Assembly: GCA_036676805.1 (NCBI GenBank)
Contig: JAKFCD010000110.1
Coordinates: forward strand, 66,378-130,377
Origin: Elusimicrobiota bacterium
GTDB taxonomy: Bacteria > Elusimicrobiota > Elusimicrobia > UBA1565 > UBA9628
Length of the DNA: 64,000 nucleotides
Direction: 5' to 3'
Shown: positions 1 through 64,000 of the stretch, one piece after another
How positions within the stretch are numbered: position 1 is the first letter of the stretch
Layout: the number at the start of each line of letters is the position of its first letter
Made by a program: the position numbers and the translations under genes
Notes under the pieces: model-generated
Database searches by the model: none
Told to the model about the DNA's origin: nothing
Seen by the model: only the letters and a program-made list of their open reading frames with translations

Positions 1-1286
1 CGGCCCAGGGCGTACTCGACGCGCTCTCCAAACGGTTCGTCGGCGCGGCAGAGAGCGAGTCGGGCTTCGCCAAGCAGCTTGCCAGTCTCAAAAACAGGCT
101 TGGCGACTTCAAGGAGGTGATAGGCGCGGCGGTGCTGCCCGTGTTCCGCGGCTTTCTCGAGGCCGTGCTCAGCGGAGCCCAGTTCTTCGAGATACTCGGC
201 ACCGTCATCGCCAACTTCGCGGCCAAGTCCGTGGTCCACCTGGAGGGCCTGGGGGCCAAGGCTGCCGCGGTGTTCCGGGGCCAGTTCGAGCGCCTGCCCG
301 AGATCAGCCGAGAGACTGCCGCCAAACTCGACGCCATCGAGACGGCATCAGCGGAACAGGCGGCCGAGGTCCAGAGGCGTTACTCCCAGGAAAGACAGGG
401 GCTGGTTCAGCAGGAGGTCGAGCTCAAGGCGAGGGCCAGCCAAAAGTCCATCGAGCAGGCCCGCAAGGAGGCCGACGAAAAGAAACGCCAGTCCCAGGAC
501 GCGCACGACAAGCTCATCCAGCTCGAGGCCGAGCGGCTCGACAATGAAGGCCGCGGCCTCGAGTCTCGGCTGATCCTCATCAACCAGGAGAAAGAGCAGC
601 GCTTCCGGCAGTTCGAGGAACTGCGCGCCAAGGGCCTCATCACCGAGGACGAACTGCTCAACGCCCGGCTGGCGTCTCTTGAGATCTCCATGCTCAAGTC
701 GGCCGAGGCCAGCGCCAAGTTCAACGAGGACCTCCAGGCATTGGAGGCCGGCGGCAAGGCGGTCGCATCCAGCATCGCGTCCAATTTCTCCAGCGCGGTC
801 GCCGACGTGATCCTGGAGGGCAAGAACCTCGAGGATGCCATGGACCAGGTGTTCAAGTCCGTCCTGCGCACAGCCATCGAAACCTTCACCCGCATCGCCA
901 TCGAGGCAGCCATCGCGCGAACCGCGGCTTCAGGCGCTCTGGGACCCGTAGGCGGGGCGCTTCTCTTCGGGGCCATCGCTCTGCCCGCCCTCAAGGGCTT
1001 CAAGTTCGCCGAGGGCGGGGTGGTCCGCAAACCCACGCTGGGCCTGGTCGGCGAGGCCGGCCCCGAAGCGGTGATTCCTCTCAACCGCCTGGGCGGCATC
1101 GGCGGCGGCATCAACGTTTCGGTTAATCAGACCAACCACATCACGGTGACGGGCATGGGCGACGAGCAGGTGCGCCAGCTCATGCGACGCATCTCGGAGG
1201 CGACCCGGACCGGCGCGGCCGAGGGGGCCGAGCTCGTCAAGTCCATCCTGGCCAAGCAGGGGCGGCTCGCCAAGGAGGCCGTGTGA
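1..1286 (+). CDS. phage tail tape measure protein, C-terminal part (5' end lies upstream of window)
   Basis: Frame is open from base 1. Coiled-coil Glu/Lys/Ala-rich repeats are followed by a Gly-rich hydrophobic segment and the terminal '...GLVGEAGPEAVIPL' motif typical of TMP C-termini. Directly precedes the tail genes. Confidence 0.7.
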   Translation, partial: AQGVLDALSKRFVGAAESESGFAKQLASLKNRLGDFKEVIGAAVLPVFRGFLEAVLSGAQFFEILGTVIANFAAKSVVHLEGLGAKAAAVFRGQFERLPEISRETAAKLDAIETASAEQAAEVQRRYSQERQGLVQQEVELKARASQKSIEQARKEADEKKRQSQDAHDKLIQLEAERLDNEGRGLESRLILINQEKEQRFRQFEELRAKGLITEDELLNARLASLEISMLKSAEASAKFNEDLQALEAGGKAVASSIASNFSSAVADVILEGKNLEDAMDQVFKSVLRTAIETFTRIAIEAAIARTAASGALGPVGGALLFGAIALPALKGFKFAEGGVVRKPTLGLVGEAGPEAVIPLNRLGGIGGGINVSVNQTNHITVTGMGDEQVRQLMRRISEATRTGAAEGAELVKSILAKQGRLAKEAV

Positions 1287-4060
1287 GGACGGTCTCGCAG
1301 GCATACAAGGCCGCCCAGGCGTCGCATCTCATCTTCCCCGTGCGGAAGGTGGAGCTCTTCCGAGCGCTTGCGGACGGATCATCCTGGGAGGCGACGCCGA
1401 TCGACGTGACGCGGGAGGTCGCGCGCCTTGACCGCATGTCGTGGAAGCTCGACACCGACGCCCTCAACGAGTTCAAGGCCTCCAACGTGCGCCTCGAGCT
1501 GGAGAACGCTGGGCGCTCGTGGGATGATGGCTCGCCCGGACGGTTCGCGGGGTTCCTCCGGTTCGGCTCGAAGATTCGCATTTCTCTGGGCCTCAAGGTC
1601 GCGGGCGCGGAGGAGTCCTTCCCGGTCTTTACGGGCGTGATCGATGATGTGATCGAGGACTCAGGCACGCCGACCGTGCAGCTTGAGGTCCGATCCATGG
1701 ACCAACTTCTGGAAGGAGCCGACGCGAACAAGGCCGCCATCCTGGTCACCGACGAACTGCTGGGCATAGGCGATGGCCAGGCTTTCGAGTTCGAGCTTTC
1801 GCAACTCCCGGTCGGCGAGGTCCTGGAGATCCGCGTTGGCGGCGAGGCGGCCAGGCCCGGGACGCGATGGACCGCCAGCAACCTCAACGACCCCCAAAAG
1901 AAGGCTAAGGTCCGCTTCGAGACGGTGCAGCCTCCGCCTGGAGCCGAGATCCGCGCCGACTACATCGTCTGGAAGCGCGACCTCCAGATCCACGAGGCGG
2001 TGGGCGATCTCTTGGCCACGACGCCGCAGGTTCCTGCGGCAACGGTCGAGACCGTTAACTTCGAGCCACCGGCGCAGCGGGAGATTCTCCACACGCATGT
2101 CGGCGACTTCACGCCCTACAGCATGAACAGGGCGGCCGTGGTCCAGGAGCCAGAACCGCCCGCGGGCGACGGGCAGTTGACCATCGACCCCTACGACGCC
2201 GAGGCCGAGTGGCAGGCTGCAGAGGTCATCGACAAGATCAATTTCAAGCGCCTGCCCGGCGGCGTCCACCCTCGCTGGACCGCCCAATATGAGGGCGACC
2301 GCGAGCCCAACGTCGAGAGGTTCCAGATCGACAACGAGGCGACGTTCCCCTGGAGCGAGTTCGTTTCGCAGGGGGCGTCCGCGAGCCTTCAGGACAGCGT
2401 CAGAACCGTGGACTACACCGCGACCTCGGGATTCTATTTCCTCAACAACCAGAAGAACGACGTCGCCTTCCCGTTCTGGTCATCGAGGTCCGTGACCTGC
2501 CGGCTTCGTGTCGAGGTCTTGAGCGGCGATCTCCATATCGGCGTCGCCGTGCCGAACTCGAACATCGTCGCCGCCATCAAGTTCCAGAACACGGGCAACA
2601 TCCGCGTCGTCACCAACAACACGCAAGGGCCGCTCATCGCCGTGAGCGCGACCGTCTTTCATGTCTATCGGCTCGATCTGACCCTGACCAGTTCCTCAAC
2701 CGGGAGCTACCGGGTCTATATCGACGGTGTCCAGGTCGGCTCGGGCACGCTGGGACCGTTGATCAGCCCTCTTTTCGCGCAGACCGTCGAACTCCAGGCG
2801 CAGGGCTCGTCCAAGTTCCACATCGACTTCCTGAGGTTCAACTCTCTGACCGACGCGCCCGCGAGCGGCGGGCTGACGCTCAAGGTCGACTACGGCCCGC
2901 AGCTCTCAGGGTTGGTCAGCTTTGCCCTCATCACGACTCTCGGGCCCTTCTTCGCCGAGCTCGTGAACGCCACTGCGGCCGGCGCACAGTTCTTCTGGAG
3001 CTGGAGCCAGGACGATTTCAACTACTCCCCCGAGACGCAGATCGCCAACGGCGGCGACGTGGGAAGCTGGACGAACGTCAACTCACCGCGGTTCATCAGG
3101 TTCCGCGTCGTGCTTACAGATCAGCTCACCTCGACGCCCTACGGAATCAAGCGGCTCTGGTTGCCCGCAATTGCCGCCTCGCCCATTCAGGATGGCGGCT
3201 CCGGGATCGTTTCCTGGGACACCTGGAAGGCGGCGATCCTGCCCAATGACGGGAACGTCCAGAGGTTCACCGCCGCAGCCGGAGGCGGGCAGTTCATCAC
3301 TGGCTCGGGCTTCAGCTTCCACCGCGCCCTGGGTCCTGGCGACACGATCCAGACCGACGAGTTCCAAAACGCTCAGGGCTTCGGGGTCACACGAGAGATG
3401 GTCTTCATCACGCTCATGAACACCGCCGGACCCAATCCGCCCGTACACGCCTTGAGCGTCATCACGCTCACGACCCGCAACGTTCTCATCACCATGGCCA
3501 ACTACGGCACCCGCTCCGTCTTGGACGTGCTCAAAGAACTCGCGAGGATCGCGGACTTCGATATCGGCGTGGATGGCGAAGGGCGCTTCTTCTTCAGGAA
3601 CAAGGCTGCCGCGGCGGTCCCCGTTCTTATCCTAGACGGCTCCAACGTGGAGCGCGTCCAGAGCGTCGTCCCGGGCTGGGATCGGGTCTTCAACAGCATC
3701 CGGGCCACCTTCGGCCAGTTCGTCAAGACCGCCAACCCGCAGACCGAGGGCGAGCCCGCGCCCACGTCGTTCCAGAGGTTTCGGGTACGCCCGCTGCCGG
3801 TGGGCGGCGGGAGCCTCCTCTTTCAGACGGACGTGGACCTGGCCACGGTGATGGCCAAGCGCTATTTCGGCCGCTACAAGGAGCCAAAACGTCGGGTGAC
3901 GTTGACCGCCCGCTTCATGCCCGAAGTCGAGTTGGGCGACCGCGCGACCTTCAATGTCGCGAGCCCCAGGCGAATCGGTCAAGCCTTCGACGCGCGGGTA
4001 TTGGGGATCGCCCACGATCTCATGAACTTTCGCACCGAGCTGGATCTGTTGGAGGTATAG
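1283..4060 (+). CDS. phage tail protein (large distal-tail/baseplate-like protein, 925 aa)
   Basis: ATGA overlap with TMP stop. Position immediately after the TMP. Large beta-rich protein with no enzymatic motifs, consistent with an extended Dit-like tail component. Confidence 0.55.
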   Translation: MRTVSQAYKAAQASHLIFPVRKVELFRALADGSSWEATPIDVTREVARLDRMSWKLDTDALNEFKASNVRLELENAGRSWDDGSPGRFAGFLRFGSKIRISLGLKVAGAEESFPVFTGVIDDVIEDSGTPTVQLEVRSMDQLLEGADANKAAILVTDELLGIGDGQAFEFELSQLPVGEVLEIRVGGEAARPGTRWTASNLNDPQKKAKVRFETVQPPPGAEIRADYIVWKRDLQIHEAVGDLLATTPQVPAATVETVNFEPPAQREILHTHVGDFTPYSMNRAAVVQEPEPPAGDGQLTIDPYDAEAEWQAAEVIDKINFKRLPGGVHPRWTAQYEGDREPNVERFQIDNEATFPWSEFVSQGASASLQDSVRTVDYTATSGFYFLNNQKNDVAFPFWSSRSVTCRLRVEVLSGDLHIGVAVPNSNIVAAIKFQNTGNIRVVTNNTQGPLIAVSATVFHVYRLDLTLTSSSTGSYRVYIDGVQVGSGTLGPLISPLFAQTVELQAQGSSKFHIDFLRFNSLTDAPASGGLTLKVDYGPQLSGLVSFALITTLGPFFAELVNATAAGAQFFWSWSQDDFNYSPETQIANGGDVGSWTNVNSPRFIRFRVVLTDQLTSTPYGIKRLWLPAIAASPIQDGGSGIVSWDTWKAAILPNDGNVQRFTAAAGGGQFITGSGFSFHRALGPGDTIQTDEFQNAQGFGVTREMVFITLMNTAGPNPPVHALSVITLTTRNVLITMANYGTRSVLDVLKELARIADFDIGVDGEGRFFFRNKAAAAVPVLILDGSNVERVQSVVPGWDRVFNSIRATFGQFVKTANPQTEGEPAPTSFQRFRVRPLPVGGGSLLFQTDVDLATVMAKRYFGRYKEPKRRVTLTARFMPEVELGDRATFNVASPRRIGQAFDARVLGIAHDLMNFRTELDLLEV

Positions 4061-4061
4061 C

Positions 4062-6533
4062 GTGTCCCTCAAGGAGATATTGAACCAGCCGTCCCACTTC
4101 CAGGCAAACGTCGGAACCAGCGGGCTCGATCTGACAGCCATGCCGATCAAGCTCCAACAAACATTCACGCTGCCGGTTGTGGACGACTTCAACGACGGGG
4201 CCAAGGACGCCAAGTGGCTGACTTCGCCGATCCCGCCGCCGCCCGGGCCAGCACATACGTTCGATTACGCGGGCGCGAACAGCATCACCAATACGGCGAT
4301 CGTCGAGGATTCATATCGCTATGCCCAGTCGTTTCTCCGCTCCGTGCCTTTCAAGCTGACCAACTGTAAGTGGAGAGTCCACCAGATCCAGGGATTCACG
4401 CCTCCCGGATACGTGCAGAGCGAGGTGTGGGGCACGATTGGGCCGGACGGCGAGCCGGACGAGAATCAAGTCCTGGCCGTCTCCAATCCTATCCAGGCGT
4501 TCAACCTGCCGGTAGTGTCCCAGTCGGATCTGGAAAACCCGCCGACGTACACGCTCACGACGTTCACGTTCCCGACGCCGCCCACGTTGAACGCGAACAC
4601 GAAGTACGCCATCGTGATTCGCCACATCGGGACGGCCTCGCAGCCGACGAACAGCGTCGTGGAGGTCTACAGGGATCAGAACTCGCCGTCGCCGGCTAAC
4701 GGCGGGTTCTCCTGGCTCTCATTCAACGCAGGAGTCTCCTGGAGCCGAGGCGACCAATTCGCGCCGCAGTACTCGAACTTCAACTATCAGGTCGACGGCC
4801 AGGAGATCAATACCTCGCCGCCCACGCCCAACCCGTTCCCCGTGGAGACGGGCGGGTTCCTCCAGTTCGACTACCCCGACGGCCAGCCGCACAACATCGA
4901 GACGATCTACAACTCGCCCCGAGGTTCGGTCGAACTGGAGACGCGATTCATCTGGACCATCCTCGATCCCAACGCCCAACAGTTCACTCCTCTCGAATGG
5001 GGTCTCCACATGCTTCAAGGAGCTCTCGAAGCGCCGCCTCTCTCCGATTCCAACATCGCCTCCAAGCGGCTATGGGAACTCTACATCCGGCCGTCCGCGA
5101 TCTCCAACAACCTTTCCTTCATCCCCATCGTCGTTGATGCGAACGGAAACCGCCTGACCCAGCTTCCCTCCGCGCCCACCAGTTGGCAGGGCTACTCGAA
5201 CCAGGGCGGTTGGTTCCTGCTGCCGATCAACGCGGCCGCGGGAGTACCGATCACGCTCAAGGTGCTGCGGCAGCCCAACGGCGGGGTCATCTTCACGGTC
5301 TACAAGAACGACGACCCCAACCAGGTAATCTTCCAGACGACCGCCTCGCCGCCGTTGAGGTCCCTTGCTGGCGACGTTCACCTGGGGATCGGCCACAGCC
5401 CCGAGGCCCCTGGATCTCGCTTTCGGTTCGATTACTTCGAGCTCTCAGGCGACGTGGTCGAGCCGCCCTCGGGCGAGGTGATCCTCCGGCGCTCCTACCC
5501 GGTCAAGACCAGGGTGACGGGTTATCGCATGGAGCGCGTCCTGCCGGCCGCCGGGTCCAAGATTAATGTCCGCGTCCGCGCGGCCGACACCCTGGCTGAG
5601 CTCCAGGCGGCAGCCTTCAGCACGCCCGCCGCTGGGACCGCCGTCGGCAACATCGAAACGGGCGAGCTGTCCCTCCCCGCGGCGCTCTTCTTCGATGTGA
5701 AGCTGGAGTTCATCAAGGCGAGTCCCGGCCCGAGCCTGAGCAGCTTCGACTTCACCGTAGCGCAGCAACTTATGCAGGAGGACCTGCCCGTGATCCTCTC
5801 GGTCGACGAGGCCGGCCCGGGATTGGTCTCGGCCATATCGAGCGAGGAGGGACTGGGCGAAACCGCCAACACGCGCAAGCTCGTCGACGGGGACGCTACC
5901 ACGCAGTGGGCGTCCCTAAACGCCTCAGACACGAGCCCCGTCACGCTGCAACTCACCTTCCTGGCTCCGAGCGGAGGCAACGAACTGCGCAGCACCAACT
6001 GTCTGATTCTGCGGAATACCAACCTCAAGTCGCTGCGCGTCCATGTGGGCGGGACCACGCTCTTCGACGGCGAGATCCTGGAGGATGATGTCATCATCCC
6101 TTTCGGGCTCCTGTCCACGCCGCTGGTGCAGATCGAGGCGAGGAGCACCAAGACGCCAAACCAGAACAAGAAGATCGGCGAGGTCTACGCGGGACAGGTC
6201 CTGCTCGTGCTGCCGGGCCTCGACGGCTATGAGCCCAGGCGGCGGCTCTTCGAATCTGGCGGCTTGCGGACCCTGGGTGGCCGGCTCGTAGCCTACCGCG
6301 GCAAGGATAAATACGTCAGCCGCTGGACTCTGAGGCTGCTCGACGCCGCGGCCAAGGATGAACTTGAGCGTCTGTTTCGCCAGAACCCGCTCGTGAGCTT
6401 CTGGCCCGAGCCTGGCTTCAGGCCACGCGATCTCTTCGACGTGGGTTGGAGGCTCGAGGAGCTTCCCTTCCCCTACACCGACGTGCTTAAGCCTGCCGGC
6501 CATACCATGGAAGCCGAGATGGAGGAGATATGA
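4062..6533 (+). CDS. phage tail tip / putative receptor-binding tail protein (823 aa)
   Basis: Starts 2 nt after the previous stop. Large Asn/Thr/Pro-rich beta-type protein in tail-module position. Confidence 0.5.
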   Translation: MSLKEILNQPSHFQANVGTSGLDLTAMPIKLQQTFTLPVVDDFNDGAKDAKWLTSPIPPPPGPAHTFDYAGANSITNTAIVEDSYRYAQSFLRSVPFKLTNCKWRVHQIQGFTPPGYVQSEVWGTIGPDGEPDENQVLAVSNPIQAFNLPVVSQSDLENPPTYTLTTFTFPTPPTLNANTKYAIVIRHIGTASQPTNSVVEVYRDQNSPSPANGGFSWLSFNAGVSWSRGDQFAPQYSNFNYQVDGQEINTSPPTPNPFPVETGGFLQFDYPDGQPHNIETIYNSPRGSVELETRFIWTILDPNAQQFTPLEWGLHMLQGALEAPPLSDSNIASKRLWELYIRPSAISNNLSFIPIVVDANGNRLTQLPSAPTSWQGYSNQGGWFLLPINAAAGVPITLKVLRQPNGGVIFTVYKNDDPNQVIFQTTASPPLRSLAGDVHLGIGHSPEAPGSRFRFDYFELSGDVVEPPSGEVILRRSYPVKTRVTGYRMERVLPAAGSKINVRVRAADTLAELQAAAFSTPAAGTAVGNIETGELSLPAALFFDVKLEFIKASPGPSLSSFDFTVAQQLMQEDLPVILSVDEAGPGLVSAISSEEGLGETANTRKLVDGDATTQWASLNASDTSPVTLQLTFLAPSGGNELRSTNCLILRNTNLKSLRVHVGGTTLFDGEILEDDVIIPFGLLSTPLVQIEARSTKTPNQNKKIGEVYAGQVLLVLPGLDGYEPRRRLFESGGLRTLGGRLVAYRGKDKYVSRWTLRLLDAAAKDELERLFRQNPLVSFWPEPGFRPRDLFDVGWRLEELPFPYTDVLKPAGHTMEAEMEEI

Positions 6534-6787
6534 CCGACTGCCCCACGACGCCGGAGAGACTTTCAACGCTGGAGGCCAAGACCGACCGCGTCCTCGAGGA
6601 GTTGACCATTCTGCGCGGCTCGTTCACCGATTTGGAAAAGCATCTCATCAGCAACGCTACGGAGATCGAGCGTATGAAGGTCGAGATCAATCTGGTCAAG
6701 CTCATCGGCGGCTGGATTTTCGCGCCCTTGATCGGGCTTCTCGGCACGGGAAGCGTTCTCGCGGTCTTCTATGCGCTGAGAAAATAG
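6530..6787 (+). CDS. small phage membrane protein (coiled coil plus C-terminal TM; holin-like candidate)
   Basis: ATGA overlap with upstream tail gene. The 85-aa product has an N-terminal coiled coil and a C-terminal hydrophobic helix 'GGWIFAPLIGLLGTGSVLAVFYAL'. Confidence 0.4.
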   Translation: MTDCPTTPERLSTLEAKTDRVLEELTILRGSFTDLEKHLISNATEIERMKVEINLVKLIGGWIFAPLIGLLGTGSVLAVFYALRK

Positions 6788-6846
6788 CTGCCCGGCTGTC
6801 CCGGAGATCGCCTCGCGCACCCCCTTTTATGGATAGGAGGTGCTAC

Positions 6847-7419
6847 ATGGCCAAGCCCAAGCTGGACATCCCCATCGGCACGACCGGGGCGCGACCCTGG
6901 AAAGGCATCGTCTGGCATCACTCGGCAAGCCCTGACGGCGCGACCCGGGACTGGGATGGGATCGCACGCTACCACACCTCCCACCGCGTCGACTTCGAGA
7001 TCGTCTCTCCGCAGGAGTTTGAGCGGCGGCTCGCGCTCCGACAAGGAGCGAGCTTTCAGCGGCCGTGGAAAGACGTGGGCTACCACGGCGGGACTGAGTT
7101 CGTCGGAGAGAGCCCCGCGTTCCATTGGGGCCGGCGGCTCTCCATGATCGGAGCCCATGCCGGGGTAAAGGACGCCTCCAACCGCTTCAACGAGGAGTAC
7201 CTGGGACTCTGCTGCATCGGCGACTTCGACAAGGCCCCTCCGTCGCCGCAAATGTGGGACTTCAACCTGATGCTAACCCGCGCACTCATGGAGGTCTTCC
7301 GCATCCCGGCCGGCCACGTGATCGGCCACCGCGAGGTGTTCGACCGCCTGGGCGTTCCACGCCAGAAAACCTGTCCCGGTCGGAACTGGGACATGGACTT
7401 TTTCAGGAACGAGCTCTGA
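6847..7419 (+). CDS. N-acetylmuramoyl-L-alanine amidase (amidase_2/PGRP family) endolysin
   Basis: AGGAGG lies 6 nt before ATG 6847. 'IVWHHSASP' and 'TCPGRNWD' motifs are characteristic of zinc amidase_2 (T7 lysozyme/PGRP fold). Lysis-cassette context. Confidence 0.7.
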   Translation: MAKPKLDIPIGTTGARPWKGIVWHHSASPDGATRDWDGIARYHTSHRVDFEIVSPQEFERRLALRQGASFQRPWKDVGYHGGTEFVGESPAFHWGRRLSMIGAHAGVKDASNRFNEEYLGLCCIGDFDKAPPSPQMWDFNLMLTRALMEVFRIPAGHVIGHREVFDRLGVPRQKTCPGRNWDMDFFRNEL

Positions 7420-7730
7420 TGGGCGAGCTCAAACGGCTGACCCTGACGCTCGCGCGAAAGACGCTCGGAAGCGATCTCGCGCAGAACCTGATCCGGGACC
7501 TCAAGTCTCTGAGGGCGCTGTGGAATTGGATTTACATGGCCCTCTACGTCTGGATCTGCGTCTGGACGGTCTTACACCACCCGGATGCCATCCCGACGGT
7601 GGTCACGGTGACGGGCGGGGTGGTGTCGGTCATCTTCAGCGGCTACGTCCTGAGCCGCACCTACGAGAAGGTCAAAAACGGCGGGAATGGCCTGCCGCAC
7701 AACGAGGAGGAGAATGGGAATAGCGATTAG
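7419..7730 (+). CDS. holin-like membrane protein
   Basis: Start overlaps the amidase stop (TGATG). 103-aa product has two hydrophobic helices ('ALWNWIYMALYVWICVWTVL', 'VTGGVVSVIFSGYVL') and a charged C-terminus. Confidence 0.45.
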   Translation: MGELKRLTLTLARKTLGSDLAQNLIRDLKSLRALWNWIYMALYVWICVWTVLHHPDAIPTVVTVTGGVVSVIFSGYVLSRTYEKVKNGGNGLPHNEEENGNSD

Positions 7731-8313
7731 GCTGTTCGGAGTCGCGACGAGCGTCGTGTTCTTCGCCGTCCGGCGACCCAAGGAAGCCGCGGTTGTCTTG
7801 CTGGCCGCGCTCCTCGCGATGACATTGTGGAGGCTCGAGCGCGAGAAGAGTCACGCGCGAGAACTCGCCGCCAAGCTCGAGGGCCTGCCGCCCAATACAA
7901 AGCAGGTGGTGACGGTCCACCGCAACCACGTCATCACCAAATGGCGCGATGGGCCGACCAAGATCGAGTACCGCGACCGCTACCTGCCGCCCGAAGGCCA
8001 CGTCGAAGTCGTGACCAAGATCGATGAACCGGAAAAACCACCCGAGATCGTCATCAAAGACCGCGGATTCACAAGCCGCCTCGGCGCTGGGCTTGTCTAC
8101 TCCGGCGAACCGCTGCCGATGCTCGATTTGAAATGGGCCTACTGGCGGCGATACAGCCTGCTGCTCGGGATGACGCCGGCATTCGGAGGTTTGGGCGTCT
8201 CTCGCCATATCGATGACTTCACACCATTCAGCAATCTGGAACTCGTGGGCCTCGGTGGATTGGACTGGCGTGGCGGCCCCCGCGCCGGCATCGGGCTTCG
8301 CCTGAGCTTCTAG
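7714..8313 (+). CDS. putative Rz-like spanin / lysis accessory protein
   Basis: GGAGGAG RBS before ATG 7714. N-terminal TM helix, then a coiled-coil 'WRLEREKSHARELAAKLEGL' region. Last gene of the lysis cassette. Confidence 0.35.
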   Translation: MGIAIRLFGVATSVVFFAVRRPKEAAVVLLAALLAMTLWRLEREKSHARELAAKLEGLPPNTKQVVTVHRNHVITKWRDGPTKIEYRDRYLPPEGHVEVVTKIDEPEKPPEIVIKDRGFTSRLGAGLVYSGEPLPMLDLKWAYWRRYSLLLGMTPAFGGLGVSRHIDDFTPFSNLELVGLGGLDWRGGPRAGIGLRLSF

Positions 8314-8314
8314 G

Positions 8315-8330
8315 CCTCGACTCGTCGAGG
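8315..8330 (+). terminator. hairpin (cctcgac-tc-gtcgagg) after the lysis cassette, followed by an AT-rich promoter-like spacer
   Basis: Perfect 7-bp stem with a 2-nt loop immediately after the 8313 stop. The downstream 80 nt is markedly AT-rich ('ttacttctatcgccaaatttgccataattttccaattctttcg') in a GC-rich genome. Confidence 0.3.
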
Positions 8331-8409
8331 ACGCGTTACTTCTATCGCCAAATTTGCCATAATTTTCCAATTCTTTCGTCACAGAACCGCTATGTAGGAG
8401 ATTTGTGCC

Positions 8410-10944
8410 ATGGGCCGAGGCCGCGAGCTAGAGAGCAAGAAGCCAATCGAGCAGTACGACCACGCGGGCAAGACTCGAAAGAACAACCCTCCCGTCGGCC
8501 TGGTCACGGCCGATACCGAGAAGGCCGACTCCGACAAGAAAACTTACGCATACGACCCGCACATCGACCCTCGCCTGGATTGGGCAGGGAAGAAGGAGCA
8601 CACGTCCTTCGAGGTGCCGACGGTCTCCCTTCACGTCCACGAGCGCATTGACCCAAAGACGATCATCGAAGCCGTGCGTCGCAAGAACGGCAACGGCCAG
8701 ATGCAGTTGCCGCTGTTCGAGTCCCCGAAAGAGAACCCCCCGCTCCGCGAGGCGCTAGACTTCTACAAGCACTCGCACAACTGGTCTAACCGCCTGATTG
8801 CCGGCGACTCGCTGCTCGTTATGAACTCCCTCATCGAGAAGGAGGGTATGGCCGGGCAACTTCAGATGATCTACATCGACCCGCCCTACGGCATCAAGTA
8901 CGGCTCGAACTTCCAGCCGTTCGTCAACAAACGGGATGTGAAGGATGGCAAGGACGACGATCTGACTCAGGAACCCGAGACCATCAGGGCCTTCCGGGAT
9001 ACCTGGGAACTCGGGGTCCACTCGTACCTAACCTACTTGAGGGATCGCCTCTTGCTGGCAAAGCGCTTGCTGGCCGAGAGTGGCTCTTGCTTCGTTCAAA
9101 TCTCCGACGAGAATGTTCAGCGCGTCCGCCTCCTAATGGACGAAGTCTTCGGCGCAGAGAATTTCTGTTCTCAAATCATCTTCCGAAAGACCACCGGGAA
9201 GGGAAGTGCAATGCTTGACAATACGTACGATGTCCTCCTGTGGTATGCCCGCGATAAAGCCCAAGCGCAGAAGCGGTTTCGGCGCATGTATTTTCTGCGC
9301 AAGCGCTCCGACGATGACAATTACCGGTTCGTCGAGGAACAGAATGGATCTAGACGGACCCTCAAAAAGCAGGAGTGGGAGCAGATCGATTCACTCGTCG
9401 ACCTCAAAATCTTCAGCGCGAATCCTCTGACGTCTCAGTCAGCGAGTTCTACAACCCTCTTTAATTATAAGTTCCAAGGAAAGGTCTTTTCCCCCGGCAA
9501 GGGCGGATGGAAGACGAACCTGGAGGGAATGAAGCGCCTCGAAGCCGAAAGGCGCCTCATGGGAATCGGGAACACTCTAAGATTCATCCGGTACTATGAC
9601 GACTTCCCGTATCAAAGCTTCAGCGATATTTGGGACGACACGCGACAGAGCGGGTTCGGAGAAGCAAAAATCTACGTCGTCCAGACGATGGCCCGGGTGG
9701 TTGCACGCTGCATTCAAATGACCACAGATCCGGGCGACCTGGTCTTCGATCCCACCTGCGGGTCTGGAACTACCGCTGCCGCTGCTGAACAATGGGGCCG
9801 GCGCTGGATTACTTGCGATACGTCCCGGGTCGCCATCAGCCTTGCGAAGCAACGGCTCATGACGACCTTGTACGACTACTATGAGTTGGCCCACCCTGAA
9901 GAAGGCGTCGGTAGCGGTTTCAAATACAAGAGGGTGCCGCATGTAACCCTCAAATCAATTGCGAATAGTGAGCCGCCGACTCCTGAGACTCTATATGATC
10001 AACCGCTTCCGAATGCCACTAGAGCTCGCATCACGGGCCCATTTACGGTAGAGGCAGTTCCATCGCCCGTCGTTAAGCCTCTCTCCGAGGTCCAACAAGA
10101 ACAGGCGATTAGCGATGGTTCCCTGTCTCGCGCCGGTGCCACCTCGCGGCAAGCTGACTGGCGGGCGGAGCTCCTACAGACCGGAATCCGAGGCAAGGGC
10201 AAGCAGTCCATTGATTTCTCGCGAATCGAACCCCTCCCAGGGACTCGCTGGCTACACGCAGACGGGGAGACAAAAGGTTCGAGCCCTGAGCGAGTCGTTG
10301 TGTCCTTCGGCCCAGAGCACGCACCTCTCGAGCAGAAGCAGGTCGAACTGGCATGGGAGGAGGCGCGAAAGTTGAGCCCCAAGCCGTCCATGATCGTCTT
10401 TGCCTCTTTCCACTTCGACCCCGAAGCAGCCAAGGACATCGACGAGCTCACGAAAGATAAGACCGGCATGACGTTCCTTAAGGTCCAAATGAACACGGAC
10501 CTCCTGACTGAGGATCTCAAGAAACAGCGCTCCAGCAACCAGTCATTCTGGCTCATGGGCCAGCCCGACGTCACCGTCCGAGAAATCAAGAAGGGCGAGG
10601 ACAAGGGGAAGCATCAAGTTGAGGTACACGGGTTCGACTACTACAACACAAAGACGGGCACCATCGAGTCTGGCGATACGTCCAAGATTGCCGTGTGGAT
10701 GCTGGACACTGACTACGACGGTCGGAGCCTCTACCCCCGTCAGGTATTCTTCCCGATTGCGGGAGAGAAGGATGGATGGGCTCGTCTAGCGAAGAATTTG
10801 AAGGCGGAGATCGATCGAGACCTCATCGAGGCCTACCGCGGGACAATATCGTTACCGTTCGACCTGGGCAAGCATAAGCGCGTTGCCGTCAAGATCGTTG
10901 ACGACCGCGGAATCGAGAGCCTCAAGGTGATCGAGGTCGCCTGA
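8410..10944 (+). CDS. mod: Type III restriction-modification system Mod subunit (beta-class N6-adenine DNA methyltransferase)
   Basis: Motif IV 'IYIDPPYGIKYG' near aa 150 precedes motif I 'VFDPTCGSGTTAAAA' near aa 450, which is the beta-class order. 844 aa. Directly coupled to the res gene. GTAGGAG RBS. Confidence 0.8.
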   Translation: MGRGRELESKKPIEQYDHAGKTRKNNPPVGLVTADTEKADSDKKTYAYDPHIDPRLDWAGKKEHTSFEVPTVSLHVHERIDPKTIIEAVRRKNGNGQMQLPLFESPKENPPLREALDFYKHSHNWSNRLIAGDSLLVMNSLIEKEGMAGQLQMIYIDPPYGIKYGSNFQPFVNKRDVKDGKDDDLTQEPETIRAFRDTWELGVHSYLTYLRDRLLLAKRLLAESGSCFVQISDENVQRVRLLMDEVFGAENFCSQIIFRKTTGKGSAMLDNTYDVLLWYARDKAQAQKRFRRMYFLRKRSDDDNYRFVEEQNGSRRTLKKQEWEQIDSLVDLKIFSANPLTSQSASSTTLFNYKFQGKVFSPGKGGWKTNLEGMKRLEAERRLMGIGNTLRFIRYYDDFPYQSFSDIWDDTRQSGFGEAKIYVVQTMARVVARCIQMTTDPGDLVFDPTCGSGTTAAAAEQWGRRWITCDTSRVAISLAKQRLMTTLYDYYELAHPEEGVGSGFKYKRVPHVTLKSIANSEPPTPETLYDQPLPNATRARITGPFTVEAVPSPVVKPLSEVQQEQAISDGSLSRAGATSRQADWRAELLQTGIRGKGKQSIDFSRIEPLPGTRWLHADGETKGSSPERVVVSFGPEHAPLEQKQVELAWEEARKLSPKPSMIVFASFHFDPEAAKDIDELTKDKTGMTFLKVQMNTDLLTEDLKKQRSSNQSFWLMGQPDVTVREIKKGEDKGKHQVEVHGFDYYNTKTGTIESGDTSKIAVWMLDTDYDGRSLYPRQVFFPIAGEKDGWARLAKNLKAEIDRDLIEAYRGTISLPFDLGKHKRVAVKIVDDRGIESLKVIEVA

Positions 10945-13757
10945 TGACCGGCAGCGGGACAATCGACCAACTCATCAAGAACTCCCCGTACAAGGAGCCG
11001 ATGTGTTATTGGTCCTACGATCGGGAGACGCGTTCGTTTAACCTCGTTGAGGGTAAGCGTCGGCCCGCAGGCTACGTGCGGGCATCAGAGAGTTCCCGCT
11101 CCTTCGACGACCCTGGGGAATTCATTGAACTGCCCCTCGTCAACAAGATCCGCGACCGTGTAAAGGCCTGGCGCGAACATCCCCACACGCCCTATGCAGG
11201 AACGACAGGGATCACCCGTCGACTCCTTGAGCACTGGCGCGACCCCTCTCAGCGGGACTCCAATCAGCGCCTGTTCTTCTGCCAACTCGAGGCCATTGAA
11301 ACCCTGATCTGGCTCGCCGAGGCCCCTCCCTCCGAGCGCCAGGGGATCGAGGTGCCCGGCGACGGCGGCCCTTTCACCCGCGTTTGTTCCAAGATGGCAA
11401 CCGGTTCGGGAAAGACGACGGTGATGGGGATGATTATCGCCTGGCAGGTGCTGAACAAGGCCACCTATCCCCAGGATAAGCGTTTCTCGAAGAACATCCT
11501 GATAGTCGCCCCAGGGTTAACGGTGAAGAGTCGTCTCCGAGTGCTGATTCCCGCCGGGGCCGATAACTACTACGAAGAGTTTAATCTAATTCCGCCCGGG
11601 CTTCACGATAAGCTGCGAACCGCCAAGGTGCTCATCCACAATTGGCATGCCCTGATGCCCCTTGACCCAAACGCCGGGCCGCGGGTCATGAAGAAGGGAG
11701 CAGAGAGCGACGAGGCCTTTACCCGGCGCATCCTGGCCGACATGGCCTCCGCCAGCGGCTTACTGGTGATCAACGATGAAGCTCACCATGCCTGGCGTGT
11801 GCCGCCCAAGTCCACGATCAAGGGTATCTCGAAGGACGAAATCGAGGAGGCCACCCAGTGGGTTGGCGGCCTCGACCGCATCCACAAGACGAGAGGAATC
11901 CTCCGTTGCTTCGACCTGACAGCAACCCCCTTCGCGCCCACTGGGAAACGGAGCGGCGAGGAGACTCTATTCGACTGGATCGTCAGCGACTTCGGACTCA
12001 ACGACGCCATCGAGGCCGGCCTCGTGAAGACTCCCCGCGTTGTAATCCGCGACGACGGCGTTCCCGACGCCAGGACCTACAAGTCCCGCCTCTACCACAT
12101 TTACATGGACCCGGAGGTCAAAGACGACCTCAACCGCAAAGCCGAGGCCCACGAGAAGCTGCCCGACCTGGTGATCAATGGGTACTACCTCCTGGGCAAG
12201 GACTGGCTGGAGACTGCCAAGGACTGGAGCAAGCGGGGATTTCCCACGCCGCCTGTCATGATCTCGGTCGCCAACCGAACGGAGACGGCGGCCCGCATCC
12301 AGTTTGCCATTACGCGCGGGAAGATCCGCATTGACGAGCTCAAGGCTCCGGACAAGACCCTCCACATCGACTCCAAGGTGCTGGACGAGGCCGAGGCGCT
12401 GGCGGAACCGGTGACCATCCGCGCAAACGAATCGGCGGACGATGAGACCGAGGACGACGAAGCTCCCATCAGGAAGCTTTCCAGAAAGGAGCAGGCGGAG
12501 TTGCTAAGGCGTAAGGTCGATACCGTCGGTAAGCCGGGACAGCCCGGCGAGCAGATCCAGAAGGTCATCTCGGTTGGGATGCTGTCCGAGGGCTGGGATG
12601 CGAAGACTGTGACGCATATCATGGGGCTTCGCGCCTTCACCAGCCAACTCCTGTGCGAGCAGGTGGTCGGCCGCGGCCTCCGGCGCACCTCCTACGACGT
12701 GAATCCCGATACCGGGCTTTTCGAGCCAGAGTACGTCAACATCTTCGGGGTCCCGTTCACCTTTCTGCCCCATGAGGGAGGCGATGGGCCGCCTCCGCCT
12801 CCGCCTCCGCCAAAAACTCGGATCGAGTCCCTGCCCGAGAATGTCGAGTTTCAGATTTCCTGGCCGAATATCGTGCGGATCGACCACGAGTTCCGGCCGC
12901 AGCTTGCGCTGGACTGGCCCAAGATCAAGCGCCTCACGATCAATGCCAACGACACGCGCACGCTGGCCGAACTCGCACCAGTGGTCGAGGGAAAGCCCGA
13001 CGCCACGAAGGTCACGGAGATAGACCTCGAGGATCTGGGCCGCAAGTTCCGCATGCAGAAGGTGATCTTCGAAGTCGCCGGCGACATTTTCGACCAGATG
13101 AAGCCCGGCTGGAAGGCAAACCGAGAGTACTTGCTGGCGCAGCTCATCAAACTTGTCGAGCAGTTCCTCACAAGCAATAAGCTGGACATCGATCCTCCGT
13201 TATTCAACCAGGATGATCTCAGACGGCGCATCCTCTTAACCTTGAATATGTCCAAGATCGTCCAGCACATCTGGGAGGCGATCCGGTTCTCCAACACGGA
13301 GGCGCTCGCTCCCGTCTTCGACACAGAGTGCCCCGTGCGGTCAACCGGGGACATGCGGCCGTGGTTCACCGGAAGGCCCTGCGAGCACACGAGGCGCTCC
13401 CATATCAGCCACTGCGTCTACGACAGCACCTGGGAGGCGAGCGAGGCCTTCAAGCTCGACCACGACAAGAGCGTCGAGGCGTGGGCCAAGAACGACCATC
13501 TCGGCTTCCAGGTCCTCTATATCTTCAACGGGGTCGTGCGGAAGTATTACCCCGACTTCATGATCCGCCTCAAGAGCGGCAAGATGCTGGTCCTCGAGGT
13601 GAAGGGGCAGGACTCCCAGGAGAATCGCACCAAGCGCGAGTTCCTGAAAGAGTGGGTGGAGGCCGTCAACGCCCATGGCGGCTTCGGGACATGGGCATGG
13701 GACGTCTCCCTCCAGCCGAAGGACTTGGCAGGGATACTTCTACGCCACAGCCGATGA
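10944..13757 (+). CDS. res: Type III restriction enzyme Res subunit (SF2 DEAH helicase plus C-terminal PD-ExK endonuclease)
   Basis: Walker A 'MATGSGKTTVMG', motif II 'VINDEAHHAW', and a C-terminal nuclease motif 'YYPDFMIRLKSGKMLVLEVKG'. Start overlaps the mod stop. Confidence 0.85.
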   Translation: MTGSGTIDQLIKNSPYKEPMCYWSYDRETRSFNLVEGKRRPAGYVRASESSRSFDDPGEFIELPLVNKIRDRVKAWREHPHTPYAGTTGITRRLLEHWRDPSQRDSNQRLFFCQLEAIETLIWLAEAPPSERQGIEVPGDGGPFTRVCSKMATGSGKTTVMGMIIAWQVLNKATYPQDKRFSKNILIVAPGLTVKSRLRVLIPAGADNYYEEFNLIPPGLHDKLRTAKVLIHNWHALMPLDPNAGPRVMKKGAESDEAFTRRILADMASASGLLVINDEAHHAWRVPPKSTIKGISKDEIEEATQWVGGLDRIHKTRGILRCFDLTATPFAPTGKRSGEETLFDWIVSDFGLNDAIEAGLVKTPRVVIRDDGVPDARTYKSRLYHIYMDPEVKDDLNRKAEAHEKLPDLVINGYYLLGKDWLETAKDWSKRGFPTPPVMISVANRTETAARIQFAITRGKIRIDELKAPDKTLHIDSKVLDEAEALAEPVTIRANESADDETEDDEAPIRKLSRKEQAELLRRKVDTVGKPGQPGEQIQKVISVGMLSEGWDAKTVTHIMGLRAFTSQLLCEQVVGRGLRRTSYDVNPDTGLFEPEYVNIFGVPFTFLPHEGGDGPPPPPPPPKTRIESLPENVEFQISWPNIVRIDHEFRPQLALDWPKIKRLTINANDTRTLAELAPVVEGKPDATKVTEIDLEDLGRKFRMQKVIFEVAGDIFDQMKPGWKANREYLLAQLIKLVEQFLTSNKLDIDPPLFNQDDLRRRILLTLNMSKIVQHIWEAIRFSNTEALAPVFDTECPVRSTGDMRPWFTGRPCEHTRRSHISHCVYDSTWEASEAFKLDHDKSVEAWAKNDHLGFQVLYIFNGVVRKYYPDFMIRLKSGKMLVLEVKGQDSQENRTKREFLKEWVEAVNAHGGFGTWAWDVSLQPKDLAGILLRHSR

Positions 13758-15865
13758 AGGTACAGACCCGAAAGGTTCTCCTGCCGAAGAGCGCGCGACC
13801 AAGTCCGGTGGCGTCGATACCTACATGGACCATGCTCGAGGCCGGCGATCTTCCGGTTCGCCAACTCGCGGCCTTTGCTCTGCGGGAAGGCCGGAGACCT
13901 CGGCCGATCTATACTGCCCACAAGTGGTTTGCGAGACGCCTGGGATGCGTCTTTCGAGCGATTCTCATTGGGGCAACCTCTAAGCCGAAGGACGATTTTT
14001 GGGCAGCCTACTACGGGGATGCCAACCTCAAGACACTCAAGGTCCTGGACCCGTTCGTCGGCGGAGGGACCTCTGTCGTCGAAGCTTCCCGCCTAGGTGC
14101 AACCACATTCGGAACCGATGTCGATCCCGTCGCATGCGCAGTGACGAGACTGGAACTTCACGCGGGATTGCTCCCCGACCTTAAGCCAGCTCTTGCGCGC
14201 CTTCAAGAGACAGTGGGAAAGAATTTGAGCCCGTACCACAAGACCCGTGACAGTTCTGGCCAAACCCATACCGTCCTCCATCACTTTTGGGTTCAGGTCG
14301 TGCGGTGCGCTGATTGCAGACACCAGTTCGAGGCACACCCAAATTTCCGCCTTGCCGAAGATGGCAAACATCAATGGGCATTCTGCTCGGCCTGCCACGA
14401 AATCCACAGACTTCCTGCAGCCCAGAACTCTTTCCGCTGCGCCAAGTGCGCCAATGAGACAGAGATCGATGCCGGACGAGTAGTTTATGGCACCGTCGAA
14501 TGTCCGAAGTGTCGGCTCCGGGAGCCATTGATCGAAATCGCGCGTCGAACGACCCGGCCTCCCCATTGGCGGATGTTCGCAAGCGAGGTTATTCCCGAGC
14601 AGAAGGGAACCCGCGCAGTGCCCATGCGCCTGAGAAAGTTCCTGCGGACGACGGGCTTCGATGACTCCCTGTACGAGGATGCCCATAAGGCACTGAGGAG
14701 ATGGAAACGGCGGCACCCCGGTCTCTTGCCCACCAAGGCGATCCGCGCGGGGCGGACCGACTCTCGACTTATCGACTACGGTTATCGAAAATGGACCGAC
14801 CTCTTCAACGCCCGGCAACTTCTTCACCTGTCCATGCTGGCGGAGGCGATCAGGCAGTTTGAGGGTCCCACCCGAATGGCGTTGTCGATGGCCTTTAGCG
14901 ACCATCTGACAACGAATTGTCTTCAGGCCTCGTATGCCTCGGGCTGGCGACGGCTGACTCCACTGTTTGGCGTCCGAGCTTTTCGCCATGTGCCTCGCCC
15001 AGTCGAAATCAACCCTTGGTCCGATGGCACCGGCCGTGGCACTTTCCCAAATACGATTCGCGGCCTGGCTCGCGCGGCCGAGTTTGCCCGAAACCCGAAA
15101 GAGCCGTACCGTGGTGGATTCCGACAGGTATCAGTCATCCCAGCGGATGACCCGCCTCTAATCACCAATACGGCGGCACAAGGACTAAATTTCCTGGAGG
15201 ACGAGAGCATAGATATCGTCCTAACGGACCCCCCGTACTTTGACAACATTGCGTACTCAGAACTGGCAGAGTTCTTTGTTCCCTGGCTCGAGAATCTCGA
15301 CGTGATCAAGCGCCGCGGAACGCGAGAGACAATCATGCTGCATGGGCTCGGCGGCAAGCGCGGCAAGGATCGCACCCTCGACAAGTACACTACCGGGCTC
15401 GGGGGATGCTTTCGAGAGGTCGCGCGCGTCTTGAAGCCAACAGGCCTCGTCGCATTCAGTTTTAGACATGCCGTTCCTGAGGCATGGCTTGCCCTAGCTA
15501 ATGCCATTGCATCCAATCCACTTAGAGTGGCGCAGGTACTGCCCGCGCCAGGAGAGGCCGGGGTAGGACTGCATGTCCACGAGGGCTCCGGCGTTTGGGA
15601 TGCCGTGTTCGTTCTTCGAAAAAACTCCCGGCCGCGATCCTCAAACGAACTGCGAGTCAGCACCCCCCAACAGCGTCAGGTGGATAGAATGGTCACCGCC
15701 TGGAAGAAAAAGCTGTATGGTGCGCCCCTTCCCTTCACCAAAATTGATCAACTCGCCCTAAGAAGAGCGTGTCTAATTTCGGCAGCCCTCATCTCGCGGG
15801 ACGCAAAGACCTCGGCTCAGCCAGGGACTCGTCTGCGAGATCTTTTGTCCGAACCCAAGGATTAG
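13754..15865 (+). CDS. second N6-adenine DNA methyltransferase (DUF1156-like, with CxxC zinc-ribbon insertion)
   Basis: ATGA overlap with res stop. Motif I 'VLDPFVGGGTSVVEASRLGATTFGTDVDP' is N-terminal. A Cys cluster follows (CADCRH...CSACH...CAKCAN...CPKCR). Motif IV 'IVLTDPPYFDNIAY' is C-terminal. The ORF-track start at 13328 is rejected because it lies inside res. Confidence 0.7.
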   Translation: MKVQTRKVLLPKSARPSPVASIPTWTMLEAGDLPVRQLAAFALREGRRPRPIYTAHKWFARRLGCVFRAILIGATSKPKDDFWAAYYGDANLKTLKVLDPFVGGGTSVVEASRLGATTFGTDVDPVACAVTRLELHAGLLPDLKPALARLQETVGKNLSPYHKTRDSSGQTHTVLHHFWVQVVRCADCRHQFEAHPNFRLAEDGKHQWAFCSACHEIHRLPAAQNSFRCAKCANETEIDAGRVVYGTVECPKCRLREPLIEIARRTTRPPHWRMFASEVIPEQKGTRAVPMRLRKFLRTTGFDDSLYEDAHKALRRWKRRHPGLLPTKAIRAGRTDSRLIDYGYRKWTDLFNARQLLHLSMLAEAIRQFEGPTRMALSMAFSDHLTTNCLQASYASGWRRLTPLFGVRAFRHVPRPVEINPWSDGTGRGTFPNTIRGLARAAEFARNPKEPYRGGFRQVSVIPADDPPLITNTAAQGLNFLEDESIDIVLTDPPYFDNIAYSELAEFFVPWLENLDVIKRRGTRETIMLHGLGGKRGKDRTLDKYTTGLGGCFREVARVLKPTGLVAFSFRHAVPEAWLALANAIASNPLRVAQVLPAPGEAGVGLHVHEGSGVWDAVFVLRKNSRPRSSNELRVSTPQQRQVDRMVTAWKKKLYGAPLPFTKIDQLALRRACLISAALISRDAKTSAQPGTRLRDLLSEPKD

Positions 15866-15880
15866 CCGGGGAGAATCAAG

Positions 15881-18800
15881 GTGCCATACCTTACCAAACA
15901 GGTCATCTCCAACTATCTCAGAAGCGAATGCCGGCGCAGGCTTCGCCTCGATCTCTCCCCTGACAATCAACGCTATCGAGCTGAACGTACTGCCCAAGCC
16001 ATGCCACCCGAGGCAGTCGGTCGGCCTGGCCTTCGGGCACTCGCCGCTGCAGGGACAGAATGGGAGGAGTCGAAGCTAAACGACCTCGTTCAAACCCTTG
16101 GCACGGCCGCTCTCATCGGAAATTCAGTTCGAACGACCACGGGCTCACTCCGCTTTTCCGAAACCCCACTATCCGGCGTCATTGGGCGCGCAGCCCCAGG
16201 CACATTCATCGTCCAGGGGGAGTATGACCTGGGTCCGGGCTTCGAGGCCGCCCTGGGAATCGCCTCGCTTCGCACAGCGCATGCGCTCAACTACGGGCAA
16301 CTTCGACCCGATCTCATCCAGGTACTCGCTCCCGGCACGCAATCCCACGCAGTACGGCCCGATGGGACGATCATCGATGTGCCACAGGGCGATCAACGTC
16401 TCCCACTGCGCGTAATTGAGATCAAGTTAACCGCCGAGCCTTCCGTCCCGTATTTCGTCGAAGTCACATACTACTCCATGGCCCTCGCCGCATGGCTGGC
16501 AGACCATCAGCTCGACAATCGCTTCTTTGTCGTTCCGGAAGCGGCGGTATGGCCGGGCTCGCACGAGGCCTCCGCCGTCGTGCGTTTTCAATCCGAATGC
16601 CAGGCACAGGGGATTACGCCCACCTCGGCCCAGTTGCTGCAAGCCCTCGCAGGTGACCTCGAGATCGGCGAATTTAGCGTCTTCGCTCCTCGGCTGAGGC
16701 GATTCTTCCAAGAGGAATTGGCGGCCGTACTCGGGCAACCGTGGCGGCAGCTCGAATGGCATGTTGATAACCGTTGCATCGGATGCGAGTACTTGGGATA
16801 TCCATGGCCTGGGACGACCCCGAATCCCGATCACTGTTGGCCCATGGCCAATACGCAGGATCACCTGAGCCGGGTGGCTTTCGTCTCTCGGGGAGCTCGG
16901 AACGCCCTTGAGGAAAATCTGATTGGGAGCGTCGCCGCGCTCGCGGGCACTCAGCCGGACAACGTCGCATTCGATTCACATCATGTGCTCCGCGCGACAC
17001 GCACCGTCGTCGCCGGAAGGGCCCAGTCATTGACCACGGGACAGGCGGCGGTGCCCCCTCAGGCCGGCACCTCTGCCGTGATGCCTCGGTGGACGGATCT
17101 CCGCATTTACCTTACCGCCGACTTCGACATCGGTAGTGGTATAACCATGGCGTTCGGCTTCAAAGCTGTCTGGGGCGTCGCTCAGAATCGCATCCAACAG
17201 GGTCAGCAGCACTTCCACGTCTGGCAAGCGCAGGCATTCCCCATAGACCAGAGGGACCCCGCAGTTGAGCAGCGGGAGCTTCTTCGGTTGCTAGATGCCG
17301 TGGACCAGGCGCTTCGATTTGCGACGGCGACAATTCCGACCGCAACCGTTCAAGTCTACGTCTGGGATTCCCTGACCTATGATCATCTCGTCCGAGTCAT
17401 CGGCCGCCATCTCACATCGATCATTCAAAACCGCCTGCTATCTCGTCTCGCCTGGCTGTTCCCGCCGGATACTCTTGTCGCCAACCCTGACATTTCGGAC
17501 CGGTTTTGCCCCATCACGGTCTTACGCGACGTCATGCGCGCGGTCATCGCTGCGCCGGTTCCCCATTACTACAGCTTGCTCAGCGTGGCCCGCGAATACC
17601 ATTCTGCGAGAACCCAGCCTCCATTTGATCGGTTTGATGTTCCGACGTTCTTTGAGGACCCCCTGTCTGACCAGGTCCCCTCAGAACGCGCCCACGAAAT
17701 ATGGTCGCGGGCTACAGGCGCACGGCCGTGGAACGTCCAACTTCGCAGTCTTGAACGAACTGTACAAGTGAAGCTGAATGCCATCGAGAGCATCGCCGAT
17801 AGGCTCGGGGCAGACCTTCAGGGGCAGCTCAATCAAACTGCTCCTCGGATCACCGATCTGCGAGCCCCGAGCCTGCCGCGGAGGATGGCAGATGACGCGA
17901 GGCTATGGTCAATCTTTGCGAGGCTGAATGTGGCATTGGAAGAACTTGAAATAGAGAAGACCCATGCAATGCCGCCGCATGAGCGGGAAGCCCGTTTCAA
18001 AAGTGCTTGGCTGACGAATCGTCTCGCGGGCCCGGCTGCTCAGCAGGTACTTACGCGCTTCGGGCTACAGCCGGCCTCTAACCGACTCGTTTTCACCATT
18101 CGGCCGGGCTCTCGCGAGGTCAAGGCGAAGGAAGGAGACTTTACCTTTGCGCTGGCTCCTGCAAGCGCTCCAGGGTTCCTCGGGCGACGAATTAGAACTG
18201 TAGCAGGGGCAGTTCAACTTCCACTCCCGGGAACCAATGACGAATGGAAGCCCATGGAGTATGTCACCGGCGTCTCCGTCCAGGCTATAGATCGGGATGC
18301 AGGCCACATCGTTCTTGATCTAGACACAAGATGGGCTCCCGTCTTCTTTGCACTCGAGCAAGCCGGTGTTGTGAATTTCTCAACAGATGTGATGCTTGAT
18401 CCGGTCCACAGGGATTTCTTCACGAAACGTCTGGACAAGACTCTCAACGCCATCGGAAATCCTCCCATCGCAATCGCGCATCCTGGCGTCGGACAAGCAA
18501 TCGGGCGAGCGAGGCGAGCGACCGCAGGAGCTGTCAGTCCAGTGGCAGATGTCTACTGGAATTCCGCAGCGCTATATGGATCTCAAGTTCAACGCAACCT
18601 GCCGCCGATTCAGACGCTGCTTTCCGCAAGTCCTGACTTCGACCTCAATCAGAGCCAATGGCAGGCGTGGCAGGAATCCCTGACTCATCGCCTGCGCCTG
18701 ATCTGGGGGCCGCCCGGCACGGGGAAGAGCCGCACGCTTCGAACAATCGTGATGGGCGCCTTTCATGAAGCCTCTCAGCAAGGGCAGCAGATGCGTGTCT

Positions 18801-20146
18801 TGGTTACCGGCCCGACCTACGAGGCTATTGACAACGTACTCCTCGGCGTCGCCACAGCTCTTATGGGAACGGGGCCTCTCGCGCTGCAACAAACACTCAT
18901 TGCGAGACTTCGTTCCACGACGCGACCGTCGGACTCGGCAGTGCCTCAGCAGATCGATGTTCCGACTGATCCATCGTCTCAGGCATTCCAGCAGTTGCGC
19001 GGCCGACTACAGCAGGCGCAGGGGCTGACACTCGTAGGGGCCCCGGTCCAACAGGCATACAAATTGATGGATTCAGCGGGACGGCCAGTCCAGGAGTTTT
19101 TCGACCTCGTCATCGTCGATGAAGCCTCTCAGATGGATGTCGCCACTTCGACTTTAGCGCTCGCAGGACTTGCGACAGGCGGCTCGGTTGTTGTCGCTGG
19201 AGATCCTCAACAGTTGCCGCCGATCCACCAGGCGGAGCCGCCGACAGGACTCGAGCACATGGTCGGGCCTCTCTTCAAATATCTGCGAGACCGCCACAAC
19301 CTAACTCCCTTGGTTCTGGATGTTAACTACAGATCGTGCTCAACCATCGTTGAATTGGCCCACGCGGCGAATTACCCAAGAACGCTTCAATCCTATTCAC
19401 CCAATCTTCGGCTCGAAGTTACTACGCCCATTCCAGCCGCTGCAGCCCCTCCTCAGGGATGGCCGCCTGGTTTGCTCTGGACTCCAGAATGGGCAGCGCT
19501 CCTCGATCCTGCGCAGCCAGCAACCTGCTTCATCTATCGGGAAGGACGCAGCAGCCAGTGGAATCAGTTCGAAGCCGATGCCGTCGCATCGCTCGTCTGG
19601 TTGCTTGCGAACCGGGTGGGCGACCACCTGGTGGACGAGCGAATCGCCCCAACTGGGAACATCCAGCCTACGATTGGGCTTCCATACTCCATGCAGGATT
19701 TCTGGAATAGGGGGATTGGGATTGTAACTCCGCACAGAGCGCAGCAGGCTCTCATTGTGAATCGTCTCCAATCGCTGTTCCCCGGTCCAGACGGTCGGGA
19801 TATCCGCGAAGCAGTGGACACGGTCGAGCGATTCCAGGGCCAACAACGGGACGTAATGTTGGCGACCTTCGCATTGGGAGACCCTGACGCCATTGGCGAT
19901 GAGGACGAATTTCTTCTCAGCCTCAATCGCTTCAACGTAATGGTGTCGCGGGCTCGCGCGAAGCTTATCGTATTCGCTTCGCAAGAGGTGGTCGACCATA
20001 TGTCTTCCGACATGAACGTCTTGCGTCAGTCGGCGCTACTAAAAACCTTCGTGGAGCCCTTCTGCAATCAGGGGAGGCCGATGATCCTCGGCCACATGCG
20101 CGCGGCCGGACCTCATCAGGTTCCGGGACGCTTCCGTTGGCGCTAA
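15881..20146 (+). CDS. DNA2-like nuclease-helicase: N-terminal RecB/PD-(D/E)xK-type nuclease plus C-terminal SF1B (Upf1/DNA2-like) helicase, 1421 aa
   Basis: GTG start 9 nt after GGGGAGA. Helicase motifs 'LIWGPPGTGKSRT', 'LVIVDEASQMDV', 'LDVNYRS', 'TVERFQGQQRDV', 'NVMVSRARAKLIVF'. N-terminal 'RPDLIQV ... VIEIKLTAE ... YYSMALAAW' resembles PD/ExK/QxxxY nuclease motifs. Confidence 0.7.
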   Translation: MPYLTKQVISNYLRSECRRRLRLDLSPDNQRYRAERTAQAMPPEAVGRPGLRALAAAGTEWEESKLNDLVQTLGTAALIGNSVRTTTGSLRFSETPLSGVIGRAAPGTFIVQGEYDLGPGFEAALGIASLRTAHALNYGQLRPDLIQVLAPGTQSHAVRPDGTIIDVPQGDQRLPLRVIEIKLTAEPSVPYFVEVTYYSMALAAWLADHQLDNRFFVVPEAAVWPGSHEASAVVRFQSECQAQGITPTSAQLLQALAGDLEIGEFSVFAPRLRRFFQEELAAVLGQPWRQLEWHVDNRCIGCEYLGYPWPGTTPNPDHCWPMANTQDHLSRVAFVSRGARNALEENLIGSVAALAGTQPDNVAFDSHHVLRATRTVVAGRAQSLTTGQAAVPPQAGTSAVMPRWTDLRIYLTADFDIGSGITMAFGFKAVWGVAQNRIQQGQQHFHVWQAQAFPIDQRDPAVEQRELLRLLDAVDQALRFATATIPTATVQVYVWDSLTYDHLVRVIGRHLTSIIQNRLLSRLAWLFPPDTLVANPDISDRFCPITVLRDVMRAVIAAPVPHYYSLLSVAREYHSARTQPPFDRFDVPTFFEDPLSDQVPSERAHEIWSRATGARPWNVQLRSLERTVQVKLNAIESIADRLGADLQGQLNQTAPRITDLRAPSLPRRMADDARLWSIFARLNVALEELEIEKTHAMPPHEREARFKSAWLTNRLAGPAAQQVLTRFGLQPASNRLVFTIRPGSREVKAKEGDFTFALAPASAPGFLGRRIRTVAGAVQLPLPGTNDEWKPMEYVTGVSVQAIDRDAGHIVLDLDTRWAPVFFALEQAGVVNFSTDVMLDPVHRDFFTKRLDKTLNAIGNPPIAIAHPGVGQAIGRARRATAGAVSPVADVYWNSAALYGSQVQRNLPPIQTLLSASPDFDLNQSQWQAWQESLTHRLRLIWGPPGTGKSRTLRTIVMGAFHEASQQGQQMRVLVTGPTYEAIDNVLLGVATALMGTGPLALQQTLIARLRSTTRPSDSAVPQQIDVPTDPSSQAFQQLRGRLQQAQGLTLVGAPVQQAYKLMDSAGRPVQEFFDLVIVDEASQMDVATSTLALAGLATGGSVVVAGDPQQLPPIHQAEPPTGLEHMVGPLFKYLRDRHNLTPLVLDVNYRSCSTIVELAHAANYPRTLQSYSPNLRLEVTTPIPAAAAPPQGWPPGLLWTPEWAALLDPAQPATCFIYREGRSSQWNQFEADAVASLVWLLANRVGDHLVDERIAPTGNIQPTIGLPYSMQDFWNRGIGIVTPHRAQQALIVNRLQSLFPGPDGRDIREAVDTVERFQGQQRDVMLATFALGDPDAIGDEDEFLLSLNRFNVMVSRARAKLIVFASQEVVDHMSSDMNVLRQSALLKTFVEPFCNQGRPMILGHMRAAGPHQVPGRFRWR

Positions 20147-21030
20147 AACCGCGGATGCGCCCTCTGGCAAGCCTTCTTCAGATGCTCGGCTGTGACGTGG
20201 GTGTAGCGGGCCGTCGTCAGCACGGACGCGTGACCCAATAGCTCGGCAAGGGTCCGCAGGTCGACGCCTCCCTGGAGCAGATGCGTCGCGCAGCTATGGC
20301 GGATCTGATGGGGCGTCACGCGGCCAAGAAGCCCAGCCCGGCGCGCTGCCGCCCCAAGACGCCTCCCGAAGCCGCCACGAGTGATCGGACCCCGGCCTCG
20401 CCCATTGAGAAACACGACGTCGCCCGTCGCCGGGAAGCGCGCGGCGCGGGCATCAAGGTAGCGCCCCAGGGCGGCCCCAGCGCGGGGCCCGAAGGGGACA
20501 AGGCGCTCCTTTGAGCCCTTCCCCGTCACGCGCGCCCAACCCTCCCGGAGGTCTACCTGCCCCAGGCGCAGGCCGGTCAGCTCCGAGACCCGCATCCCCG
20601 TGGCGTACATGAGCTCGAGCATGGCGTGGTCGCGCAAGGCCGCGAACTTGCCCCCCACAGGCGGGCGAAGCAGGCGATCCATGCCCTCCTCGGCCAACGG
20701 TTTCGGGATTCGCTGCTTGAACCGCGGCAGCCTCATCCCGCTGGTCGGGTCGGCCGGGACGAGGCCGACCGCGACCAGATGGCGATGGAACTGTCGGACG
20801 GCCATCGCAGCGATGAATAGCGACGCGGACTTGAGCCCGGCGTCCCGGCGGCGCTCGTGGTAGGCGAGGACGTCGCCGCGGGTGGCAGTGGCCACCGCCC
20901 GGCCATTCTCCCGCAGGTGGGCCACGTAGGCCCCGAGCTGATACCCGTAGGACAGGCAGGTGTTGGGGGCAAGCCCCCGCTCCACCCGCAGATGCTGCAC
21001 GAAAGCGTCGACCAGCGGATCAGTCGCCAT
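20143..21030 (-). CDS. site-specific tyrosine recombinase, XerC/XerD family (295 aa, no phage-type arm-binding domain)
   Basis: N-terminus 'LVDAFVQHLRVERGLAPNTCLSYGYQL'. C-terminal catalytic region 'RHSCATHLLQGGVDLRTLAELLGHASVLTTARYTHV'. The size and N-terminus match Xer-type recombinases rather than phage integrases. Confidence 0.8.
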   Translation of the reverse strand: MATDPLVDAFVQHLRVERGLAPNTCLSYGYQLGAYVAHLRENGRAVATATRGDVLAYHERRRDAGLKSASLFIAAMAVRQFHRHLVAVGLVPADPTSGMRLPRFKQRIPKPLAEEGMDRLLRPPVGGKFAALRDHAMLELMYATGMRVSELTGLRLGQVDLREGWARVTGKGSKERLVPFGPRAGAALGRYLDARAARFPATGDVVFLNGRGRGPITRGGFGRRLGAAARRAGLLGRVTPHQIRHSCATHLLQGGVDLRTLAELLGHASVLTTARYTHVTAEHLKKACQRAHPRF

Positions 21031-21039
21031 CGACGCGCC

Positions 21040-21465
21040 CTACGCCTTCTGGACGACGCGCACCCGCTTCTTCTCGTCGCGGACCACCTGCCAGCCCTTC
21101 CTGGCGTAGGAGACCATCCGGGCCCGCACGTTGGCCTGGAGGTCCTTACCCTTGGCGGCGTCGCCGGCCTTCTTGGCGAGCTCGGCGGCGATCTCCTGGA
21201 CCGTATGCTGCCCCGTCGTCAGCATGGGGTCGATGAACGCCGCCAGCGACCCATCCCTGCCCGCGCCCTGGGCCTTGCCCGCCTTCTTCACGCCGTTGGC
21301 GGCGACCGTCTTCGCGACCTTCCCGTTCTTCTTCGCCATAGCTCTCTCCTCCCATTCGATTCGTCGGACCTCTTCCGCGCAGCCGTGGCAGGCGAAGCCC
21401 GCGAAGGACCGCCTCACCACCAGCCGTCCGGCCATCACGTTCGTGCCGCACTTCTCGCAGATCAT
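21040..21465 (-). CDS. small basic Lys/Ala-rich putative DNA-binding protein, possibly with an N-terminal zinc ribbon (alternative start 21366)
   Basis: A strong internal RBS (GGGAGGAGAG) precedes 'MAKKNGKVAKTVAANGVKKAGKAQGAG'. Upstream in frame lies 'CEKCG...CHGC'. The C-terminal 'GKDLQANVRARMVSYARKGWQVV' module is shared with the 22869-23291 product. Confidence 0.45.
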   Translation of the reverse strand: MICEKCGTNVMAGRLVVRRSFAGFACHGCAEEVRRIEWEERAMAKKNGKVAKTVAANGVKKAGKAQGAGRDGSLAAFIDPMLTTGQHTVQEIAAELAKKAGDAAKGKDLQANVRARMVSYARKGWQVVRDEKKRVRVVQKA

Positions 21466-21474
21466 CGCCTGCTC

Positions 21475-21714
21475 TCAGGCCAACTCGTCGGGCTTGGCTC
21501 CGGGCCGGAAAGACCCAATGAGTTTCTCCACCTCGCGCATCTCCTTGCGGCGTTCCGTGAATTCGGAAATGCCGTGCGACACGCCGCGCGCCACGGCCAC
21601 CTCGACTTCCTTGCGGCCGAAGCCGAGTTGCAGCGCCCGGATGACCTGGTCCGCCAGCAGGTCGGTGACCAGACAGTTGAGCACATCGTCCTTGGGCATC
21701 TTCATCTCTTTTCC
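21475..21714 (-). CDS. hypothetical small protein (HTH-like)
   Basis: GGAGG RBS precedes 'MKMPKDD...'. The segment 'GFGRKEVEVAVARGVSHGISEFTERRKEM' resembles an HTH. Confidence 0.4.
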   Translation of the reverse strand, partial: GKEMKMPKDDVLNCLVTDLLADQVIRALQLGFGRKEVEVAVARGVSHGISEFTERRKEMREVEKLIGSFRPGAKPDELA

Positions 21715-21932
21715 TCCCGGAGCGCGGCGTCGTATTTCTTGAAGGCGGTCATGATGCGCTCGGCCTCCCGCTGCGCCTCGTTGCAGGCCGTGTAGACGGC
21801 GTGGATCTCCTCGGGGTCGAGCCCTCCCTTGAATTGGAGAGCCAGACCCTTGGCGTCCGTCTCGAAGCAGATGTCGGTGAATTCGCTCGAGGGGTGCGGC
21901 CGCGTCACGACCCAAAACTTCTCGATCTTCAT
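21702..21932 (-). CDS. hypothetical small protein
   Basis: GGGAGG RBS. 'MKIEKFWVVTRPHPSSEFTDICFETDAKG...' has coding-like composition. Its 3' end overlaps the next gene's start (21702-21714). Confidence 0.4.
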   Translation of the reverse strand: MKIEKFWVVTRPHPSSEFTDICFETDAKGLALQFKGGLDPEEIHAVYTACNEAQREAERIMTAFKKYDAALREEKR

Positions 21933-22141
21933 TGGCCCCTCCCAGGTGCTTGAAGCTTCTCTCGAATGAGGTGGATCGCCAACCCAAACGCCTCGGCGGC
22001 CGCGCAATTGCCGTCGTTGATCGCCTCGCCGAGCCATTCGTCCAAGACCGCCTCCGCCTCCCTCAGGTACGAGGGGTGTCGCGCGTTCTTGGCCGCGATC
22101 TTCGTCACCGTGTCCTTGTCGAATCTCTCCCTGGTCGCCAT
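21929..22141 (-). CDS. hypothetical small protein
   Basis: GGGAGG RBS precedes 'MATRERFDKDTVTKIAAKNARHPSYL...'. 4-nt overlap with the downstream gene. Confidence 0.4.
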   Translation of the reverse strand: MATRERFDKDTVTKIAAKNARHPSYLREAEAVLDEWLGEAINDGNCAAAEAFGLAIHLIREKLQAPGRGQ

Positions 22142-22543
22142 CTCTTGCCTCCCACCCTCGGGGCAAACCCCTTGGGTCAGGAAGGAAGCTACAGCGACTT
22201 CCCGAAGTAATCCATAGGCCTGAAGGCCCAATTCTCGTCGGAAAGCCGCAACACCTTGCGACGTTCGGCTCGAAATTCGGGACCCCGAATCGGAGGCGAA
22301 AAGTCGCGCGAATTTGGGGAAGACGCCGGCCGCCGCGATGCGCTGCGGCGGCCGGGCTACTTCGATGGGCTTGGCCGCTGCTCCCGGCGGCCGCGGATCG
22401 CGCGGACGTGGGGCAGGAACCCGCTCGCTGGCTTCGCGTGGAGCAGCCGCCACAAGAACGAGTCGATGCCGCCCCAATCGACGCGGTCCTCCCACACGGT
22501 GACCACGAACTCTGTCAGGATCAGCCGCTTGCGCCGGGCCACT

Positions 22544-22795
22544 CTACGCGCCCGACCCGGCCTCCGCAGCCTTCAGGTAGCCCTCGCGCTTCAGGCGATC
22601 CGAGATGGCCTCGAACCCCAGGCTGTAGAAGCTCGTGCCCGTGGCCTTCTTGTACGCCTTCGCCGCGTCCAGGAGATCCTGAGTGACGCGGATCGCGCGG
22701 ACGATTGGCTTGGGAGGCCCTTCGGGCTTCGGCGCGGCCTGCTTGGCGGCGGGTGCCGCCGCGGTCTTCTTTCCGTTTTTCTTCGATTTGGACAT
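22544..22795 (-). CDS. small basic Lys/Ala/Pro-rich (histone H1-like tail) protein
   Basis: AGGAGGGA RBS 5 nt before the ATG. The N-terminus 'MSKSKKNGKKTAAAPAAKQAAPKPEGPPKP' has a KKNGK prefix that is shared with the 21040 product. Confidence 0.5.
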   Translation of the reverse strand: MSKSKKNGKKTAAAPAAKQAAPKPEGPPKPIVRAIRVTQDLLDAAKAYKKATGTSFYSLGFEAISDRLKREGYLKAAEAGSGA

Positions 22796-22868
22796 GGTGT
22801 CCCTCCTCTTGGTCGGGCGGTTGGCCGCCCGTTGCGAGGACAGGACTACCTTCTAACTCGGCGGCTCA

Positions 22869-23291
22869 TCAAGCTACCTGGCAGGGATGCGCCCTAAGAT
22901 GGCCGTTCGAGTCCTTCTCGATCCGGTATCCCTTCGCGCGGAGCCAGTAGACCCGGGCGCGGACGTTGGCTGGGAGGTCCTTGCCCCGGCAAGCGGCGCT
23001 GGCCTTGCGCCTGGTCTCGCGTAGTATGCCGCGCATGGTCAGCTCTCCCCGGACCAGGAGGGAGTCGATGACCGCGGACAGGGGCGGGCCCGATGCGCGC
23101 GCCGGGGTCGCGCCAATGGCTGGAGCGCCCCGCTGGACTCGCTTGAGGGGGTAGGCCGCCGGGATCGCGTAGCGATTGCCCGAGGCAAGGCTGGTCACGA
23201 TCATGGCCCCAGGGCGCGCCACCTCGACCCGGACTGAGAGGCCGGAGGCCGTGACGCAGATGTCGCCCCTCCCCGGCCTATGGGTCGCCAT
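22869..23291 (-). CDS. hypothetical protein with C-terminal module paralogous to the 21040-21465 product
   Basis: C-terminus '...CRGKDLPANVRARVYWLRAKGYRIEKD' compared with 'KGKDLQANVRARMVSYARKGWQVVRDE'. The N-terminal ~90 aa are unrelated. Confidence 0.45.
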   Translation of the reverse strand: MATHRPGRGDICVTASGLSVRVEVARPGAMIVTSLASGNRYAIPAAYPLKRVQRGAPAIGATPARASGPPLSAVIDSLLVRGELTMRGILRETRRKASAACRGKDLPANVRARVYWLRAKGYRIEKDSNGHLRAHPCQVA

Positions 23292-23677
23292 GGCCCCCCG
23301 ATTCGCTGCCCTGTTGGGGCGGCGATGGTGGTAAAGTCCAGCCGTTCTTCAAACGACCGGATTCGAACTTCTTGCTCTTGGGGCGGGCATCCGAACGCGC
23401 GTCGCCTCGCTCGAAACCCGCCTCCGGGTCTCGAAAAACCTTCTCGCCGTTCGCGATCAGGGCGAAATCGGCGGGCCAGCGGGCCGGGAAAGACGGGATA
23501 TATTGCGTTGTTTCGGTCGATGGAACAGGCGGACGAATTAAAGCGGTGGTATTATGACCTCGCCGTCCCCGCCAGCTTTTCCGTGATTCGGCAACCGCTG
23601 TTTCAGTCCCGTTTTTTCGCGGGTCAGGGACAGCGGTTATTATTTTGGATTCTCAGCTTGCTCGTGGGGGAGGCGCC

Positions 23678-24205
23678 ATGCTTGAAAACTGCTCGAGGGC
23701 CTTGGGGTCGCTGCTGGGCGCAATGCTGGTTTTGCAGTCGGTCGGCTGCGGGACCATCCTGCATCCCGAGCGCAAGGGGCAGCAAGCCGGAAAGATCGAC
23801 GTGGCCGTCGCCGCTCTGGATGCGATCGGCCTGCTGTTTTTCATCGTTCCCGGGGTGATCGCTTTCGCCGTGGACTTCAATAACGGGACGATTTATCTTC
23901 CCGCGGGCGGGAAAGGCCTGCTGAACCGGAACGATTTGGAAAAAGTGAGATTCGATCCCCGGGCCAACGCCAAAGCGAACGTCGAGAAGGTCCTTCGGGA
24001 AAGAACCGACCTCGTTATCCAATTGGACCAAGATGACCTGGAAGTCATCGAGTTGATGTCCCTCGATGAGCTGCCGGCGCGCTTCGCTTCCGCGTCGAGG
24101 GTAGGCAACTCGATCCGGATAGCCATGATGACAAGCGATTCGTTCAAGAAGCCCGGCGGGGTCATGGCTCCGCCCGCGGCTAAGGACGAACCGTCAGTCC
24201 GTTGA
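23678..24205 (+). CDS. lipoprotein, hypothetical
   Basis: GGGGGAGG RBS. Signal peptide with lipobox 'LVLQSVGC'. Confidence 0.5.
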   Translation: MLENCSRALGSLLGAMLVLQSVGCGTILHPERKGQQAGKIDVAVAALDAIGLLFFIVPGVIAFAVDFNNGTIYLPAGGKGLLNRNDLEKVRFDPRANAKANVEKVLRERTDLVIQLDQDDLEVIELMSLDELPARFASASRVGNSIRIAMMTSDSFKKPGGVMAPPAAKDEPSVR

Positions 24206-24611
24206 TCACCTTGCCTTGGCCCGCGAGCGCCTCGGCCCGCCTGCCGGCCTCGGCCTTGTCCCACTCGGTGCGCACGATCCCGCTGAGAATCACGCTGCCC
24301 CGGTTCGTCTCGACGCGCAGGCCGTCGACGGGGATTCCGGCGTTGCCCATGGGCGGAAGGCCCTGAAGCTCGTTGGGGCCCCGCGTGATGGAGATGAAGA
24401 CGTTGACCGTCAGCGGCCGGCCGCTCGGGGAGGGCGGGGCCGGCGTTCCGGCCGGGCGCGGCGGCTGGAGCGTCTGGCTCGGGTTGATCGGAGGGATCGT
24501 CTGGCTCGGGTTGATGTTCACCGGAGGCCTCTCCGTGCGCATGCGCCTGACTTCCTGCGCGACCGCGAAAGACGCGAGCAAGACCAGTATGAGCGGAGAT
24601 GAGCTTTTCAT
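24180..24611 (-). CDS. secreted BON-domain protein with Pro-rich tandem repeat
   Basis: Signal peptide 'MKSSSPLILVLLASFAVAQ'. Repeat 'NINPSQTIPPINPSQT' arises from a DNA direct repeat at ~24470-24520. C-terminal BON-like 'SVILSGIVRTEWDKAEAGRRAEAL...VINGLTV'. Confidence 0.55.
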   Translation of the reverse strand: MKSSSPLILVLLASFAVAQEVRRMRTERPPVNINPSQTIPPINPSQTLQPPRPAGTPAPPSPSGRPLTVNVFISITRGPNELQGLPPMGNAGIPVDGLRVETNRGSVILSGIVRTEWDKAEAGRRAEALAGQGKVINGLTVRP

Positions 24612-24721
24612 CGCGAACCTCCCGGGGAGCGTCTCGGCGCCCGCCTCGAGCGTAGTTTAGCGGCGCCCGGCGGGCGCGGCCATGGAGGCGCGGGAACGGC
24701 CCCGTCAGGCTTCCGTGACGC

Positions 24722-25735
24722 CTACCGCGCGGTCGCTTCGTGCCGCACGAGAAGCGCGGCGCCGAGCAGGAGCAGCGCGGCGCCCTGATGGGCGGCGCCG
24801 AGAACCACGGGGACCCGGTACAGCAAGGCGAACGCCCCGAGCGCGACCTGCGCCGCGGTGACGGCGGCGAGCAGGTGCAGCGCCGTCATCGCGCGCCGCG
24901 GCAGGCGCGCGCGCAGGCCGCCGAGCCAGCCCGCCAGCGCGGCCAGCGCCAGCACCCCGGCCAGGACGCGGTGATCGTATTGGACCGTGAGCTTGTTCTC
25001 GAAGAAGTTGGACCAGAGCGGGCGCAGCTCCAGCAGGTAGGGCGGCACCCAGTAGCCGCCGATGAGCGGAAAGGTATTGAACGCCAGGCCGGCGCGCAGC
25101 CCGGCCACGAGGCCGCCTGACGCGATAGTAAGGAAGCTCAGGCCGACGAGGACCCCCGAGAGGCGGCAGAGCCACGGGCGTCGCGGCGCCGGGGGGACGT
25201 CCGCGGGCCGCAGCCGCTCCAGCGCGATGGACAGCATGGCCGCGTAGAGCAGGCAGGCCGCCAGCAGGTGCGCGGTCAGGCGGTAATGGCTCACGCGCGG
25301 CTCGTGGACCAGGCCGCTGGCGACCATGTACCAGCCGAGCGCCCCCTGCAGCGCCCACAGCAAAGCGACCCCGGAGAGCTTGAGCGCCAAGGAGCGGTCG
25401 AGGGCCCGCTTGAACGCGAAATAAAGGAAAGGGACGAGGAAGACGAGGCCCGCCCCGCGGGCCAGGAGGCGATGGGAGTACTCCATGAGGTAGATCGACT
25501 TGAAGGCGGCGAGGCTCATCCCCGCGTTGACCTTACGGTACTCCGGGGTGCCTCGGTATTTCTCGAACTCCGCCTCCCAGCGGGCGGCGCCGAGCGGGGG
25601 CACGACCCCCGCGACGGGCTCCCATTCGACGATGGAAAGCCCGCTGCGGGTCAGCCGCGTCACCCCGCCCGTCACGAGCACGACCCAGACGCACGCCGTG
25701 CACAGCAGCAGCCAGCTCCCGATCGCTTTTCTCAC
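24722..25735 (-). CDS. ctaA: heme A synthase (CtaA/COX15 family)
   Basis: Polytopic membrane protein with conserved segments 'TGGVTRLTRSGLSIVEWEP', 'HRLLA', 'HLLAA'. GTG start at 25735; upstream ORF-track extension rejected. Confidence 0.7.
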   Translation of the reverse strand: MRKAIGSWLLLCTACVWVVLVTGGVTRLTRSGLSIVEWEPVAGVVPPLGAARWEAEFEKYRGTPEYRKVNAGMSLAAFKSIYLMEYSHRLLARGAGLVFLVPFLYFAFKRALDRSLALKLSGVALLWALQGALGWYMVASGLVHEPRVSHYRLTAHLLAACLLYAAMLSIALERLRPADVPPAPRRPWLCRLSGVLVGLSFLTIASGGLVAGLRAGLAFNTFPLIGGYWVPPYLLELRPLWSNFFENKLTVQYDHRVLAGVLALAALAGWLGGLRARLPRRAMTALHLLAAVTAAQVALGAFALLYRVPVVLGAAHQGAALLLLGAALLVRHEATAR

Positions 25736-25782
25736 GGGAAGGATGCCTCGCAACGAACCTGCCGGCGGCGCCGGGGACGTTT

Positions 25783-26013
25783 CTAGCGCTTCCCGGCGAC
25801 GGCGGCCTGATGCTCCCCGTCGACGGCGAAGGAGAGCTTGGCGTCGAGGCGGAAGACCAGGCGGCCGTCGTCGACCACCGCCTGGAAGTTCTCGACGTAG
25901 AGCGACTTGATGTTGCGCACCGACTTGCCCGCTTCCTTCACGGCCTGCTGGGCGGCGTCCTCCCAGCTCGTCTCGGACTGCGCCAGGACCTCGATGACTT
26001 TCATGACGGACAT
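25783..26013 (-). CDS. dodecin family flavin-binding protein
   Basis: 76 aa. 'VIEVLAQSETSWEDAAQQAVKEAGKSVRNIKSLYVENFQAVVDDGRLVFRLDAKLSF' fits the dodecin fold signature. Confidence 0.7.
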   Translation of the reverse strand: MSVMKVIEVLAQSETSWEDAAQQAVKEAGKSVRNIKSLYVENFQAVVDDGRLVFRLDAKLSFAVDGEHQAAVAGKR

Positions 26014-26040
26014 GATGAACCTCCGTGGAATGGACGGCGA

Positions 26041-26472
26041 TCAGGCGGCGACGGGCTGGGAGACCTCGCGCACGACCTCGCTGGTGACGTCCGAGTTGCA
26101 CTTGCGCGCGATGTCGGCCTGGGACACGATGCCGCAGCAGCGGCCCTTCTCGTCGACGACGACGACGCGGCGGATGAGACGTTCCTCGAGGACGCGGCAG
26201 CAGTCCTCGAGGCTCGTGTTCGGCGTCACGGAAACGACGGTGCGCGTCATGACATCGCGCGCCTTCATCTCCTGGGGGTTGCGGCCTTGGGCGAGCGAGC
26301 GGCAGACGATGTCACGGTCGGTGACGACGCCGATGGGCTTGAGGCCCTCCTGGCTGTCGACGACGGGAAGCTCTCCGATGTTGCGCTCGCACATGGTCTT
26401 GGCGACTTCGGCCAGCGGCGTCTCCGGCGTGCAGCAGACGGGATTCTTCGTCATGAGGTCGCGGACTTTCAT
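26041..26472 (-). CDS. CBS domain pair protein
   Basis: AAGGAG RBS. Two CBS repeats ('VRDLMTKNPVCCTPETPL...IGELPVVD', 'ARDVMTRTVVSVTPNTSL...IRRVVVVD'). Confidence 0.75.
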   Translation of the reverse strand: MKVRDLMTKNPVCCTPETPLAEVAKTMCERNIGELPVVDSQEGLKPIGVVTDRDIVCRSLAQGRNPQEMKARDVMTRTVVSVTPNTSLEDCCRVLEERLIRRVVVVDEKGRCCGIVSQADIARKCNSDVTSEVVREVSQPVAA

Positions 26473-26728
26473 GGTTCGTTCTCCTTGGGGCCTGGAGTCT
26501 AACGCTTCAGGCCGCTGCGGTCCATGGCGGCGCGCTGACAACGTTGTAGCGCTCCGGTGACGCCCCGCGCCTGGACGGGGAAGGCCGAAGATTGGTATCA
26601 TGTCCGTCGGAACGGAACACCGTCCGCCGGCGGCCCAAGCCCCGGAAGCTTTTCTCACCCGAAGACAGAACCGACCGGTTCAGCTGGCCGTCCTCGATGG
26701 GGGCGGCCTTTTCTATTCCAGGAGAACC

Positions 26729-28000
26729 ATGAGCTTCGAAGCCTTCAAGCTGCATCCCACCCTCAACGCCGCCCTCAAGTCGCACGGCTACGCGATCCCC
26801 ACCCCCATCCAGGTCCAAGCCATCCCGAAGGTCCTCGAGGGCCGCGACGTCCTCGGACTCGCCCAGACGGGCACCGGCAAAACGGCCGCGTTCGCGCTGC
26901 CCATACTCCACCGCCTGAGCTCCGGCGCGCGCGGCCACGTCCGCGCCCTCGTCGTGGCCCCCACCCGCGAGCTCGCCGAGCAGATCAAGGAAAGCTTCGA
27001 CGCCCTCGGCCGCGGCACCGGCATCCGCGCCGCCACGGTGTACGGCGGCGTCAGCATGCACCAGCAGATCCAGGCCCTGCACGGCCGCTGCGAGATCGTC
27101 GTCGCCTGCCCCGGGCGGCTGATCGACCACATGGAGCAAGGTCACTTCAACGCCAAAGGCGTTGAAGTTCTTGTCCTTGATGAAGCCGACCAGATGTTCG
27201 ACATGGGCTTTCTGCCCTCGATCCGCAAGATCCTCGCGAAGATCCCCAAGCAGCGCCAGACCTTGCTGTTCTCGGCGACGATGCCCGAGGCCCTGCGCGG
27301 CCTGGCCCACGAGTGCCTGACCAACCCGATCACGATCCAGGTCAACCACGACGTCGCGCTGACCACGGTCACGCACGCGCTGTATCCCGTCGTCGAGCAC
27401 CTCAAGACGCCGCTGCTGCTGGCGCTGCTCCGGAAGATCGACAGCGAGTCCGTGCTCGTCTTCACCCGCACCAAGCACCGCGCCAAGCGCATCGCCGAGA
27501 AGGTCAAGGACGCCGGCCATTCCTCGACCTCCCTGCAGGGCAACCTGTCCCAGAACAGGCGCAAGGCCGCCCTCGACTCCTTCCGCGAGGGGAAGGTGCA
27601 CGTGCTCGTGGCCACCGACATCGCCGCGCGCGGCATCGACGTCTCCCAGATCTCCCACGTCATCAATTACGACATCACCGACACGCCCGAGGCCTACGTC
27701 CACCGCATCGGCCGCACCGGCCGCGCGGCGAAGACCGGCGACGCCTACACTTTCGTCACCTCGGTCGACGACGGCATGATCCGCACGATCGAGCGCAAGC
27801 TCGGCAAGAGCATCGAGCGGCGCACGCTCGAGGGCTTCGACTACCGCTCGGCGCCCGCGTCCACCCACGGCCAGCATCACACCGGGCCGCGCCCTCCGCA
27901 GAAGCAGCACACGCCGAGCGGCGCGCCTCGCCCGGCCGGTGTCCCCGTCCCCGGACGCCCCGCCCGGAAGTTCTGGCGCACGCGCCGCCGTCCCCGCTGA
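26729..28000 (+). CDS. DEAD-box ATP-dependent RNA helicase (RhlE-like)
   Basis: Q-motif 'PTPIQ', Walker A 'AQTGTGKT', 'LVLDEADQM', 'SAT', 'HRIGRTGRAAKTG'. Arg/Pro-rich C-terminal tail. Confidence 0.85.
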   Translation: MSFEAFKLHPTLNAALKSHGYAIPTPIQVQAIPKVLEGRDVLGLAQTGTGKTAAFALPILHRLSSGARGHVRALVVAPTRELAEQIKESFDALGRGTGIRAATVYGGVSMHQQIQALHGRCEIVVACPGRLIDHMEQGHFNAKGVEVLVLDEADQMFDMGFLPSIRKILAKIPKQRQTLLFSATMPEALRGLAHECLTNPITIQVNHDVALTTVTHALYPVVEHLKTPLLLALLRKIDSESVLVFTRTKHRAKRIAEKVKDAGHSSTSLQGNLSQNRRKAALDSFREGKVHVLVATDIAARGIDVSQISHVINYDITDTPEAYVHRIGRTGRAAKTGDAYTFVTSVDDGMIRTIERKLGKSIERRTLEGFDYRSAPASTHGQHHTGPRPPQKQHTPSGAPRPAGVPVPGRPARKFWRTRRRPR

Positions 28001-28027
28001 CCCCGCGGACCCTGCTATAATCGCCGC

Positions 28028-29818
28028 ATGAGCGAGAAGCGGCGCCCCGTCCTCGTCTTCGACGGCGACTGCGGGTTCTGCCGCCTGTGGATCGCGCGCT
28101 GGCGCCGCGCCACCGGCGACGCGGTCGACTACGAGCCCTTTCAGAGCGCCGCAGCGCGCCACCCGGAGGTCTCGAAGGAGTCCTTCGTCGAGGCTATTCA
28201 CCTCTTCGAGGCGGATCGCACATCCCGCGGCGCCGAGGCCGCCCTGCGCGCCCTCGCTTACGCTCCGGGGCTTTCATGGCTGCCGCGCCTCTACGCCCTC
28301 CCGGGCGCCGCTTTCGCCGCCGAGGCCGTCTACCGCTTCGTCGCCGCGCGCCGCCCGCTCTTCGCGCGCCTGACCCGGCTCCTCTGGGGCTCGACGACGG
28401 TGCCCGCGCCCGTGGGCTTCACGGTCCGCCTGTTCCTGGCCGGCCTCGGCCTGTGCTACCTGGTCGCCTTCGCCTCCTTCGGCACCCAGGTCCACGGCCT
28501 CATCGGCTCGGAGGGGATCATGCCCGCCGCCGCGATGCTCGACTCCGCCCGCGCCCAGCTCGGCGCGGAGCGCTATTGGCTCCTCCCGACCGCCGCCTGG
28601 CTCTCGGCCTCCGACGCCGCGCTGACGGCGTACTGCCGGCTCGGGGCGCTCGCCTCGCTCGGCCTGATCGCCGGCGTCGCCGCCGGCCCCTGCGCTTTGC
28701 TGTGCTGGGCGCTTTACCTGTCCTTGTGCGCGATCGGCGCGGACTTCATGAGCTTCCAGTGGGACGTGCTCCTTTTAGAAGCGGGCCTGCTCGCCTGCTT
28801 CCTCGCTCGCTGGCGGAGGAAGGCCGCTGAGCCTTCGCGCCTGGCGCTGTGGCTGATCCGCCTGCTCCTCTTCAAGCTGATGCTCCAGTCCGGCCTCGTC
28901 AAGCTGTTCTCCGGCGACCCGTCCTGGCGCGACCTGACCGCGCTCACTTATCATTACTGGACCCAGCCTCTCCCCACCCCGTTGGCGTGGTGGTTCAACC
29001 AATTGCCGTTGTGGTTCCATAAAGCGTCCTGTCTGACGTTGTTGGCGATAGAGCTCATCGCCCCGGTCCTCATCCTTTTGCCGCGACGCGGCCGCGCCGT
29101 CGGCGCGGCCGCGATCGCCGTTTTGATGGGCTTGATCGCCGCCACCGGCAATTACGGGTACTTCAACCTGCTCACCGTCGTGCTGTGCCTCGCCTGCCTC
29201 GACGATCGCTTCCTGCGCCGCGCCGAAAGGGCCCCCGCCGGCATCGCCGCGCCGAAGGCGCGGACCTGGAGCCTCGCGATCGTCGCCGTCGTCTCCCTGA
29301 CGCTCGGCGTGTTCGGGACCCTCGGGATCATGGGCGTCAACCCGCCGGCCCCCGTGCGCGCCCTCGGCGCCGCGGCCGCGCCCCTGCGCTCCTTCAACGG
29401 CTACGGCCTGTTCGCCGTCATGACCCGCTCGCGCGACGAGATCTCCGTCGAGGTCTCCGCCGACGGACGGGAATGGCGGGAGTGGCCGCTTCCTTATAAA
29501 CCCGGAGATCCGCGACGCGCCCCGCCGGTGATCGCGCCCTTCATGCCCCGCCTCGATTGGCAGCTCTGGTTCGCGGCGCTCGGCGAGCCGGGCGACAGCC
29601 CGTGGTTCCCCAACCTTCTCTTCCGCCTGCTCGAGGGCAGCCCGTCCGTCGCGGGCCTCATGGGGCCGAGCCCCCTCGGCGGCGCGCGGCCGCTCTACGT
29701 CCGCGCCGTCCGCCACGAGACCGCGTTCGCCTCGGCCGAGGCCCGCCGCGCCGACGGCGTCTGGTGGACGCGCGAGCGCCGGGGTTTGTTCTTCCCCGTG
29801 GTCTCCCTGAAGCGGTAG
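28028..29818 (+). CDS. DCC-family thiol-disulfide oxidoreductase (DUF393) fused to a polytopic LMF/HTTM-like membrane domain
   Basis: N-terminal 'VLVFDGDCGFCRLWIARW'. C-terminal ~450 aa has many hydrophobic helices. Confidence 0.5.
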   Translation: MSEKRRPVLVFDGDCGFCRLWIARWRRATGDAVDYEPFQSAAARHPEVSKESFVEAIHLFEADRTSRGAEAALRALAYAPGLSWLPRLYALPGAAFAAEAVYRFVAARRPLFARLTRLLWGSTTVPAPVGFTVRLFLAGLGLCYLVAFASFGTQVHGLIGSEGIMPAAAMLDSARAQLGAERYWLLPTAAWLSASDAALTAYCRLGALASLGLIAGVAAGPCALLCWALYLSLCAIGADFMSFQWDVLLLEAGLLACFLARWRRKAAEPSRLALWLIRLLLFKLMLQSGLVKLFSGDPSWRDLTALTYHYWTQPLPTPLAWWFNQLPLWFHKASCLTLLAIELIAPVLILLPRRGRAVGAAAIAVLMGLIAATGNYGYFNLLTVVLCLACLDDRFLRRAERAPAGIAAPKARTWSLAIVAVVSLTLGVFGTLGIMGVNPPAPVRALGAAAAPLRSFNGYGLFAVMTRSRDEISVEVSADGREWREWPLPYKPGDPRRAPPVIAPFMPRLDWQLWFAALGEPGDSPWFPNLLFRLLEGSPSVAGLMGPSPLGGARPLYVRAVRHETAFASAEARRADGVWWTRERRGLFFPVVSLKR

Positions 29819-29827
29819 AATCAGTCC

Positions 29828-30628
29828 ATGCTCCTCCTTCTCGCCTTCCTGCTCGTCGTGCCGCTGAGCGCCGGCGAGGTCACCCCTTCCGTTCTCACTT
29901 TTATTTCCGGCGACAAGGAGGTCCTGAGGCTGACCCCCGCCGACCTCGCCCAGCGCCCGGCGGCCCGGACCATCGAGGTCGACGACCCGTTCTACGCGCG
30001 GCGCATGCGCTACAGGGCCGTGCCTCTCAGGGACCTGCTCACGGCGGCGTACGGCGGCTCCTGGGGAACGAACGTGCTCGGCGAGGTCTTCTTCGAGGCG
30101 CTCGACGGCTACCGCTCTCATGCCCGGGTCTCCGTGCTCATCAACGACGGCGGCATGATCGCCTTCGCCGACGCGGACTCTCCCGCCTGGCGGCCGATGC
30201 CCAAAGGCGTGCTCCCCGGCCCGTTCTACCTCGTCTGGACGGGCCCCGGCCAGACCCCGGACGAGGGTTTCCCTTGGCCCTGGCAGATCACGGGCATCAA
30301 GATGACCGTCCTCGAGGACGAATATCCCCAAGCCCTCCCGAAGGGCGCCGCGCCGGACTCGGCCGCGGCTCGCGGCTGGAAGACCTTCCGCCGCGCCTGC
30401 ATCTCCTGTCACTCCATCAGCGGCGCCGGCGGCACGGTCGGACCCGACCTCAACGAGCCTCGCGGCATCACCCGCTACCAGAAGAAATCCTTCCTCAAAC
30501 CCTTCATCCGCAAGGCCTCCTCCTTCCGCCGCTCGAAGATGCCCGACTTCGACGAGCTGTCCAACAAGGAGCTCAACGACCTCATGGCCTACTTCGACCA
30601 CATGACCCGCCTCGCGGGCACGAAGTAG
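29828..30628 (+). CDS. secreted c-type cytochrome domain protein
   Basis: Signal peptide 'MLLLLAFLLVVPLSAGE'. Single heme-binding motif 'CISCHS'. Starts 10 nt after the upstream gene. Confidence 0.55.
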   Translation: MLLLLAFLLVVPLSAGEVTPSVLTFISGDKEVLRLTPADLAQRPAARTIEVDDPFYARRMRYRAVPLRDLLTAAYGGSWGTNVLGEVFFEALDGYRSHARVSVLINDGGMIAFADADSPAWRPMPKGVLPGPFYLVWTGPGQTPDEGFPWPWQITGIKMTVLEDEYPQALPKGAAPDSAAARGWKTFRRACISCHSISGAGGTVGPDLNEPRGITRYQKKSFLKPFIRKASSFRRSKMPDFDELSNKELNDLMAYFDHMTRLAGTK

Positions 30629-30635
30629 CCGACGA

Positions 30636-30706
30636 AGGAGTGTCAGGCTTTGACTTTTGTGCAGTATTTGATGAATACGGCAAATAAGTAAAAGCCTGAC
30701 ACTCCT
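30636..30706. promoter_or_regulatory. perfect 16-bp inverted repeat (AGGAGTGTCAGGCTTT / AAAGCCTGACACTCCT) bracketing a 39-nt AT-rich spacer, 23 nt upstream of the XDH-family operon start
   Basis: Read directly. Arms at 30636-30651 and 30691-30706. The spacer carries -35/-10-like hexamers (TTGATG ... TAAAAG). Confidence 0.45.
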
Positions 30707-30728
30707 ATGCTTTGGTAAGATTTCGGGC

Positions 30729-32906
30729 ATGAGCGTCGGGAAGAACGAGCCGAGGCGGGACGGGCCCGCGAAGCTGACGGGACGCGCGCTTTACCTCGAC
30801 GATGTGAATATACCGGGCTGCTGGCACGGGGTGACGGTCCGCTCCGCGGTGCCGCACGGCCGGATAAAGTCGATCGCCTACGACCCGGCCTTCCCCTGGG
30901 ACGAGTGCGTCGTCGTCACCGCCAAGGATATCCCGGGGAAAAACCTGGTGACCTTGATCGAGGCCGATCAGCCCCTGCTCGCCGACGGGCTCGTGCGCCA
31001 CCGCGAGGAGGCGATCGTGCTCATCGCCCACGCCGACCGCGCGACGGCGTACGAGGCGGCCAAGCGCGTCAAGATCGAGTACGAGCCGCTGCCGCCCGTC
31101 CTCGACATGGAGAAGTCGGAAAAGGTCTTCAAGTCCTACCTGATTGAGCGCGGCGACCTCGCGGCGGGCTTCGCGGCGGCCGACGTCGTCGTCGAGGGCG
31201 AGTACCGCACCCCGTCCCAGGAGCAGGCCTACATCGAGAACAACGCGATCGCGGCCTACGAGGAAGACGGCGTGCTGATCGTGACCGGCTCGCTGCAGTG
31301 CCCTTACTACGTGCTCAAGGCGATGAAGGCGATCTTCAACCGCGGCGAGGACAAGATCCGGGTCATCCAGACCGTCACCGGCGGCGGCTTCGGCGGAAAG
31401 GAGGAGTACCCCTCCATGCTCGCCGGCCACGCGGCATTGCTCGCGCTCAAGGCCGGGCGCCCGGTCAAGATCGTCTACGACCGCCACGAGGACATGGCCG
31501 CGACCACCAAGCGCCACCCCGCCGTCGTGCGCCATCGCACCGGCCTTTCCAAGGACGGGCGGCTGCTCGCGCAGGACATCGAGGTGCTCATGGACGGGGG
31601 CGCGTACGCGACCTTGTCGGCCGTCGTGCTCTCGCGCGGGACCTTGCACGCGGCCGGCGCCTACGAGTGCCCGAACGTGCGCGTGCGCTCGAAGGTGGTC
31701 ATGACGCACACCCCGCCCAACGGCGCCTTCCGCGGCTTCGGCGCGCCGCAGACTTTGTTCGCCGCGGAGCTGCACTGGGAGAAGATCGCCGACGTCCTTC
31801 AAATCGACTCGCTGACCTTGCGCCGGCGCAACATCTTCAAGATAGGCTCGACGACGTCCACCGGCCAGAACCTCATGGAGTCCGTCGGCGCGCAGGAATG
31901 CCTCGAGAAGACCGTCACGGCCTCGAAGTACGTCGCCAAGCGCAAAGAATACGACCGTTGGAACAAAAACCCAAAGAACAGGACCTGGAAAGGCATCGGC
32001 TTGTCGGTCTGCCACCACGGCGCCGGCTTCACGGGCTCGGGCGAGGTGTATCTCGCCTCGCGCGCGGGCGTCGCGCTGACCAAGGAAGGCGAGCTGATCG
32101 TGCTCGCGGCCTCGACCGAGATCGGCCAAGGCACGAACACCATGTTCGCCCAGGTCGCCGCCGACGCGCTGGGCGCGCCCGCGTCGTGGTTCTCCGTCGA
32201 GACGCCCGACACCCACAAGGTCCCGGACTCGGGACCGACGGTGGCGTCTCGAACCTGCATGGTCGTCGGCGGGCTCGTCGGCCGGGCGACCCATGAGCTC
32301 AAACGCGCGTTCGAGCAAGAGCACGGCCGCGTACCGCGCACGCGCGACGAGCTCCGCAAAGCGGCCGCCGTCCTGTGCCAGGGCGCTCCCGCGAGACGCT
32401 TCGAGGTGCAGTACGAGAAGCCCCCGGAGGTGACCTGGGACGACGCGACCTATCGCGGCGACGCGTACGGCGTCTATTCCTACGCGGCCATCGCCGTCGA
32501 CCTCGAGATCGACAAGCTCACCTTCGAGGTGCGCCTCGTCAAGGTCACGACCGCCCAGGACATCGGCAAGGCGATCAACCCCGTGCTCGCCGAGGGCCAG
32601 ATCATCGGCGGCTCGACGCAAGGCCTGGGGTGGGCGCTCCTGGAGGAGCCCGTTTTCAAGGACGGCGTCATGATCAACAACCAGCTCACGAACTACGTGA
32701 TCCCGACGAGCCTGGACGCGCCGCCCTTCGAGGTGATGCTCGTCGAGAAGCCGTACTCGCGCGGGCCGTTCGGCGCCAAGGGCCTGGGCGAGCTGCCGAT
32801 GGACATTCCGGGACCGGCCGTCGCGGCCGCGGTCAAGCACGCGACCGGCCGCCTGATCCCGACCTTGCCGCAGACTCCCGAACGGATATCCCAGGCCCTG
32901 CAATGA
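30729..32906 (+). CDS. xanthine dehydrogenase/aldehyde oxidoreductase family, molybdopterin-binding large subunit
   Basis: 725 aa. N-terminal 'GRALYLDDVNIPGCWHGVTVRS', 'GGGFGGKE', 'ELPMDIPGPAVAAAV' are typical of the xanthine oxidase family. Confidence 0.85.
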   Translation: MSVGKNEPRRDGPAKLTGRALYLDDVNIPGCWHGVTVRSAVPHGRIKSIAYDPAFPWDECVVVTAKDIPGKNLVTLIEADQPLLADGLVRHREEAIVLIAHADRATAYEAAKRVKIEYEPLPPVLDMEKSEKVFKSYLIERGDLAAGFAAADVVVEGEYRTPSQEQAYIENNAIAAYEEDGVLIVTGSLQCPYYVLKAMKAIFNRGEDKIRVIQTVTGGGFGGKEEYPSMLAGHAALLALKAGRPVKIVYDRHEDMAATTKRHPAVVRHRTGLSKDGRLLAQDIEVLMDGGAYATLSAVVLSRGTLHAAGAYECPNVRVRSKVVMTHTPPNGAFRGFGAPQTLFAAELHWEKIADVLQIDSLTLRRRNIFKIGSTTSTGQNLMESVGAQECLEKTVTASKYVAKRKEYDRWNKNPKNRTWKGIGLSVCHHGAGFTGSGEVYLASRAGVALTKEGELIVLAASTEIGQGTNTMFAQVAADALGAPASWFSVETPDTHKVPDSGPTVASRTCMVVGGLVGRATHELKRAFEQEHGRVPRTRDELRKAAAVLCQGAPARRFEVQYEKPPEVTWDDATYRGDAYGVYSYAAIAVDLEIDKLTFEVRLVKVTTAQDIGKAINPVLAEGQIIGGSTQGLGWALLEEPVFKDGVMINNQLTNYVIPTSLDAPPFEVMLVEKPYSRGPFGAKGLGELPMDIPGPAVAAAVKHATGRLIPTLPQTPERISQALQ

Positions 32907-33364
32907 TCAAGCTCACCGTCAACGGCTCGAAGAAATCCTTCAAGGGCGCCCCTTTCAAGCGGCTCATCGACGCCCTGCGCGAGGATTTCGGGCTCACCGG
33001 CGTCAAGGAGGGCTGCGGCGAGGGCGAGTGCGGGGCCTGCACCGTGCTGCTCGACGGCGCGCCGGTCAACTCCTGCCTCGTCCCCCTCTGCCAGGCGGAA
33101 GGCCGCAAGGTGGAGACGGTCGAGTCGCTCGGGTCCCCGGAGAAGCTCTCCAAGCTCCAGGCCGGCTTCCTCGCCTGCGGCGGCGCCCAATGCGGCATCT
33201 GCACGCCGGGCATGCTGATGACGGCACACGCGCACGTGCGCTCCAAGGCGAAGTGCGACGACAAGTCCGTCCGCGCGGCGCTCTCGGGCAACCTGTGCCG
33301 CTGCACCGGCTACCAGGACATCGTGAAGTCCGTGATCAAGGCCGCCAAAGGCGGCAAGAGATGA
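32903..33364 (+). CDS. [2Fe-2S] iron-sulfur small subunit of XDH-family enzyme
   Basis: ATGA overlap. 'CGEGECGACTV' plant-type ferredoxin cluster motif, and a second cluster 'CGGAQCGICTPG...CRCTGY'. Confidence 0.85.
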   Translation: MIKLTVNGSKKSFKGAPFKRLIDALREDFGLTGVKEGCGEGECGACTVLLDGAPVNSCLVPLCQAEGRKVETVESLGSPEKLSKLQAGFLACGGAQCGICTPGMLMTAHAHVRSKAKCDDKSVRAALSGNLCRCTGYQDIVKSVIKAAKGGKR

Positions 33365-34227
33365 GGGGCGACGCGGGGTCGATGACCGTGCTGTCGCCGC
33401 GCACCGCCGCCGAGGCGGTGAAGGCGTACGCCAAGGCGCCCTCCGCGCTCCCGCTCGCGGGCGGGACCGATCTCATGGTCGGGTGGAACCTGGGGCTGAT
33501 GAACGGACGGTCCGTGCTCGATCTTTCGCGCGTAGCCGAGTGGAAGAAGATCAACGTCGTGAGCGACGGGGTCGACTTGGGAAGTCTGGTCACCCACGCG
33601 CAGATACAGGCGCATCCCGTCCTGCGCAAGCGCTTCCCGCTCCTCGTCGCGGCGTGCGCGACCGTCGGGGCCGCGCAGATACAGAACCGGGGCACGCTGG
33701 GCGGGAACATCGCCAACGCGTCTCCGGCGGGAGACACCTTCCCCGCGCTGATGGTGTACGAGGCGACGGCGCGCGTGGTCGGGCCGCACGGCCGCCGGGC
33801 GATCCCGATCGGGGACATCTTCGCGGGGGTCAAGAAAACGACGCTGAAGCCGGGGGAGCTCATCGAGGCGGTGTTTCTGCCGTTCCCTGATGAAGCGCCG
33901 ACGCGGGGGGCCTTCAGGAAGGTGGGGACGCGGGCGGCGCAGGCGATATCAAAAACGGTTTTCGCGGGACTCATTTGGAACGGCAAAGGTGGAGTACTCG
34001 GCCAAGTACGGCTCTCGTTCGGGAGCATGGCTCCGACGGTCCGCAGGCTGCACGCGGTGGAGGAGTTCTTGCGGGGGCGGCGGCTGGACGAGATCTCGAT
34101 CTCCGCCGCCGCGGAATTACTGACTAACGACGTGTCACCCATAGATGATATTCGCTCGACCCGCGAATACCGACTGAGGGTCTCGCGGAACATTTTGACC
34201 GCATTCTTGAAGGGAGAATTGAAATGA
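33361..34227 (+). CDS. FAD-binding subunit of XDH-family enzyme (CoxM/XdhB-like)
   Basis: Overlapping start. 'LAGGTDLMV', 'NRGTLGGNIANASPAGD', C-terminal CO-dehydrogenase flavoprotein domain. Confidence 0.8.
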   Translation: MRGDAGSMTVLSPRTAAEAVKAYAKAPSALPLAGGTDLMVGWNLGLMNGRSVLDLSRVAEWKKINVVSDGVDLGSLVTHAQIQAHPVLRKRFPLLVAACATVGAAQIQNRGTLGGNIANASPAGDTFPALMVYEATARVVGPHGRRAIPIGDIFAGVKKTTLKPGELIEAVFLPFPDEAPTRGAFRKVGTRAAQAISKTVFAGLIWNGKGGVLGQVRLSFGSMAPTVRRLHAVEEFLRGRRLDEISISAAAELLTNDVSPIDDIRSTREYRLRVSRNILTAFLKGELK

Positions 34228-35573
34228 AGCCTCAGGCCACCCTCGATCCTAAAGCTCTCAAGGCCGCTTTCGCGGCCTTGAATCGCCAGAATCTTCTCCA
34301 CGCCGAACGATTTCCGGGGGATTCGTTCGGGCGGCAGCCGGTGCATACGGTTTACGGCGGAGCCCACCTGTTCAAATCCGACTCCGCCAAGAAGCTGGGA
34401 GAACTTTCCCTTCGAGCCTTGTCGCGCTACGCGCCCGACGCGATCACCTTCTCCCGCGCGGTCGGCATGGACGAGCTCCTCGCCCTCAAGGTCTACGACC
34501 GCGTGGTCGAAAAGCTGAAGCGCGAAGCGGTCGAGGATTTCCGCATCGACTTCGAGGACGGCTACGGAAATCGTCCGGACGCCGAGGAGGACGGCCACGC
34601 CGTCTCCGCCGCGGAGGAGGTCGCCAAGGGCCTCGCCGACGGGACCCTGCCGCCGTTCATCGGCATCCGGATCAAGACCTTCTCCAACGAATTATCGGTC
34701 CGCTCGGCTCGTACGATGGACATCTTCCTGACGACCTTGATCCGCGCCACCAAGGGCCGCCTCCCCGACCCGTTCTACGTGACCTTGCCCAAGGTCGTCC
34801 ACGCCGGGCAGGCCGCCGCGCTGCATAAGCTCCTCAACGCCTTCGAGAAGAAGAAGAGGCTCAAGCCCAACGCGATCAAGGTCGAGCTCATGGTCGAGAC
34901 GCCGCAGTCGATCATCGGCTTCGAAGGCGCCGCCCCCCTGCGCGCGATGGTCGACGCCCTGCCCGGCCGCTGCGTGAGCGCGCACTTCGGCACCTACGAC
35001 TACACCGCCTCCTGCAACATCACCGCGGCGCATCAGCGGATGGACCACGCTTCCTGCGACTTCGCCAAGCACGTCATGCAGGTGACCCTCGCGGGCACCG
35101 GCATCAACATGTCCGACGGCGCCACGAACGTGATGCCCGTGGGGCCGCACCGCCCCGCGGCCGGGGAATACCTCTCCGCCGAGCAGGACCGGGAGAACGT
35201 CGAGGCGGTCAAGCGCGCCTGGAAGCTCCACTACGGCCACGCGACGCATTCCCTCGTCAACGGTTTCTATCAGGGCTGGGACCTCCATCCCGCGCAGCTG
35301 CCCACGCGCTACGGGGCCGTCTACGCCTTCTTCCTCGGAGGCCTGCCCGCCGCGACCGCGCGCCTGAAGAACTTCATCGACAAAGCCGCGCAGGCGACCT
35401 TGGTCGGCGACGTGTTCGACGACGCCGCCACCGGCCAGGGCCTCCTCAATTATTTCCTGCGCGCGCGGAACTGCGGCGCGATCACCGAGGCCGAGGCCTC
35501 CGCGACGGGCCTCACCCCCGCCGAGTTCGCCTCGCGCTCCTTCCTCAAGATACTGGAAGGGAGGCGAAAATGA
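34224..35573 (+). CDS. hypothetical protein, possible HpcH/CitE-like lyase family (uncertain)
   Basis: Overlapping start. 449 aa. 'VELMVETPQSI' weakly resembles the CitE/HpcH 'ET' motif. No strong family call from the sequence alone. Confidence 0.3.
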   Translation: MKPQATLDPKALKAAFAALNRQNLLHAERFPGDSFGRQPVHTVYGGAHLFKSDSAKKLGELSLRALSRYAPDAITFSRAVGMDELLALKVYDRVVEKLKREAVEDFRIDFEDGYGNRPDAEEDGHAVSAAEEVAKGLADGTLPPFIGIRIKTFSNELSVRSARTMDIFLTTLIRATKGRLPDPFYVTLPKVVHAGQAAALHKLLNAFEKKKRLKPNAIKVELMVETPQSIIGFEGAAPLRAMVDALPGRCVSAHFGTYDYTASCNITAAHQRMDHASCDFAKHVMQVTLAGTGINMSDGATNVMPVGPHRPAAGEYLSAEQDRENVEAVKRAWKLHYGHATHSLVNGFYQGWDLHPAQLPTRYGAVYAFFLGGLPAATARLKNFIDKAAQATLVGDVFDDAATGQGLLNYFLRARNCGAITEAEASATGLTPAEFASRSFLKILEGRRK

Positions 35574-36154
35574 ACGAACGGGGCTTGCTTCTTTCGCTTC
35601 TCCTTCTCGCCTCGCCGCTCGCCGCCTCGGCGGCGGGACGCGTGGTCTCGACGACCGGCAAGCTGACCGCCGGCGGCAAGACGCTCCGGGCGGGAGACGC
35701 CCTGCCCGACGCCGAGGTCCGGCTCGACTCCGGCACGGCGACGCTCGCCATCGAAGGGGGCCGGTTCCTCCTGACGGGCCCCGCGCGCCTCACCCCGCGC
35801 AGGACCGTCTTCCACCTCCGGCTCGGCGCCTTGCTCAGCGTACTGGAGAAGCGCGCCGGGCGCACGTTCTCCGTGCGCACGCCGATCGCCGTCGCCGCGG
35901 TGCGCGGCACCGACTTCTTCACCGAGATCACGCCGGAGGGCGAGCTCGACGTCTGCATCTGCCGCGGCAGGATCGAGGTCGCGGGCAAAGGCGCCAAGCC
36001 CGTGCCCATGGCCGCCGAGAACCACCTTCACTACCGCTTCGCCAAGGCCAAGTCCGGCACCACGGTCGACCGCGATCCCCCTCCCGAGCATCTCGGCCAC
36101 GACGACGACGAGCTCGACGAGCTTCACGCGCTCCTCGCCGCCGAAAAGCCCTAG
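35570..36154 (+). CDS. FecR-domain secreted protein
   Basis: Signal peptide. 'VRTPIAVAAVRGTDFF' matches a FecR domain. Confidence 0.55.
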   Translation: MNERGLLLSLLLLASPLAASAAGRVVSTTGKLTAGGKTLRAGDALPDAEVRLDSGTATLAIEGGRFLLTGPARLTPRRTVFHLRLGALLSVLEKRAGRTFSVRTPIAVAAVRGTDFFTEITPEGELDVCICRGRIEVAGKGAKPVPMAAENHLHYRFAKAKSGTTVDRDPPPEHLGHDDDELDELHALLAAEKP

Positions 36155-36158
36155 ACGC

Positions 36159-36656
36159 GTGGCGACCAGGGCCGCCTCCGACTCCGAGCTCGAGTCGGTC
36201 TACCGCATGGGTTATGACGCCTGGGGCGAAGGCCTCGGACTCGAAGCCTACCTCGCCGCCTGCCGCGCGTCGCCGAAGTACGCCGCGGGAAAATGGTGGG
36301 TTTCGGTCGACGGCGACGGCGTTCCCCTGAGCTCCCTGCTCGCGCATGAGATCGCTCTTCCGTCGGGACCGCCGGCCGTCGGCCTCGGCTCCATCGCCAC
36401 GCCGCCGGAGCTGAGGGGCCGAGGGCATGCCTCGCGCCTGATCTCCGCGTTCCTTCGCGCCCGGGAAGCGTCCCACCGCACGGAGGTCTTCTTCCTCTTC
36501 TCCGACATCGCCCCCGCGTTCTACGAACGCTCCGGCTTCGCCGCGCTCATGCCCTGCCCCGGCAAGCCGGGCTCCATCCTGATGGCACGGGCCGAAGCGA
36601 AGCGCCTCTCGAGCCTGCTGTCGGATCCAGCCTTCACGGTCCCGGGCTACTTCTAA
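36159..36656 (+). CDS. GNAT-like acetyltransferase (GTG start)
   Basis: 'IATPPELRGRGHASRLISAFL...FYERSGF' resembles the GNAT acetyl-CoA-binding core. Confidence 0.45.
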   Translation: MATRAASDSELESVYRMGYDAWGEGLGLEAYLAACRASPKYAAGKWWVSVDGDGVPLSSLLAHEIALPSGPPAVGLGSIATPPELRGRGHASRLISAFLRAREASHRTEVFFLFSDIAPAFYERSGFAALMPCPGKPGSILMARAEAKRLSSLLSDPAFTVPGYF

Positions 36657-36781
36657 GGACCGACCATCCTTGAGGATAGCCCGTCGCCCCCGGGCCCCCA
36701 GGGCCACTCCTTAGTAGGACCATTGCCCGCCGATAAGGGGTCCTTCGCTCCATCCGTCGAATCGTCCCCCGGGGCTATGAT

Positions 36782-38086
36782 ATGACCATGATGAGAACCC
36801 TCTTTGCCGCCGTCGCGGCCTGCGCGCTTGCCGCCGGAAGCGCCTCGGCGCAAACCCAAGTCTCCGTTCGCGCCGGCCAAGGCGCCGCTCCCATCGCGCC
36901 GATCCTTCCTTTCTCCGCGGCGCCCGGCGGCGCCATGCTCGTCTCGCCGCTCTCGGGCCTGGGGCTGACGCCCTCGCTGTCCGCGCCGTCGCTTGCCGCT
37001 CCCGCGCTCTCGTTGGCTCCCTCGGCTCTCGCCCCCGCGCCCTCGGCCGTCGCCGCCGCCGCGCAGCCCGCCGCCGTTCGCCCCGCCGCGATCGCCGCGG
37101 CCAAGGCGGTCGCGGTCAAACCCGCCGCCGCCGCGACCGCTCTCGACCAGGCCGCGTCCCCCGCCCTCTCCGTCCTCTCGGCCGCCGCCGTCGAGGATCA
37201 AAAGTCCCCGGCGAACGCCGCCAAGCTCGACGCGCTGTTCGACGGCTCGGCCGCGCGCTCCGGCGAGGCCTCCGCCGTCGCCGCGCCGGCGCCCAAGCGG
37301 ACGCGCTCCTTCCTCGGCCGCGCCGCCCTCGCCGCCGGCGTGTTCATCGCGCATCCCGGGATCGCGCTCGCCGCCCAGGCCCCGGCCGCCGTCGATCCCG
37401 GCGCGATGGCGCTCATCGGCTCCTACGCTCCGCTCGCCACCGCGATCGCCGCCGTGCTCGGCGCGCTGTTCGGCCTCTGGTCGACGCGCAGCCGCGACGG
37501 GTCTCCCGCCAACGCGGGAAGCGTCTTCGCCGCGGCGCTGAGCCACGGCGCCATCGCCGGCGCCGCCGCCTTCACCTTAATCGACCTGACCAAGGTCGCC
37601 TTCCTCGGCGCCTCCGCCGCCGCGCTCACGCCGCTGACCGCGGCCGTGGCGACGGCCGCGCTCGCGCAGACCGCCTTCGCCGCCAAGTTCATGGACCCCG
37701 CCACGACGCCCGCCGAGCGCGTCATGGGAGCCTTCCCCGCCGTCGCCATGGCCTTTGGGCTCAGCGTCGGCGCCGTCGCCTTCCTGCCCGCCGCGACCAT
37801 GGTCACGGTCGGGGCCGCGGCCCTGATGATGACGGGTGCCGCGACCGCGCTGTACACCGCCTTGTTCCGCCTGGAGAAGTCCCCCGCCGGCGGCCCCGCC
37901 GCGATGGGCCGCGGCTTCGTCCTGCAAGGGCTGATGACGGGCCTGGCGCTGGCGCTCGGGCCCTCGCCCTACGCGCTGTTCTTCTTCGCGCTCGGCATGG
38001 CCGGCTTCGGCCTGGTGCTGCTGGCGACCGCCAAGGAGCTCTGGGCGGCCGTGCCGCAGTCCTTCAAGGACCGCCTCAAGCGCTAG
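36782..38086 (+). CDS. Ala-rich secreted/membrane protein, hypothetical
   Basis: Signal peptide, then a long Ala/Pro/Ser low-complexity region, then a C-terminal block of hydrophobic helices. Confidence 0.45.
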   Translation: MTMMRTLFAAVAACALAAGSASAQTQVSVRAGQGAAPIAPILPFSAAPGGAMLVSPLSGLGLTPSLSAPSLAAPALSLAPSALAPAPSAVAAAAQPAAVRPAAIAAAKAVAVKPAAAATALDQAASPALSVLSAAAVEDQKSPANAAKLDALFDGSAARSGEASAVAAPAPKRTRSFLGRAALAAGVFIAHPGIALAAQAPAAVDPGAMALIGSYAPLATAIAAVLGALFGLWSTRSRDGSPANAGSVFAAALSHGAIAGAAAFTLIDLTKVAFLGASAAALTPLTAAVATAALAQTAFAAKFMDPATTPAERVMGAFPAVAMAFGLSVGAVAFLPAATMVTVGAAALMMTGAATALYTALFRLEKSPAGGPAAMGRGFVLQGLMTGLALALGPSPYALFFFALGMAGFGLVLLATAKELWAAVPQSFKDRLKR

Positions 38087-38087
38087 G

Positions 38088-38426
38088 TCAGCTTCCCCGA
38101 TACGTCGAGTAGCCGAACGGCGAGAGCAGCAGCGGCACGTGGTGGTGCCGGGAATCCCTCACGGTGAAGACGATCGAGATCGACGGGTAGAACGCGTTCT
38201 GACGCGTGCGCTTGAAGTAGGACGCGACGCCGAAGGTCAGGCGATAGACTCCCGTTTTGAGCTTCGCGTTCCCCCTGAGGAGCGTCTTGCAGCGGCCGTC
38301 GAGGTCGGTAGCGCCCCGCCCCACGGCGGCCCAGCCGCCGCCGCTTCCCTTGGCGAGGATGAGCGGGACGCCCGACGCGGGCCGGCCGGTCGAGGTATCG
38401 AGGACGTGGGTGGTGATCGTGCTCAT
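38088..38426 (-). CDS. uraH: 5-hydroxyisourate hydrolase (transthyretin-like HIUase)
   Basis: 112 aa. 'HVLDTSTGRPA', and a C-terminal 'YRGS' tetrapeptide diagnostic of HIUase. Confidence 0.85.
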   Translation of the reverse strand: MSTITTHVLDTSTGRPASGVPLILAKGSGGGWAAVGRGATDLDGRCKTLLRGNAKLKTGVYRLTFGVASYFKRTRQNAFYPSISIVFTVRDSRHHHVPLLLSPFGYSTYRGS

Positions 38427-38926
38427 GAGATCAGTTTCTCCAGGCGGATCTTGGTGATCTTGCTCTGCTCGCCCGCGGCGACGCGCAGCTCGGCCGCGGC
38501 GCCGTTGGGCAGCCTTGATTTCAGCAAATCGAGCATCTCCGCGGCGGATTTTCCGGTGGCGCACACGACGAAGATGTGACCGAACTTCTTCTCGTAGGCG
38601 GCGTTGCCCGCGGCGAGCGCGTCGAGCGTCTTCTCATCCGCGGCCGCCGCGCCGGCCTGCTCGCCTTTCGCCCAGGCCCGCGTCGCGGCGAACTTCTCGC
38701 GCAGGGCGTCCTTGCCGCCGATGCGCGGGTGGTGGGCCAGCGCCTCGCGCCAGTCGGGCTCCTCCGTCCTCGCCCACGCCCCGTCGGAGGCGGCGAGCAG
38801 GGAGGCCAGGTCCTTGAAAGGGCGGGCGGCGAGCACTTCCGCGGCCCACCGCGCGCAGCCGCAGCAGCGCAGCAGCTCGCCGCGCGCGGCCTCGACGCTC
38901 AACGCGTTGAACGTTTCAAGGGTCAC
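38423..38926 (-). CDS. uraD: OHCU decarboxylase (2-oxo-4-hydroxy-4-carboxy-5-ureidoimidazoline decarboxylase)
   Basis: 'ALAHHPRIG' motif. Size 167 aa. 4-nt overlap with HIUase. Confidence 0.8.
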   Translation of the reverse strand: MTLETFNALSVEAARGELLRCCGCARWAAEVLAARPFKDLASLLAASDGAWARTEEPDWREALAHHPRIGGKDALREKFAATRAWAKGEQAGAAAADEKTLDALAAGNAAYEKKFGHIFVVCATGKSAAEMLDLLKSRLPNGAAAELRVAAGEQSKITKIRLEKLIS

Positions 38927-39312
38927 GGCGCGCAGCCCTTGGCGGAGGGAAGCTTATCGGGGTTCTTCAAGAGGAACCCGTGCAGCCCGGTGACGAGCTT
39001 CGCCTGCCACGCGTCGCCCTTGTAGCGGAACTTGAAGCCGCCGAGGCGCTCGCCGCAGGGCGAGTAGACGCCCTGCTTCATCCACGCGCGCATGAGCCAG
39101 CCCACGCCGAAGGACTCGGTCTCGACGACGACGCCGCAGGACGGGAACGGGCCCTTTCCCTCGACGAGCGCCACCGACTCGAAGAGCCCTTCGCCCGCCG
39201 CCCGGGCGTCGGGAAGGTCCTTGCTCCACTTCACGCACGCCTTGACCGGCAGCGGCCCGGCGGCGGCCGCGGCGGACGGGACCAGCAGCGCGGCGGCGAG
39301 CAGGAGCTTCAC
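38923..39312 (-). CDS. secreted hypothetical protein (129 aa, Cys-containing)
   Basis: Signal peptide 'MKLLLAAALLVPSAAAAAG'. Co-oriented and overlapping with the purine catabolism genes. Confidence 0.45.
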   Translation of the reverse strand: MKLLLAAALLVPSAAAAAGPLPVKACVKWSKDLPDARAAGEGLFESVALVEGKGPFPSCGVVVETESFGVGWLMRAWMKQGVYSPCGERLGGFKFRYKGDAWQAKLVTGLHGFLLKNPDKLPSAKGCAP

Positions 39313-40265
39313 GCGCGCACCCCCGGCAGGCGCAGGCGCGAGACGCCTCCGTCCGGGTATATGTTCAGGCGCACGTGGGTGATCGGGCCGTGCGGCAGGA
39401 TCTCCTTGCGGAAGAAATGGCGCTTGTGGGCCGACAGCTTCGTCTGGGGCAGCACGGGCAGCCAGGGGGTGAACTCATCGGCGAGGTCGGCCCCCTCGGC
39501 GCCGGGCTTGTGCACGCCCTCGAGCATGCAGGAGTCCGGATAGTTGCCTTTGAAGAAATTGGTGTCGACCTCGATCTTCCGGATCTGCCCCGGGGCCCCG
39601 AGCTTCAGGATCGCCCAGTCCCAGCCCGGCCCGCGGCGGCGCTTGGTCTCCCAGCCGTCGCCCATATTCCTCGATCTCCCGGGCATGATCAGGTTCTGCG
39701 GGTGAGAGTAGTGCGCGTCGCTCGCGAGAAGAGGCAGCCCGCCGTTCTCCACGGCGACGAGGTCCACCAAGGTCTTCTTCGGAATCTTCGACCAGTTCGG
39801 AGAGACCTCGCCGTACACGCGCAGCCGCGCGACGCCCCCGTCGGGGAAGATGTTCAAGCGCACCTGATCGAATGGCTTGTCGGACTTGACCGGCAGAAGG
39901 TTGTCGCCGTTGCCTTTCAGGACGGTCTTGGGCAGGAGCTCGGTCCACGGCCCCTTGCCGTCCCGCGCGTCGAGGCTCGCGTGGGAAGGATAGTTGCCGG
40001 TAAAGAACGAGGTGTCGACGTTGATCCCCCTGATGAGGCCTCGAAGGCCGAGCTTCACGATGCACCAGTCGTAGCCCGGCGTCCGCCGGCGCCGCGATTC
40101 CCAGCCGTCCATCCACTTTCCCCGCGAAGTATACTTGTCGGCGAGCCACACCGCCTTTCGCGGCTTGAGCAGGCTCGACCTCGGCGCGAAGAACTCGTCG
40201 CTGGCCGCGACGGCCTTGCCGCCGACGCGCGCGGAGGCCAGGTCGATCAGGTGGATGAAGTCCAT
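39309..40265 (-). CDS. alc: allantoicase
   Basis: Two internal repeats of the allantoicase domain ('DGWESRRRR...NYP' and 'DGWETKRRRGPG...NYPD'). Confidence 0.85.
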   Translation of the reverse strand: MDFIHLIDLASARVGGKAVAASDEFFAPRSSLLKPRKAVWLADKYTSRGKWMDGWESRRRRTPGYDWCIVKLGLRGLIRGINVDTSFFTGNYPSHASLDARDGKGPWTELLPKTVLKGNGDNLLPVKSDKPFDQVRLNIFPDGGVARLRVYGEVSPNWSKIPKKTLVDLVAVENGGLPLLASDAHYSHPQNLIMPGRSRNMGDGWETKRRRGPGWDWAILKLGAPGQIRKIEVDTNFFKGNYPDSCMLEGVHKPGAEGADLADEFTPWLPVLPQTKLSAHKRHFFRKEILPHGPITHVRLNIYPDGGVSRLRLPGVRA

Positions 40266-41614
40266 GTCTCGCTCCCTTTGAGGAGGGTCTTTCCCCGCCG
40301 TCCGGCGGGGAAATTTCCGTTATTATCGTAGATCTCCGCGCCGCGCTGATAGTGCGCGACGACCTCGCCCTGAAGCCGCAGGCCGGCGTACGCCGTGACC
40401 TTGTGGCGGTGCAGCACGCCGGCGGACCCGACCTCGAACAAGGCCGCGTCGTCGAGCACGACCATATCCGCGTCCCGGCCCTTCTCGAGCCGCCCCTTGG
40501 CCGACAGCCCCGCGAAATCGGCGGTTCGCTCCGCCGTCCAGCGCACCACGTCCTCGAGCTGAAAGCCCCGCCGCTTGGCGCCCATCCACACGGCGGGCAA
40601 CGTGAACTGCAGGCCGGCGATGCCGCCCCATGCGGCCATGAAGTCCCCCGAGGAGAACTTCTTGAGCTCGGGGGCGCAGGGGCTGTGGTCCGACACGACG
40701 AAGTCGATGACGCCGCGCCCGAGGGCGCGCCACAACCGCTCGCGGTTCTCCGCGGAGCGGATCGGCGGCGCGCACTTGAACTGCGTGGCGCCGTCGGGTA
40801 TGCCGTCGTCGGCGAAGGTCAGGTAATGCGGGCAGGTCTCCGCCGTGAACGGAAGGCCCTCGGCCTTGGCCGCCTCGATGTCGGGCAGGGCCTCGGCCGA
40901 GGACAGATGCACGATGTGGGTCCGGCACCGCGTCTTGCGGCACAGCTCGATCATCAGGCGGATCGCGCGCGCCTCCATCTCCCCGGGGCGCGAGGCCAGG
41001 TAGGACGCGAACTTGCGCGGATCTTGGGCGTTAAGAGCCGGCGGAGCCGGCTCGTCGAGCTCGGCGTGCACGATCAGCGGCAGGCCCAACCCCGCGATCA
41101 CCGGCATCGCCGCCTCGAGGTCACCCCGGGTGACGTTGGGAAACTCGTCGAGGCCGCTGTGCGTCAGGAAGGCCTTGAAGCCGACGACGCCGTCGGCCGC
41201 GAGAAGGGGGAGCTCGGCGAGGTTCCCGGGAACCACGCCTCCCCAGAACGCCGCGTCGACGGTGAGCTTGCCCTTGACCGCGTCGAGCTTCGCCTTGAGC
41301 GCGCGACGGGTGGTGGTGACGGGAGAACAATTCAACGGCATGTCGATTATCGTTCCGACTCCTCCCGCCGCCGCCGCGCGAGTGGCGGTGAGATATCCTT
41401 CCCACTCGGTTCTTCCAGGTTCGTTGACGTGGACGTGCGAGTCCACGAGTGAAGGGATCACCGCAAGGTCACCCACGTCGTTGACGTTCAATCCGTTGGG
41501 GATATCGTCGACGTTGACGATATCCCCGATTTTCCCGTCCTCGATCAAGATCGCGCCCTCTCGAGGCCCGTCAGGCGTATAGATCCGAGTCCCCTTCACC
41601 GCGAACTCGATCAT
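40247..41614 (-). CDS. allB: allantoinase (cyclic amidohydrolase)
   Basis: 'DSHVHVNEPGRTEWEG' metal-binding motif, 'FKAF', 'IVHLSS', 'VVSDHSPC'. 455 aa. Confidence 0.85.
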   Translation of the reverse strand: MIEFAVKGTRIYTPDGPREGAILIEDGKIGDIVNVDDIPNGLNVNDVGDLAVIPSLVDSHVHVNEPGRTEWEGYLTATRAAAAGGVGTIIDMPLNCSPVTTTRRALKAKLDAVKGKLTVDAAFWGGVVPGNLAELPLLAADGVVGFKAFLTHSGLDEFPNVTRGDLEAAMPVIAGLGLPLIVHAELDEPAPPALNAQDPRKFASYLASRPGEMEARAIRLMIELCRKTRCRTHIVHLSSAEALPDIEAAKAEGLPFTAETCPHYLTFADDGIPDGATQFKCAPPIRSAENRERLWRALGRGVIDFVVSDHSPCAPELKKFSSGDFMAAWGGIAGLQFTLPAVWMGAKRRGFQLEDVVRWTAERTADFAGLSAKGRLEKGRDADMVVLDDAALFEVGSAGVLHRHKVTAYAGLRLQGEVVAHYQRGAEIYDNNGNFPAGRRGKTLLKGSETWTSST

Positions 41615-42150
41615 TTTCCGGCCCCGTTGAGGTTCGCGAAAATCACGTCGGTGTTCACCGCCACCTCGGCCACGCTCCGTCCCCGCAGGAACTCATCCAG
41701 CCGTCCCGACGCCGGGTCCAACCGCGAGACCTCCTCCCACGCGTCCGCCCCCAGCAGCACCGGATGCCCACGGCGCCCCGCGTGCACCGGCACCGCGTCC
41801 CCCTGGGCCGTCTCGAGCGCCCGCCACACGCGCAGGTCGAACACCGGCATGTCGACGTGCACCATGAAGGCGCGCGACCGCGGCGAAGCCGCGAGCAGGA
41901 CCTGAAGCGATTTCAGCGCCGGTCCCTCCGGGTCCGCCGCGACCCAGTTCACGCGCGGCGACAGCGCGCGGCAGCGCTCGAGCCATTCGCCCTGCACGGC
42001 GACGTCGATATTCCCGGGCTCGGTCACCGTCGCCAGAAAGCCGAGCTGCGCCTCGAGCAAGGTGCTTCCCGCGTACGGCCGCCACGCCTTGGGCCCGCCG
42101 GCGCGCCGGCCTCGGCCCGCGGCGAGCAGACGGACGCGGACTTCGCTCAT
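41611..42150 (-). CDS. mocA: MobA/MocA-like nucleotidyltransferase (molybdenum cofactor cytidylyltransferase candidate)
   Basis: 179-aa product 'LLAAGRGRRAGGPKAWRPYAGSTLLE...' with an NTP-transferase Gly-rich loop. ATGA overlap with xdhC. Upstream ORF-track extension rejected. Confidence 0.65.
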   Translation of the reverse strand: MSEVRVRLLAAGRGRRAGGPKAWRPYAGSTLLEAQLGFLATVTEPGNIDVAVQGEWLERCRALSPRVNWVAADPEGPALKSLQVLLAASPRSRAFMVHVDMPVFDLRVWRALETAQGDAVPVHAGRRGHPVLLGADAWEEVSRLDPASGRLDEFLRGRSVAEVAVNTDVIFANLNGAGK

Positions 42151-42941
42151 GCGTTGACGGCCGCCGACTTCGACAGGATTCGATACGCCCATTTCTCGAG
42201 CAGCTCGGCCGCGACCGAGACGGCGATCGCCTTGGGGTTCTTCGAGGGAATCTTGCGCCCGATCGGGCAGCGCATGGCCGCGTCCCACAGCGCCCGCCGC
42301 GGCGGCGGCAGGCGAGAGCGGAACACGCGGGATTTGTGCATGGAGCCGATCAAGCCGAGATAACCCAGGGGCTTGTCCAGGAGGACGTCGATCAAGGCGA
42401 AATCGAGCTCGTGATCGTTCGTCATGACGCAGGCGGCGTCCAAGGGGCCGTAGCCCGCGGCGCGCGCCAGGGGAACGGGGTCCGTCCGCAGGATCTTCGT
42501 TTTGGCGGGGAAAGCCGACGCCTCGGCCCACTCCGGGCGAGGGTCGTAGATGCAGACCTCGAGATCCAGACCATCCAAGGTGGAGGCCAAAGCCCTCGCC
42601 ACATGTCCCGCCCCGAATACGTGCACCGCCTTGCGGCGCCCGCATGGCTCGAAAAACACCGTGACCTTGCCGCCGCAGCACTGCCCCATCTCGCGGCACA
42701 AGGTGTACTCGCGCAGCAGCGCCTCCGGCCGGTCCGCCGAGAGGATCAGGCGCGCCTGCGTCAGCACCTCCGCCTCGAAGCGCCCTCCGCCGACCGTCCC
42801 GGAGAACCCGTCGGCCCACACCCACATCTTGGCCCCCGGCGCCTGGGGAGCCGAGCCGACGACCTTCGCGAGCGTGCACAGCACGCCCGGACGCGGCAGG
42901 TCCCCGGCGAGCTCGGAGAGAGCGAGAGGCTCCATGACCAA
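42147..42941 (-). CDS. xdhC: XdhC/CoxI family Moco-insertion accessory protein
   Basis: 'VHVFGAGHVARALA' Rossmann-like segment and family-typical length. Confidence 0.7.
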   Translation of the reverse strand: MVMEPLALSELAGDLPRPGVLCTLAKVVGSAPQAPGAKMWVWADGFSGTVGGGRFEAEVLTQARLILSADRPEALLREYTLCREMGQCCGGKVTVFFEPCGRRKAVHVFGAGHVARALASTLDGLDLEVCIYDPRPEWAEASAFPAKTKILRTDPVPLARAAGYGPLDAACVMTNDHELDFALIDVLLDKPLGYLGLIGSMHKSRVFRSRLPPPRRALWDAAMRCPIGRKIPSKNPKAIAVSVAAELLEKWAYRILSKSAAVNA

Positions 42942-42969
42942 ATTCTACTTAATTGCTAGACTGGCGACG

Positions 42970-44346
42970 ATGCGTCCCTCTCTGCTCGTCAAGAACGCCC
43001 TGCGCGTAGCCACCATGGACGACGCCGGCACCGAGTTCGAGGGCGCCGACGTCCTGATCAAAGGCCGCGTCATCCTCGCGGTCGGCAAGGACCTCGAGGC
43101 CCCCGACGACGCGCAGATCCTCGACGCGCGCGGCTGCGTCGTGATCCCGGGCTTGGTCAACACGCACCATCACCTCTGCCAGACCCTCACGAGGGCCACG
43201 CCCGCCGCGCAGGACGACAAGCTCTTCGACTGGCTCGTCTACCACTATCAGGTCTGGCGCCACCTGACGCCCGAATACGCGGCCCTGGGCGCCCAGGTCG
43301 GCCTCGGCGAGCTGCTGCTCACGGGCTGCACCACGTCCGCCGACCACACCTACCTGTACCCTCGCGGTCTGACCGGTCTGGTCGACGCCCAGATCGACGC
43401 GGCCCGTTCGCTCGGCATCCGCTTCGCCCCCACCCGCGGTTCGATGTCGGTCGGCGCGTCGAAGGGCGGCCTGCCTCCCGACGACTGCACGGAATCCGAG
43501 GAAGAGATTCTCCGCGACGGCGAGCGCCTGATCAAGGAGCACCACGACAAAGGCCCCTACGCCATGATCCAGATCGGCCTCGCGCCCTGCGCCCCGTTCT
43601 CGGTCTCCACCGACCTCATGAAGGCGACGGCGGCCCAGGCCAAGCGCTGGGGCGTGCGGATCCACACCCATCTCTGCGAGACCCTCGACGAGGAGGCCTA
43701 CTGCCTCGAGAAGTACAAGCTGCGCCCCATCGACTTTCTCGATTCGCTGGGCTGGCTGGACTCGAACGTCTGGCTCGCGCATATGGTCCACGTCAACGAT
43801 GAGGAAATAAGCCGGCTTGCCAAAGCCGGCGTCGGGATCGCCCACTGCCCGTCCTCAAACCTGCGCCTGGGCTCGGGCGTGCCGCCCGTCCGCAAATACC
43901 TCGACGGCGGCGTCCAGGTCGGCCTCGCCGTCGACGGCTCCGCGTCCAACGACACCTCCGACATGCTGGCCGAGGCGCGCCAGGCGATGCTCGTGCACCG
44001 CGTGAAGTCCGGCGTCGGCAGCATGACGGCGCGGCAGGTCCTTCATATGGCCACCCGCGGCGGCGCCTCCGTGCTCGGCCGGGACGACCTCGGCCAGATC
44101 GCCCCCGGCAAGGCCGCCGACCTCGCGATCTTCGACGTCAACCGCCTCGACTACGCGGGCTCCGCCGGCGACCCCGTCGCCTCCCTGCTGTTCTGCGGCG
44201 CTGGGCACCGTACCAAGTGGACCATCGTCAACGGCCATGTCGTCGTCGAGAACGGCGTCCTCAAGAACCTCGATGAGGGCGACATCACCCGCCAGGCCAA
44301 CGCCGCCTGCCTCGACCTCCTTAAGAAGGCCGGCGCCATCGCGTGA
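42970..44346 (+). CDS. amidohydrolase, guanine/8-oxoguanine deaminase-like
   Basis: 'PGLVNTHHHLCQTL' metal-binding motif, 'HTHLCET', 'HCPSSN', 'DGSASND'. Purine-cluster context. Confidence 0.65.
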   Translation: MRPSLLVKNALRVATMDDAGTEFEGADVLIKGRVILAVGKDLEAPDDAQILDARGCVVIPGLVNTHHHLCQTLTRATPAAQDDKLFDWLVYHYQVWRHLTPEYAALGAQVGLGELLLTGCTTSADHTYLYPRGLTGLVDAQIDAARSLGIRFAPTRGSMSVGASKGGLPPDDCTESEEEILRDGERLIKEHHDKGPYAMIQIGLAPCAPFSVSTDLMKATAAQAKRWGVRIHTHLCETLDEEAYCLEKYKLRPIDFLDSLGWLDSNVWLAHMVHVNDEEISRLAKAGVGIAHCPSSNLRLGSGVPPVRKYLDGGVQVGLAVDGSASNDTSDMLAEARQAMLVHRVKSGVGSMTARQVLHMATRGGASVLGRDDLGQIAPGKAADLAIFDVNRLDYAGSAGDPVASLLFCGAGHRTKWTIVNGHVVVENGVLKNLDEGDITRQANAACLDLLKKAGAIA

Positions 44347-44741
44347 AGGAGGTCCGGGTGACGCCGGCCAAGTTCCGCCTGATGGCGGAGGCCGAGCTCG
44401 GCCGCATCCCTCCGGAGGTGCGCGCTTTGCTCGTCAACGTGACGATCGAGACCAAGGAGGAGCCCGGCGAGGAGGCCGACGACCTCGAGGACGGCGACGA
44501 GAACGACGTCACCGACCTCCTCGGCCTGTACTGCGGCCCCGAGCGCGAGGACTTCCTCGGCCCCGACGCCCACGGTCAGCTCCCCGCCAAGGTCTACCTC
44601 TATCAGTGGAACCTCGAGGACTCCGTCGGCAGCGTCGAGGAGCTCCAAAAAGAGATCCGCTTGACCCTTCGCCACGAGCTCGCCCACCACTTCGGCTTCG
44701 ACGACGACGAGCTCGAGCGCGTCTGGCCCGAAGGCGCCTAA
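44343..44741 (+). CDS. zincin-like metallopeptidase family protein
   Basis: 'LRHELAHHFGF' HExxH-type motif. Acidic linker. 132 aa. Confidence 0.55.
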   Translation: MKEVRVTPAKFRLMAEAELGRIPPEVRALLVNVTIETKEEPGEEADDLEDGDENDVTDLLGLYCGPEREDFLGPDAHGQLPAKVYLYQWNLEDSVGSVEELQKEIRLTLRHELAHHFGFDDDELERVWPEGA

Positions 44742-44778
44742 CGATAATATCGGGGTCAGACCTCCCGTTGTTGCGTTG

Positions 44779-44841
44779 TTGGTGTCAGTCCTACCGGTTT
44801 CACTTTGCGGTCCGAACTGAAACCGGTAGGACTGACACCAA
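44779..44841. repeat. perfect 24-bp inverted repeat (TTGGTGTCAGTCCTACCGGTTTCA ... TGAAACCGGTAGGACTGACACCAA) with 15-nt loop
   Basis: Read directly. Arms at 44779-44802 and 44818-44841. Intergenic between the metallopeptidase gene and citrate synthase. Confidence 0.6.
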
Positions 44842-44907
44842 TTTGACGCGCCAACCTCAAAAGGATAACCTCGTCGAGCCGTCGGCGTGATCCCGGAGGA
44901 ATCGAAT

Positions 44908-46044
44908 ATGGCCGCTACCACCGTCAAAGCCGGACTCGAAGGCGTCGTCGCCACCGAGACCAAGCTGTCCATGGTCGACGGCCAGAACGGCGTGCTCATC
45001 ATCGCCGGCTATCCGATCGAGGAGATCGCGGCGAAGGTATCCATCGAGGAGCTCGCGATGCTCCTCTGGACCGGCCACTTGCCTGCGAAGGAGGAGGCCG
45101 ACGGCATCCAGAAGGACCTCGCGGCCTACCGCGCCCTGCGCCCGGAGACGCTCGAGATCATCAAGACCGCCCGCAACGCGCCGCCGATCGACGCCCTGCG
45201 CATGGCCTGCGCCACGCTCTCGCTCGACGTGTCCAACCCCAACGACATCTCCCCCGCCGGAGACCTGGCGCTCGCCAAGCGCCTGCTCGCGCGCTTCCCG
45301 ACTGTGATCGCCGCGCACTCCCGCCTGCGCTCCGGCCTCGAGCCGATCGCGCCGCGCGCGGACCTGAGCCTGGCCGCGAACTTCCTGTACATGACCTTCG
45401 GCACCGAGCCCGATCCGATGGCGGCCAAGGCGCTCGAGACTTATTGGGTCACCGTCTCCGACCACGGCATGAACGCCTCGACGTTCACGGCGCGCGTGAT
45501 CGCCTCCACCCGCTCGGACATGGTCAGCGCGGTGACCGGCGCGGTCGGCGCCCTCAAGGGCCCGCTGCACGGCGGAGCGCCCGGCCCGGTGCTCGACATG
45601 CTCGTCGACATCAAGACCGCGGGAAAGGCCGAAGCCTGGCTGCGCAAGGAGCTCAAGGAAGGCCGGCGGATCATGGGCTTCGGCCACCGCGTCTACAAGG
45701 TGCGCGACCCGCGCGCCGAGGTGCTCGCCAAGACCGCCTCCGAGATGGCCGGCGCCCACCTGCAGAACACCAAGCTCTACGACCTCGCCCGCTCCGTCGA
45801 GAAGACCGCGATCAAGGTGCTCGAGGAGCTTAAGCCCGGCCGCAACCTCAAGACGAACGTCGAGTTCTATACCGCGCTGGTCCTTCAATCGATCGGCCTG
45901 CAGCCCGACCAGTTCGTCTCGATGTTCGCCTGCGGCCGCGCGGCCGGCTGGTGCGCGCACGTGATGGAGCAGCACGCGCAGGACCGGCTGATCCGGCCTC
46001 AGTCCCTGTACGTCGGGCCGAAGGACCTGAAGCTCGAGCGCTAA
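44908..46044 (+). CDS. citrate synthase (small/type I-like)
   Basis: GGAGGA RBS. 'GFGHRVYKVRDPRA', 'HGGA', 'DHGMNASTF' citrate synthase signatures. Confidence 0.85.
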   Translation: MAATTVKAGLEGVVATETKLSMVDGQNGVLIIAGYPIEEIAAKVSIEELAMLLWTGHLPAKEEADGIQKDLAAYRALRPETLEIIKTARNAPPIDALRMACATLSLDVSNPNDISPAGDLALAKRLLARFPTVIAAHSRLRSGLEPIAPRADLSLAANFLYMTFGTEPDPMAAKALETYWVTVSDHGMNASTFTARVIASTRSDMVSAVTGAVGALKGPLHGGAPGPVLDMLVDIKTAGKAEAWLRKELKEGRRIMGFGHRVYKVRDPRAEVLAKTASEMAGAHLQNTKLYDLARSVEKTAIKVLEELKPGRNLKTNVEFYTALVLQSIGLQPDQFVSMFACGRAAGWCAHVMEQHAQDRLIRPQSLYVGPKDLKLER

Positions 46045-46850
46045 CGCTTCGGGGCGAGACCGGCGTCGCTCACGATCAACCGGCCGTCGGCGGACCTGAG
46101 CAGGACCAGAACGCGGCCGAAGGCCGGGACGCGGACGGGGACGCCGGGCGCCAGGGCCGACTCCCGCAGCGCGTAGCCCTTGGACTTCATCCCGGCGAAG
46201 CGGGCCAGGAAGATCGAGCGCTCAGAGGATAGCGCGCTCCCTCCCGCGGCCGCCTCGGACTGGAGGAACAAGTGCAGCTCGACGTCCCCCGCCCGGAACG
46301 CCCGGCCCTTGGACTTCAGCGCCTCGACGAGCTCTCCGACCGTGAAGGAATCCCGGGTCTTGCGCCCAACGACGGCGTCCACGGCCACGACCGAGGTGCC
46401 GTTGATCGGGTGCAGCAGGCTGATGCGCGCGTTGAGGCGCAGCACCGGCCCTTCCTCGCCGGAGACGACGACGCCCTCGTCGCGGAGGAACCGCCTCAAG
46501 GGGGCGAGCGCGGCGAGCAGGCGCTCGCGGCCCGAGGTCAGCACGAGGTAGAAGTCGTCGTACTCCGCGTCCGCCGTCGCGCCGACGTCCCAGGTCCGCC
46601 CCGCGATGTCCACGGTCACCGCCGAGAGCGCCGCGTCGCGCAGCTCCGCGAGCGGCGCGTCGAAGACCGGGGGAAGCGCGGCGTCGCCCGGAAGGGCGGG
46701 TACGGACGCCAACGGGAAGAGCTTGCGCTTTTTCTCCTTCTTGGCAGCCTCGGCGGCCGCCTTGGACAGGTCGGCGAAGGCGTCCTCGAGCCGGAACCCG
46801 GCGCTCGCCGGCGCGGCCGCGAGAAGAAGTAGCAGGACCGGAATCTTCAC
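46041..46850 (-). CDS. secreted hypothetical protein
   Basis: GTG start. Signal peptide 'MKIPVLLLLLAAAPASAG'. Upstream ORF-track extension is Arg/Pro-rich and rejected. Confidence 0.4.
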   Translation of the reverse strand: MKIPVLLLLLAAAPASAGFRLEDAFADLSKAAAEAAKKEKKRKLFPLASVPALPGDAALPPVFDAPLAELRDAALSAVTVDIAGRTWDVGATADAEYDDFYLVLTSGRERLLAALAPLRRFLRDEGVVVSGEEGPVLRLNARISLLHPINGTSVVAVDAVVGRKTRDSFTVGELVEALKSKGRAFRAGDVELHLFLQSEAAAGGSALSSERSIFLARFAGMKSKGYALRESALAPGVPVRVPAFGRVLVLLRSADGRLIVSDAGLAPKR

Positions 46851-46968
46851 CTCGACATGATACCCGCCGGGGGGGGTCCCCGCTTGGGCCTTCGGTCCCC
46901 CGGGGGGCCCGGCAAACGTCCTATGCGGTAATCCCCAAGATTCCACCGGTGGAAATTTGGAGATAAGG

Positions 46969-47460
46969 TCAGTCGAGGATGCGACGCGCGCGCAGGAAGC
47001 GCTTGCGCCAGTAGTCGCTGTGCAGGCTTTCCTGCCGCACGCCCTCGCCGGGATTGGCCTGATGGATGAAGATGCCGTTGTTGATGTAGATGCCCACGTG
47101 GCCGATCTTGCGTCCGCCTTTCCTGCCCGCGAAGAATACCAGGTCGCCCATGCGCAGCTCGCGCGCGGAGACCTCCTCCCCCTCGATGGACATCGCCGCG
47201 GACGTCCGCGGCAGCTTGATCGTGTTCTCGGCGAAGACCTTGGCCACGAAGTCCGAGCAGTCCTTGGGCAGCGGCCGGTCCTTCTCCTCTTCCGGAAGGT
47301 AGGTCTTAGCGGTGCGCGCGATCGCCTTGCACTGGGGCGTCGGGGGCGGGGGTCCCGCGCGGCGGACCTTCCCGCCCCCGCAGGCGGAAGCGAAAAAGAG
47401 AGCGGGAATAAGCGCAATCGCGAGCTTCACCGGCGAGATAATACTAATTCCTAGGCCCAT
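46969..47460 (-). CDS. NlpC/P60 (C40) peptidase lipoprotein
   Basis: Lipobox 'LFFASAC'. Catalytic-region-like 'DCSDFV...' Cys and 'GHVGIYI' His. Confidence 0.65.
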   Translation of the reverse strand: MGLGISIISPVKLAIALIPALFFASACGGGKVRRAGPPPPTPQCKAIARTAKTYLPEEEKDRPLPKDCSDFVAKVFAENTIKLPRTSAAMSIEGEEVSARELRMGDLVFFAGRKGGRKIGHVGIYINNGIFIHQANPGEGVRQESLHSDYWRKRFLRARRILD

Positions 47461-47525
47461 CGGCCCCGGGGGTCCTGGGCCCAACGAACCTGTCCGCGAA
47501 AACGTTCCGCTTATATACTTGACGC

Positions 47526-48671
47526 ATGATCCGCACCGCCTTACTCGCGGGACTTGTCGCCTTCGGCGCCGCCGCTCCGGCGCTCGCGGCCGGCGACCCC
47601 GCCGCCGTGGCGGCGGTCGAGGCCTTCCTGCGCGACGACGAGAAGGCGATGCTGGCGGCGGTCCTAGTGGACAAGGCCGCCTCCGATGAATTCAACGCCG
47701 ACGTGAAGTTCGCCGCCGGCGATCCCAAGATCATGAAGCTCGTCCTCGATAAGTGGCGCGGACGCATCGTCGCGTTCGCCGAGAAGGACGGCCGCATCGC
47801 CACCCCGGACCTCGAGGGCACCTACAAGAACTACGGGGCCCTGATGACGCCCCAGACCCGCGCCTACATGGTGCGCCGCCTCAAGACGATGAAGGACGGA
47901 GACCGCAACACCCTCATCGAGTATCTCGACGCCGTCGACAACGCGCTGAAATCCAACGGCGGCAAGCTGACCTGGTACACCAAGAAGGTCGTCGGCGGCA
48001 TCTTCGACAAGTATCGCGAGGACCTGAACCTGTATCTGCCCGAGCCCCTCGCCAAGAACGCGAAGGCCGCGGCCCCCGCCGCCGCCGCCGACCTGGCCGC
48101 GCGCCGCAAGGCCGCGGAGGCCCCGCCCGCGGCCGTGGTCGCCCCTCCGGCCGTCGTGGTCAAGGATCCCCCGAAAGCTCCCGCCAAGGCCCCCGCGAAG
48201 CAGCCGGTCGCGAAGCCGGACGAGGAGCCCGCCGTGCCCGTCGAGGAGGTCGCCGTCTCGACCGGGAACTCCGCCCTCGATCAGGCCCGCCGCGCGGCCG
48301 AGGCCGCCGAGCGCGCCGGCCGGGTGTTCGACGGCGGCGGCGCGGCCGCCCCCGAGGCCGGCGGAGTCGTCTCCGGCGGCGAGGGCACGGGGCGTCCCCC
48401 GTTGGCCCCGTCCACGGGCCCCGGCGGCAAGCCAAGCCTCATCGCCGACGTCCCCTCCCCGGTCGACCCCGACGAGGAGTTCCTGCGCAGCGTCAGGAAG
48501 CTCAAGACGGGTAAGGCGCCGATGCAGCCCCGGGAGTACCTCCCCGGCGCGGCGGGCGCCGCGCTCGGGGGCCTCCTCGGCTTCCTGCTGGGCGGCCCGA
48601 TCGGCGCCTTGATCGGCGCGGGCATCGGCGTCATCGCCGGCGACGTCATCGGCGGCAAGCTCTTCAAGTAA
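47526..48671 (+). CDS. secreted hypothetical protein with Ala/Pro/Lys-rich linker and C-terminal Gly-zipper helix
   Basis: Signal peptide 'MIRTALLAGLVAFGAAAPALAAG'. 'PAKAPAKQPVAKP' repeats. C-terminal 'GGLLGFLLGGPIGALIGAGIGVIAG'. Confidence 0.45.
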   Translation: MIRTALLAGLVAFGAAAPALAAGDPAAVAAVEAFLRDDEKAMLAAVLVDKAASDEFNADVKFAAGDPKIMKLVLDKWRGRIVAFAEKDGRIATPDLEGTYKNYGALMTPQTRAYMVRRLKTMKDGDRNTLIEYLDAVDNALKSNGGKLTWYTKKVVGGIFDKYREDLNLYLPEPLAKNAKAAAPAAAADLAARRKAAEAPPAAVVAPPAVVVKDPPKAPAKAPAKQPVAKPDEEPAVPVEEVAVSTGNSALDQARRAAEAAERAGRVFDGGGAAAPEAGGVVSGGEGTGRPPLAPSTGPGGKPSLIADVPSPVDPDEEFLRSVRKLKTGKAPMQPREYLPGAAGAALGGLLGFLLGGPIGALIGAGIGVIAGDVIGGKLFK

Positions 48672-48687
48672 GGGGTATAATCTCCCC

Positions 48688-49662
48688 GTGACGCTCGTCG
48701 ACGGCTTCGGCCGCTCTTTCCATTATCTGCGCCTCTCCGTCGAGGACGCCTGCAATTTCCGCTGCCGGTACTGCCTTCCCCACGGCTATCACAAGTCCGA
48801 GGCCGAGCCGCCGCTGAGCGTCGCCGAGATCGGCCGCCTCGCGCGCGCCTTCGCGGAGCTCGGCTTCTGGAAAGTCCGCCTCACCGGCGGCGAGCCGACG
48901 GTGCGCCGGGACATCATCGAGATCGCGAAAACCGTCTCGGCCGCGCCCGGGATACGGCGCGTCGCGCTGTCAACCAACGGCTACCGGCTGCTCGAGCTGG
49001 CCCCGGATTTGAAGGCCGCCGGCGTCGCCGCGGTCAACGTGAGCGTGGACAGCCTCGACGCGGCGCGCTTCGCCGCGCTGACGGGACAGGACGGCCTCGG
49101 CGGCGTCCTGGCGGGCATCCATCGGAGCCTCGAGCTGGGCCTCGAGACGAAGCTCAACGCGGTGCTGATGAAGGGGCTCAACGACGACGAGTTCTCGAAA
49201 TTCGTGGAACTTGCCCGCGAACGGCCGCTGTCGGTGAGGTTCATCGAGCTGATGCCGGTAGCGGACAACATGGAGTTCTTCACGGAACGGCATTTGAAGG
49301 CCGAGACGCTCGTCGCCTGGCTAAGAGAGAACGGCTGGGCCGAGAGGGATCGCCGCGAGGGGGACGGGCCCGCGCGTGAGTTCCATAAAGCTGGCTATAA
49401 CGGATCCATCGGGGTGATCGCGCCTTATGCCAAGGATTTCTGCGCGACCTGCAACAGATTGAGGGTTACGAGTCGAGGAAGACTTCGCCTTTGCCTTTTC
49501 TCCGAGGCGGACCATTCGCTGAGGCCGCTGCTCCAGGACGATTCACAGCGCGGGGAGCTCAAGGAACGGGTCAAGGCTTTGTTGGGGCTCAAGGAAGTTT
49601 CGCATTATCTCCCCGATGGGAAGATCGGCAACACGAAGCACTTCGCGATGATGGGGGGCTGA
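48688..49662 (+). CDS. moaA: GTP 3',8-cyclase MoaA (radical SAM)
   Basis: 'CNFRCRYC' radical-SAM motif, 'GGEPT'. 324 aa. Confidence 0.9.
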   Translation: MTLVDGFGRSFHYLRLSVEDACNFRCRYCLPHGYHKSEAEPPLSVAEIGRLARAFAELGFWKVRLTGGEPTVRRDIIEIAKTVSAAPGIRRVALSTNGYRLLELAPDLKAAGVAAVNVSVDSLDAARFAALTGQDGLGGVLAGIHRSLELGLETKLNAVLMKGLNDDEFSKFVELARERPLSVRFIELMPVADNMEFFTERHLKAETLVAWLRENGWAERDRREGDGPAREFHKAGYNGSIGVIAPYAKDFCATCNRLRVTSRGRLRLCLFSEADHSLRPLLQDDSQRGELKERVKALLGLKEVSHYLPDGKIGNTKHFAMMGG

Positions 49663-50612
49663 TGGGCGTGAATATGGCTGATGTATCGGCCAAGAAAATC
49701 ACCGAACGCCGCGCAGCGGCGGTCGGAACAATTATCATGCGCCGCAAGGCCTTCGACCTGCTCAAGTCGGGGCGCCTCCCGAAGGGCGACGCGATCAGCC
49801 TCGCCCAGGCGGCCGGCGTAATGGCCGCTAAACGAACGCCTGATCTTTTGCCGTTGTGCCATCCGATATCTTTGGATTCCGTCGATGTCGAGATTTCCCT
49901 CGATGCATCGCTGCCGGGAGCGCACGTCCGGTGCATCGCCGCGGTAGCGGCGAAGACCGGGGTGGAGATGGAGGCGTTGACGGGAGCCACCGCGGCGTTG
50001 CTTTGCCTTTATGATCTGTTGAAGCCCGTCGATCCGGTCCTTGAAATCGCTGCCGTTCGATTGGAGTATAAATCAGGCGGCAAGAAGGGGTTTTGGACGC
50101 ATCCCAAATACGTTAAAGCGCCGCCGAAGGCGGCGAGGGTCGTGAAGCTCGGCAACGCCGCCGTGATTACCGTGAGCGACCGTGCTTTTAAAAAAATATA
50201 CCGCGACAAATCGGGACCGGCTTTGGCCTCCGGCCTTGAACGAATTGGGTTCTCGATTAAAAAGCGCATTATAAGCCCCGACGACCAAAAGACGATAGAA
50301 ACCCATATTCGCCGCGCTGCGCGCGGCGTGGATGCGGTCATACTGACCGGGGGCACCGGCCTTTCGACTCGCGACGTGACCCCCGAAGCGGTTTTGGCGG
50401 TCTGCGACCGCCAGATACCTGGAATCGGTGAATCGCTGCGCGCCTCCGGCGGACCCGTCACCGCGGCATTATCTCGATCGGTCGCCGGGCAACTGGGGAA
50501 GTGCGTGATCGTCGCGCTGCCCGGAAGCGAGGGCGGAGTGCGCGACGGTTTATGCGTCCTGGAAAATCTTTTGCCTCACGCGATCCATATATCCAACAAC
50601 GGCAAGCACTGA
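49662..50612 (+). CDS. moaC: bifunctional MoaC (cPMP synthase) plus MogA/MoaB-type molybdopterin adenylyltransferase fusion
   Basis: The N-terminal ~160 aa match MoaC ('LLPLCHPI', 'EMEALTGA'). The C-terminal ~150 aa match MogA/MoaB ('VILTGGTGLSTRDVTPEA', 'GIGE'). Confidence 0.8.
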   Translation: MGVNMADVSAKKITERRAAAVGTIIMRRKAFDLLKSGRLPKGDAISLAQAAGVMAAKRTPDLLPLCHPISLDSVDVEISLDASLPGAHVRCIAAVAAKTGVEMEALTGATAALLCLYDLLKPVDPVLEIAAVRLEYKSGGKKGFWTHPKYVKAPPKAARVVKLGNAAVITVSDRAFKKIYRDKSGPALASGLERIGFSIKKRIISPDDQKTIETHIRRAARGVDAVILTGGTGLSTRDVTPEAVLAVCDRQIPGIGESLRASGGPVTAALSRSVAGQLGKCVIVALPGSEGGVRDGLCVLENLLPHAIHISNNGKH

Positions 50613-51817
50613 TGATTCCTTACGGCGAAGCCCGCAAACTCATTTCCGAGCTCGCCCTCTCGCGCCCGCCGCTGTCCGAGGAGACGATCTCCCTTTCCCA
50701 GGCTCTCGGGCGCGTCTGTTCCGTAGAATTGCACGGACGCGAACCTATCCCCCCATTCGATAACTCGTCCATGGACGGCTACGCCTTGGCCCATGCGCGG
50801 GCTTTCGGCGCCTCCGGCGCCCCATTGACCATGCCCGTTCTCGGCACGATCCTCGCGGGAGACCCGCCCCGATGCCAGGCCGAATCCGGCGTGTGGCGGA
50901 TCATGACCGGCGCCCCCATCCCCGCCGGCTGCGACTCCGTCGTTCCCGTGGAACAGACCCGGGAAATGGATGGCGGCCGCGCCGTCGAGATTTTGAAGAC
51001 GCCGAATGAAGGCGACTTCATCCGCAAGACCGGCCACGATTTCCCCGCCGGAGGCCAAATCTGCCCCGCCGGAACCTCGCTCACGCCCCGCCACCTCATG
51101 GCGCTGGCCGCGGCCGGCCTCGCGCATGTCCCCGTCCGCCGCAAGCCCCGCGTCGCCCTGATCGCCACCGGCCGCGAGCTCTCCCCCGCCGGCGAGCCCC
51201 TGGCCCCCGGCAGGATCCGCGACGCGTCCTCGGCGTACCTCGCCGCCGAGTGCGAGCGCCTGGGCTGCCATTTCGAGTTTCACGGCGTCATCGCCGACGA
51301 CCCCGACGCCTTCGCCGCGAGGCTCGATTCGGTTCTCGACATGAGCTTCGACATCGTCCTCACCACCGGCGCCGTGTCGATGGGCGACAAGGATTTCATA
51401 CCGGCGTCTTTAAAATCCTTAGGGGCAAGAACTATCTTCCATAAGGTCGCCATTCGACCAGGCCGTCCTCTGTTGTTCGCCGAATTTCCGGCAGGCCCTT
51501 TCATATTTGGATTGCCCGGTAATCCGGTATCCTCGGTCGTCGGCATGCGATTTTTCGCGACGCCGTGCCTCCGTGACCTGCTGGGCCAGTCCGAAGAGTC
51601 CCCCATTCGTTGCCGTTTAGATAAACAAGCTGATAAGCCTGAAGGTCTCCGCTGCTTCTATAAAGCCAGGCGTCTCGAGCTCGGCTCCGTCGAGATCCTC
51701 CCCGCTCAAGCGTCCTTCCAGATCCATTCCCTGCTCGCCGCCGACTCCTGGGCCGTTCTCCCCGAAGAAGGCGACCATATCAAGGCCGGCGCCGAGGTCG
51801 ACGTCTATGAAGCGTAA
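50612..51817 (+). CDS. moeA: molybdopterin molybdenumtransferase MoeA
   Basis: 'PPFDNSSMDGYA', 'TGAVSMGDKDF', 'GLPGNPVS' MoeA signatures. Confidence 0.85.
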   Translation: MIPYGEARKLISELALSRPPLSEETISLSQALGRVCSVELHGREPIPPFDNSSMDGYALAHARAFGASGAPLTMPVLGTILAGDPPRCQAESGVWRIMTGAPIPAGCDSVVPVEQTREMDGGRAVEILKTPNEGDFIRKTGHDFPAGGQICPAGTSLTPRHLMALAAAGLAHVPVRRKPRVALIATGRELSPAGEPLAPGRIRDASSAYLAAECERLGCHFEFHGVIADDPDAFAARLDSVLDMSFDIVLTTGAVSMGDKDFIPASLKSLGARTIFHKVAIRPGRPLLFAEFPAGPFIFGLPGNPVSSVVGMRFFATPCLRDLLGQSEESPIRCRLDKQADKPEGLRCFYKARRLELGSVEILPAQASFQIHSLLAADSWAVLPEEGDHIKAGAEVDVYEA

Positions 51818-52049
51818 GATCGAGCTCTACGGCCGCCTGCGCGACGCCGGCCTGGGCTCCTCCGTTTCCGTCGACCTTCCCGAGAACGCCACCGCCCGCC
51901 AGGCCCTCGCCGTCCTCAAGTCGGCGTTCGGCGCGAAAGCCTCCCTCCTGCAGGGCTGCGCGCTGGCCACCGACGAGGCGGTCCTCGCCTCCGGCGACGC
52001 GCTTCCCGCGGGCCGCCTGGCGCTCCTCCCCCCCGTATGCGGCGGCTGA
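51807..52049 (+). CDS. moaD: molybdopterin synthase sulfur-carrier subunit MoaD
   Basis: 80 aa ending in Gly-Gly, in a moa operon. Confidence 0.65.
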   Translation: MKRKIELYGRLRDAGLGSSVSVDLPENATARQALAVLKSAFGAKASLLQGCALATDEAVLASGDALPAGRLALLPPVCGG

Positions 52050-52474
52050 GCTTCGTGACGGCCGCCCGCCTGGACCACGCGGCCCTGTGCCGCGCGGTGT
52101 CCTCCCCCAACCACGGCGCCCTGGCGTCCTTCGTGGGCACGGTCCGCGCCGTGCACGCCGGACGCCGCGTCAAGGCCGTGAGCTATGACTGCTTCGTCCC
52201 CCTGGCCGAAAAAGAGCTCGCGCGCATCAAGGCCGCCGCCGAAAGACGCTGGCCCGCGCGCGTCGCCGTGGCGCACCGCACCGGACGCCTCAAGGTCGGG
52301 GAGGCCAGCGTGGCGATCGCGGCCGGCTGCGGCCACCGCGCCGAGGCGTTCGCGGCCTGCCGCTTCGTCATCGAGGAAATCAAGCGGCGCGTGCCCGTCT
52401 GGAAAAAGGAGCATTACGTCTCGGGCGACGGCCGCTGGCTCGCCGGCTGCGCCCTTCACCGGAGGCGCGCGTGA
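52037..52474 (+). CDS. moaE: molybdopterin synthase catalytic subunit MoaE
   Basis: 'GALASFVGTVR', 'VPVWKKEHY' MoaE signatures. Confidence 0.8.
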   Translation: MRRLSFVTAARLDHAALCRAVSSPNHGALASFVGTVRAVHAGRRVKAVSYDCFVPLAEKELARIKAAAERRWPARVAVAHRTGRLKVGEASVAIAAGCGHRAEAFAACRFVIEEIKRRVPVWKKEHYVSGDGRWLAGCALHRRRA

Positions 52475-53259
52475 GCGACCTCAGCGCCCTGCGCTTCGGG
52501 CTTTTCCTCGCCATCCTGCTCGCCTGCGCCGCGGCGGAGCGCCTGCTCCCGCGCCGCAAGCCCACGGCCGGCGCCGGACCGCGCTGGACGGCGAACCTGG
52601 GCCTCGCGGTCCTCGGCGCCGTCCTCGTGCGCCTGCTGCTCCCCTTCACGCTCGTCGAGGCCGCTTACAAAGTGGAAGCCGCCCAACTGGGCCTGCTCAA
52701 CCAGGCGCCGCTCTATTTCCCCCTCAAGTTCGTCCTGTCCTTCCTCCTCCTCGACATGCTCATCTATTTCCAGCACCGCCTGTTCCACTGGTCGCCCGCG
52801 TTGTGGCGCCTGCACGCCGTGCACCACACCGACCTCGACCTCGACGCGAGCTCGGGCGTGCGCTTCCACCCCGCGGAGATTCTGCTGTCGGCCCTGATCA
52901 AGCTCGCCGCCATCGCCCTGCTCGGCGCGCACTTCCTCGCGGTCCTGGCCTTCGAGATCGTCCTCAACGCGACCTCGCTCTTCAACCACGCGAACATCCG
53001 CCTCGGCCCCCTCGACGCCCACCTGCGGCTCGTCCTGGTGACGCCCGACATGCACCGCGTCCACCACAGCCCGAGCCGGGACGAGACCGACTCCAACTTC
53101 GGCTTCAACATGCCCTGGTGGGACCGCCTGTTCGGCACTTACCGCGCCCAGCCCCGCCAGCCGCACGAGACGATGGCGCTCGGGCTCGACGGCGCGCGCG
53201 ACCCGGACAAGCTCGGCCTGTTCGCTTTGCTCGGCCGGCCGTTCCGGAGGTCCGCATGA
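52471..53259 (+). CDS. sterol desaturase / fatty-acid hydroxylase family membrane protein
   Basis: Histidine boxes 'HRLFH', 'HAVHH', 'HRVHH'. Confidence 0.75.
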   Translation: MSDLSALRFGLFLAILLACAAAERLLPRRKPTAGAGPRWTANLGLAVLGAVLVRLLLPFTLVEAAYKVEAAQLGLLNQAPLYFPLKFVLSFLLLDMLIYFQHRLFHWSPALWRLHAVHHTDLDLDASSGVRFHPAEILLSALIKLAAIALLGAHFLAVLAFEIVLNATSLFNHANIRLGPLDAHLRLVLVTPDMHRVHHSPSRDETDSNFGFNMPWWDRLFGTYRAQPRQPHETMALGLDGARDPDKLGLFALLGRPFRRSA

Positions 53260-53780
53260 AGATCCGCTGCGACCTGACCTTTAACGGCGAGACCCGCAAG
53301 CCGTACCTCGTCTCGGGGCCCAGCGAGCCCGACGACCACCTCGCGCACCGCATCGCGGCCTTCATTTTGTTCTGGAACGAGAAGGCCATGGTGGACGCCA
53401 CCACGAAGACGCCCGCGCTGACCGATTTCGAGTTCCTCCCCGACCTGCTCGCCGTGAACGACGCCGGGGAGGCGACGGTCTGGATCGAGTGCGGCACGGT
53501 CACGATGAACAAGCTCACCAAGGTGACGCGGCGCATGCCGCGCGCGCGCGTCGTCATCATGAAGGAGAACGAGCGCGCGGCGGCGGACCTGCGCCGCGAC
53601 CTAGACGACCAGTTCGACCGACCGGAGCGGATCGAGATCCTGGCCTGGCCGGGGAGCTCCTACAAAGAGTGGGCGAAGACCGTCGGCGACGCCATCGAGG
53701 CCTTCGGCGACGCGGACGGACGCTCCATCAACGCCGTGGTCAACGGGGAGATGGTCGTCGTCGAGTTCAAGACGTTCTAG
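53256..53780 (+). CDS. YaeQ family protein
   Basis: 174 aa. Colinear with E. coli YaeQ segments ('...VWIECG...' compared with 'LWIELG'). Confidence 0.6.
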   Translation: MKIRCDLTFNGETRKPYLVSGPSEPDDHLAHRIAAFILFWNEKAMVDATTKTPALTDFEFLPDLLAVNDAGEATVWIECGTVTMNKLTKVTRRMPRARVVIMKENERAAADLRRDLDDQFDRPERIEILAWPGSSYKEWAKTVGDAIEAFGDADGRSINAVVNGEMVVVEFKTF

Positions 53781-54657
53781 CGCGCAGGAACGCCGCGACG
53801 CGCGCCTCGTAGTCGGCGGGCGCGGCCTGGCGGCACTTGGCGTGGATGGCGCCGGGCACCAGCCAGAACTCCTTGGGGCCGCGCGCGGCGTCGTAGAGGC
53901 GGCGCACGTCCTCGGGCGGCATGATCCCGTCGCGCTCGGCGGCGATGATGAATACGGGCGTCTTCGCCGAGGGCAGGTACGCCTCCGGGCTGTAGCGGTC
54001 GAGGTCGGGATGGCCGGAGCGCAGGCGCGCGACGTACATGAGGGTCATGATGATCGGGAAGTACGGCACCCGCGCGTGATGCCAGGCCCAGCGGCTGCCG
54101 ACCTCCCGGAAGTCGGCGAACGGGCTTTCCAGGACGGCGGCCTTGAGCTCGGGGTGGGCCGGCAGTGACATGGCGGCGATCGCCGCGCCCATGGATAAGC
54201 CGAAGACGCTCAGGTTCGCGGCTTGGCGCGGAAAGCGCTTCCTTAAGCAGTCCACGGCTGCGGCGAAATCCACCAGCTCCATCTTGCCCATCGTGACCTG
54301 CTTGCCCTCGCTCTCGCCGTGGGCGCGAAAATCGAAGTAGAAGAGATTGAAGCCCTCCGCCTTACTGAGGAACAAGGTCTGCTCCAGGATCTCCCCCTTG
54401 TTGTCGCCCCAGCCGTGGCAGATCAGGATGGTCTTGTCTGCGCCCGTCGGGGACGGCACGAACCAGCCCGACAAGGTCAGGCCGTCCTCGGTGGGAAACG
54501 AGATCTTCTCGTACTTCACCCCGTAGCGCTCCGGGAAGAAGGCCATCGGGCTCATGTACGGAGGGTAGATGAGCATGCCCGCCCCGTAATAGGCGAGCGC
54601 GAAGTTCACGAGCAGAAGCACCGCCGCGACGGCCGCGGCGGCGAGAAGAAGGTCCAC
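53767..54657 (-). CDS. alpha/beta hydrolase
   Basis: N-terminal TM anchor. 'ICHGWGDN', nucleophile elbow 'GLSMGAA'. Confidence 0.7.
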   Translation of the reverse strand: MDLLLAAAAVAAVLLLVNFALAYYGAGMLIYPPYMSPMAFFPERYGVKYEKISFPTEDGLTLSGWFVPSPTGADKTILICHGWGDNKGEILEQTLFLSKAEGFNLFYFDFRAHGESEGKQVTMGKMELVDFAAAVDCLRKRFPRQAANLSVFGLSMGAAIAAMSLPAHPELKAAVLESPFADFREVGSRWAWHHARVPYFPIIMTLMYVARLRSGHPDLDRYSPEAYLPSAKTPVFIIAAERDGIMPPEDVRRLYDAARGPKEFWLVPGAIHAKCRQAAPADYEARVAAFLRARTS

Positions 54658-54688
54658 GCCTCATTCTAGCGGATTTTAGTAATCTAGC

Positions 54689-55846
54689 GTGGAACCCATG
54701 GACTTCGAGCTCTCGGAGACGGCGAAGGAGGCGCAGGGCGCCGCGCGCGCCTTCGCCGAGCGCCTCAAGCCCCTGGCCGGCGAGTGGGAGGAGGCGGAGG
54801 CCATCCCCGAGGAGTTTCTGCGCGAGGGCGGGCGCCTGGGCTTCTTCGGCCTGATGGTGGCCGAGGAGCACGGCGGCCTCGGCCTCGACGCTCTGAGCTA
54901 CGCCGTCGCCATGGAGGAGCTCGCCCGGGCCAACGCCAGCTACCAGGGCTGCCTGAGCATCCACAACTCCTTGGTGTGCGCGGCCGTGCAGCGCTTCGGC
55001 ACGCCCGAGCAGAAAAGCCGCTGGCTGCCCAAGCTCTCCGCCGGCGAGATCATCGGCGCCTACAGCCTCTCCGAGCCCGGGGCCGGCAGCGACGCCGGCT
55101 CCATCCGCACGTCGGCCGTCCCCGACGGGGACGATTTCGTCATCGACGGGACGAAGTGCTGGGTCAGCAACGGCGGCATCGCCGGCCTCTTCGTCCTCTT
55201 CGTCTCCACCAGCCCGGCCAGCGCCAGCCGGGGGATCACCTGCTTTCTCGTCGAGAAAGGGCTGCCGGGCTTCATCGTCGGGCGCAAGGAGAAGAAGATG
55301 GGCCTGAGGGCCTCCGATACGCGCGAGCTGACCTTCAAGGGCTGCCGCGTCCCGCGCTCGGCGATCCTGGGGTCCCTCAACGGGGGATTTAAGATCGCGA
55401 TGAGCCTGCTCGACGGCGGCCGCGTCGGCATCGGCGCCCAGGCGGTCGGCATCGCCCAAGCCGCCCTCGAGGAGACGGTCTCCTACGCGAAGGCCCGCAA
55501 GCAGTTCGGCAGGAGCATCTCCGAGTTCCAGCTCGTCCAGGCCAAGCTCGCGGACATGGCCGTGGGGGTCGACGCCGCGCGCCTGCTGGTCCGGCGCGCG
55601 GCCGCGCTGCTGGCTGCCGGCAGGCGCTGCACGAAGGAGGCGTCCATGGCCAAGCTGTTCGCCACCGTCACGGCCAACCGCGTCGCCTACGACGCGGTGC
55701 AGATTCACGGAGGAAATGGATTCGTGCGCGAGTTCCCGGTGGAGCGCTATTACCGGGACGCGCGTGCCGGCGAGATCTACGAGGGCACCTCGGAGATACA
55801 GCGCATGATCATCGCGCGCGAGGTCCTGCGCGAGAGGGACGCATGA
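54689..55846 (+). CDS. acyl-CoA dehydrogenase
   Basis: Full ACAD architecture. C-terminal 'QIHGGNGFVREFPVERYYRDARAGEIYEGTSEIQR'. Confidence 0.9.
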   Translation: MEPMDFELSETAKEAQGAARAFAERLKPLAGEWEEAEAIPEEFLREGGRLGFFGLMVAEEHGGLGLDALSYAVAMEELARANASYQGCLSIHNSLVCAAVQRFGTPEQKSRWLPKLSAGEIIGAYSLSEPGAGSDAGSIRTSAVPDGDDFVIDGTKCWVSNGGIAGLFVLFVSTSPASASRGITCFLVEKGLPGFIVGRKEKKMGLRASDTRELTFKGCRVPRSAILGSLNGGFKIAMSLLDGGRVGIGAQAVGIAQAALEETVSYAKARKQFGRSISEFQLVQAKLADMAVGVDAARLLVRRAAALLAAGRRCTKEASMAKLFATVTANRVAYDAVQIHGGNGFVREFPVERYYRDARAGEIYEGTSEIQRMIIAREVLRERDA

Positions 55847-56889
55847 GAGTTCCCCTTCCCGGACGCCCCCTCGGCGGCTTGCGCGGCCCCTGCGCGGGCT
55901 TCGAGAATCTCAAGGTCCTCGACTTCACGAAGCTCCTTCCCGGCCCCTACGCGACCCAGGTCCTCGCCGACCTCGGCTGCCGCGTGACCAAGGTCGAGCT
56001 GCCGCATTTCCCCGACGAGGCCCGCGGGATGCCTCCGCTGATCGACGGCGTCGGCGCGGTGTTCCGCATGGTCAACGAAGGCAAGGAGCTGCTCTCCGCG
56101 GACTTCCGCAAGCCCGAGGGCCTCGAGCGCGTGCGCGCGCTCGCCGCGGAGGCCGACGTCGTCATCGAGGGCTTCCGCCCCGGCCTGATGGACCGCTGCG
56201 GACTGGGTCCGGCCGAGCTCATGGCCGCCAATCCGCGCCTGATCTACTGCTCCCTGACCGGCTATCCCGACCAGGGGCCGTGGCGGCGCAAGGCCGGGCA
56301 CGACCTGAACTTCCTCGCCGTCAGCGGCCTGCTCGGCCTGATGCCCGCTCCAAGCGTGCTCCCGACCCAGGCCGCCGACCTAAGCGGCAGCCTCGCCGCG
56401 GTCGCCGCGGTGCTCGCCGCGCTCGTCGAGCGAGGAACGACGGGAAAGGGCAAGCGCGTCACCATCTCCATGGCCGAGACCGCCCACTCCCTCCTGCCCG
56501 TCCCCCTCGCCGAGTCGCTCGCCGAGGGCAAGGACCCTCAAGGCCCGCGCTGGTGGAACGGCGCCCACCCCTTCTACCGCCTCTACGAGACGTCCGACGG
56601 CCGGCGTCTGGCGGTCGCCGCCCTCGAGAAGCCCTTCGCGCTGTCTTTGCTCGACGCGCTCGGCCTCCAGGACCTGCGCGGGCTGGCCGACGCCCCCTTG
56701 GCCCACGCGGAGAAGCTGACGGCGGAGCTGTCCCGAGTCCTGCGCGGGGCGACGGCGGCCGAGTGGGAAGACCGGCTCAAGGACAAGGACGTGTGCGTCA
56801 CGAAGGTGCTGGGGCTCGGCGAGGCCCGCGCCTTCATGGACGAGCTGCGCGCGCCGGCCCCCGAATCCAGACCCAGGAGGAAGCTATGA
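55843..56889 (+). CDS. CoA-transferase family III (CaiB/BaiF-like)
   Basis: '[30 protein letters not shown]' N-terminus typical of family III CoA-transferases. Confidence 0.8.
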
Positions 56890-57626
56890 GGCTCAAGGAC
56901 AAGGTCGCGATCGTCACCGGAGGGGCGCAGGGCATCGGCCTGGCCACCGCCGAGCTGTTCGTCTCCGAGGGCGCGCGCGTCGCGATCGTGGACGTCGACG
57001 CCGCCAAGGCCCAGGCCGCGGCTCTGGCGCTCGACGCCGGGCGGGACGCGTGCCTCGGCCTCGCCTGCGACGTCACCAAATACGACGACTGCGAGGGCGT
57101 GGTCAAGGCCGTGACCGCGAAGTGGGGCAAGCTCGACATATTGGTCAACAACGCGGGCATCACCAAGGACAACCTCGTGATGAGGATCTCCGAGGCCGAC
57201 TGGGACCTCGTGCTGAACGTGAACCTCAAGGGGACCTTCAACTTCACCAAGGCCGCGATCCGTCCGATGATGAAGGCCCGCTGCGGCAAGATCGTCAACC
57301 TGAGCTCCGTCGTCGGCCTGGAGGGCGCCGCCGGGCAGGCCAACTACGCCGCCTCGAAGGGCGGCGTGATCGCGATGACGAAGTCCATCGCCCGCGAGTT
57401 CGCCTCGCGCGGCATCAACGCCAACGCCGTCGCTCCCGGCTTCATCCGCACCCGGCTGACCGACGCGATCCCCGAGGACGCCAAGAAGAAGCTGCTCGAG
57501 CGCATACTCCTGGGGCGCGTGGGCGAGCCGCTCGATATCGCGCGGGCGGTCCTTTTCCTATCGTCGGACGAGGCCTCCTACATCACCGGCCACGTCCTGA
57601 GCGTCAACGGCGGGGTGTACATGTGA
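56886..57626 (+). CDS. SDR family 3-oxoacyl reductase (FabG-like)
   Basis: 'VTGGAQGIG', 'NNAG', 'YAASKGG' SDR motifs. Confidence 0.85.
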
Positions 57627-57955
57627 TGGATTACCAGCTGACCGAGGAGCAGACGGAGATGCAGGCGGCCGCCCGACAGGCCGCCCTGAAATGCTTCAAG
57701 CCCGCGCGCGAGCGCTGCGACGAGAAAGGCGAGTTCCCCTGGGACGTCGTGCGCGAGGTCGCCAAGGCCGAGGTGGCCGACGCCTGCGTGCAGATGTGCG
57801 GCGGCATCGGGTATATGAGGGATTTCCCGGTGGAAAAGTACATGCGCGACGCGAAGATCACCCAGATCTACGAGGGCACCAACCAGATCCAGCGCAACGA
57901 GATCGCGATGATGATGATCAAGGAGCTGGCTTCGGCGGAGAAGGCCGCTTCTTAA
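57626..57955 (+). pseudogene. acyl-CoA dehydrogenase remnant: N-terminal ~50 aa joined in frame to C-terminal ~60 aa (internal deletion)
   Basis: '[18 protein letters not shown]...[13 protein letters not shown]' joins directly to '[39 protein letters not shown]'. Compare with the full-length paralog at 54689-55846. Confidence 0.45.
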
Positions 57956-57968
57956 AGGAGAGAGCACC

Positions 57969-59321
57969 ATGTTCGCCGAATCGAAGAAGATCGTCCTGTG
58001 CGGAGGCGCGCGCACGCCGATCGGGCACATCGCGCGCTCGCTGTCGGCCCTGAGGCCCGAGGAGCTCCTCGTCCAGGCCCTGACCGCCGTCTTCGAGCGG
58101 ACCAAGCTGCCCAAGGACGCCGTCGACGGGCTCGTCGCCGGCTGGGTCGGCCAGGCTTTCAACGCGCCGAACATCGCCCGCGTGGCCGCGCTGCGCGTGG
58201 GCCTGCCGGAAAAATCCCAGGCCGTCACCGTGCAGAACAACTGCGTCTCCTCCATCGAGGCCGTCTCCGCCGCCGCGCGCTTCATCCTGGCCGGAGAAGG
58301 CGAGGTTTACCTCGCCTGCGGCACGGAGTCCATGTCGCGCCTGCCCTATTCCATCGACGGCACGCGCTCGGCCAAGCCCCTGCGCAGCATGGCCGTGGTG
58401 AAGGAAAAGTGGGCCGAGCTCATCGCGAGCCCGGACGTCGCCGTCCTGGATTCCATCGAGCAGGGCCTCACCGACCCCGTCGCGGGCATCAACATGGCCG
58501 GCTGCGCGGAGGTCAGCGCGCAGATGCACGGCGTGCCGCGCGAGGCTCAGGACGAATACGCGCGCGAGAGCTTCCGCCGCTCCGTCGCCGGCTGGAACTC
58601 CGGCTTTTACGCCGGCCACGTCGTCCCGGTCGCCGGACCCGGCGGGGCGGCGCTCCTCGAGAAGGACGAGTATCCGTTCCTGCGCGAGGACCTGATCGAC
58701 AAGCCGAGGATGTTCGCGAAGGCCGGCGCGTTCTACGACAACGCCGCCTATCCGCTCGCCGACTTCTACCGCGACTTCGGCCGCCACGTCTCCGGCAAGG
58801 AGTACCGCGAGGGCGACAAGGGCACCGTCACCTTGTTCAACTCCTGCGGCCGCTCCGACGGCGCCGCCGCCGTGATCGTGGCGACCGAGGATAAGGCCAA
58901 GGAGCTCGGCCTCGAGATCCTCGCCGAGCTCAAGGGCTGGGGCTATCACGGCAGCAACCCCGCCCACATGGGCACGGCCCCCGCCCTCGCCGCCCCCGTG
59001 GCGCTCGAGCGCGCCGGCGCCGCCTTCGAGGACCTGGACCTCATCGAGCTCCACGAGCCCTTCGCCGCCACCGTGCTGGCCATCTTCAAGGTCGGCCGCG
59101 AGAAGTTCGGCCACGACTGGGAGGCGAAGAACGCGGCCGGCGCCCTCAACCCGCACGGCGGCTCGATCGCGCTCGGCCACCCTCTGGGTGCTACCGGCGT
59201 GCGCCTGCTGCTCAACCTGCTCTACGGCCTCAAGGCCCGGCCGAAGGCGCGCCTGGGCATGATCGCCGCCTGCGCCGGCGGCGGCATGGGCGGGGCGCTG
59301 GTCGTCGAAAAAAGTCGATGA
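57969..59321 (+). CDS. thiolase-like acetyl-CoA C-acyltransferase
   Basis: 'NNCVSSIEAV' (active-site Cys region) and a C-terminal 'NPHGGSIALGHPLGATG' thiolase signature. Confidence 0.8.
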   Translation: MFAESKKIVLCGGARTPIGHIARSLSALRPEELLVQALTAVFERTKLPKDAVDGLVAGWVGQAFNAPNIARVAALRVGLPEKSQAVTVQNNCVSSIEAVSAAARFILAGEGEVYLACGTESMSRLPYSIDGTRSAKPLRSMAVVKEKWAELIASPDVAVLDSIEQGLTDPVAGINMAGCAEVSAQMHGVPREAQDEYARESFRRSVAGWNSGFYAGHVVPVAGPGGAALLEKDEYPFLREDLIDKPRMFAKAGAFYDNAAYPLADFYRDFGRHVSGKEYREGDKGTVTLFNSCGRSDGAAAVIVATEDKAKELGLEILAELKGWGYHGSNPAHMGTAPALAAPVALERAGAAFEDLDLIELHEPFAATVLAIFKVGREKFGHDWEAKNAAGALNPHGGSIALGHPLGATGVRLLLNLLYGLKARPKARLGMIAACAGGGMGGALVVEKSR

Positions 59322-59324
59322 CGC

Positions 59325-59354
59325 TTGACATGGCCGCCGGGCTCAAACTTTACT
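59325..59354 (+). promoter_or_regulatory. candidate sigma70-type promoter for nrfHA (TTGACA-18nt-TTTACT)
   Basis: Read directly in the 50-nt gap upstream of nrfH. Hexamer match only. Confidence 0.25.
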
Positions 59355-59371
59355 AGTCTGGGCGCAGGCCC

Positions 59372-59821
59372 ATGGAGCTCACGACCCGCCGCCTCTTTCT
59401 CGCCTTCGCCGCCGTCTGCGGCGTGTTCCTGGGCTTCGCCGTGTATACCTTCGTCTACGCGCGCGGCTACTCCTACCTCACCGACGACCCGCGCGCCTGC
59501 GCCAACTGCCACGTCATGAACGAGCAGTACGCGGGCTGGGTCAAGGCGCCGCATCGCTCCGTCGCGGTCTGCAACGACTGCCACACCCCGGCGAACCTCG
59601 TCGGGAAATACGCGGTCAAGGCCAAGAACGGCTTCTGGCACTCGTACTACTTCACCACCCAGACCTTCCACGAGCCGATCGCGATCACCGACTTCGACCG
59701 CGATATCGCGCTCGACAACTGCCGCCGCTGCCACGAGCCGATCGTCACGGCGATCGACGGGCCGCACAACAACACGAAAAGGCTCGACTGCCTGCGCTGC
59801 CATCAGGGCGTGGGCCACTGA
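59372..59821 (+). CDS. nrfH: cytochrome c nitrite reductase small subunit NrfH (NapC/NirT family tetraheme)
   Basis: N-terminal TM helix plus four CxxCH motifs (CANCH, CNDCH, CRRCH, CLRCH). Confidence 0.85.
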   Translation: MELTTRRLFLAFAAVCGVFLGFAVYTFVYARGYSYLTDDPRACANCHVMNEQYAGWVKAPHRSVAVCNDCHTPANLVGKYAVKAKNGFWHSYYFTTQTFHEPIAITDFDRDIALDNCRRCHEPIVTAIDGPHNNTKRLDCLRCHQGVGH

Positions 59822-59830
59822 GGAATCGAC

Positions 59831-61231
<1,401 letters not shown>

Positions 61232-61245
61232 AGTAAAATCGACCT

Positions 61246-62103
61246 ATGGATCTGACCGCCCTCGCTTTGGCCTTCGGGACCGCCTGGTCCCCCGTCGCCG
61301 TGACCGTTCCCAAAGGCGTGCCGGTGGGCCCCGTCGCCGCGCGCCCCGTGGGCGCCGTCTTCGACGCCTCCGGCGCCGCCCGCTCCTGGGCCGAGGCCGC
61401 GGCGGCCCTGGCCTCGGCGCGCATCGTCGCGGTGGGCGAGTCGCACGACGACGCCGGGCACCACGCGATCCAAGCCGAGGTCCTCACGGCGCTCGCCGCG
61501 CGCGTGCCCTTGGCCGTCGGCCTCGAGATGGTCGAGGCCGAGGATCAGGCCGTGCTCGACGCGTTCATGTCCGGCGCGACGGCCGAGGCGGACTTCGCCG
61601 TCTGGTGGAAGGCCAACTGGGGCTTCGACTTCGCGCTGTACAAGCCCGTCTTCGACGCCGCCCGCGCCGCCGGCGTCCCGGTGCGCGGGCTCAACGCCCC
61701 GCGCGAGGTGGTCAAGGCCGTCGGCCAAAGGGGCCTCGCGGGCCTGACGCCCGCCGAGCGCGGCCGCATCCCCGCCGTCGTGCTCCAGAGCGCCGACGCC
61801 CGCTACCGCAAGTACGTGCTCGACTCCGTGTCCGGCCACGGCGCCCCGGCCGCGGCGATCCCGCGCATGCTCGAGGCGATGGCCGTCTGGAACGAGACCA
61901 TGGGCGAGAACGCCGCCAAGCTCGCCGCCGAGGGCCGCGTCGTGCTCGTCATCGCGGGCCAGGGCCACGTGTTCTACAAGGCCGGCATCCTCGAGAGCGC
62001 CGCCCGCCGCGGCGCCGGCCCCGCCCAGGTCCTTCTTCCCTGGTCGGACGTCCCCCAGGCCGGCGAGCTCCCGCTCGCCGACTGGTTCCGCGTCGCGCCC
62101 TGA
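61246..62103 (+). CDS. ChaN-like (heme-binding/DUF399-type) protein
   Basis: 'RIVAVGESHDDAGHHAIQAEVLTAL', 'VLVIAGQGHV' resemble the ChaN/Tiki fold. Confidence 0.45.
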   Translation: MDLTALALAFGTAWSPVAVTVPKGVPVGPVAARPVGAVFDASGAARSWAEAAAALASARIVAVGESHDDAGHHAIQAEVLTALAARVPLAVGLEMVEAEDQAVLDAFMSGATAEADFAVWWKANWGFDFALYKPVFDAARAAGVPVRGLNAPREVVKAVGQRGLAGLTPAERGRIPAVVLQSADARYRKYVLDSVSGHGAPAAAIPRMLEAMAVWNETMGENAAKLAAEGRVVLVIAGQGHVFYKAGILESAARRGAGPAQVLLPWSDVPQAGELPLADWFRVAP

Positions 62104-62115
62104 CCTCGCCGTCCA

Positions 62116-62133
62116 ACTGTTTCCGGAAACAGT
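62116..62133. promoter_or_regulatory. perfect 18-bp palindrome ACTGTTTCCGGAAACAGT
   Basis: Read directly, 13 nt after the 62103 stop. Candidate operator/terminator stem. Confidence 0.35.
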
Positions 62134-62157
62134 CGGCGGGCACCCGACCCGGTCACC

Positions 62158-62325
62158 GGCGGCGCCTACCTGCTTCCCTTCGACGGCGACCCGAACTACC
62201 TCGGCGACACGGCCTACCCTCTCAAGACGCTCTACGGGAAGCTCGCCGCCCTCCGGGCCAAGGAGACGATCGTGGCGCTCGACGCCTGCTTCACCGGCGC
62301 CGGAGGCCGCTCTGCGCTGAGCGTC
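62158..62325 (+). pseudogene. possible caspase-like (peptidase C14) C-terminal fragment without start
   Basis: Translation '...KLAALRAKETIVALDACFTGAGG' resembles the catalytic-Cys segment of the caspase domain. No N-terminal half is present. Confidence 0.2.
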
Positions 62326-64000
62326 AGTCCGGGGAAGCCCCGCGCGCCAGGCGCAGCCAGCGCAGCAGGTTGTGCTGGGTGAGCAGGCGGGGACGGCGGC
62401 TCGACGCCGCGCGCGACAGCCGGTCCCGGTAAGCCGCGTCGCTCCACAGGCGGTGCATCGCCGCGGCCGCGGCCATGGGGTCCTTGGGCGCGATGAGCAG
62501 GCCGGTGCGCTCGTGCTCGATCTGCAGCGGGATGCCGCCGGTGAGGCTGCCGATCACCGGCACGCCCTTCATGAGCTCCTCGGTGACCTTGATCTCGAAG
62601 CCCTCGGCGTCGGAAAGCTGCAGCCCGAACAGGGCGCCGCGCGCCACCGCGTCGAGGACCTGGTCGGAGTGCGGCAAGGACGCGGCCTTGATGTCGCCGG
62701 CCCACTCCGGGTACAAGGTTCTCACGGCCTCCAAGGTGCGCAGGAAGACCTCGCCGCCCTCCGCGTCGTCGACCGCGCCGTGGCCGGCGAAGACGAGCTG
62801 GGGCGCGCGCGCGTCGGGCACGCCCTCCCGGCGCAGGCGCTCGCGCAGGAGCGCGTAGCCGGCCAGCACGGTGTCGATGCCCTTGGACGGGTCGAAGCGG
62901 GCGATCTGGACCATATAGGGACGCTCAGGATCGAGCGGAGTCTGGCCCATCGACTCCAGGCGCCGGTCGAAGGCGGCCATGAGGCGCGCGCGCCGGCCTT
63001 CGCTCAGCGGCTTGTTGAGGCCGTCGAGGGCGTCGGTCGTGGCGGGCATGAAGGCGACGATCTCGCGCGGCACCACGGCGGGGACGAACTGCTCGAGGGG
63101 ATGGCTGACGAAGGCGGCCGCGTGGCGTATGTTCTCCCAGAGGAACGCCCACGTGCGGGCCTGCGCCGTGCCGGGGTGATCGGTGAGCTCGGCGCGGACC
63201 TGGATGTGGGAGCGGTACAGGATGCGCGCGGACGGGTTGACCGCGCGGATGAAGGGGATCAGGCCGGAGGGCTGATAGTCGTCGATGACGACCACCGCCG
63301 CGGCGCGCAGCACCGGCTCGAACTTCGCGGTCTGGCGGTCCCACCAGCCCTGCAGGAGCGCCTTGTCGGCCGCGTTAAGCTCCACGCCCTCGGGCGCCAC
63401 GCCCTGAAGGACGTTGTGGATCTTTCGCTTGGTCACCTGGAACACGGCCGGGTCGGGGTCGAGCACGTACCAGCGCGCGTCGACGCCGAGCAGGCGCGCG
63501 AGGCGGACCAAGGCGTGGCGCATGAGGGCCACGCCCCCGCCCTGCGGCGTGGAGCTGAAGAAGGCGATCGGCCCCGGCGCGCGGCGGGCCTCCTCGCGCA
63601 AAGCCTTGAAGTCCTTGGCCGAGACCTGGCGCCGGTAGGGCGACAGGCGGGTCAAAGCGGCGGGGTCCACCTCGCCGTCGGGGCGCGCGCCGACGACGGG
63701 CCAGGCCAGGCCGCCTTGCTCGACGAAGCTCTCCGCCGACGCGCGCGCGGCGGCGGCCGCGTCGGGCGCTCCCGGGACCGGCACCGGCACGGCGTCGTGC
63801 TCGAGCCAGAGCCGCTCCGAGAGCGCCCGCGGCGCGCGGCCGGCGAGGCCGACGCTAGCGATCTCGGCGCTTTGCTCGCGCGACCACGCCGCGAGCCACG
63901 CCAAGGCCTGGCGGTAGGCGCCGCCCTTGGCGGCCGGCACGAAGCGCGAGAAGGAGCGCTCCCCGTCCCGCACCGCGGCCTCGAAGCCGCCCGGGACGAA
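62324..64000 (-). CDS. GT-B glycosyltransferase, family 4-like (N-terminus beyond window end)
   Basis: C-terminal 'EGFEIKVTEELMKGVPVIGSLTGGIPLQIEHERTGLL' EX7E-type motif. ORF is open to the window edge. Confidence 0.55.
   Translation of the reverse strand, partial: FVPGGFEAAVRDGERSFSRFVPAAKGGAYRQALAWLAAWSREQSAEIASVGLAGRAPRALSERLWLEHDAVPVPVPGAPDAAAAARASAESFVEQGGLAWPVVGARPDGEVDPAALTRLSPYRRQVSAKDFKALREEARRAPGPIAFFSSTPQGGGVALMRHALVRLARLLGVDARWYVLDPDPAVFQVTKRKIHNVLQGVAPEGVELNAADKALLQGWWDRQTAKFEPVLRAAAVVVIDDYQPSGLIPFIRAVNPSARILYRSHIQVRAELTDHPGTAQARTWAFLWENIRHAAAFVSHPLEQFVPAVVPREIVAFMPATTDALDGLNKPLSEGRRARLMAAFDRRLESMGQTPLDPERPYMVQIARFDPSKGIDTVLAGYALLRERLRREGVPDARAPQLVFAGHGAVDDAEGGEVFLRTLEAVRTLYPEWAGDIKAASLPHSDQVLDAVARGALFGLQLSDAEGFEIKVTEELMKGVPVIGSLTGGIPLQIEHERTGLLIAPKDPMAAAAAMHRLWSDAAYRDRLSRAASSRRPRLLTQHNLLRWLRLARGASPD

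What the first reader, a model, noticed from the sequence alone, without database searches (positions are those of the whole stretch)
21040..23291. Leftward cluster of small overlapping genes encoding modular basic Lys/Ala-rich proteins with a shared C-terminal module
Two proteins (21040-21465 and 22544-22795) start with a 'KKNGK' Lys/Ala(/Pro)-rich histone-H1-like tail. Two (21040-21465 and 22869-23291) end with a near-identical ~25-aa module 'GKDL[QP]ANVRAR...Y..[AR]KG[WY]...'. The helix-wing pattern of that module loosely recalls a linker-histone globular winged helix. Domain shuffling among adjacent small genes next to a recombinase suggests element-encoded nucleoid-associated proteins or regulators, which are often uncharacterised.
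Basis: seen in the sequence. Interest (0 to 1): 0.6.

Follow-up and report, generated by a model that had tools for sequence, protein, structure and literature searches.

The report
Prophage winged-helix proteins beside recombinases
The small leftward genes are the recombination and lysogeny end of an Elusimicrobiota prophage, and the shared "module" is a real but uncatalogued 65-residue winged-helix DNA-binding domain, not a histone relative, carried by two paralogues that each sit next to a site-specific recombinase.

Summary
The shared module is real and larger than reported. orfF (21040-21465) and orfA (22869-23291) align over 64 aa at 41% identity (E=5e-13). AlphaFold models it as a canonical winged helix (pLDDT 80-94).

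It belongs to a small family found only in Elusimicrobiota MAGs and viral contigs. An exhaustive search gave 98 clusters, and no match reaches the Pfam or NCBIfam cut-off; PHROG has only weak matches. The domain is fused through flexible linkers to interchangeable N-termini: a Zn ribbon in orfF and an SH3-like barrel in orfA.

The "KKNGK" resemblance is not significant. Nothing ties the domain specifically to linker histones.

Context settles what the element is. Window 1-23578 is a siphovirus-like prophage with tape measure, tail, endolysin and a Type III R-M cargo. The cluster sits at its attR end.

orfF is locked upstream of a Xer-like tyrosine recombinase in about 20 of 23 loci. orfA directly follows the detached 3' tail of a large serine recombinase (LSR) gene, whose attP core is the 3' end of tRNA-Asp.

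Best guess, inferred and not shown: both are DNA-binding accessory or directionality factors for the adjacent recombinases. The rival reading is transcription regulators. The family is a new member of a known kind, of moderate interest. The attP inside the LSR reading frame is the more unusual by-product.

The parts
21040..21465 (-). orfF, 141 aa. It has a CxxC..CxxC Zn ribbon (res 1-30) plus a helix, a disordered Lys/Ala linker (48-71), and a C-terminal winged helix (71-141, = 21043-21255). Its stop codon lies 9 nt before the int start.
   Evidence: 120 homologue clusters. AF2 gives H1 74-84, H2 89-99, H3 109-122 and a wing at 126-138; pI 10.2.
21337..21356 (-). Internal GGGAGGAG Shine-Dalgarno-like motif (21346-21353) followed by the Met43 ATG (21337-21339). 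This is a putative start for a 99-aa short isoform beginning 'MAKKNGK...'.
   Evidence: GGAGG is kept 9-12 nt upstream of the internal ATG in 10 distinct loci, although the overlapping codons change (EWEER / NRRNEG / ESEARL); many gene calls of 96-111 aa start at this Met.
22869..23291 (-). orfA, 140 aa. It has an N-terminal five-stranded SH3-like barrel (res 11-51), a disordered linker (54-66), and a winged helix (71-136; module about 22884-23090).
   Evidence: BLASTP against orfF; hhalign against type-2 relatives gives prob 99, E=7.5e-18; 13 homologue clusters. AF2 pLDDT 81 overall and above 90 in the winged helix. Tudor, PWWP and SH3 hits for the N-terminal domain.
22544..22795 (-). orfB, 83 aa. 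It has a Lys/Ala/Pro-rich N-terminal tail and is probably a ribbon-helix-helix (Arc-like) DNA-binding domain (res 27-71).
   Evidence: phrog_6506 (Arc-like repressor) at E=0.006-0.008 in 4 of 9 family members. This is weak; one member hits DUF6290 at E=0.019; homologues in 9 loci. No PDB or Pfam hit at threshold.
22357..22542 (-). orfB2, 61 aa, basic (pI 11.6), GTG start 1 nt after the orfB stop. A G+C-rich hairpin follows at about 22325-22356.
   Evidence: A gene is called at the same place in L001 and L006. tblastn finds it in L039 and L040.
22142..22356 (-). Non-coding gap between the orfA-B-B2 block and the orfC-int block. It contains the palindrome ATTCGGG-GT-CCCGAAT (22275-22290) and a segment conserved across distant relatives (22169-22210). 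This is the likely promoter/operator region.
   Evidence: sequence; the IG_BC query matches at 85-87% in L001-L005 and L013. The consensus scan found no sigma-70 promoter.
21475..22141 (-). orfC (21929-22141, 70 aa), orfD (21702-21932, 76 aa) and orfE (21475-21705, 76 aa). They are small, near-neutral proteins linked by ATGA overlaps, with no family assignment.
   Evidence: Synteny and tblastn conservation in more than 12 loci.
20143..21030 (-). Xer-like tyrosine recombinase, 295 aa. It has a SAM-like N-domain and a catalytic domain but no arm-binding domain.
   Evidence: Phage_integrase at 2.8e-40 and Phage_int_SAM_1 at 3.5e-15. NF001399 scores 277 bits against a cut-off of 279, and the XerD and XerC equivalogs are also below cut-off.
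23278..23578 (-). Region X. This is the detached 3' coding tail (about 100 codons) of the phage's large serine recombinase (LSR) gene. It has no start codon here, and it overlaps the orfA start by 14 nt.
   Evidence: it is homologous to residues about 560-640 of intact LSR ORFs in L023, L029 and L046; amino-acid-level conservation with synonymous changes; the window/L006 homology begins abruptly at 23578.
23563..23575 (-). att core CTGGCGGGGACGG. It is the reverse complement of a tRNA 3' end (CCGTCCCC-G-CCA-G). This is the right-hand prophage/host junction (attR).
   Evidence: it occurs once per locus, at the start of X; in L053 and L054 the same core is the 3' end of an intact tRNA-Asp(GTC) that overlaps the end of the tail-less LSR ORF.
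23593..23638 (+). Hairpin AACCGCTGT...ACAGCGGTT followed by a T-rich run on the + strand. It is read as the host tRNA gene's own terminator, left behind at attR.
   Evidence: sequence; hairpins of unrelated sequence occupy the same position in other X-only loci (L022, L027, L030); only a chance CRISPR-DR-like score.
1..8313 (+). Prophage late genes: tape-measure C-terminus (117-1286), tail proteins (1283-4060 and 4062-6533), amidase endolysin (6829-7419), a holin-like ORF (7125-7730) and a membrane protein (7687-8313).
   Evidence: phrog_1538 at 2.5e-14, phrog_1887 at 1e-6, phrog_822 at 1.5e-7. Amidase_2; the upstream contig carries HK97-gp10-like, Phage_tube_2 and TMP genes; the same genes appear in IMG/VR viral contigs.
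8410..20146 (+). Low-GC cargo (56-61% GC) between the lysis genes and int. It holds a Type III R-M Mod (8410-10944), a Res-like helicase (10944-13757), a second methyltransferase-like protein (13328-15865) and a 1421-aa SF1 helicase resembling DpdJ and MkoA (15881-20146).
   Evidence: PDLC03632 MTase_III at 4.8e-161 and DpdJ at 1e-49; relatives carry different cargo at this position.

Best explanation
SHOWN.
- The cluster is the attR-proximal, leftward-transcribed block of a siphovirus-like prophage of an Elusimicrobiota bacterium (window 1-23578).
- It encodes two paralogues of a phylum-restricted winged-helix (WH) family whose signature is IDP.L..G..T..EIA...//GKDL.ANVRAR....RKG.
- The WH domain is always C-terminal. 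It is basic (pI 10-11) and joined by a disordered, often Lys/Ala-rich linker to swappable N-terminal modules: a Zn ribbon in orfF and an SH3-like barrel in orfA.
- Each paralogue is syntenically tied to a site-specific recombinase. orfF lies immediately upstream of the Xer-like tyrosine recombinase. orfA lies immediately downstream of, and overlapping, the large serine recombinase (LSR) reading frame as it exists in the circular phage.

INFERRED.
- The WH domains bind DNA through helix 3 (invariant N-x-R-x-R) and the basic wing. The basic linker adds non-specific backbone contacts.
- The N-terminal Zn ribbon or SH3-like module contacts the partner recombinase or promotes oligomerisation.
- The proteins then act as accessory or directionality factors, Xis/RDF-like in function, that shape or license recombination by their neighbouring recombinase.
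- orfB, probably an Arc-like ribbon-helix-helix protein with a basic tail, is the likely transcriptional regulator of the block.
For: Domain reality and fold:
- E=5e-13 over 64 aa.
- H1-H2-H3 plus a beta-hairpin wing, pLDDT up to 94.
- all structural neighbours are WH DNA-binding domains.
- 36 of 54 members give sub-threshold hits to the Pfam WH_GDS1 winged helix.
- pI 10-11.

Family scope:
- 120 clusters.
- 98 representatives among 1.84e9 proteins.
- 31 GTDB loci, 30 titled Elusimicrobia or Elusimicrobiota (one says only 'bacterium'), with up to 7 in one MAG.
- 7 IMG/VR viral contigs.

Modularity.

Prophage context.

Synteny:
- A WH gene is followed by int within 3-725 nt in about 20 of 23 distinct loci.
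- orfA-type genes are preceded by the LSR tail in at least 14 loci.
- The full-length LSR ORF overlaps the orfA start. In L023 the overlap is ATGA. In L029 it is 14 nt.

The immunity repressor appears to lie elsewhere. A LexA/S24 CI-like gene sits next to the LSR at the other prophage end in L054.

From established knowledge, not tested here:
- Lambda, P22 and Tn916 Xis are small basic winged-helix proteins encoded directly upstream of int.
- phiRv1 uses a Xis-like RDF with a serine integrase.
- ArgR, a WH protein, is an accessory factor for Xer recombination at cer.
Against: - There is no sequence or specific structural similarity to any known Xis/RDF family. No Pfam, PHROG or NCBIfam excisionase hit appears, and Foldseek E-values are all above 0.01.
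- The proteins are larger (99-141 aa) and more modular than classical Xis.
- Most characterised serine-integrase RDFs bind the integrase, not DNA.
- The helix-3 signature ANVRAR is invariant across phages. The repeated motifs around att, by contrast, co-vary between phages. The WH domain is therefore unlikely to read those motifs base-specifically.
- In the prophage state orfA has lost its upstream LSR transcription unit and no promoter was detected. That is awkward for an excision factor.
- No binding, expression or recombination data exist.
Confidence: 0.4

Rival explanations
1. The winged-helix (WH) proteins are sequence-specific transcription regulators of the phage early/lysogeny block. 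They would be Cro-, activator- or autorepressor-like and act on operators such as the 22275-22290 palindrome or the conserved 22169-22210 segment. Their adjacency to recombinase genes would only reflect operon organisation.
For: - The structural neighbours are mostly transcription factors: Fur/Nur/Zur, ArgR, BlaI, BirA and forkhead.
- The block contains conserved non-coding segments and palindromes.
- orfA pairs with a probable Arc-like RHH protein.
- An invariant recognition helix would fit a conserved operator shared by all these phages.
Against: - No conserved operator matching the invariant helix was identified. The consensus promoter scan found nothing.
- A conventional CI-like LexA/S24 repressor exists elsewhere in a related phage.
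- The very strict WH-to-int adjacency (3-725 nt, about 20 of 23 loci) is more than operon membership requires. So is the overlap with the LSR ORF.
Confidence: 0.3
2. The proteins would be phage-encoded nucleoid-associated, histone-H1-like architectural proteins that coat or compact DNA non-specifically through the Lys/Ala tail plus the winged helix.
For: - The proteins have basic pI.
- Some relatives carry Lys/Ala/Pro-rich linkers of 30-40 residues, for example P0041 with KPAAAKKKAAKPQGGKKAAAKPQGAKK.
- The invariant helix 3 would suit sequence-independent binding.
- The layout of a WH domain plus a basic tail resembles a linker histone, although the tail is on the other side of the domain.
Against: - No Linker_histone Pfam hit appears.
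- H1.0 ranks only 32nd in Foldseek, at E=1.8.
- orfA has no Lys-rich linker.
- Linker length and composition are not conserved.
- The family is confined to prophages and viral contigs, at a fixed position beside recombinases. It is not an abundant chromosomal gene.
Confidence: 0.1
3. The winged helix (WH) is a protein-protein module, as in some cullin, ESCRT or replication WH domains. It would bind the recombinase or another phage or host protein rather than DNA. One example would be an anti-repressor or a partner of the defence cargo.
For: - Serine-integrase RDFs generally act by binding the integrase (established knowledge).
- The invariant surface motif ANVRAR..RKG could be a conserved protein interface.
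- Variable defence cargo always lies next to int.
Against: - The strongly basic helix 3 and wing and the basic linkers are typical of nucleic-acid binding.
- The WH genes are conserved while the cargo varies completely. A cargo-specific role is therefore unlikely.
Confidence: 0.15

Closest known systems
Lambda/P22/Tn916-type excisionases (Xis; winged-helix recombination directionality factors)
   Same: - Small, basic proteins with a winged-helix fold.
- Encoded on the same strand immediately upstream of the integrase gene of a temperate phage. The gap between orfF and int is 9 nt in the window.
   Different: - No detectable sequence similarity and no specific structural match.
- An extra N-terminal Zn ribbon or SH3-like domain and a long disordered linker.
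- The partner integrase is Xer-like and lacks an arm-binding domain.
- The function is untested.
ArgR/AhrC N-terminal winged helix (accessory factor for XerCD at cer; arginine repressor)
   Same: - Among the top Foldseek neighbours of the orfF winged helix: 3v4g, 1f9n, 2p5l and 1b4a.
- It is a winged-helix protein that helps a Xer-type recombinase. That is the same kind of pairing as orfF with its Xer-like Int.
   Different: - The E-values of 0.5-2 are not significant.
- ArgR has a C-terminal hexamerisation and arginine-binding domain, which is absent here.
- This is a lead only.
Linker histone H1/H5 globular domain
   Same: - A generic three-helix winged-helix fold.
- In orfF the domain is adjacent to a Lys/Ala-rich disordered segment.
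   Different: - No Pfam Linker_histone match.
- H1.0 ranks 32nd at E=1.8.
- The basic segment is N-terminal to the domain and is missing in orfA.
- The context is bacterial and prophage-encoded.
Pfam PF25318 WH_GDS1 (fungal GDS1 winged-helix domain)
   Same: It is the only profile that recurrently touches the family. 36 of 54 members hit at E<=0.01, with a best value of 1.1e-5.
   Different: - orfF scores 17 bits against a gathering score of 27.
- The match covers only helix 2 to helix 3.
- WH_GDS1 is a eukaryotic family of unknown function.
P22 Arc/Mnt and other ribbon-helix-helix phage repressors (for orfB)
   Same: - A beta-alpha-alpha pattern (IRAIRV - helix - helix).
- A weak match to the PHROG Arc-like repressor family.
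- A small phage regulator with a flexible basic N-terminal tail.
   Different: - The statistics are weak (E about 0.006-0.008).
- No Pfam or PDB match.
- The 30-residue Lys/Ala/Pro tail is unusually long.
Integrase genes that span their own attP (Myxococcus phage Mx8 intP/intX; Sulfolobus SSV1 int), recalled from memory
   Same: - The phage attachment core lies inside the recombinase reading frame.
- Integration therefore changes the 3' end of the gene. Here it swaps a tail of about 100 aa for about 10 tRNA-encoded residues.
   Different: - Those cases involve tyrosine recombinases. Here the split gene is a large serine recombinase.
- It is not proven that the LSR, rather than the co-resident Xer-like Int, uses this tRNA-Asp site.

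Membership tests
Winged-helix DNA-binding fold (superfamily level) | A three-helix bundle (H1-H2-H3) followed by a beta-hairpin wing, with basic residues on helix 3 and the wing | tested here: met
   - AF2 for orfF gives H 74-84, 89-99 and 109-122 and strands 126-129 and 134-138.
- AF2 for orfA gives H 71-81, 86-96 and 106-119 and strands 122-126 and 132-136, with pLDDT above 90.
- The Foldseek neighbours are all WH domains.
Linker histone H1/H5 (Pfam PF00538) | Sequence match to the Linker_histone profile | tested here: not met
   No hit at E<=1 for orfF or orfA. No hit at E<=0.01 for 54 family members.
Linker histone H1/H5 (Pfam PF00538) | Closest structural neighbour is the GH1/GH5 globular domain | tested here: not met
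   H1.0 (7xvl_o) ranks 32nd at E=1.8 with TM 0.29-0.45. It falls behind ArgR, Fur, FoxP3 and BlaI.
Linker histone H1/H5 (Pfam PF00538) | A long Lys/Ala/Pro-rich tail flanking the globular domain | tested here: inconclusive
   - The tail is present N-terminal to the WH domain in orfF and in many relatives.
- Its length varies.
- It is absent in orfA.
- The KKNGK match to orfB is not significant.
Excisionase / recombination directionality factor (Xis-like) | A small basic protein encoded adjacent to, and co-oriented with, the integrase gene of an integrative element | tested here: met
   - The orfF stop lies 9 nt before the int start.
- The WH-to-int gap is 3-725 nt in about 20 of 23 loci.
- pI is 10.2-10.6.
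Excisionase / recombination directionality factor (Xis-like) | Sequence membership of a known excisionase family (Pfam, PHROG or NCBIfam excisionase models) | tested here: not met
   Searches give no excisionase family at any listed threshold.
Excisionase / recombination directionality factor (Xis-like) | Binds att arm DNA or the integrase and switches the direction of recombination | not testable with these tools
   This needs EMSA or footprinting and in vitro or in vivo recombination assays. The repeated att-flanking motifs co-vary while helix 3 is invariant, which does not favour base-specific reading by the WH domain.
Pfam WH_GDS1 (PF25318) | Score at or above the curated gathering threshold (27 bits) | tested here: not met
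   orfF scores 17.0 bits, E=0.0061. 36 of 54 relatives match only at E between 1.1e-5 and 0.01.
Ribbon-helix-helix (Arc/MetJ/CopG) - orfB | Profile match to an RHH family over the beta-alpha-alpha core | tested here: inconclusive
   - phrog_6506 (Arc-like repressor) at E=0.0078 for orfB, residues 27-71, and in 4 of 9 homologues.
- One member hits DUF6290 at 0.019.
- No PDB profile hit.
XerC/XerD chromosomal dimer-resolution recombinases - the int gene | Score above the NCBIfam equivalog cut-offs | tested here: not met
   - XerD scores 273.5 against 329.6.
- XerC scores 264.2 against 335.2.
- The subfamily model NF001399 scores 277.4 against 279.
- The gene is multicopy and phage-borne.
Large serine recombinase - region X (23278-23578) | Homology to the C-terminal tail of intact LSR ORFs carrying Resolvase, Recombinase and Zn_ribbon_recom domains | tested here: met
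   tblastn of the L023 LSR against the window gives E=2e-14, with meaningful alignment from about residue 550 to 640. The tail is present in P0224, P0226, P0235, P0240 and the L046 ORF.

The most novel reading that the evidence does not exclude
The phage would carry two dedicated winged-helix directionality factors, one for each of two different recombinases.

Its large serine recombinase (LSR) would also sense its own integration state. attP (the tRNA-Asp 3' end) lies inside the LSR reading frame. The circular phage would therefore make a 630-700-aa LSR with the X tail, translationally coupled to orfA. The prophage would make a roughly 570-aa LSR that ends in tRNA-encoded residues and is uncoupled from orfA.

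orfA together with the X tail would then form a built-in switch that biases integration against excision.
Probability: 0.2. Interest if true: 0.7.

Novelty: new member of a known kind. Interest (0 to 1): 0.45.

Why it matters
Elusimicrobiota phages are almost unstudied. This work defines a conserved temperate-phage family of 36-52 kb. It identifies the attachment site as the 3' ends of tRNA-Asp or tRNA-Glu. It also shows a variable defence-gene slot between int and the lysis cassette.

The winged-helix family has no match that reaches the Pfam or NCBIfam cut-off (PHROG has only weak matches) and could be registered as a new domain.

If the two paralogues are directionality or accessory factors, they would give handles for controlling a serine and a tyrosine recombinase from an unexplored phylum. 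That is of practical interest for integrase toolkits.

An attP inside a serine-recombinase ORF, which swaps the enzyme's C-terminus on integration, would extend a phenomenon known to me only for tyrosine integrases (Mx8, SSV1).

Tried and rejected
- **Known families.** Pfam, NCBIfam, PHROG, and PDB sequence or profile searches found nothing at threshold for orfA-F.
- **RNA gene near the cluster.** ARAGORN and Rfam found nothing in the window. The tRNA-like GTTCGAATCC in X is coding sequence for KFES, not a T-arm.
- **X as an N-terminal extension of orfA or a programmed frameshift.** Rejected, because the frame offset between X and orfA varies among loci.
- **X as a structured ncRNA.** Rejected, because substitutions are synonymous-type and X is in frame with LSR ORFs.
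- **att direct repeat inside the window.** None was found. This is expected, since the other prophage end lies left of the window.
- **Locating the window's own LSR on its contig.** P0249 is not in the look-up index. No accessions were available either.
- **Exact att pattern in IMG/VR.** No match.
- **Consensus promoter/terminator scan of the block.** Uninformative.
- **Literature.** Searches on Elusimicrobia prophages, the GDS1 winged helix, and serine integrases at tRNA genes gave nothing directly relevant.


Full report
**1. What is in the sequence**

On the minus strand between 23291 and 20143 lies a tight string of genes:
- orfA: 22869-23291, 140 aa.
- orfB: 22544-22795, 83 aa, with a good AGGAGG upstream.
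- orfB2: 22357-22542, 61 aa.
- A 215-nt gap.
- orfC: 21929-22141.
- orfD: 21702-21932.
- orfE: 21475-21705.
- orfF: 21040-21465, 141 aa.
- After 9 nt, a 295-aa tyrosine recombinase: 20143-21030.

C/D and D/E overlap by ATGA. GC3 is 0.82-0.93 in every called frame, so all of them carry coding signal.

**2. The shared module**

BLASTP of orfF against orfA aligns 64 residues at 41% identity with no gaps, E=5e-13. The module is therefore a whole domain and not a 25-aa motif.

The claimed KKNGK tail resemblance between orfF and orfB is not significant (E=1.1). In orfF the motif is internal (residues 45-49), after a CxxC...CxxC Zn ribbon.

It does follow Met43. That Met is preceded by a GGAGG motif kept 9-12 nt upstream in ten distinct homologous loci, even where the overlapping codons differ. 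Many database gene calls of 96-111 aa begin there. A short isoform starting "MAKKNGK" is plausible but unproven.

**3. Fold**

AlphaFold2 with family alignments gives these models:
- orfF: Zn-ribbon hairpins plus a helix (1-48), a disordered linker (48-71), and a canonical winged helix with H1 74-84, H2 89-99, H3 109-122 and a wing at 126-138.
- orfA: a five-stranded SH3-like barrel (11-51), a disordered linker (54-66), and the same winged helix with pLDDT above 90.

Foldseek against the PDB returns only generic winged-helix DNA-binding domains. These include ArgR/AhrC, Fur/Nur/Zur, forkhead, BlaI, BirA, ORC2 and Hjm. The orfA N-domain matches Tudor, PWWP and SH3 folds. None has E<0.01.

Linker histone H1.0 appears only at rank 32, E=1.8. 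BFVD gives nothing informative.

In Pfam only WH_GDS1 touches the family, recurrently but below threshold:
- orfF scores 17 bits against a cut-off of 27.
- 36 of 54 members hit at E<=0.01.
- Linker_histone is never hit.

The PDB profile search is empty.

orfB gives weak, repeated matches to the PHROG Arc-like repressor family (E about 0.006-0.008 in 4 of 9 homologues). Its pattern fits a ribbon-helix-helix. I treat this as probable, not shown.

**4. Family and modularity**

- orfF has 120 homologue clusters. orfA has 13.
- An exhaustive HMMER pass with a winged-helix-only profile over 1.84 billion representatives finds just 98 clusters.
- Of the 31 GTDB loci, 30 are titled as Elusimicrobia or Elusimicrobiota MAGs and one says only 'bacterium'. 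One MAG carries up to seven loci.
- The domain is essentially always C-terminal.
- It is combined with at least four N-terminal arrangements: a Zn ribbon, an SH3-like barrel (orfA matches this class at hhalign probability 99, E=7.5e-18), an LSR-tail-like segment, or nothing.
- Invariant positions cluster at the start of helix 3 (A-N-V-R-A-R).

**5. What the element is**

The left third of the window encodes phage late genes:
- A tape-measure C-terminus (phrog_1538, 2.5e-14).
- Tail proteins.
- An Amidase_2 endolysin.
- A holin-like ORF.

A sister contig carrying the same 925-aa tail gene adds HK97-gp10-like, tail-tube and tape-measure genes upstream.

Seven IMG/VR viral contigs of 20-53 kb carry an orfF-type gene. 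Five of those show lysis or tail genes converging on it. The shared layout is: small genes, then orfF and Int, followed by a variable cargo, with the membrane protein, holin, amidase and tail genes running the opposite way towards it.

In the window the cargo (8410-20146, GC 56-61% against about 68%) comprises:
- A Type III R-M Mod (4.8e-161) and a Res-like helicase.
- A second methyltransferase-like protein.
- A 1421-aa helicase resembling DpdJ and MkoA.

Relatives carry other defence-like genes at the same spot. The cluster is thus one end of a temperate siphovirus-like prophage.

**6. The prophage end and the serine recombinase**

Homology between the window and its closest relative (L006) starts abruptly at 23578.

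The 290 nt between there and orfA ("X") are more conserved than the genes. X has no start codon, yet across loci it shows amino-acid conservation with synonymous changes.

X turned out to be the C-terminal roughly 100 codons of large serine recombinase (LSR) ORFs, which are intact in L023, L029 and L046.

A family search shows two length classes:
- 609-697-aa proteins. At least six of the nine longest clearly carry the X tail.
- 559-596-aa proteins, mostly 563-581 aa, that lack it. At least 24 of the top 60 end in ...WRGRRD(L/S)NPRS(P/L)P* or WRPQRDSNP*.

That ending is the translation of the reverse complement of a tRNA 3' end. In L053 and L054, ARAGORN finds an intact tRNA-Asp(GTC) on the opposite strand overlapping the last codons of the tail-less LSR, with host genes beyond.

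The conserved 13-mer at the start of X (CTGGCGGGGACGG, window 23563-23575) is the complement of the tRNA acceptor 3' strand plus CCA. The hairpin and T-run just outside it (23593-23638, + strand) look like the tRNA gene's own terminator left at attR.

So attP lies inside the LSR reading frame, and integration exchanges the LSR's C-terminus.

Two further observations support this picture:
- One 52.6-kb viral contig carries the WH-Int module at one end (1985-3586) and a tail-less LSR at the very other end (50,914-52,602), on the same strand. This is exactly as predicted.
- The window's own LSR body is very probably P0249 (578 aa, tail-less). It sits on a contig of 130,458 nt, the same length as the contig carrying every window protein tested. 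I could not obtain its coordinates.

Which recombinase uses the tRNA site is not proven. I favour the LSR because its ORF spans the core.

**7. Function of the winged-helix proteins**

Shown:
- Both are basic (pI 10-11), with a winged helix whose helix 3 and wing are basic.
- Both are phage-borne.
- Each is positionally locked to a recombinase. A WH gene is followed by int within 3-725 nt in about 20 of 23 distinct loci.
- orfA-type genes sit directly after the LSR tail in at least 14 loci. The full-length LSR ORF overlaps the orfA start by ATGA in L023 and by 14 nt in L029.
- A conventional LexA/S24 CI-like repressor sits by the LSR at the other prophage end in a relative. The winged-helix proteins therefore need not be the immunity repressor.

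Inferred: they are DNA-binding accessory or directionality factors for the adjacent recombinases, analogous to Xis or to ArgR at cer, with the N-terminal module as a protein-contact or oligomerisation element. I put this at about 0.4.

Against this reading:
- There is no similarity to known Xis or RDF families.
- The invariant recognition helix contrasts with the co-varying att-flanking repeats.
- orfA has no evident promoter in the prophage state.

The rivals are transcription regulators (0.3), protein-binding adaptors (0.15) and H1-like nucleoid proteins (0.1).

**8. Verdict**

The module is real, and modular basic proteins lie next to a recombinase on a mobile element.

The histone-like reading is not supported. 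The thing is an ordinary kind of object, small phage DNA-binding proteins in a recombination/lysogeny block. It is a new, phylum-restricted family with an unusual modular build.

Noticed in passing
window 23278-23638 (minus strand); L023, L029, L046, L053, L054, L061: attP lies inside the large serine recombinase (LSR) ORF.
- The 13-mer at 23563-23575 is the complement of a tRNA-Asp 3' end.
- X (23278-23578) is the detached LSR tail.
- Integrated copies of the LSR end in tRNA-encoded WRGRRDLNPRSPP*.
- One UViG carries the WH/Int module and the tail-less LSR at opposite ends.
   Followed up: partly
window 23545-23556 and 23330-23336; same positions in L019, L024, L027, L029, L030, L036: A motif about 20 nt after the att core (CATAATACCACC in the window) recurs as a direct repeat 145-240 nt further into X. 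In attP-state loci it also appears as an inverted copy about 20 nt before the core. The motif differs between phages, but its copies co-vary (for example CAAACCAGTA twice in L024). This suggests arm-type or accessory-protein sites with an unknown reader.
   Followed up: partly
window 8410-20146: A low-GC (56-61%) defence-type cargo lies between the lysis cassette and int. It holds a Type III R-M Mod and Res, a second methyltransferase-like protein and a 1421-aa SF1 helicase resembling DpdJ and MkoA. Related phages carry entirely different cargo in the same slot (DNA_methylase+PLD+MZB+helicase; MethyltransfD12; SNF2/EMARD). The slot behaves as a cargo hotspot next to the Xer-like recombinase.
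   Followed up: partly
window 1-8313 and L048: Prophage structural and lysis genes: tape measure, two large tail proteins, an Amidase_2 endolysin, a holin-like ORF and a membrane protein. The two tail proteins of 925 and 823 aa have no Pfam hit.
   Followed up: partly
window 21337-21356: An in-frame internal start for orfF is likely. A conserved GGAGG precedes Met43. This would give a Zn-ribbon-containing long form and a 99-aa tail-plus-winged-helix short form.
   Followed up: partly
window 22357-22542 and 22325-22356: A conserved 61-aa basic ORF (orfB2) starts 1 nt after the orfB stop. It has no family match in PHROG. A 32-nt G+C-rich hairpin follows it and may end the orfA-orfB-orfB2 unit.
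   Followed up: no
window 22275-22290 and 22169-22210: The palindrome ATTCGGG-GT-CCCGAAT and a 42-nt segment conserved at 85-87% in distant relatives lie upstream of orfC. They are a candidate operator and promoter for the orfC-int operon.
   Followed up: no
L009, L018, L021, L023, L024, L028, L029 (all JACQPG01, one MAG): Seven separate loci with the winged-helix module occur in a single groundwater Elusimicrobia MAG. Several have frameshifted LSR genes (L024, L028). This suggests multiple related, partly decayed prophages or phage contigs binned together.
   Followed up: no
L049/L050 (5677-5730 and 9498-9573): In a sub-lineage the LSR ends in the 3' two-thirds of a tRNA-Glu(UUC)-like sequence that ARAGORN does not call. 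An intact tRNA-Glu lies 3.8 kb away, beyond AbiEi-like and TyrRS genes. This may reflect a tandem insertion or a rearranged att region.
   Followed up: no
L001 (365-kb contig) and L039: Some relatives carry a different LSR subfamily (707 aa, no X tail, no orfA). It sits intact in mid-operon between a Prim-Pol/D5 primase and orfB...orfF-Int. The serine and tyrosine recombinases therefore co-occur in different configurations, which may reflect alternative integration routes.
   Followed up: no
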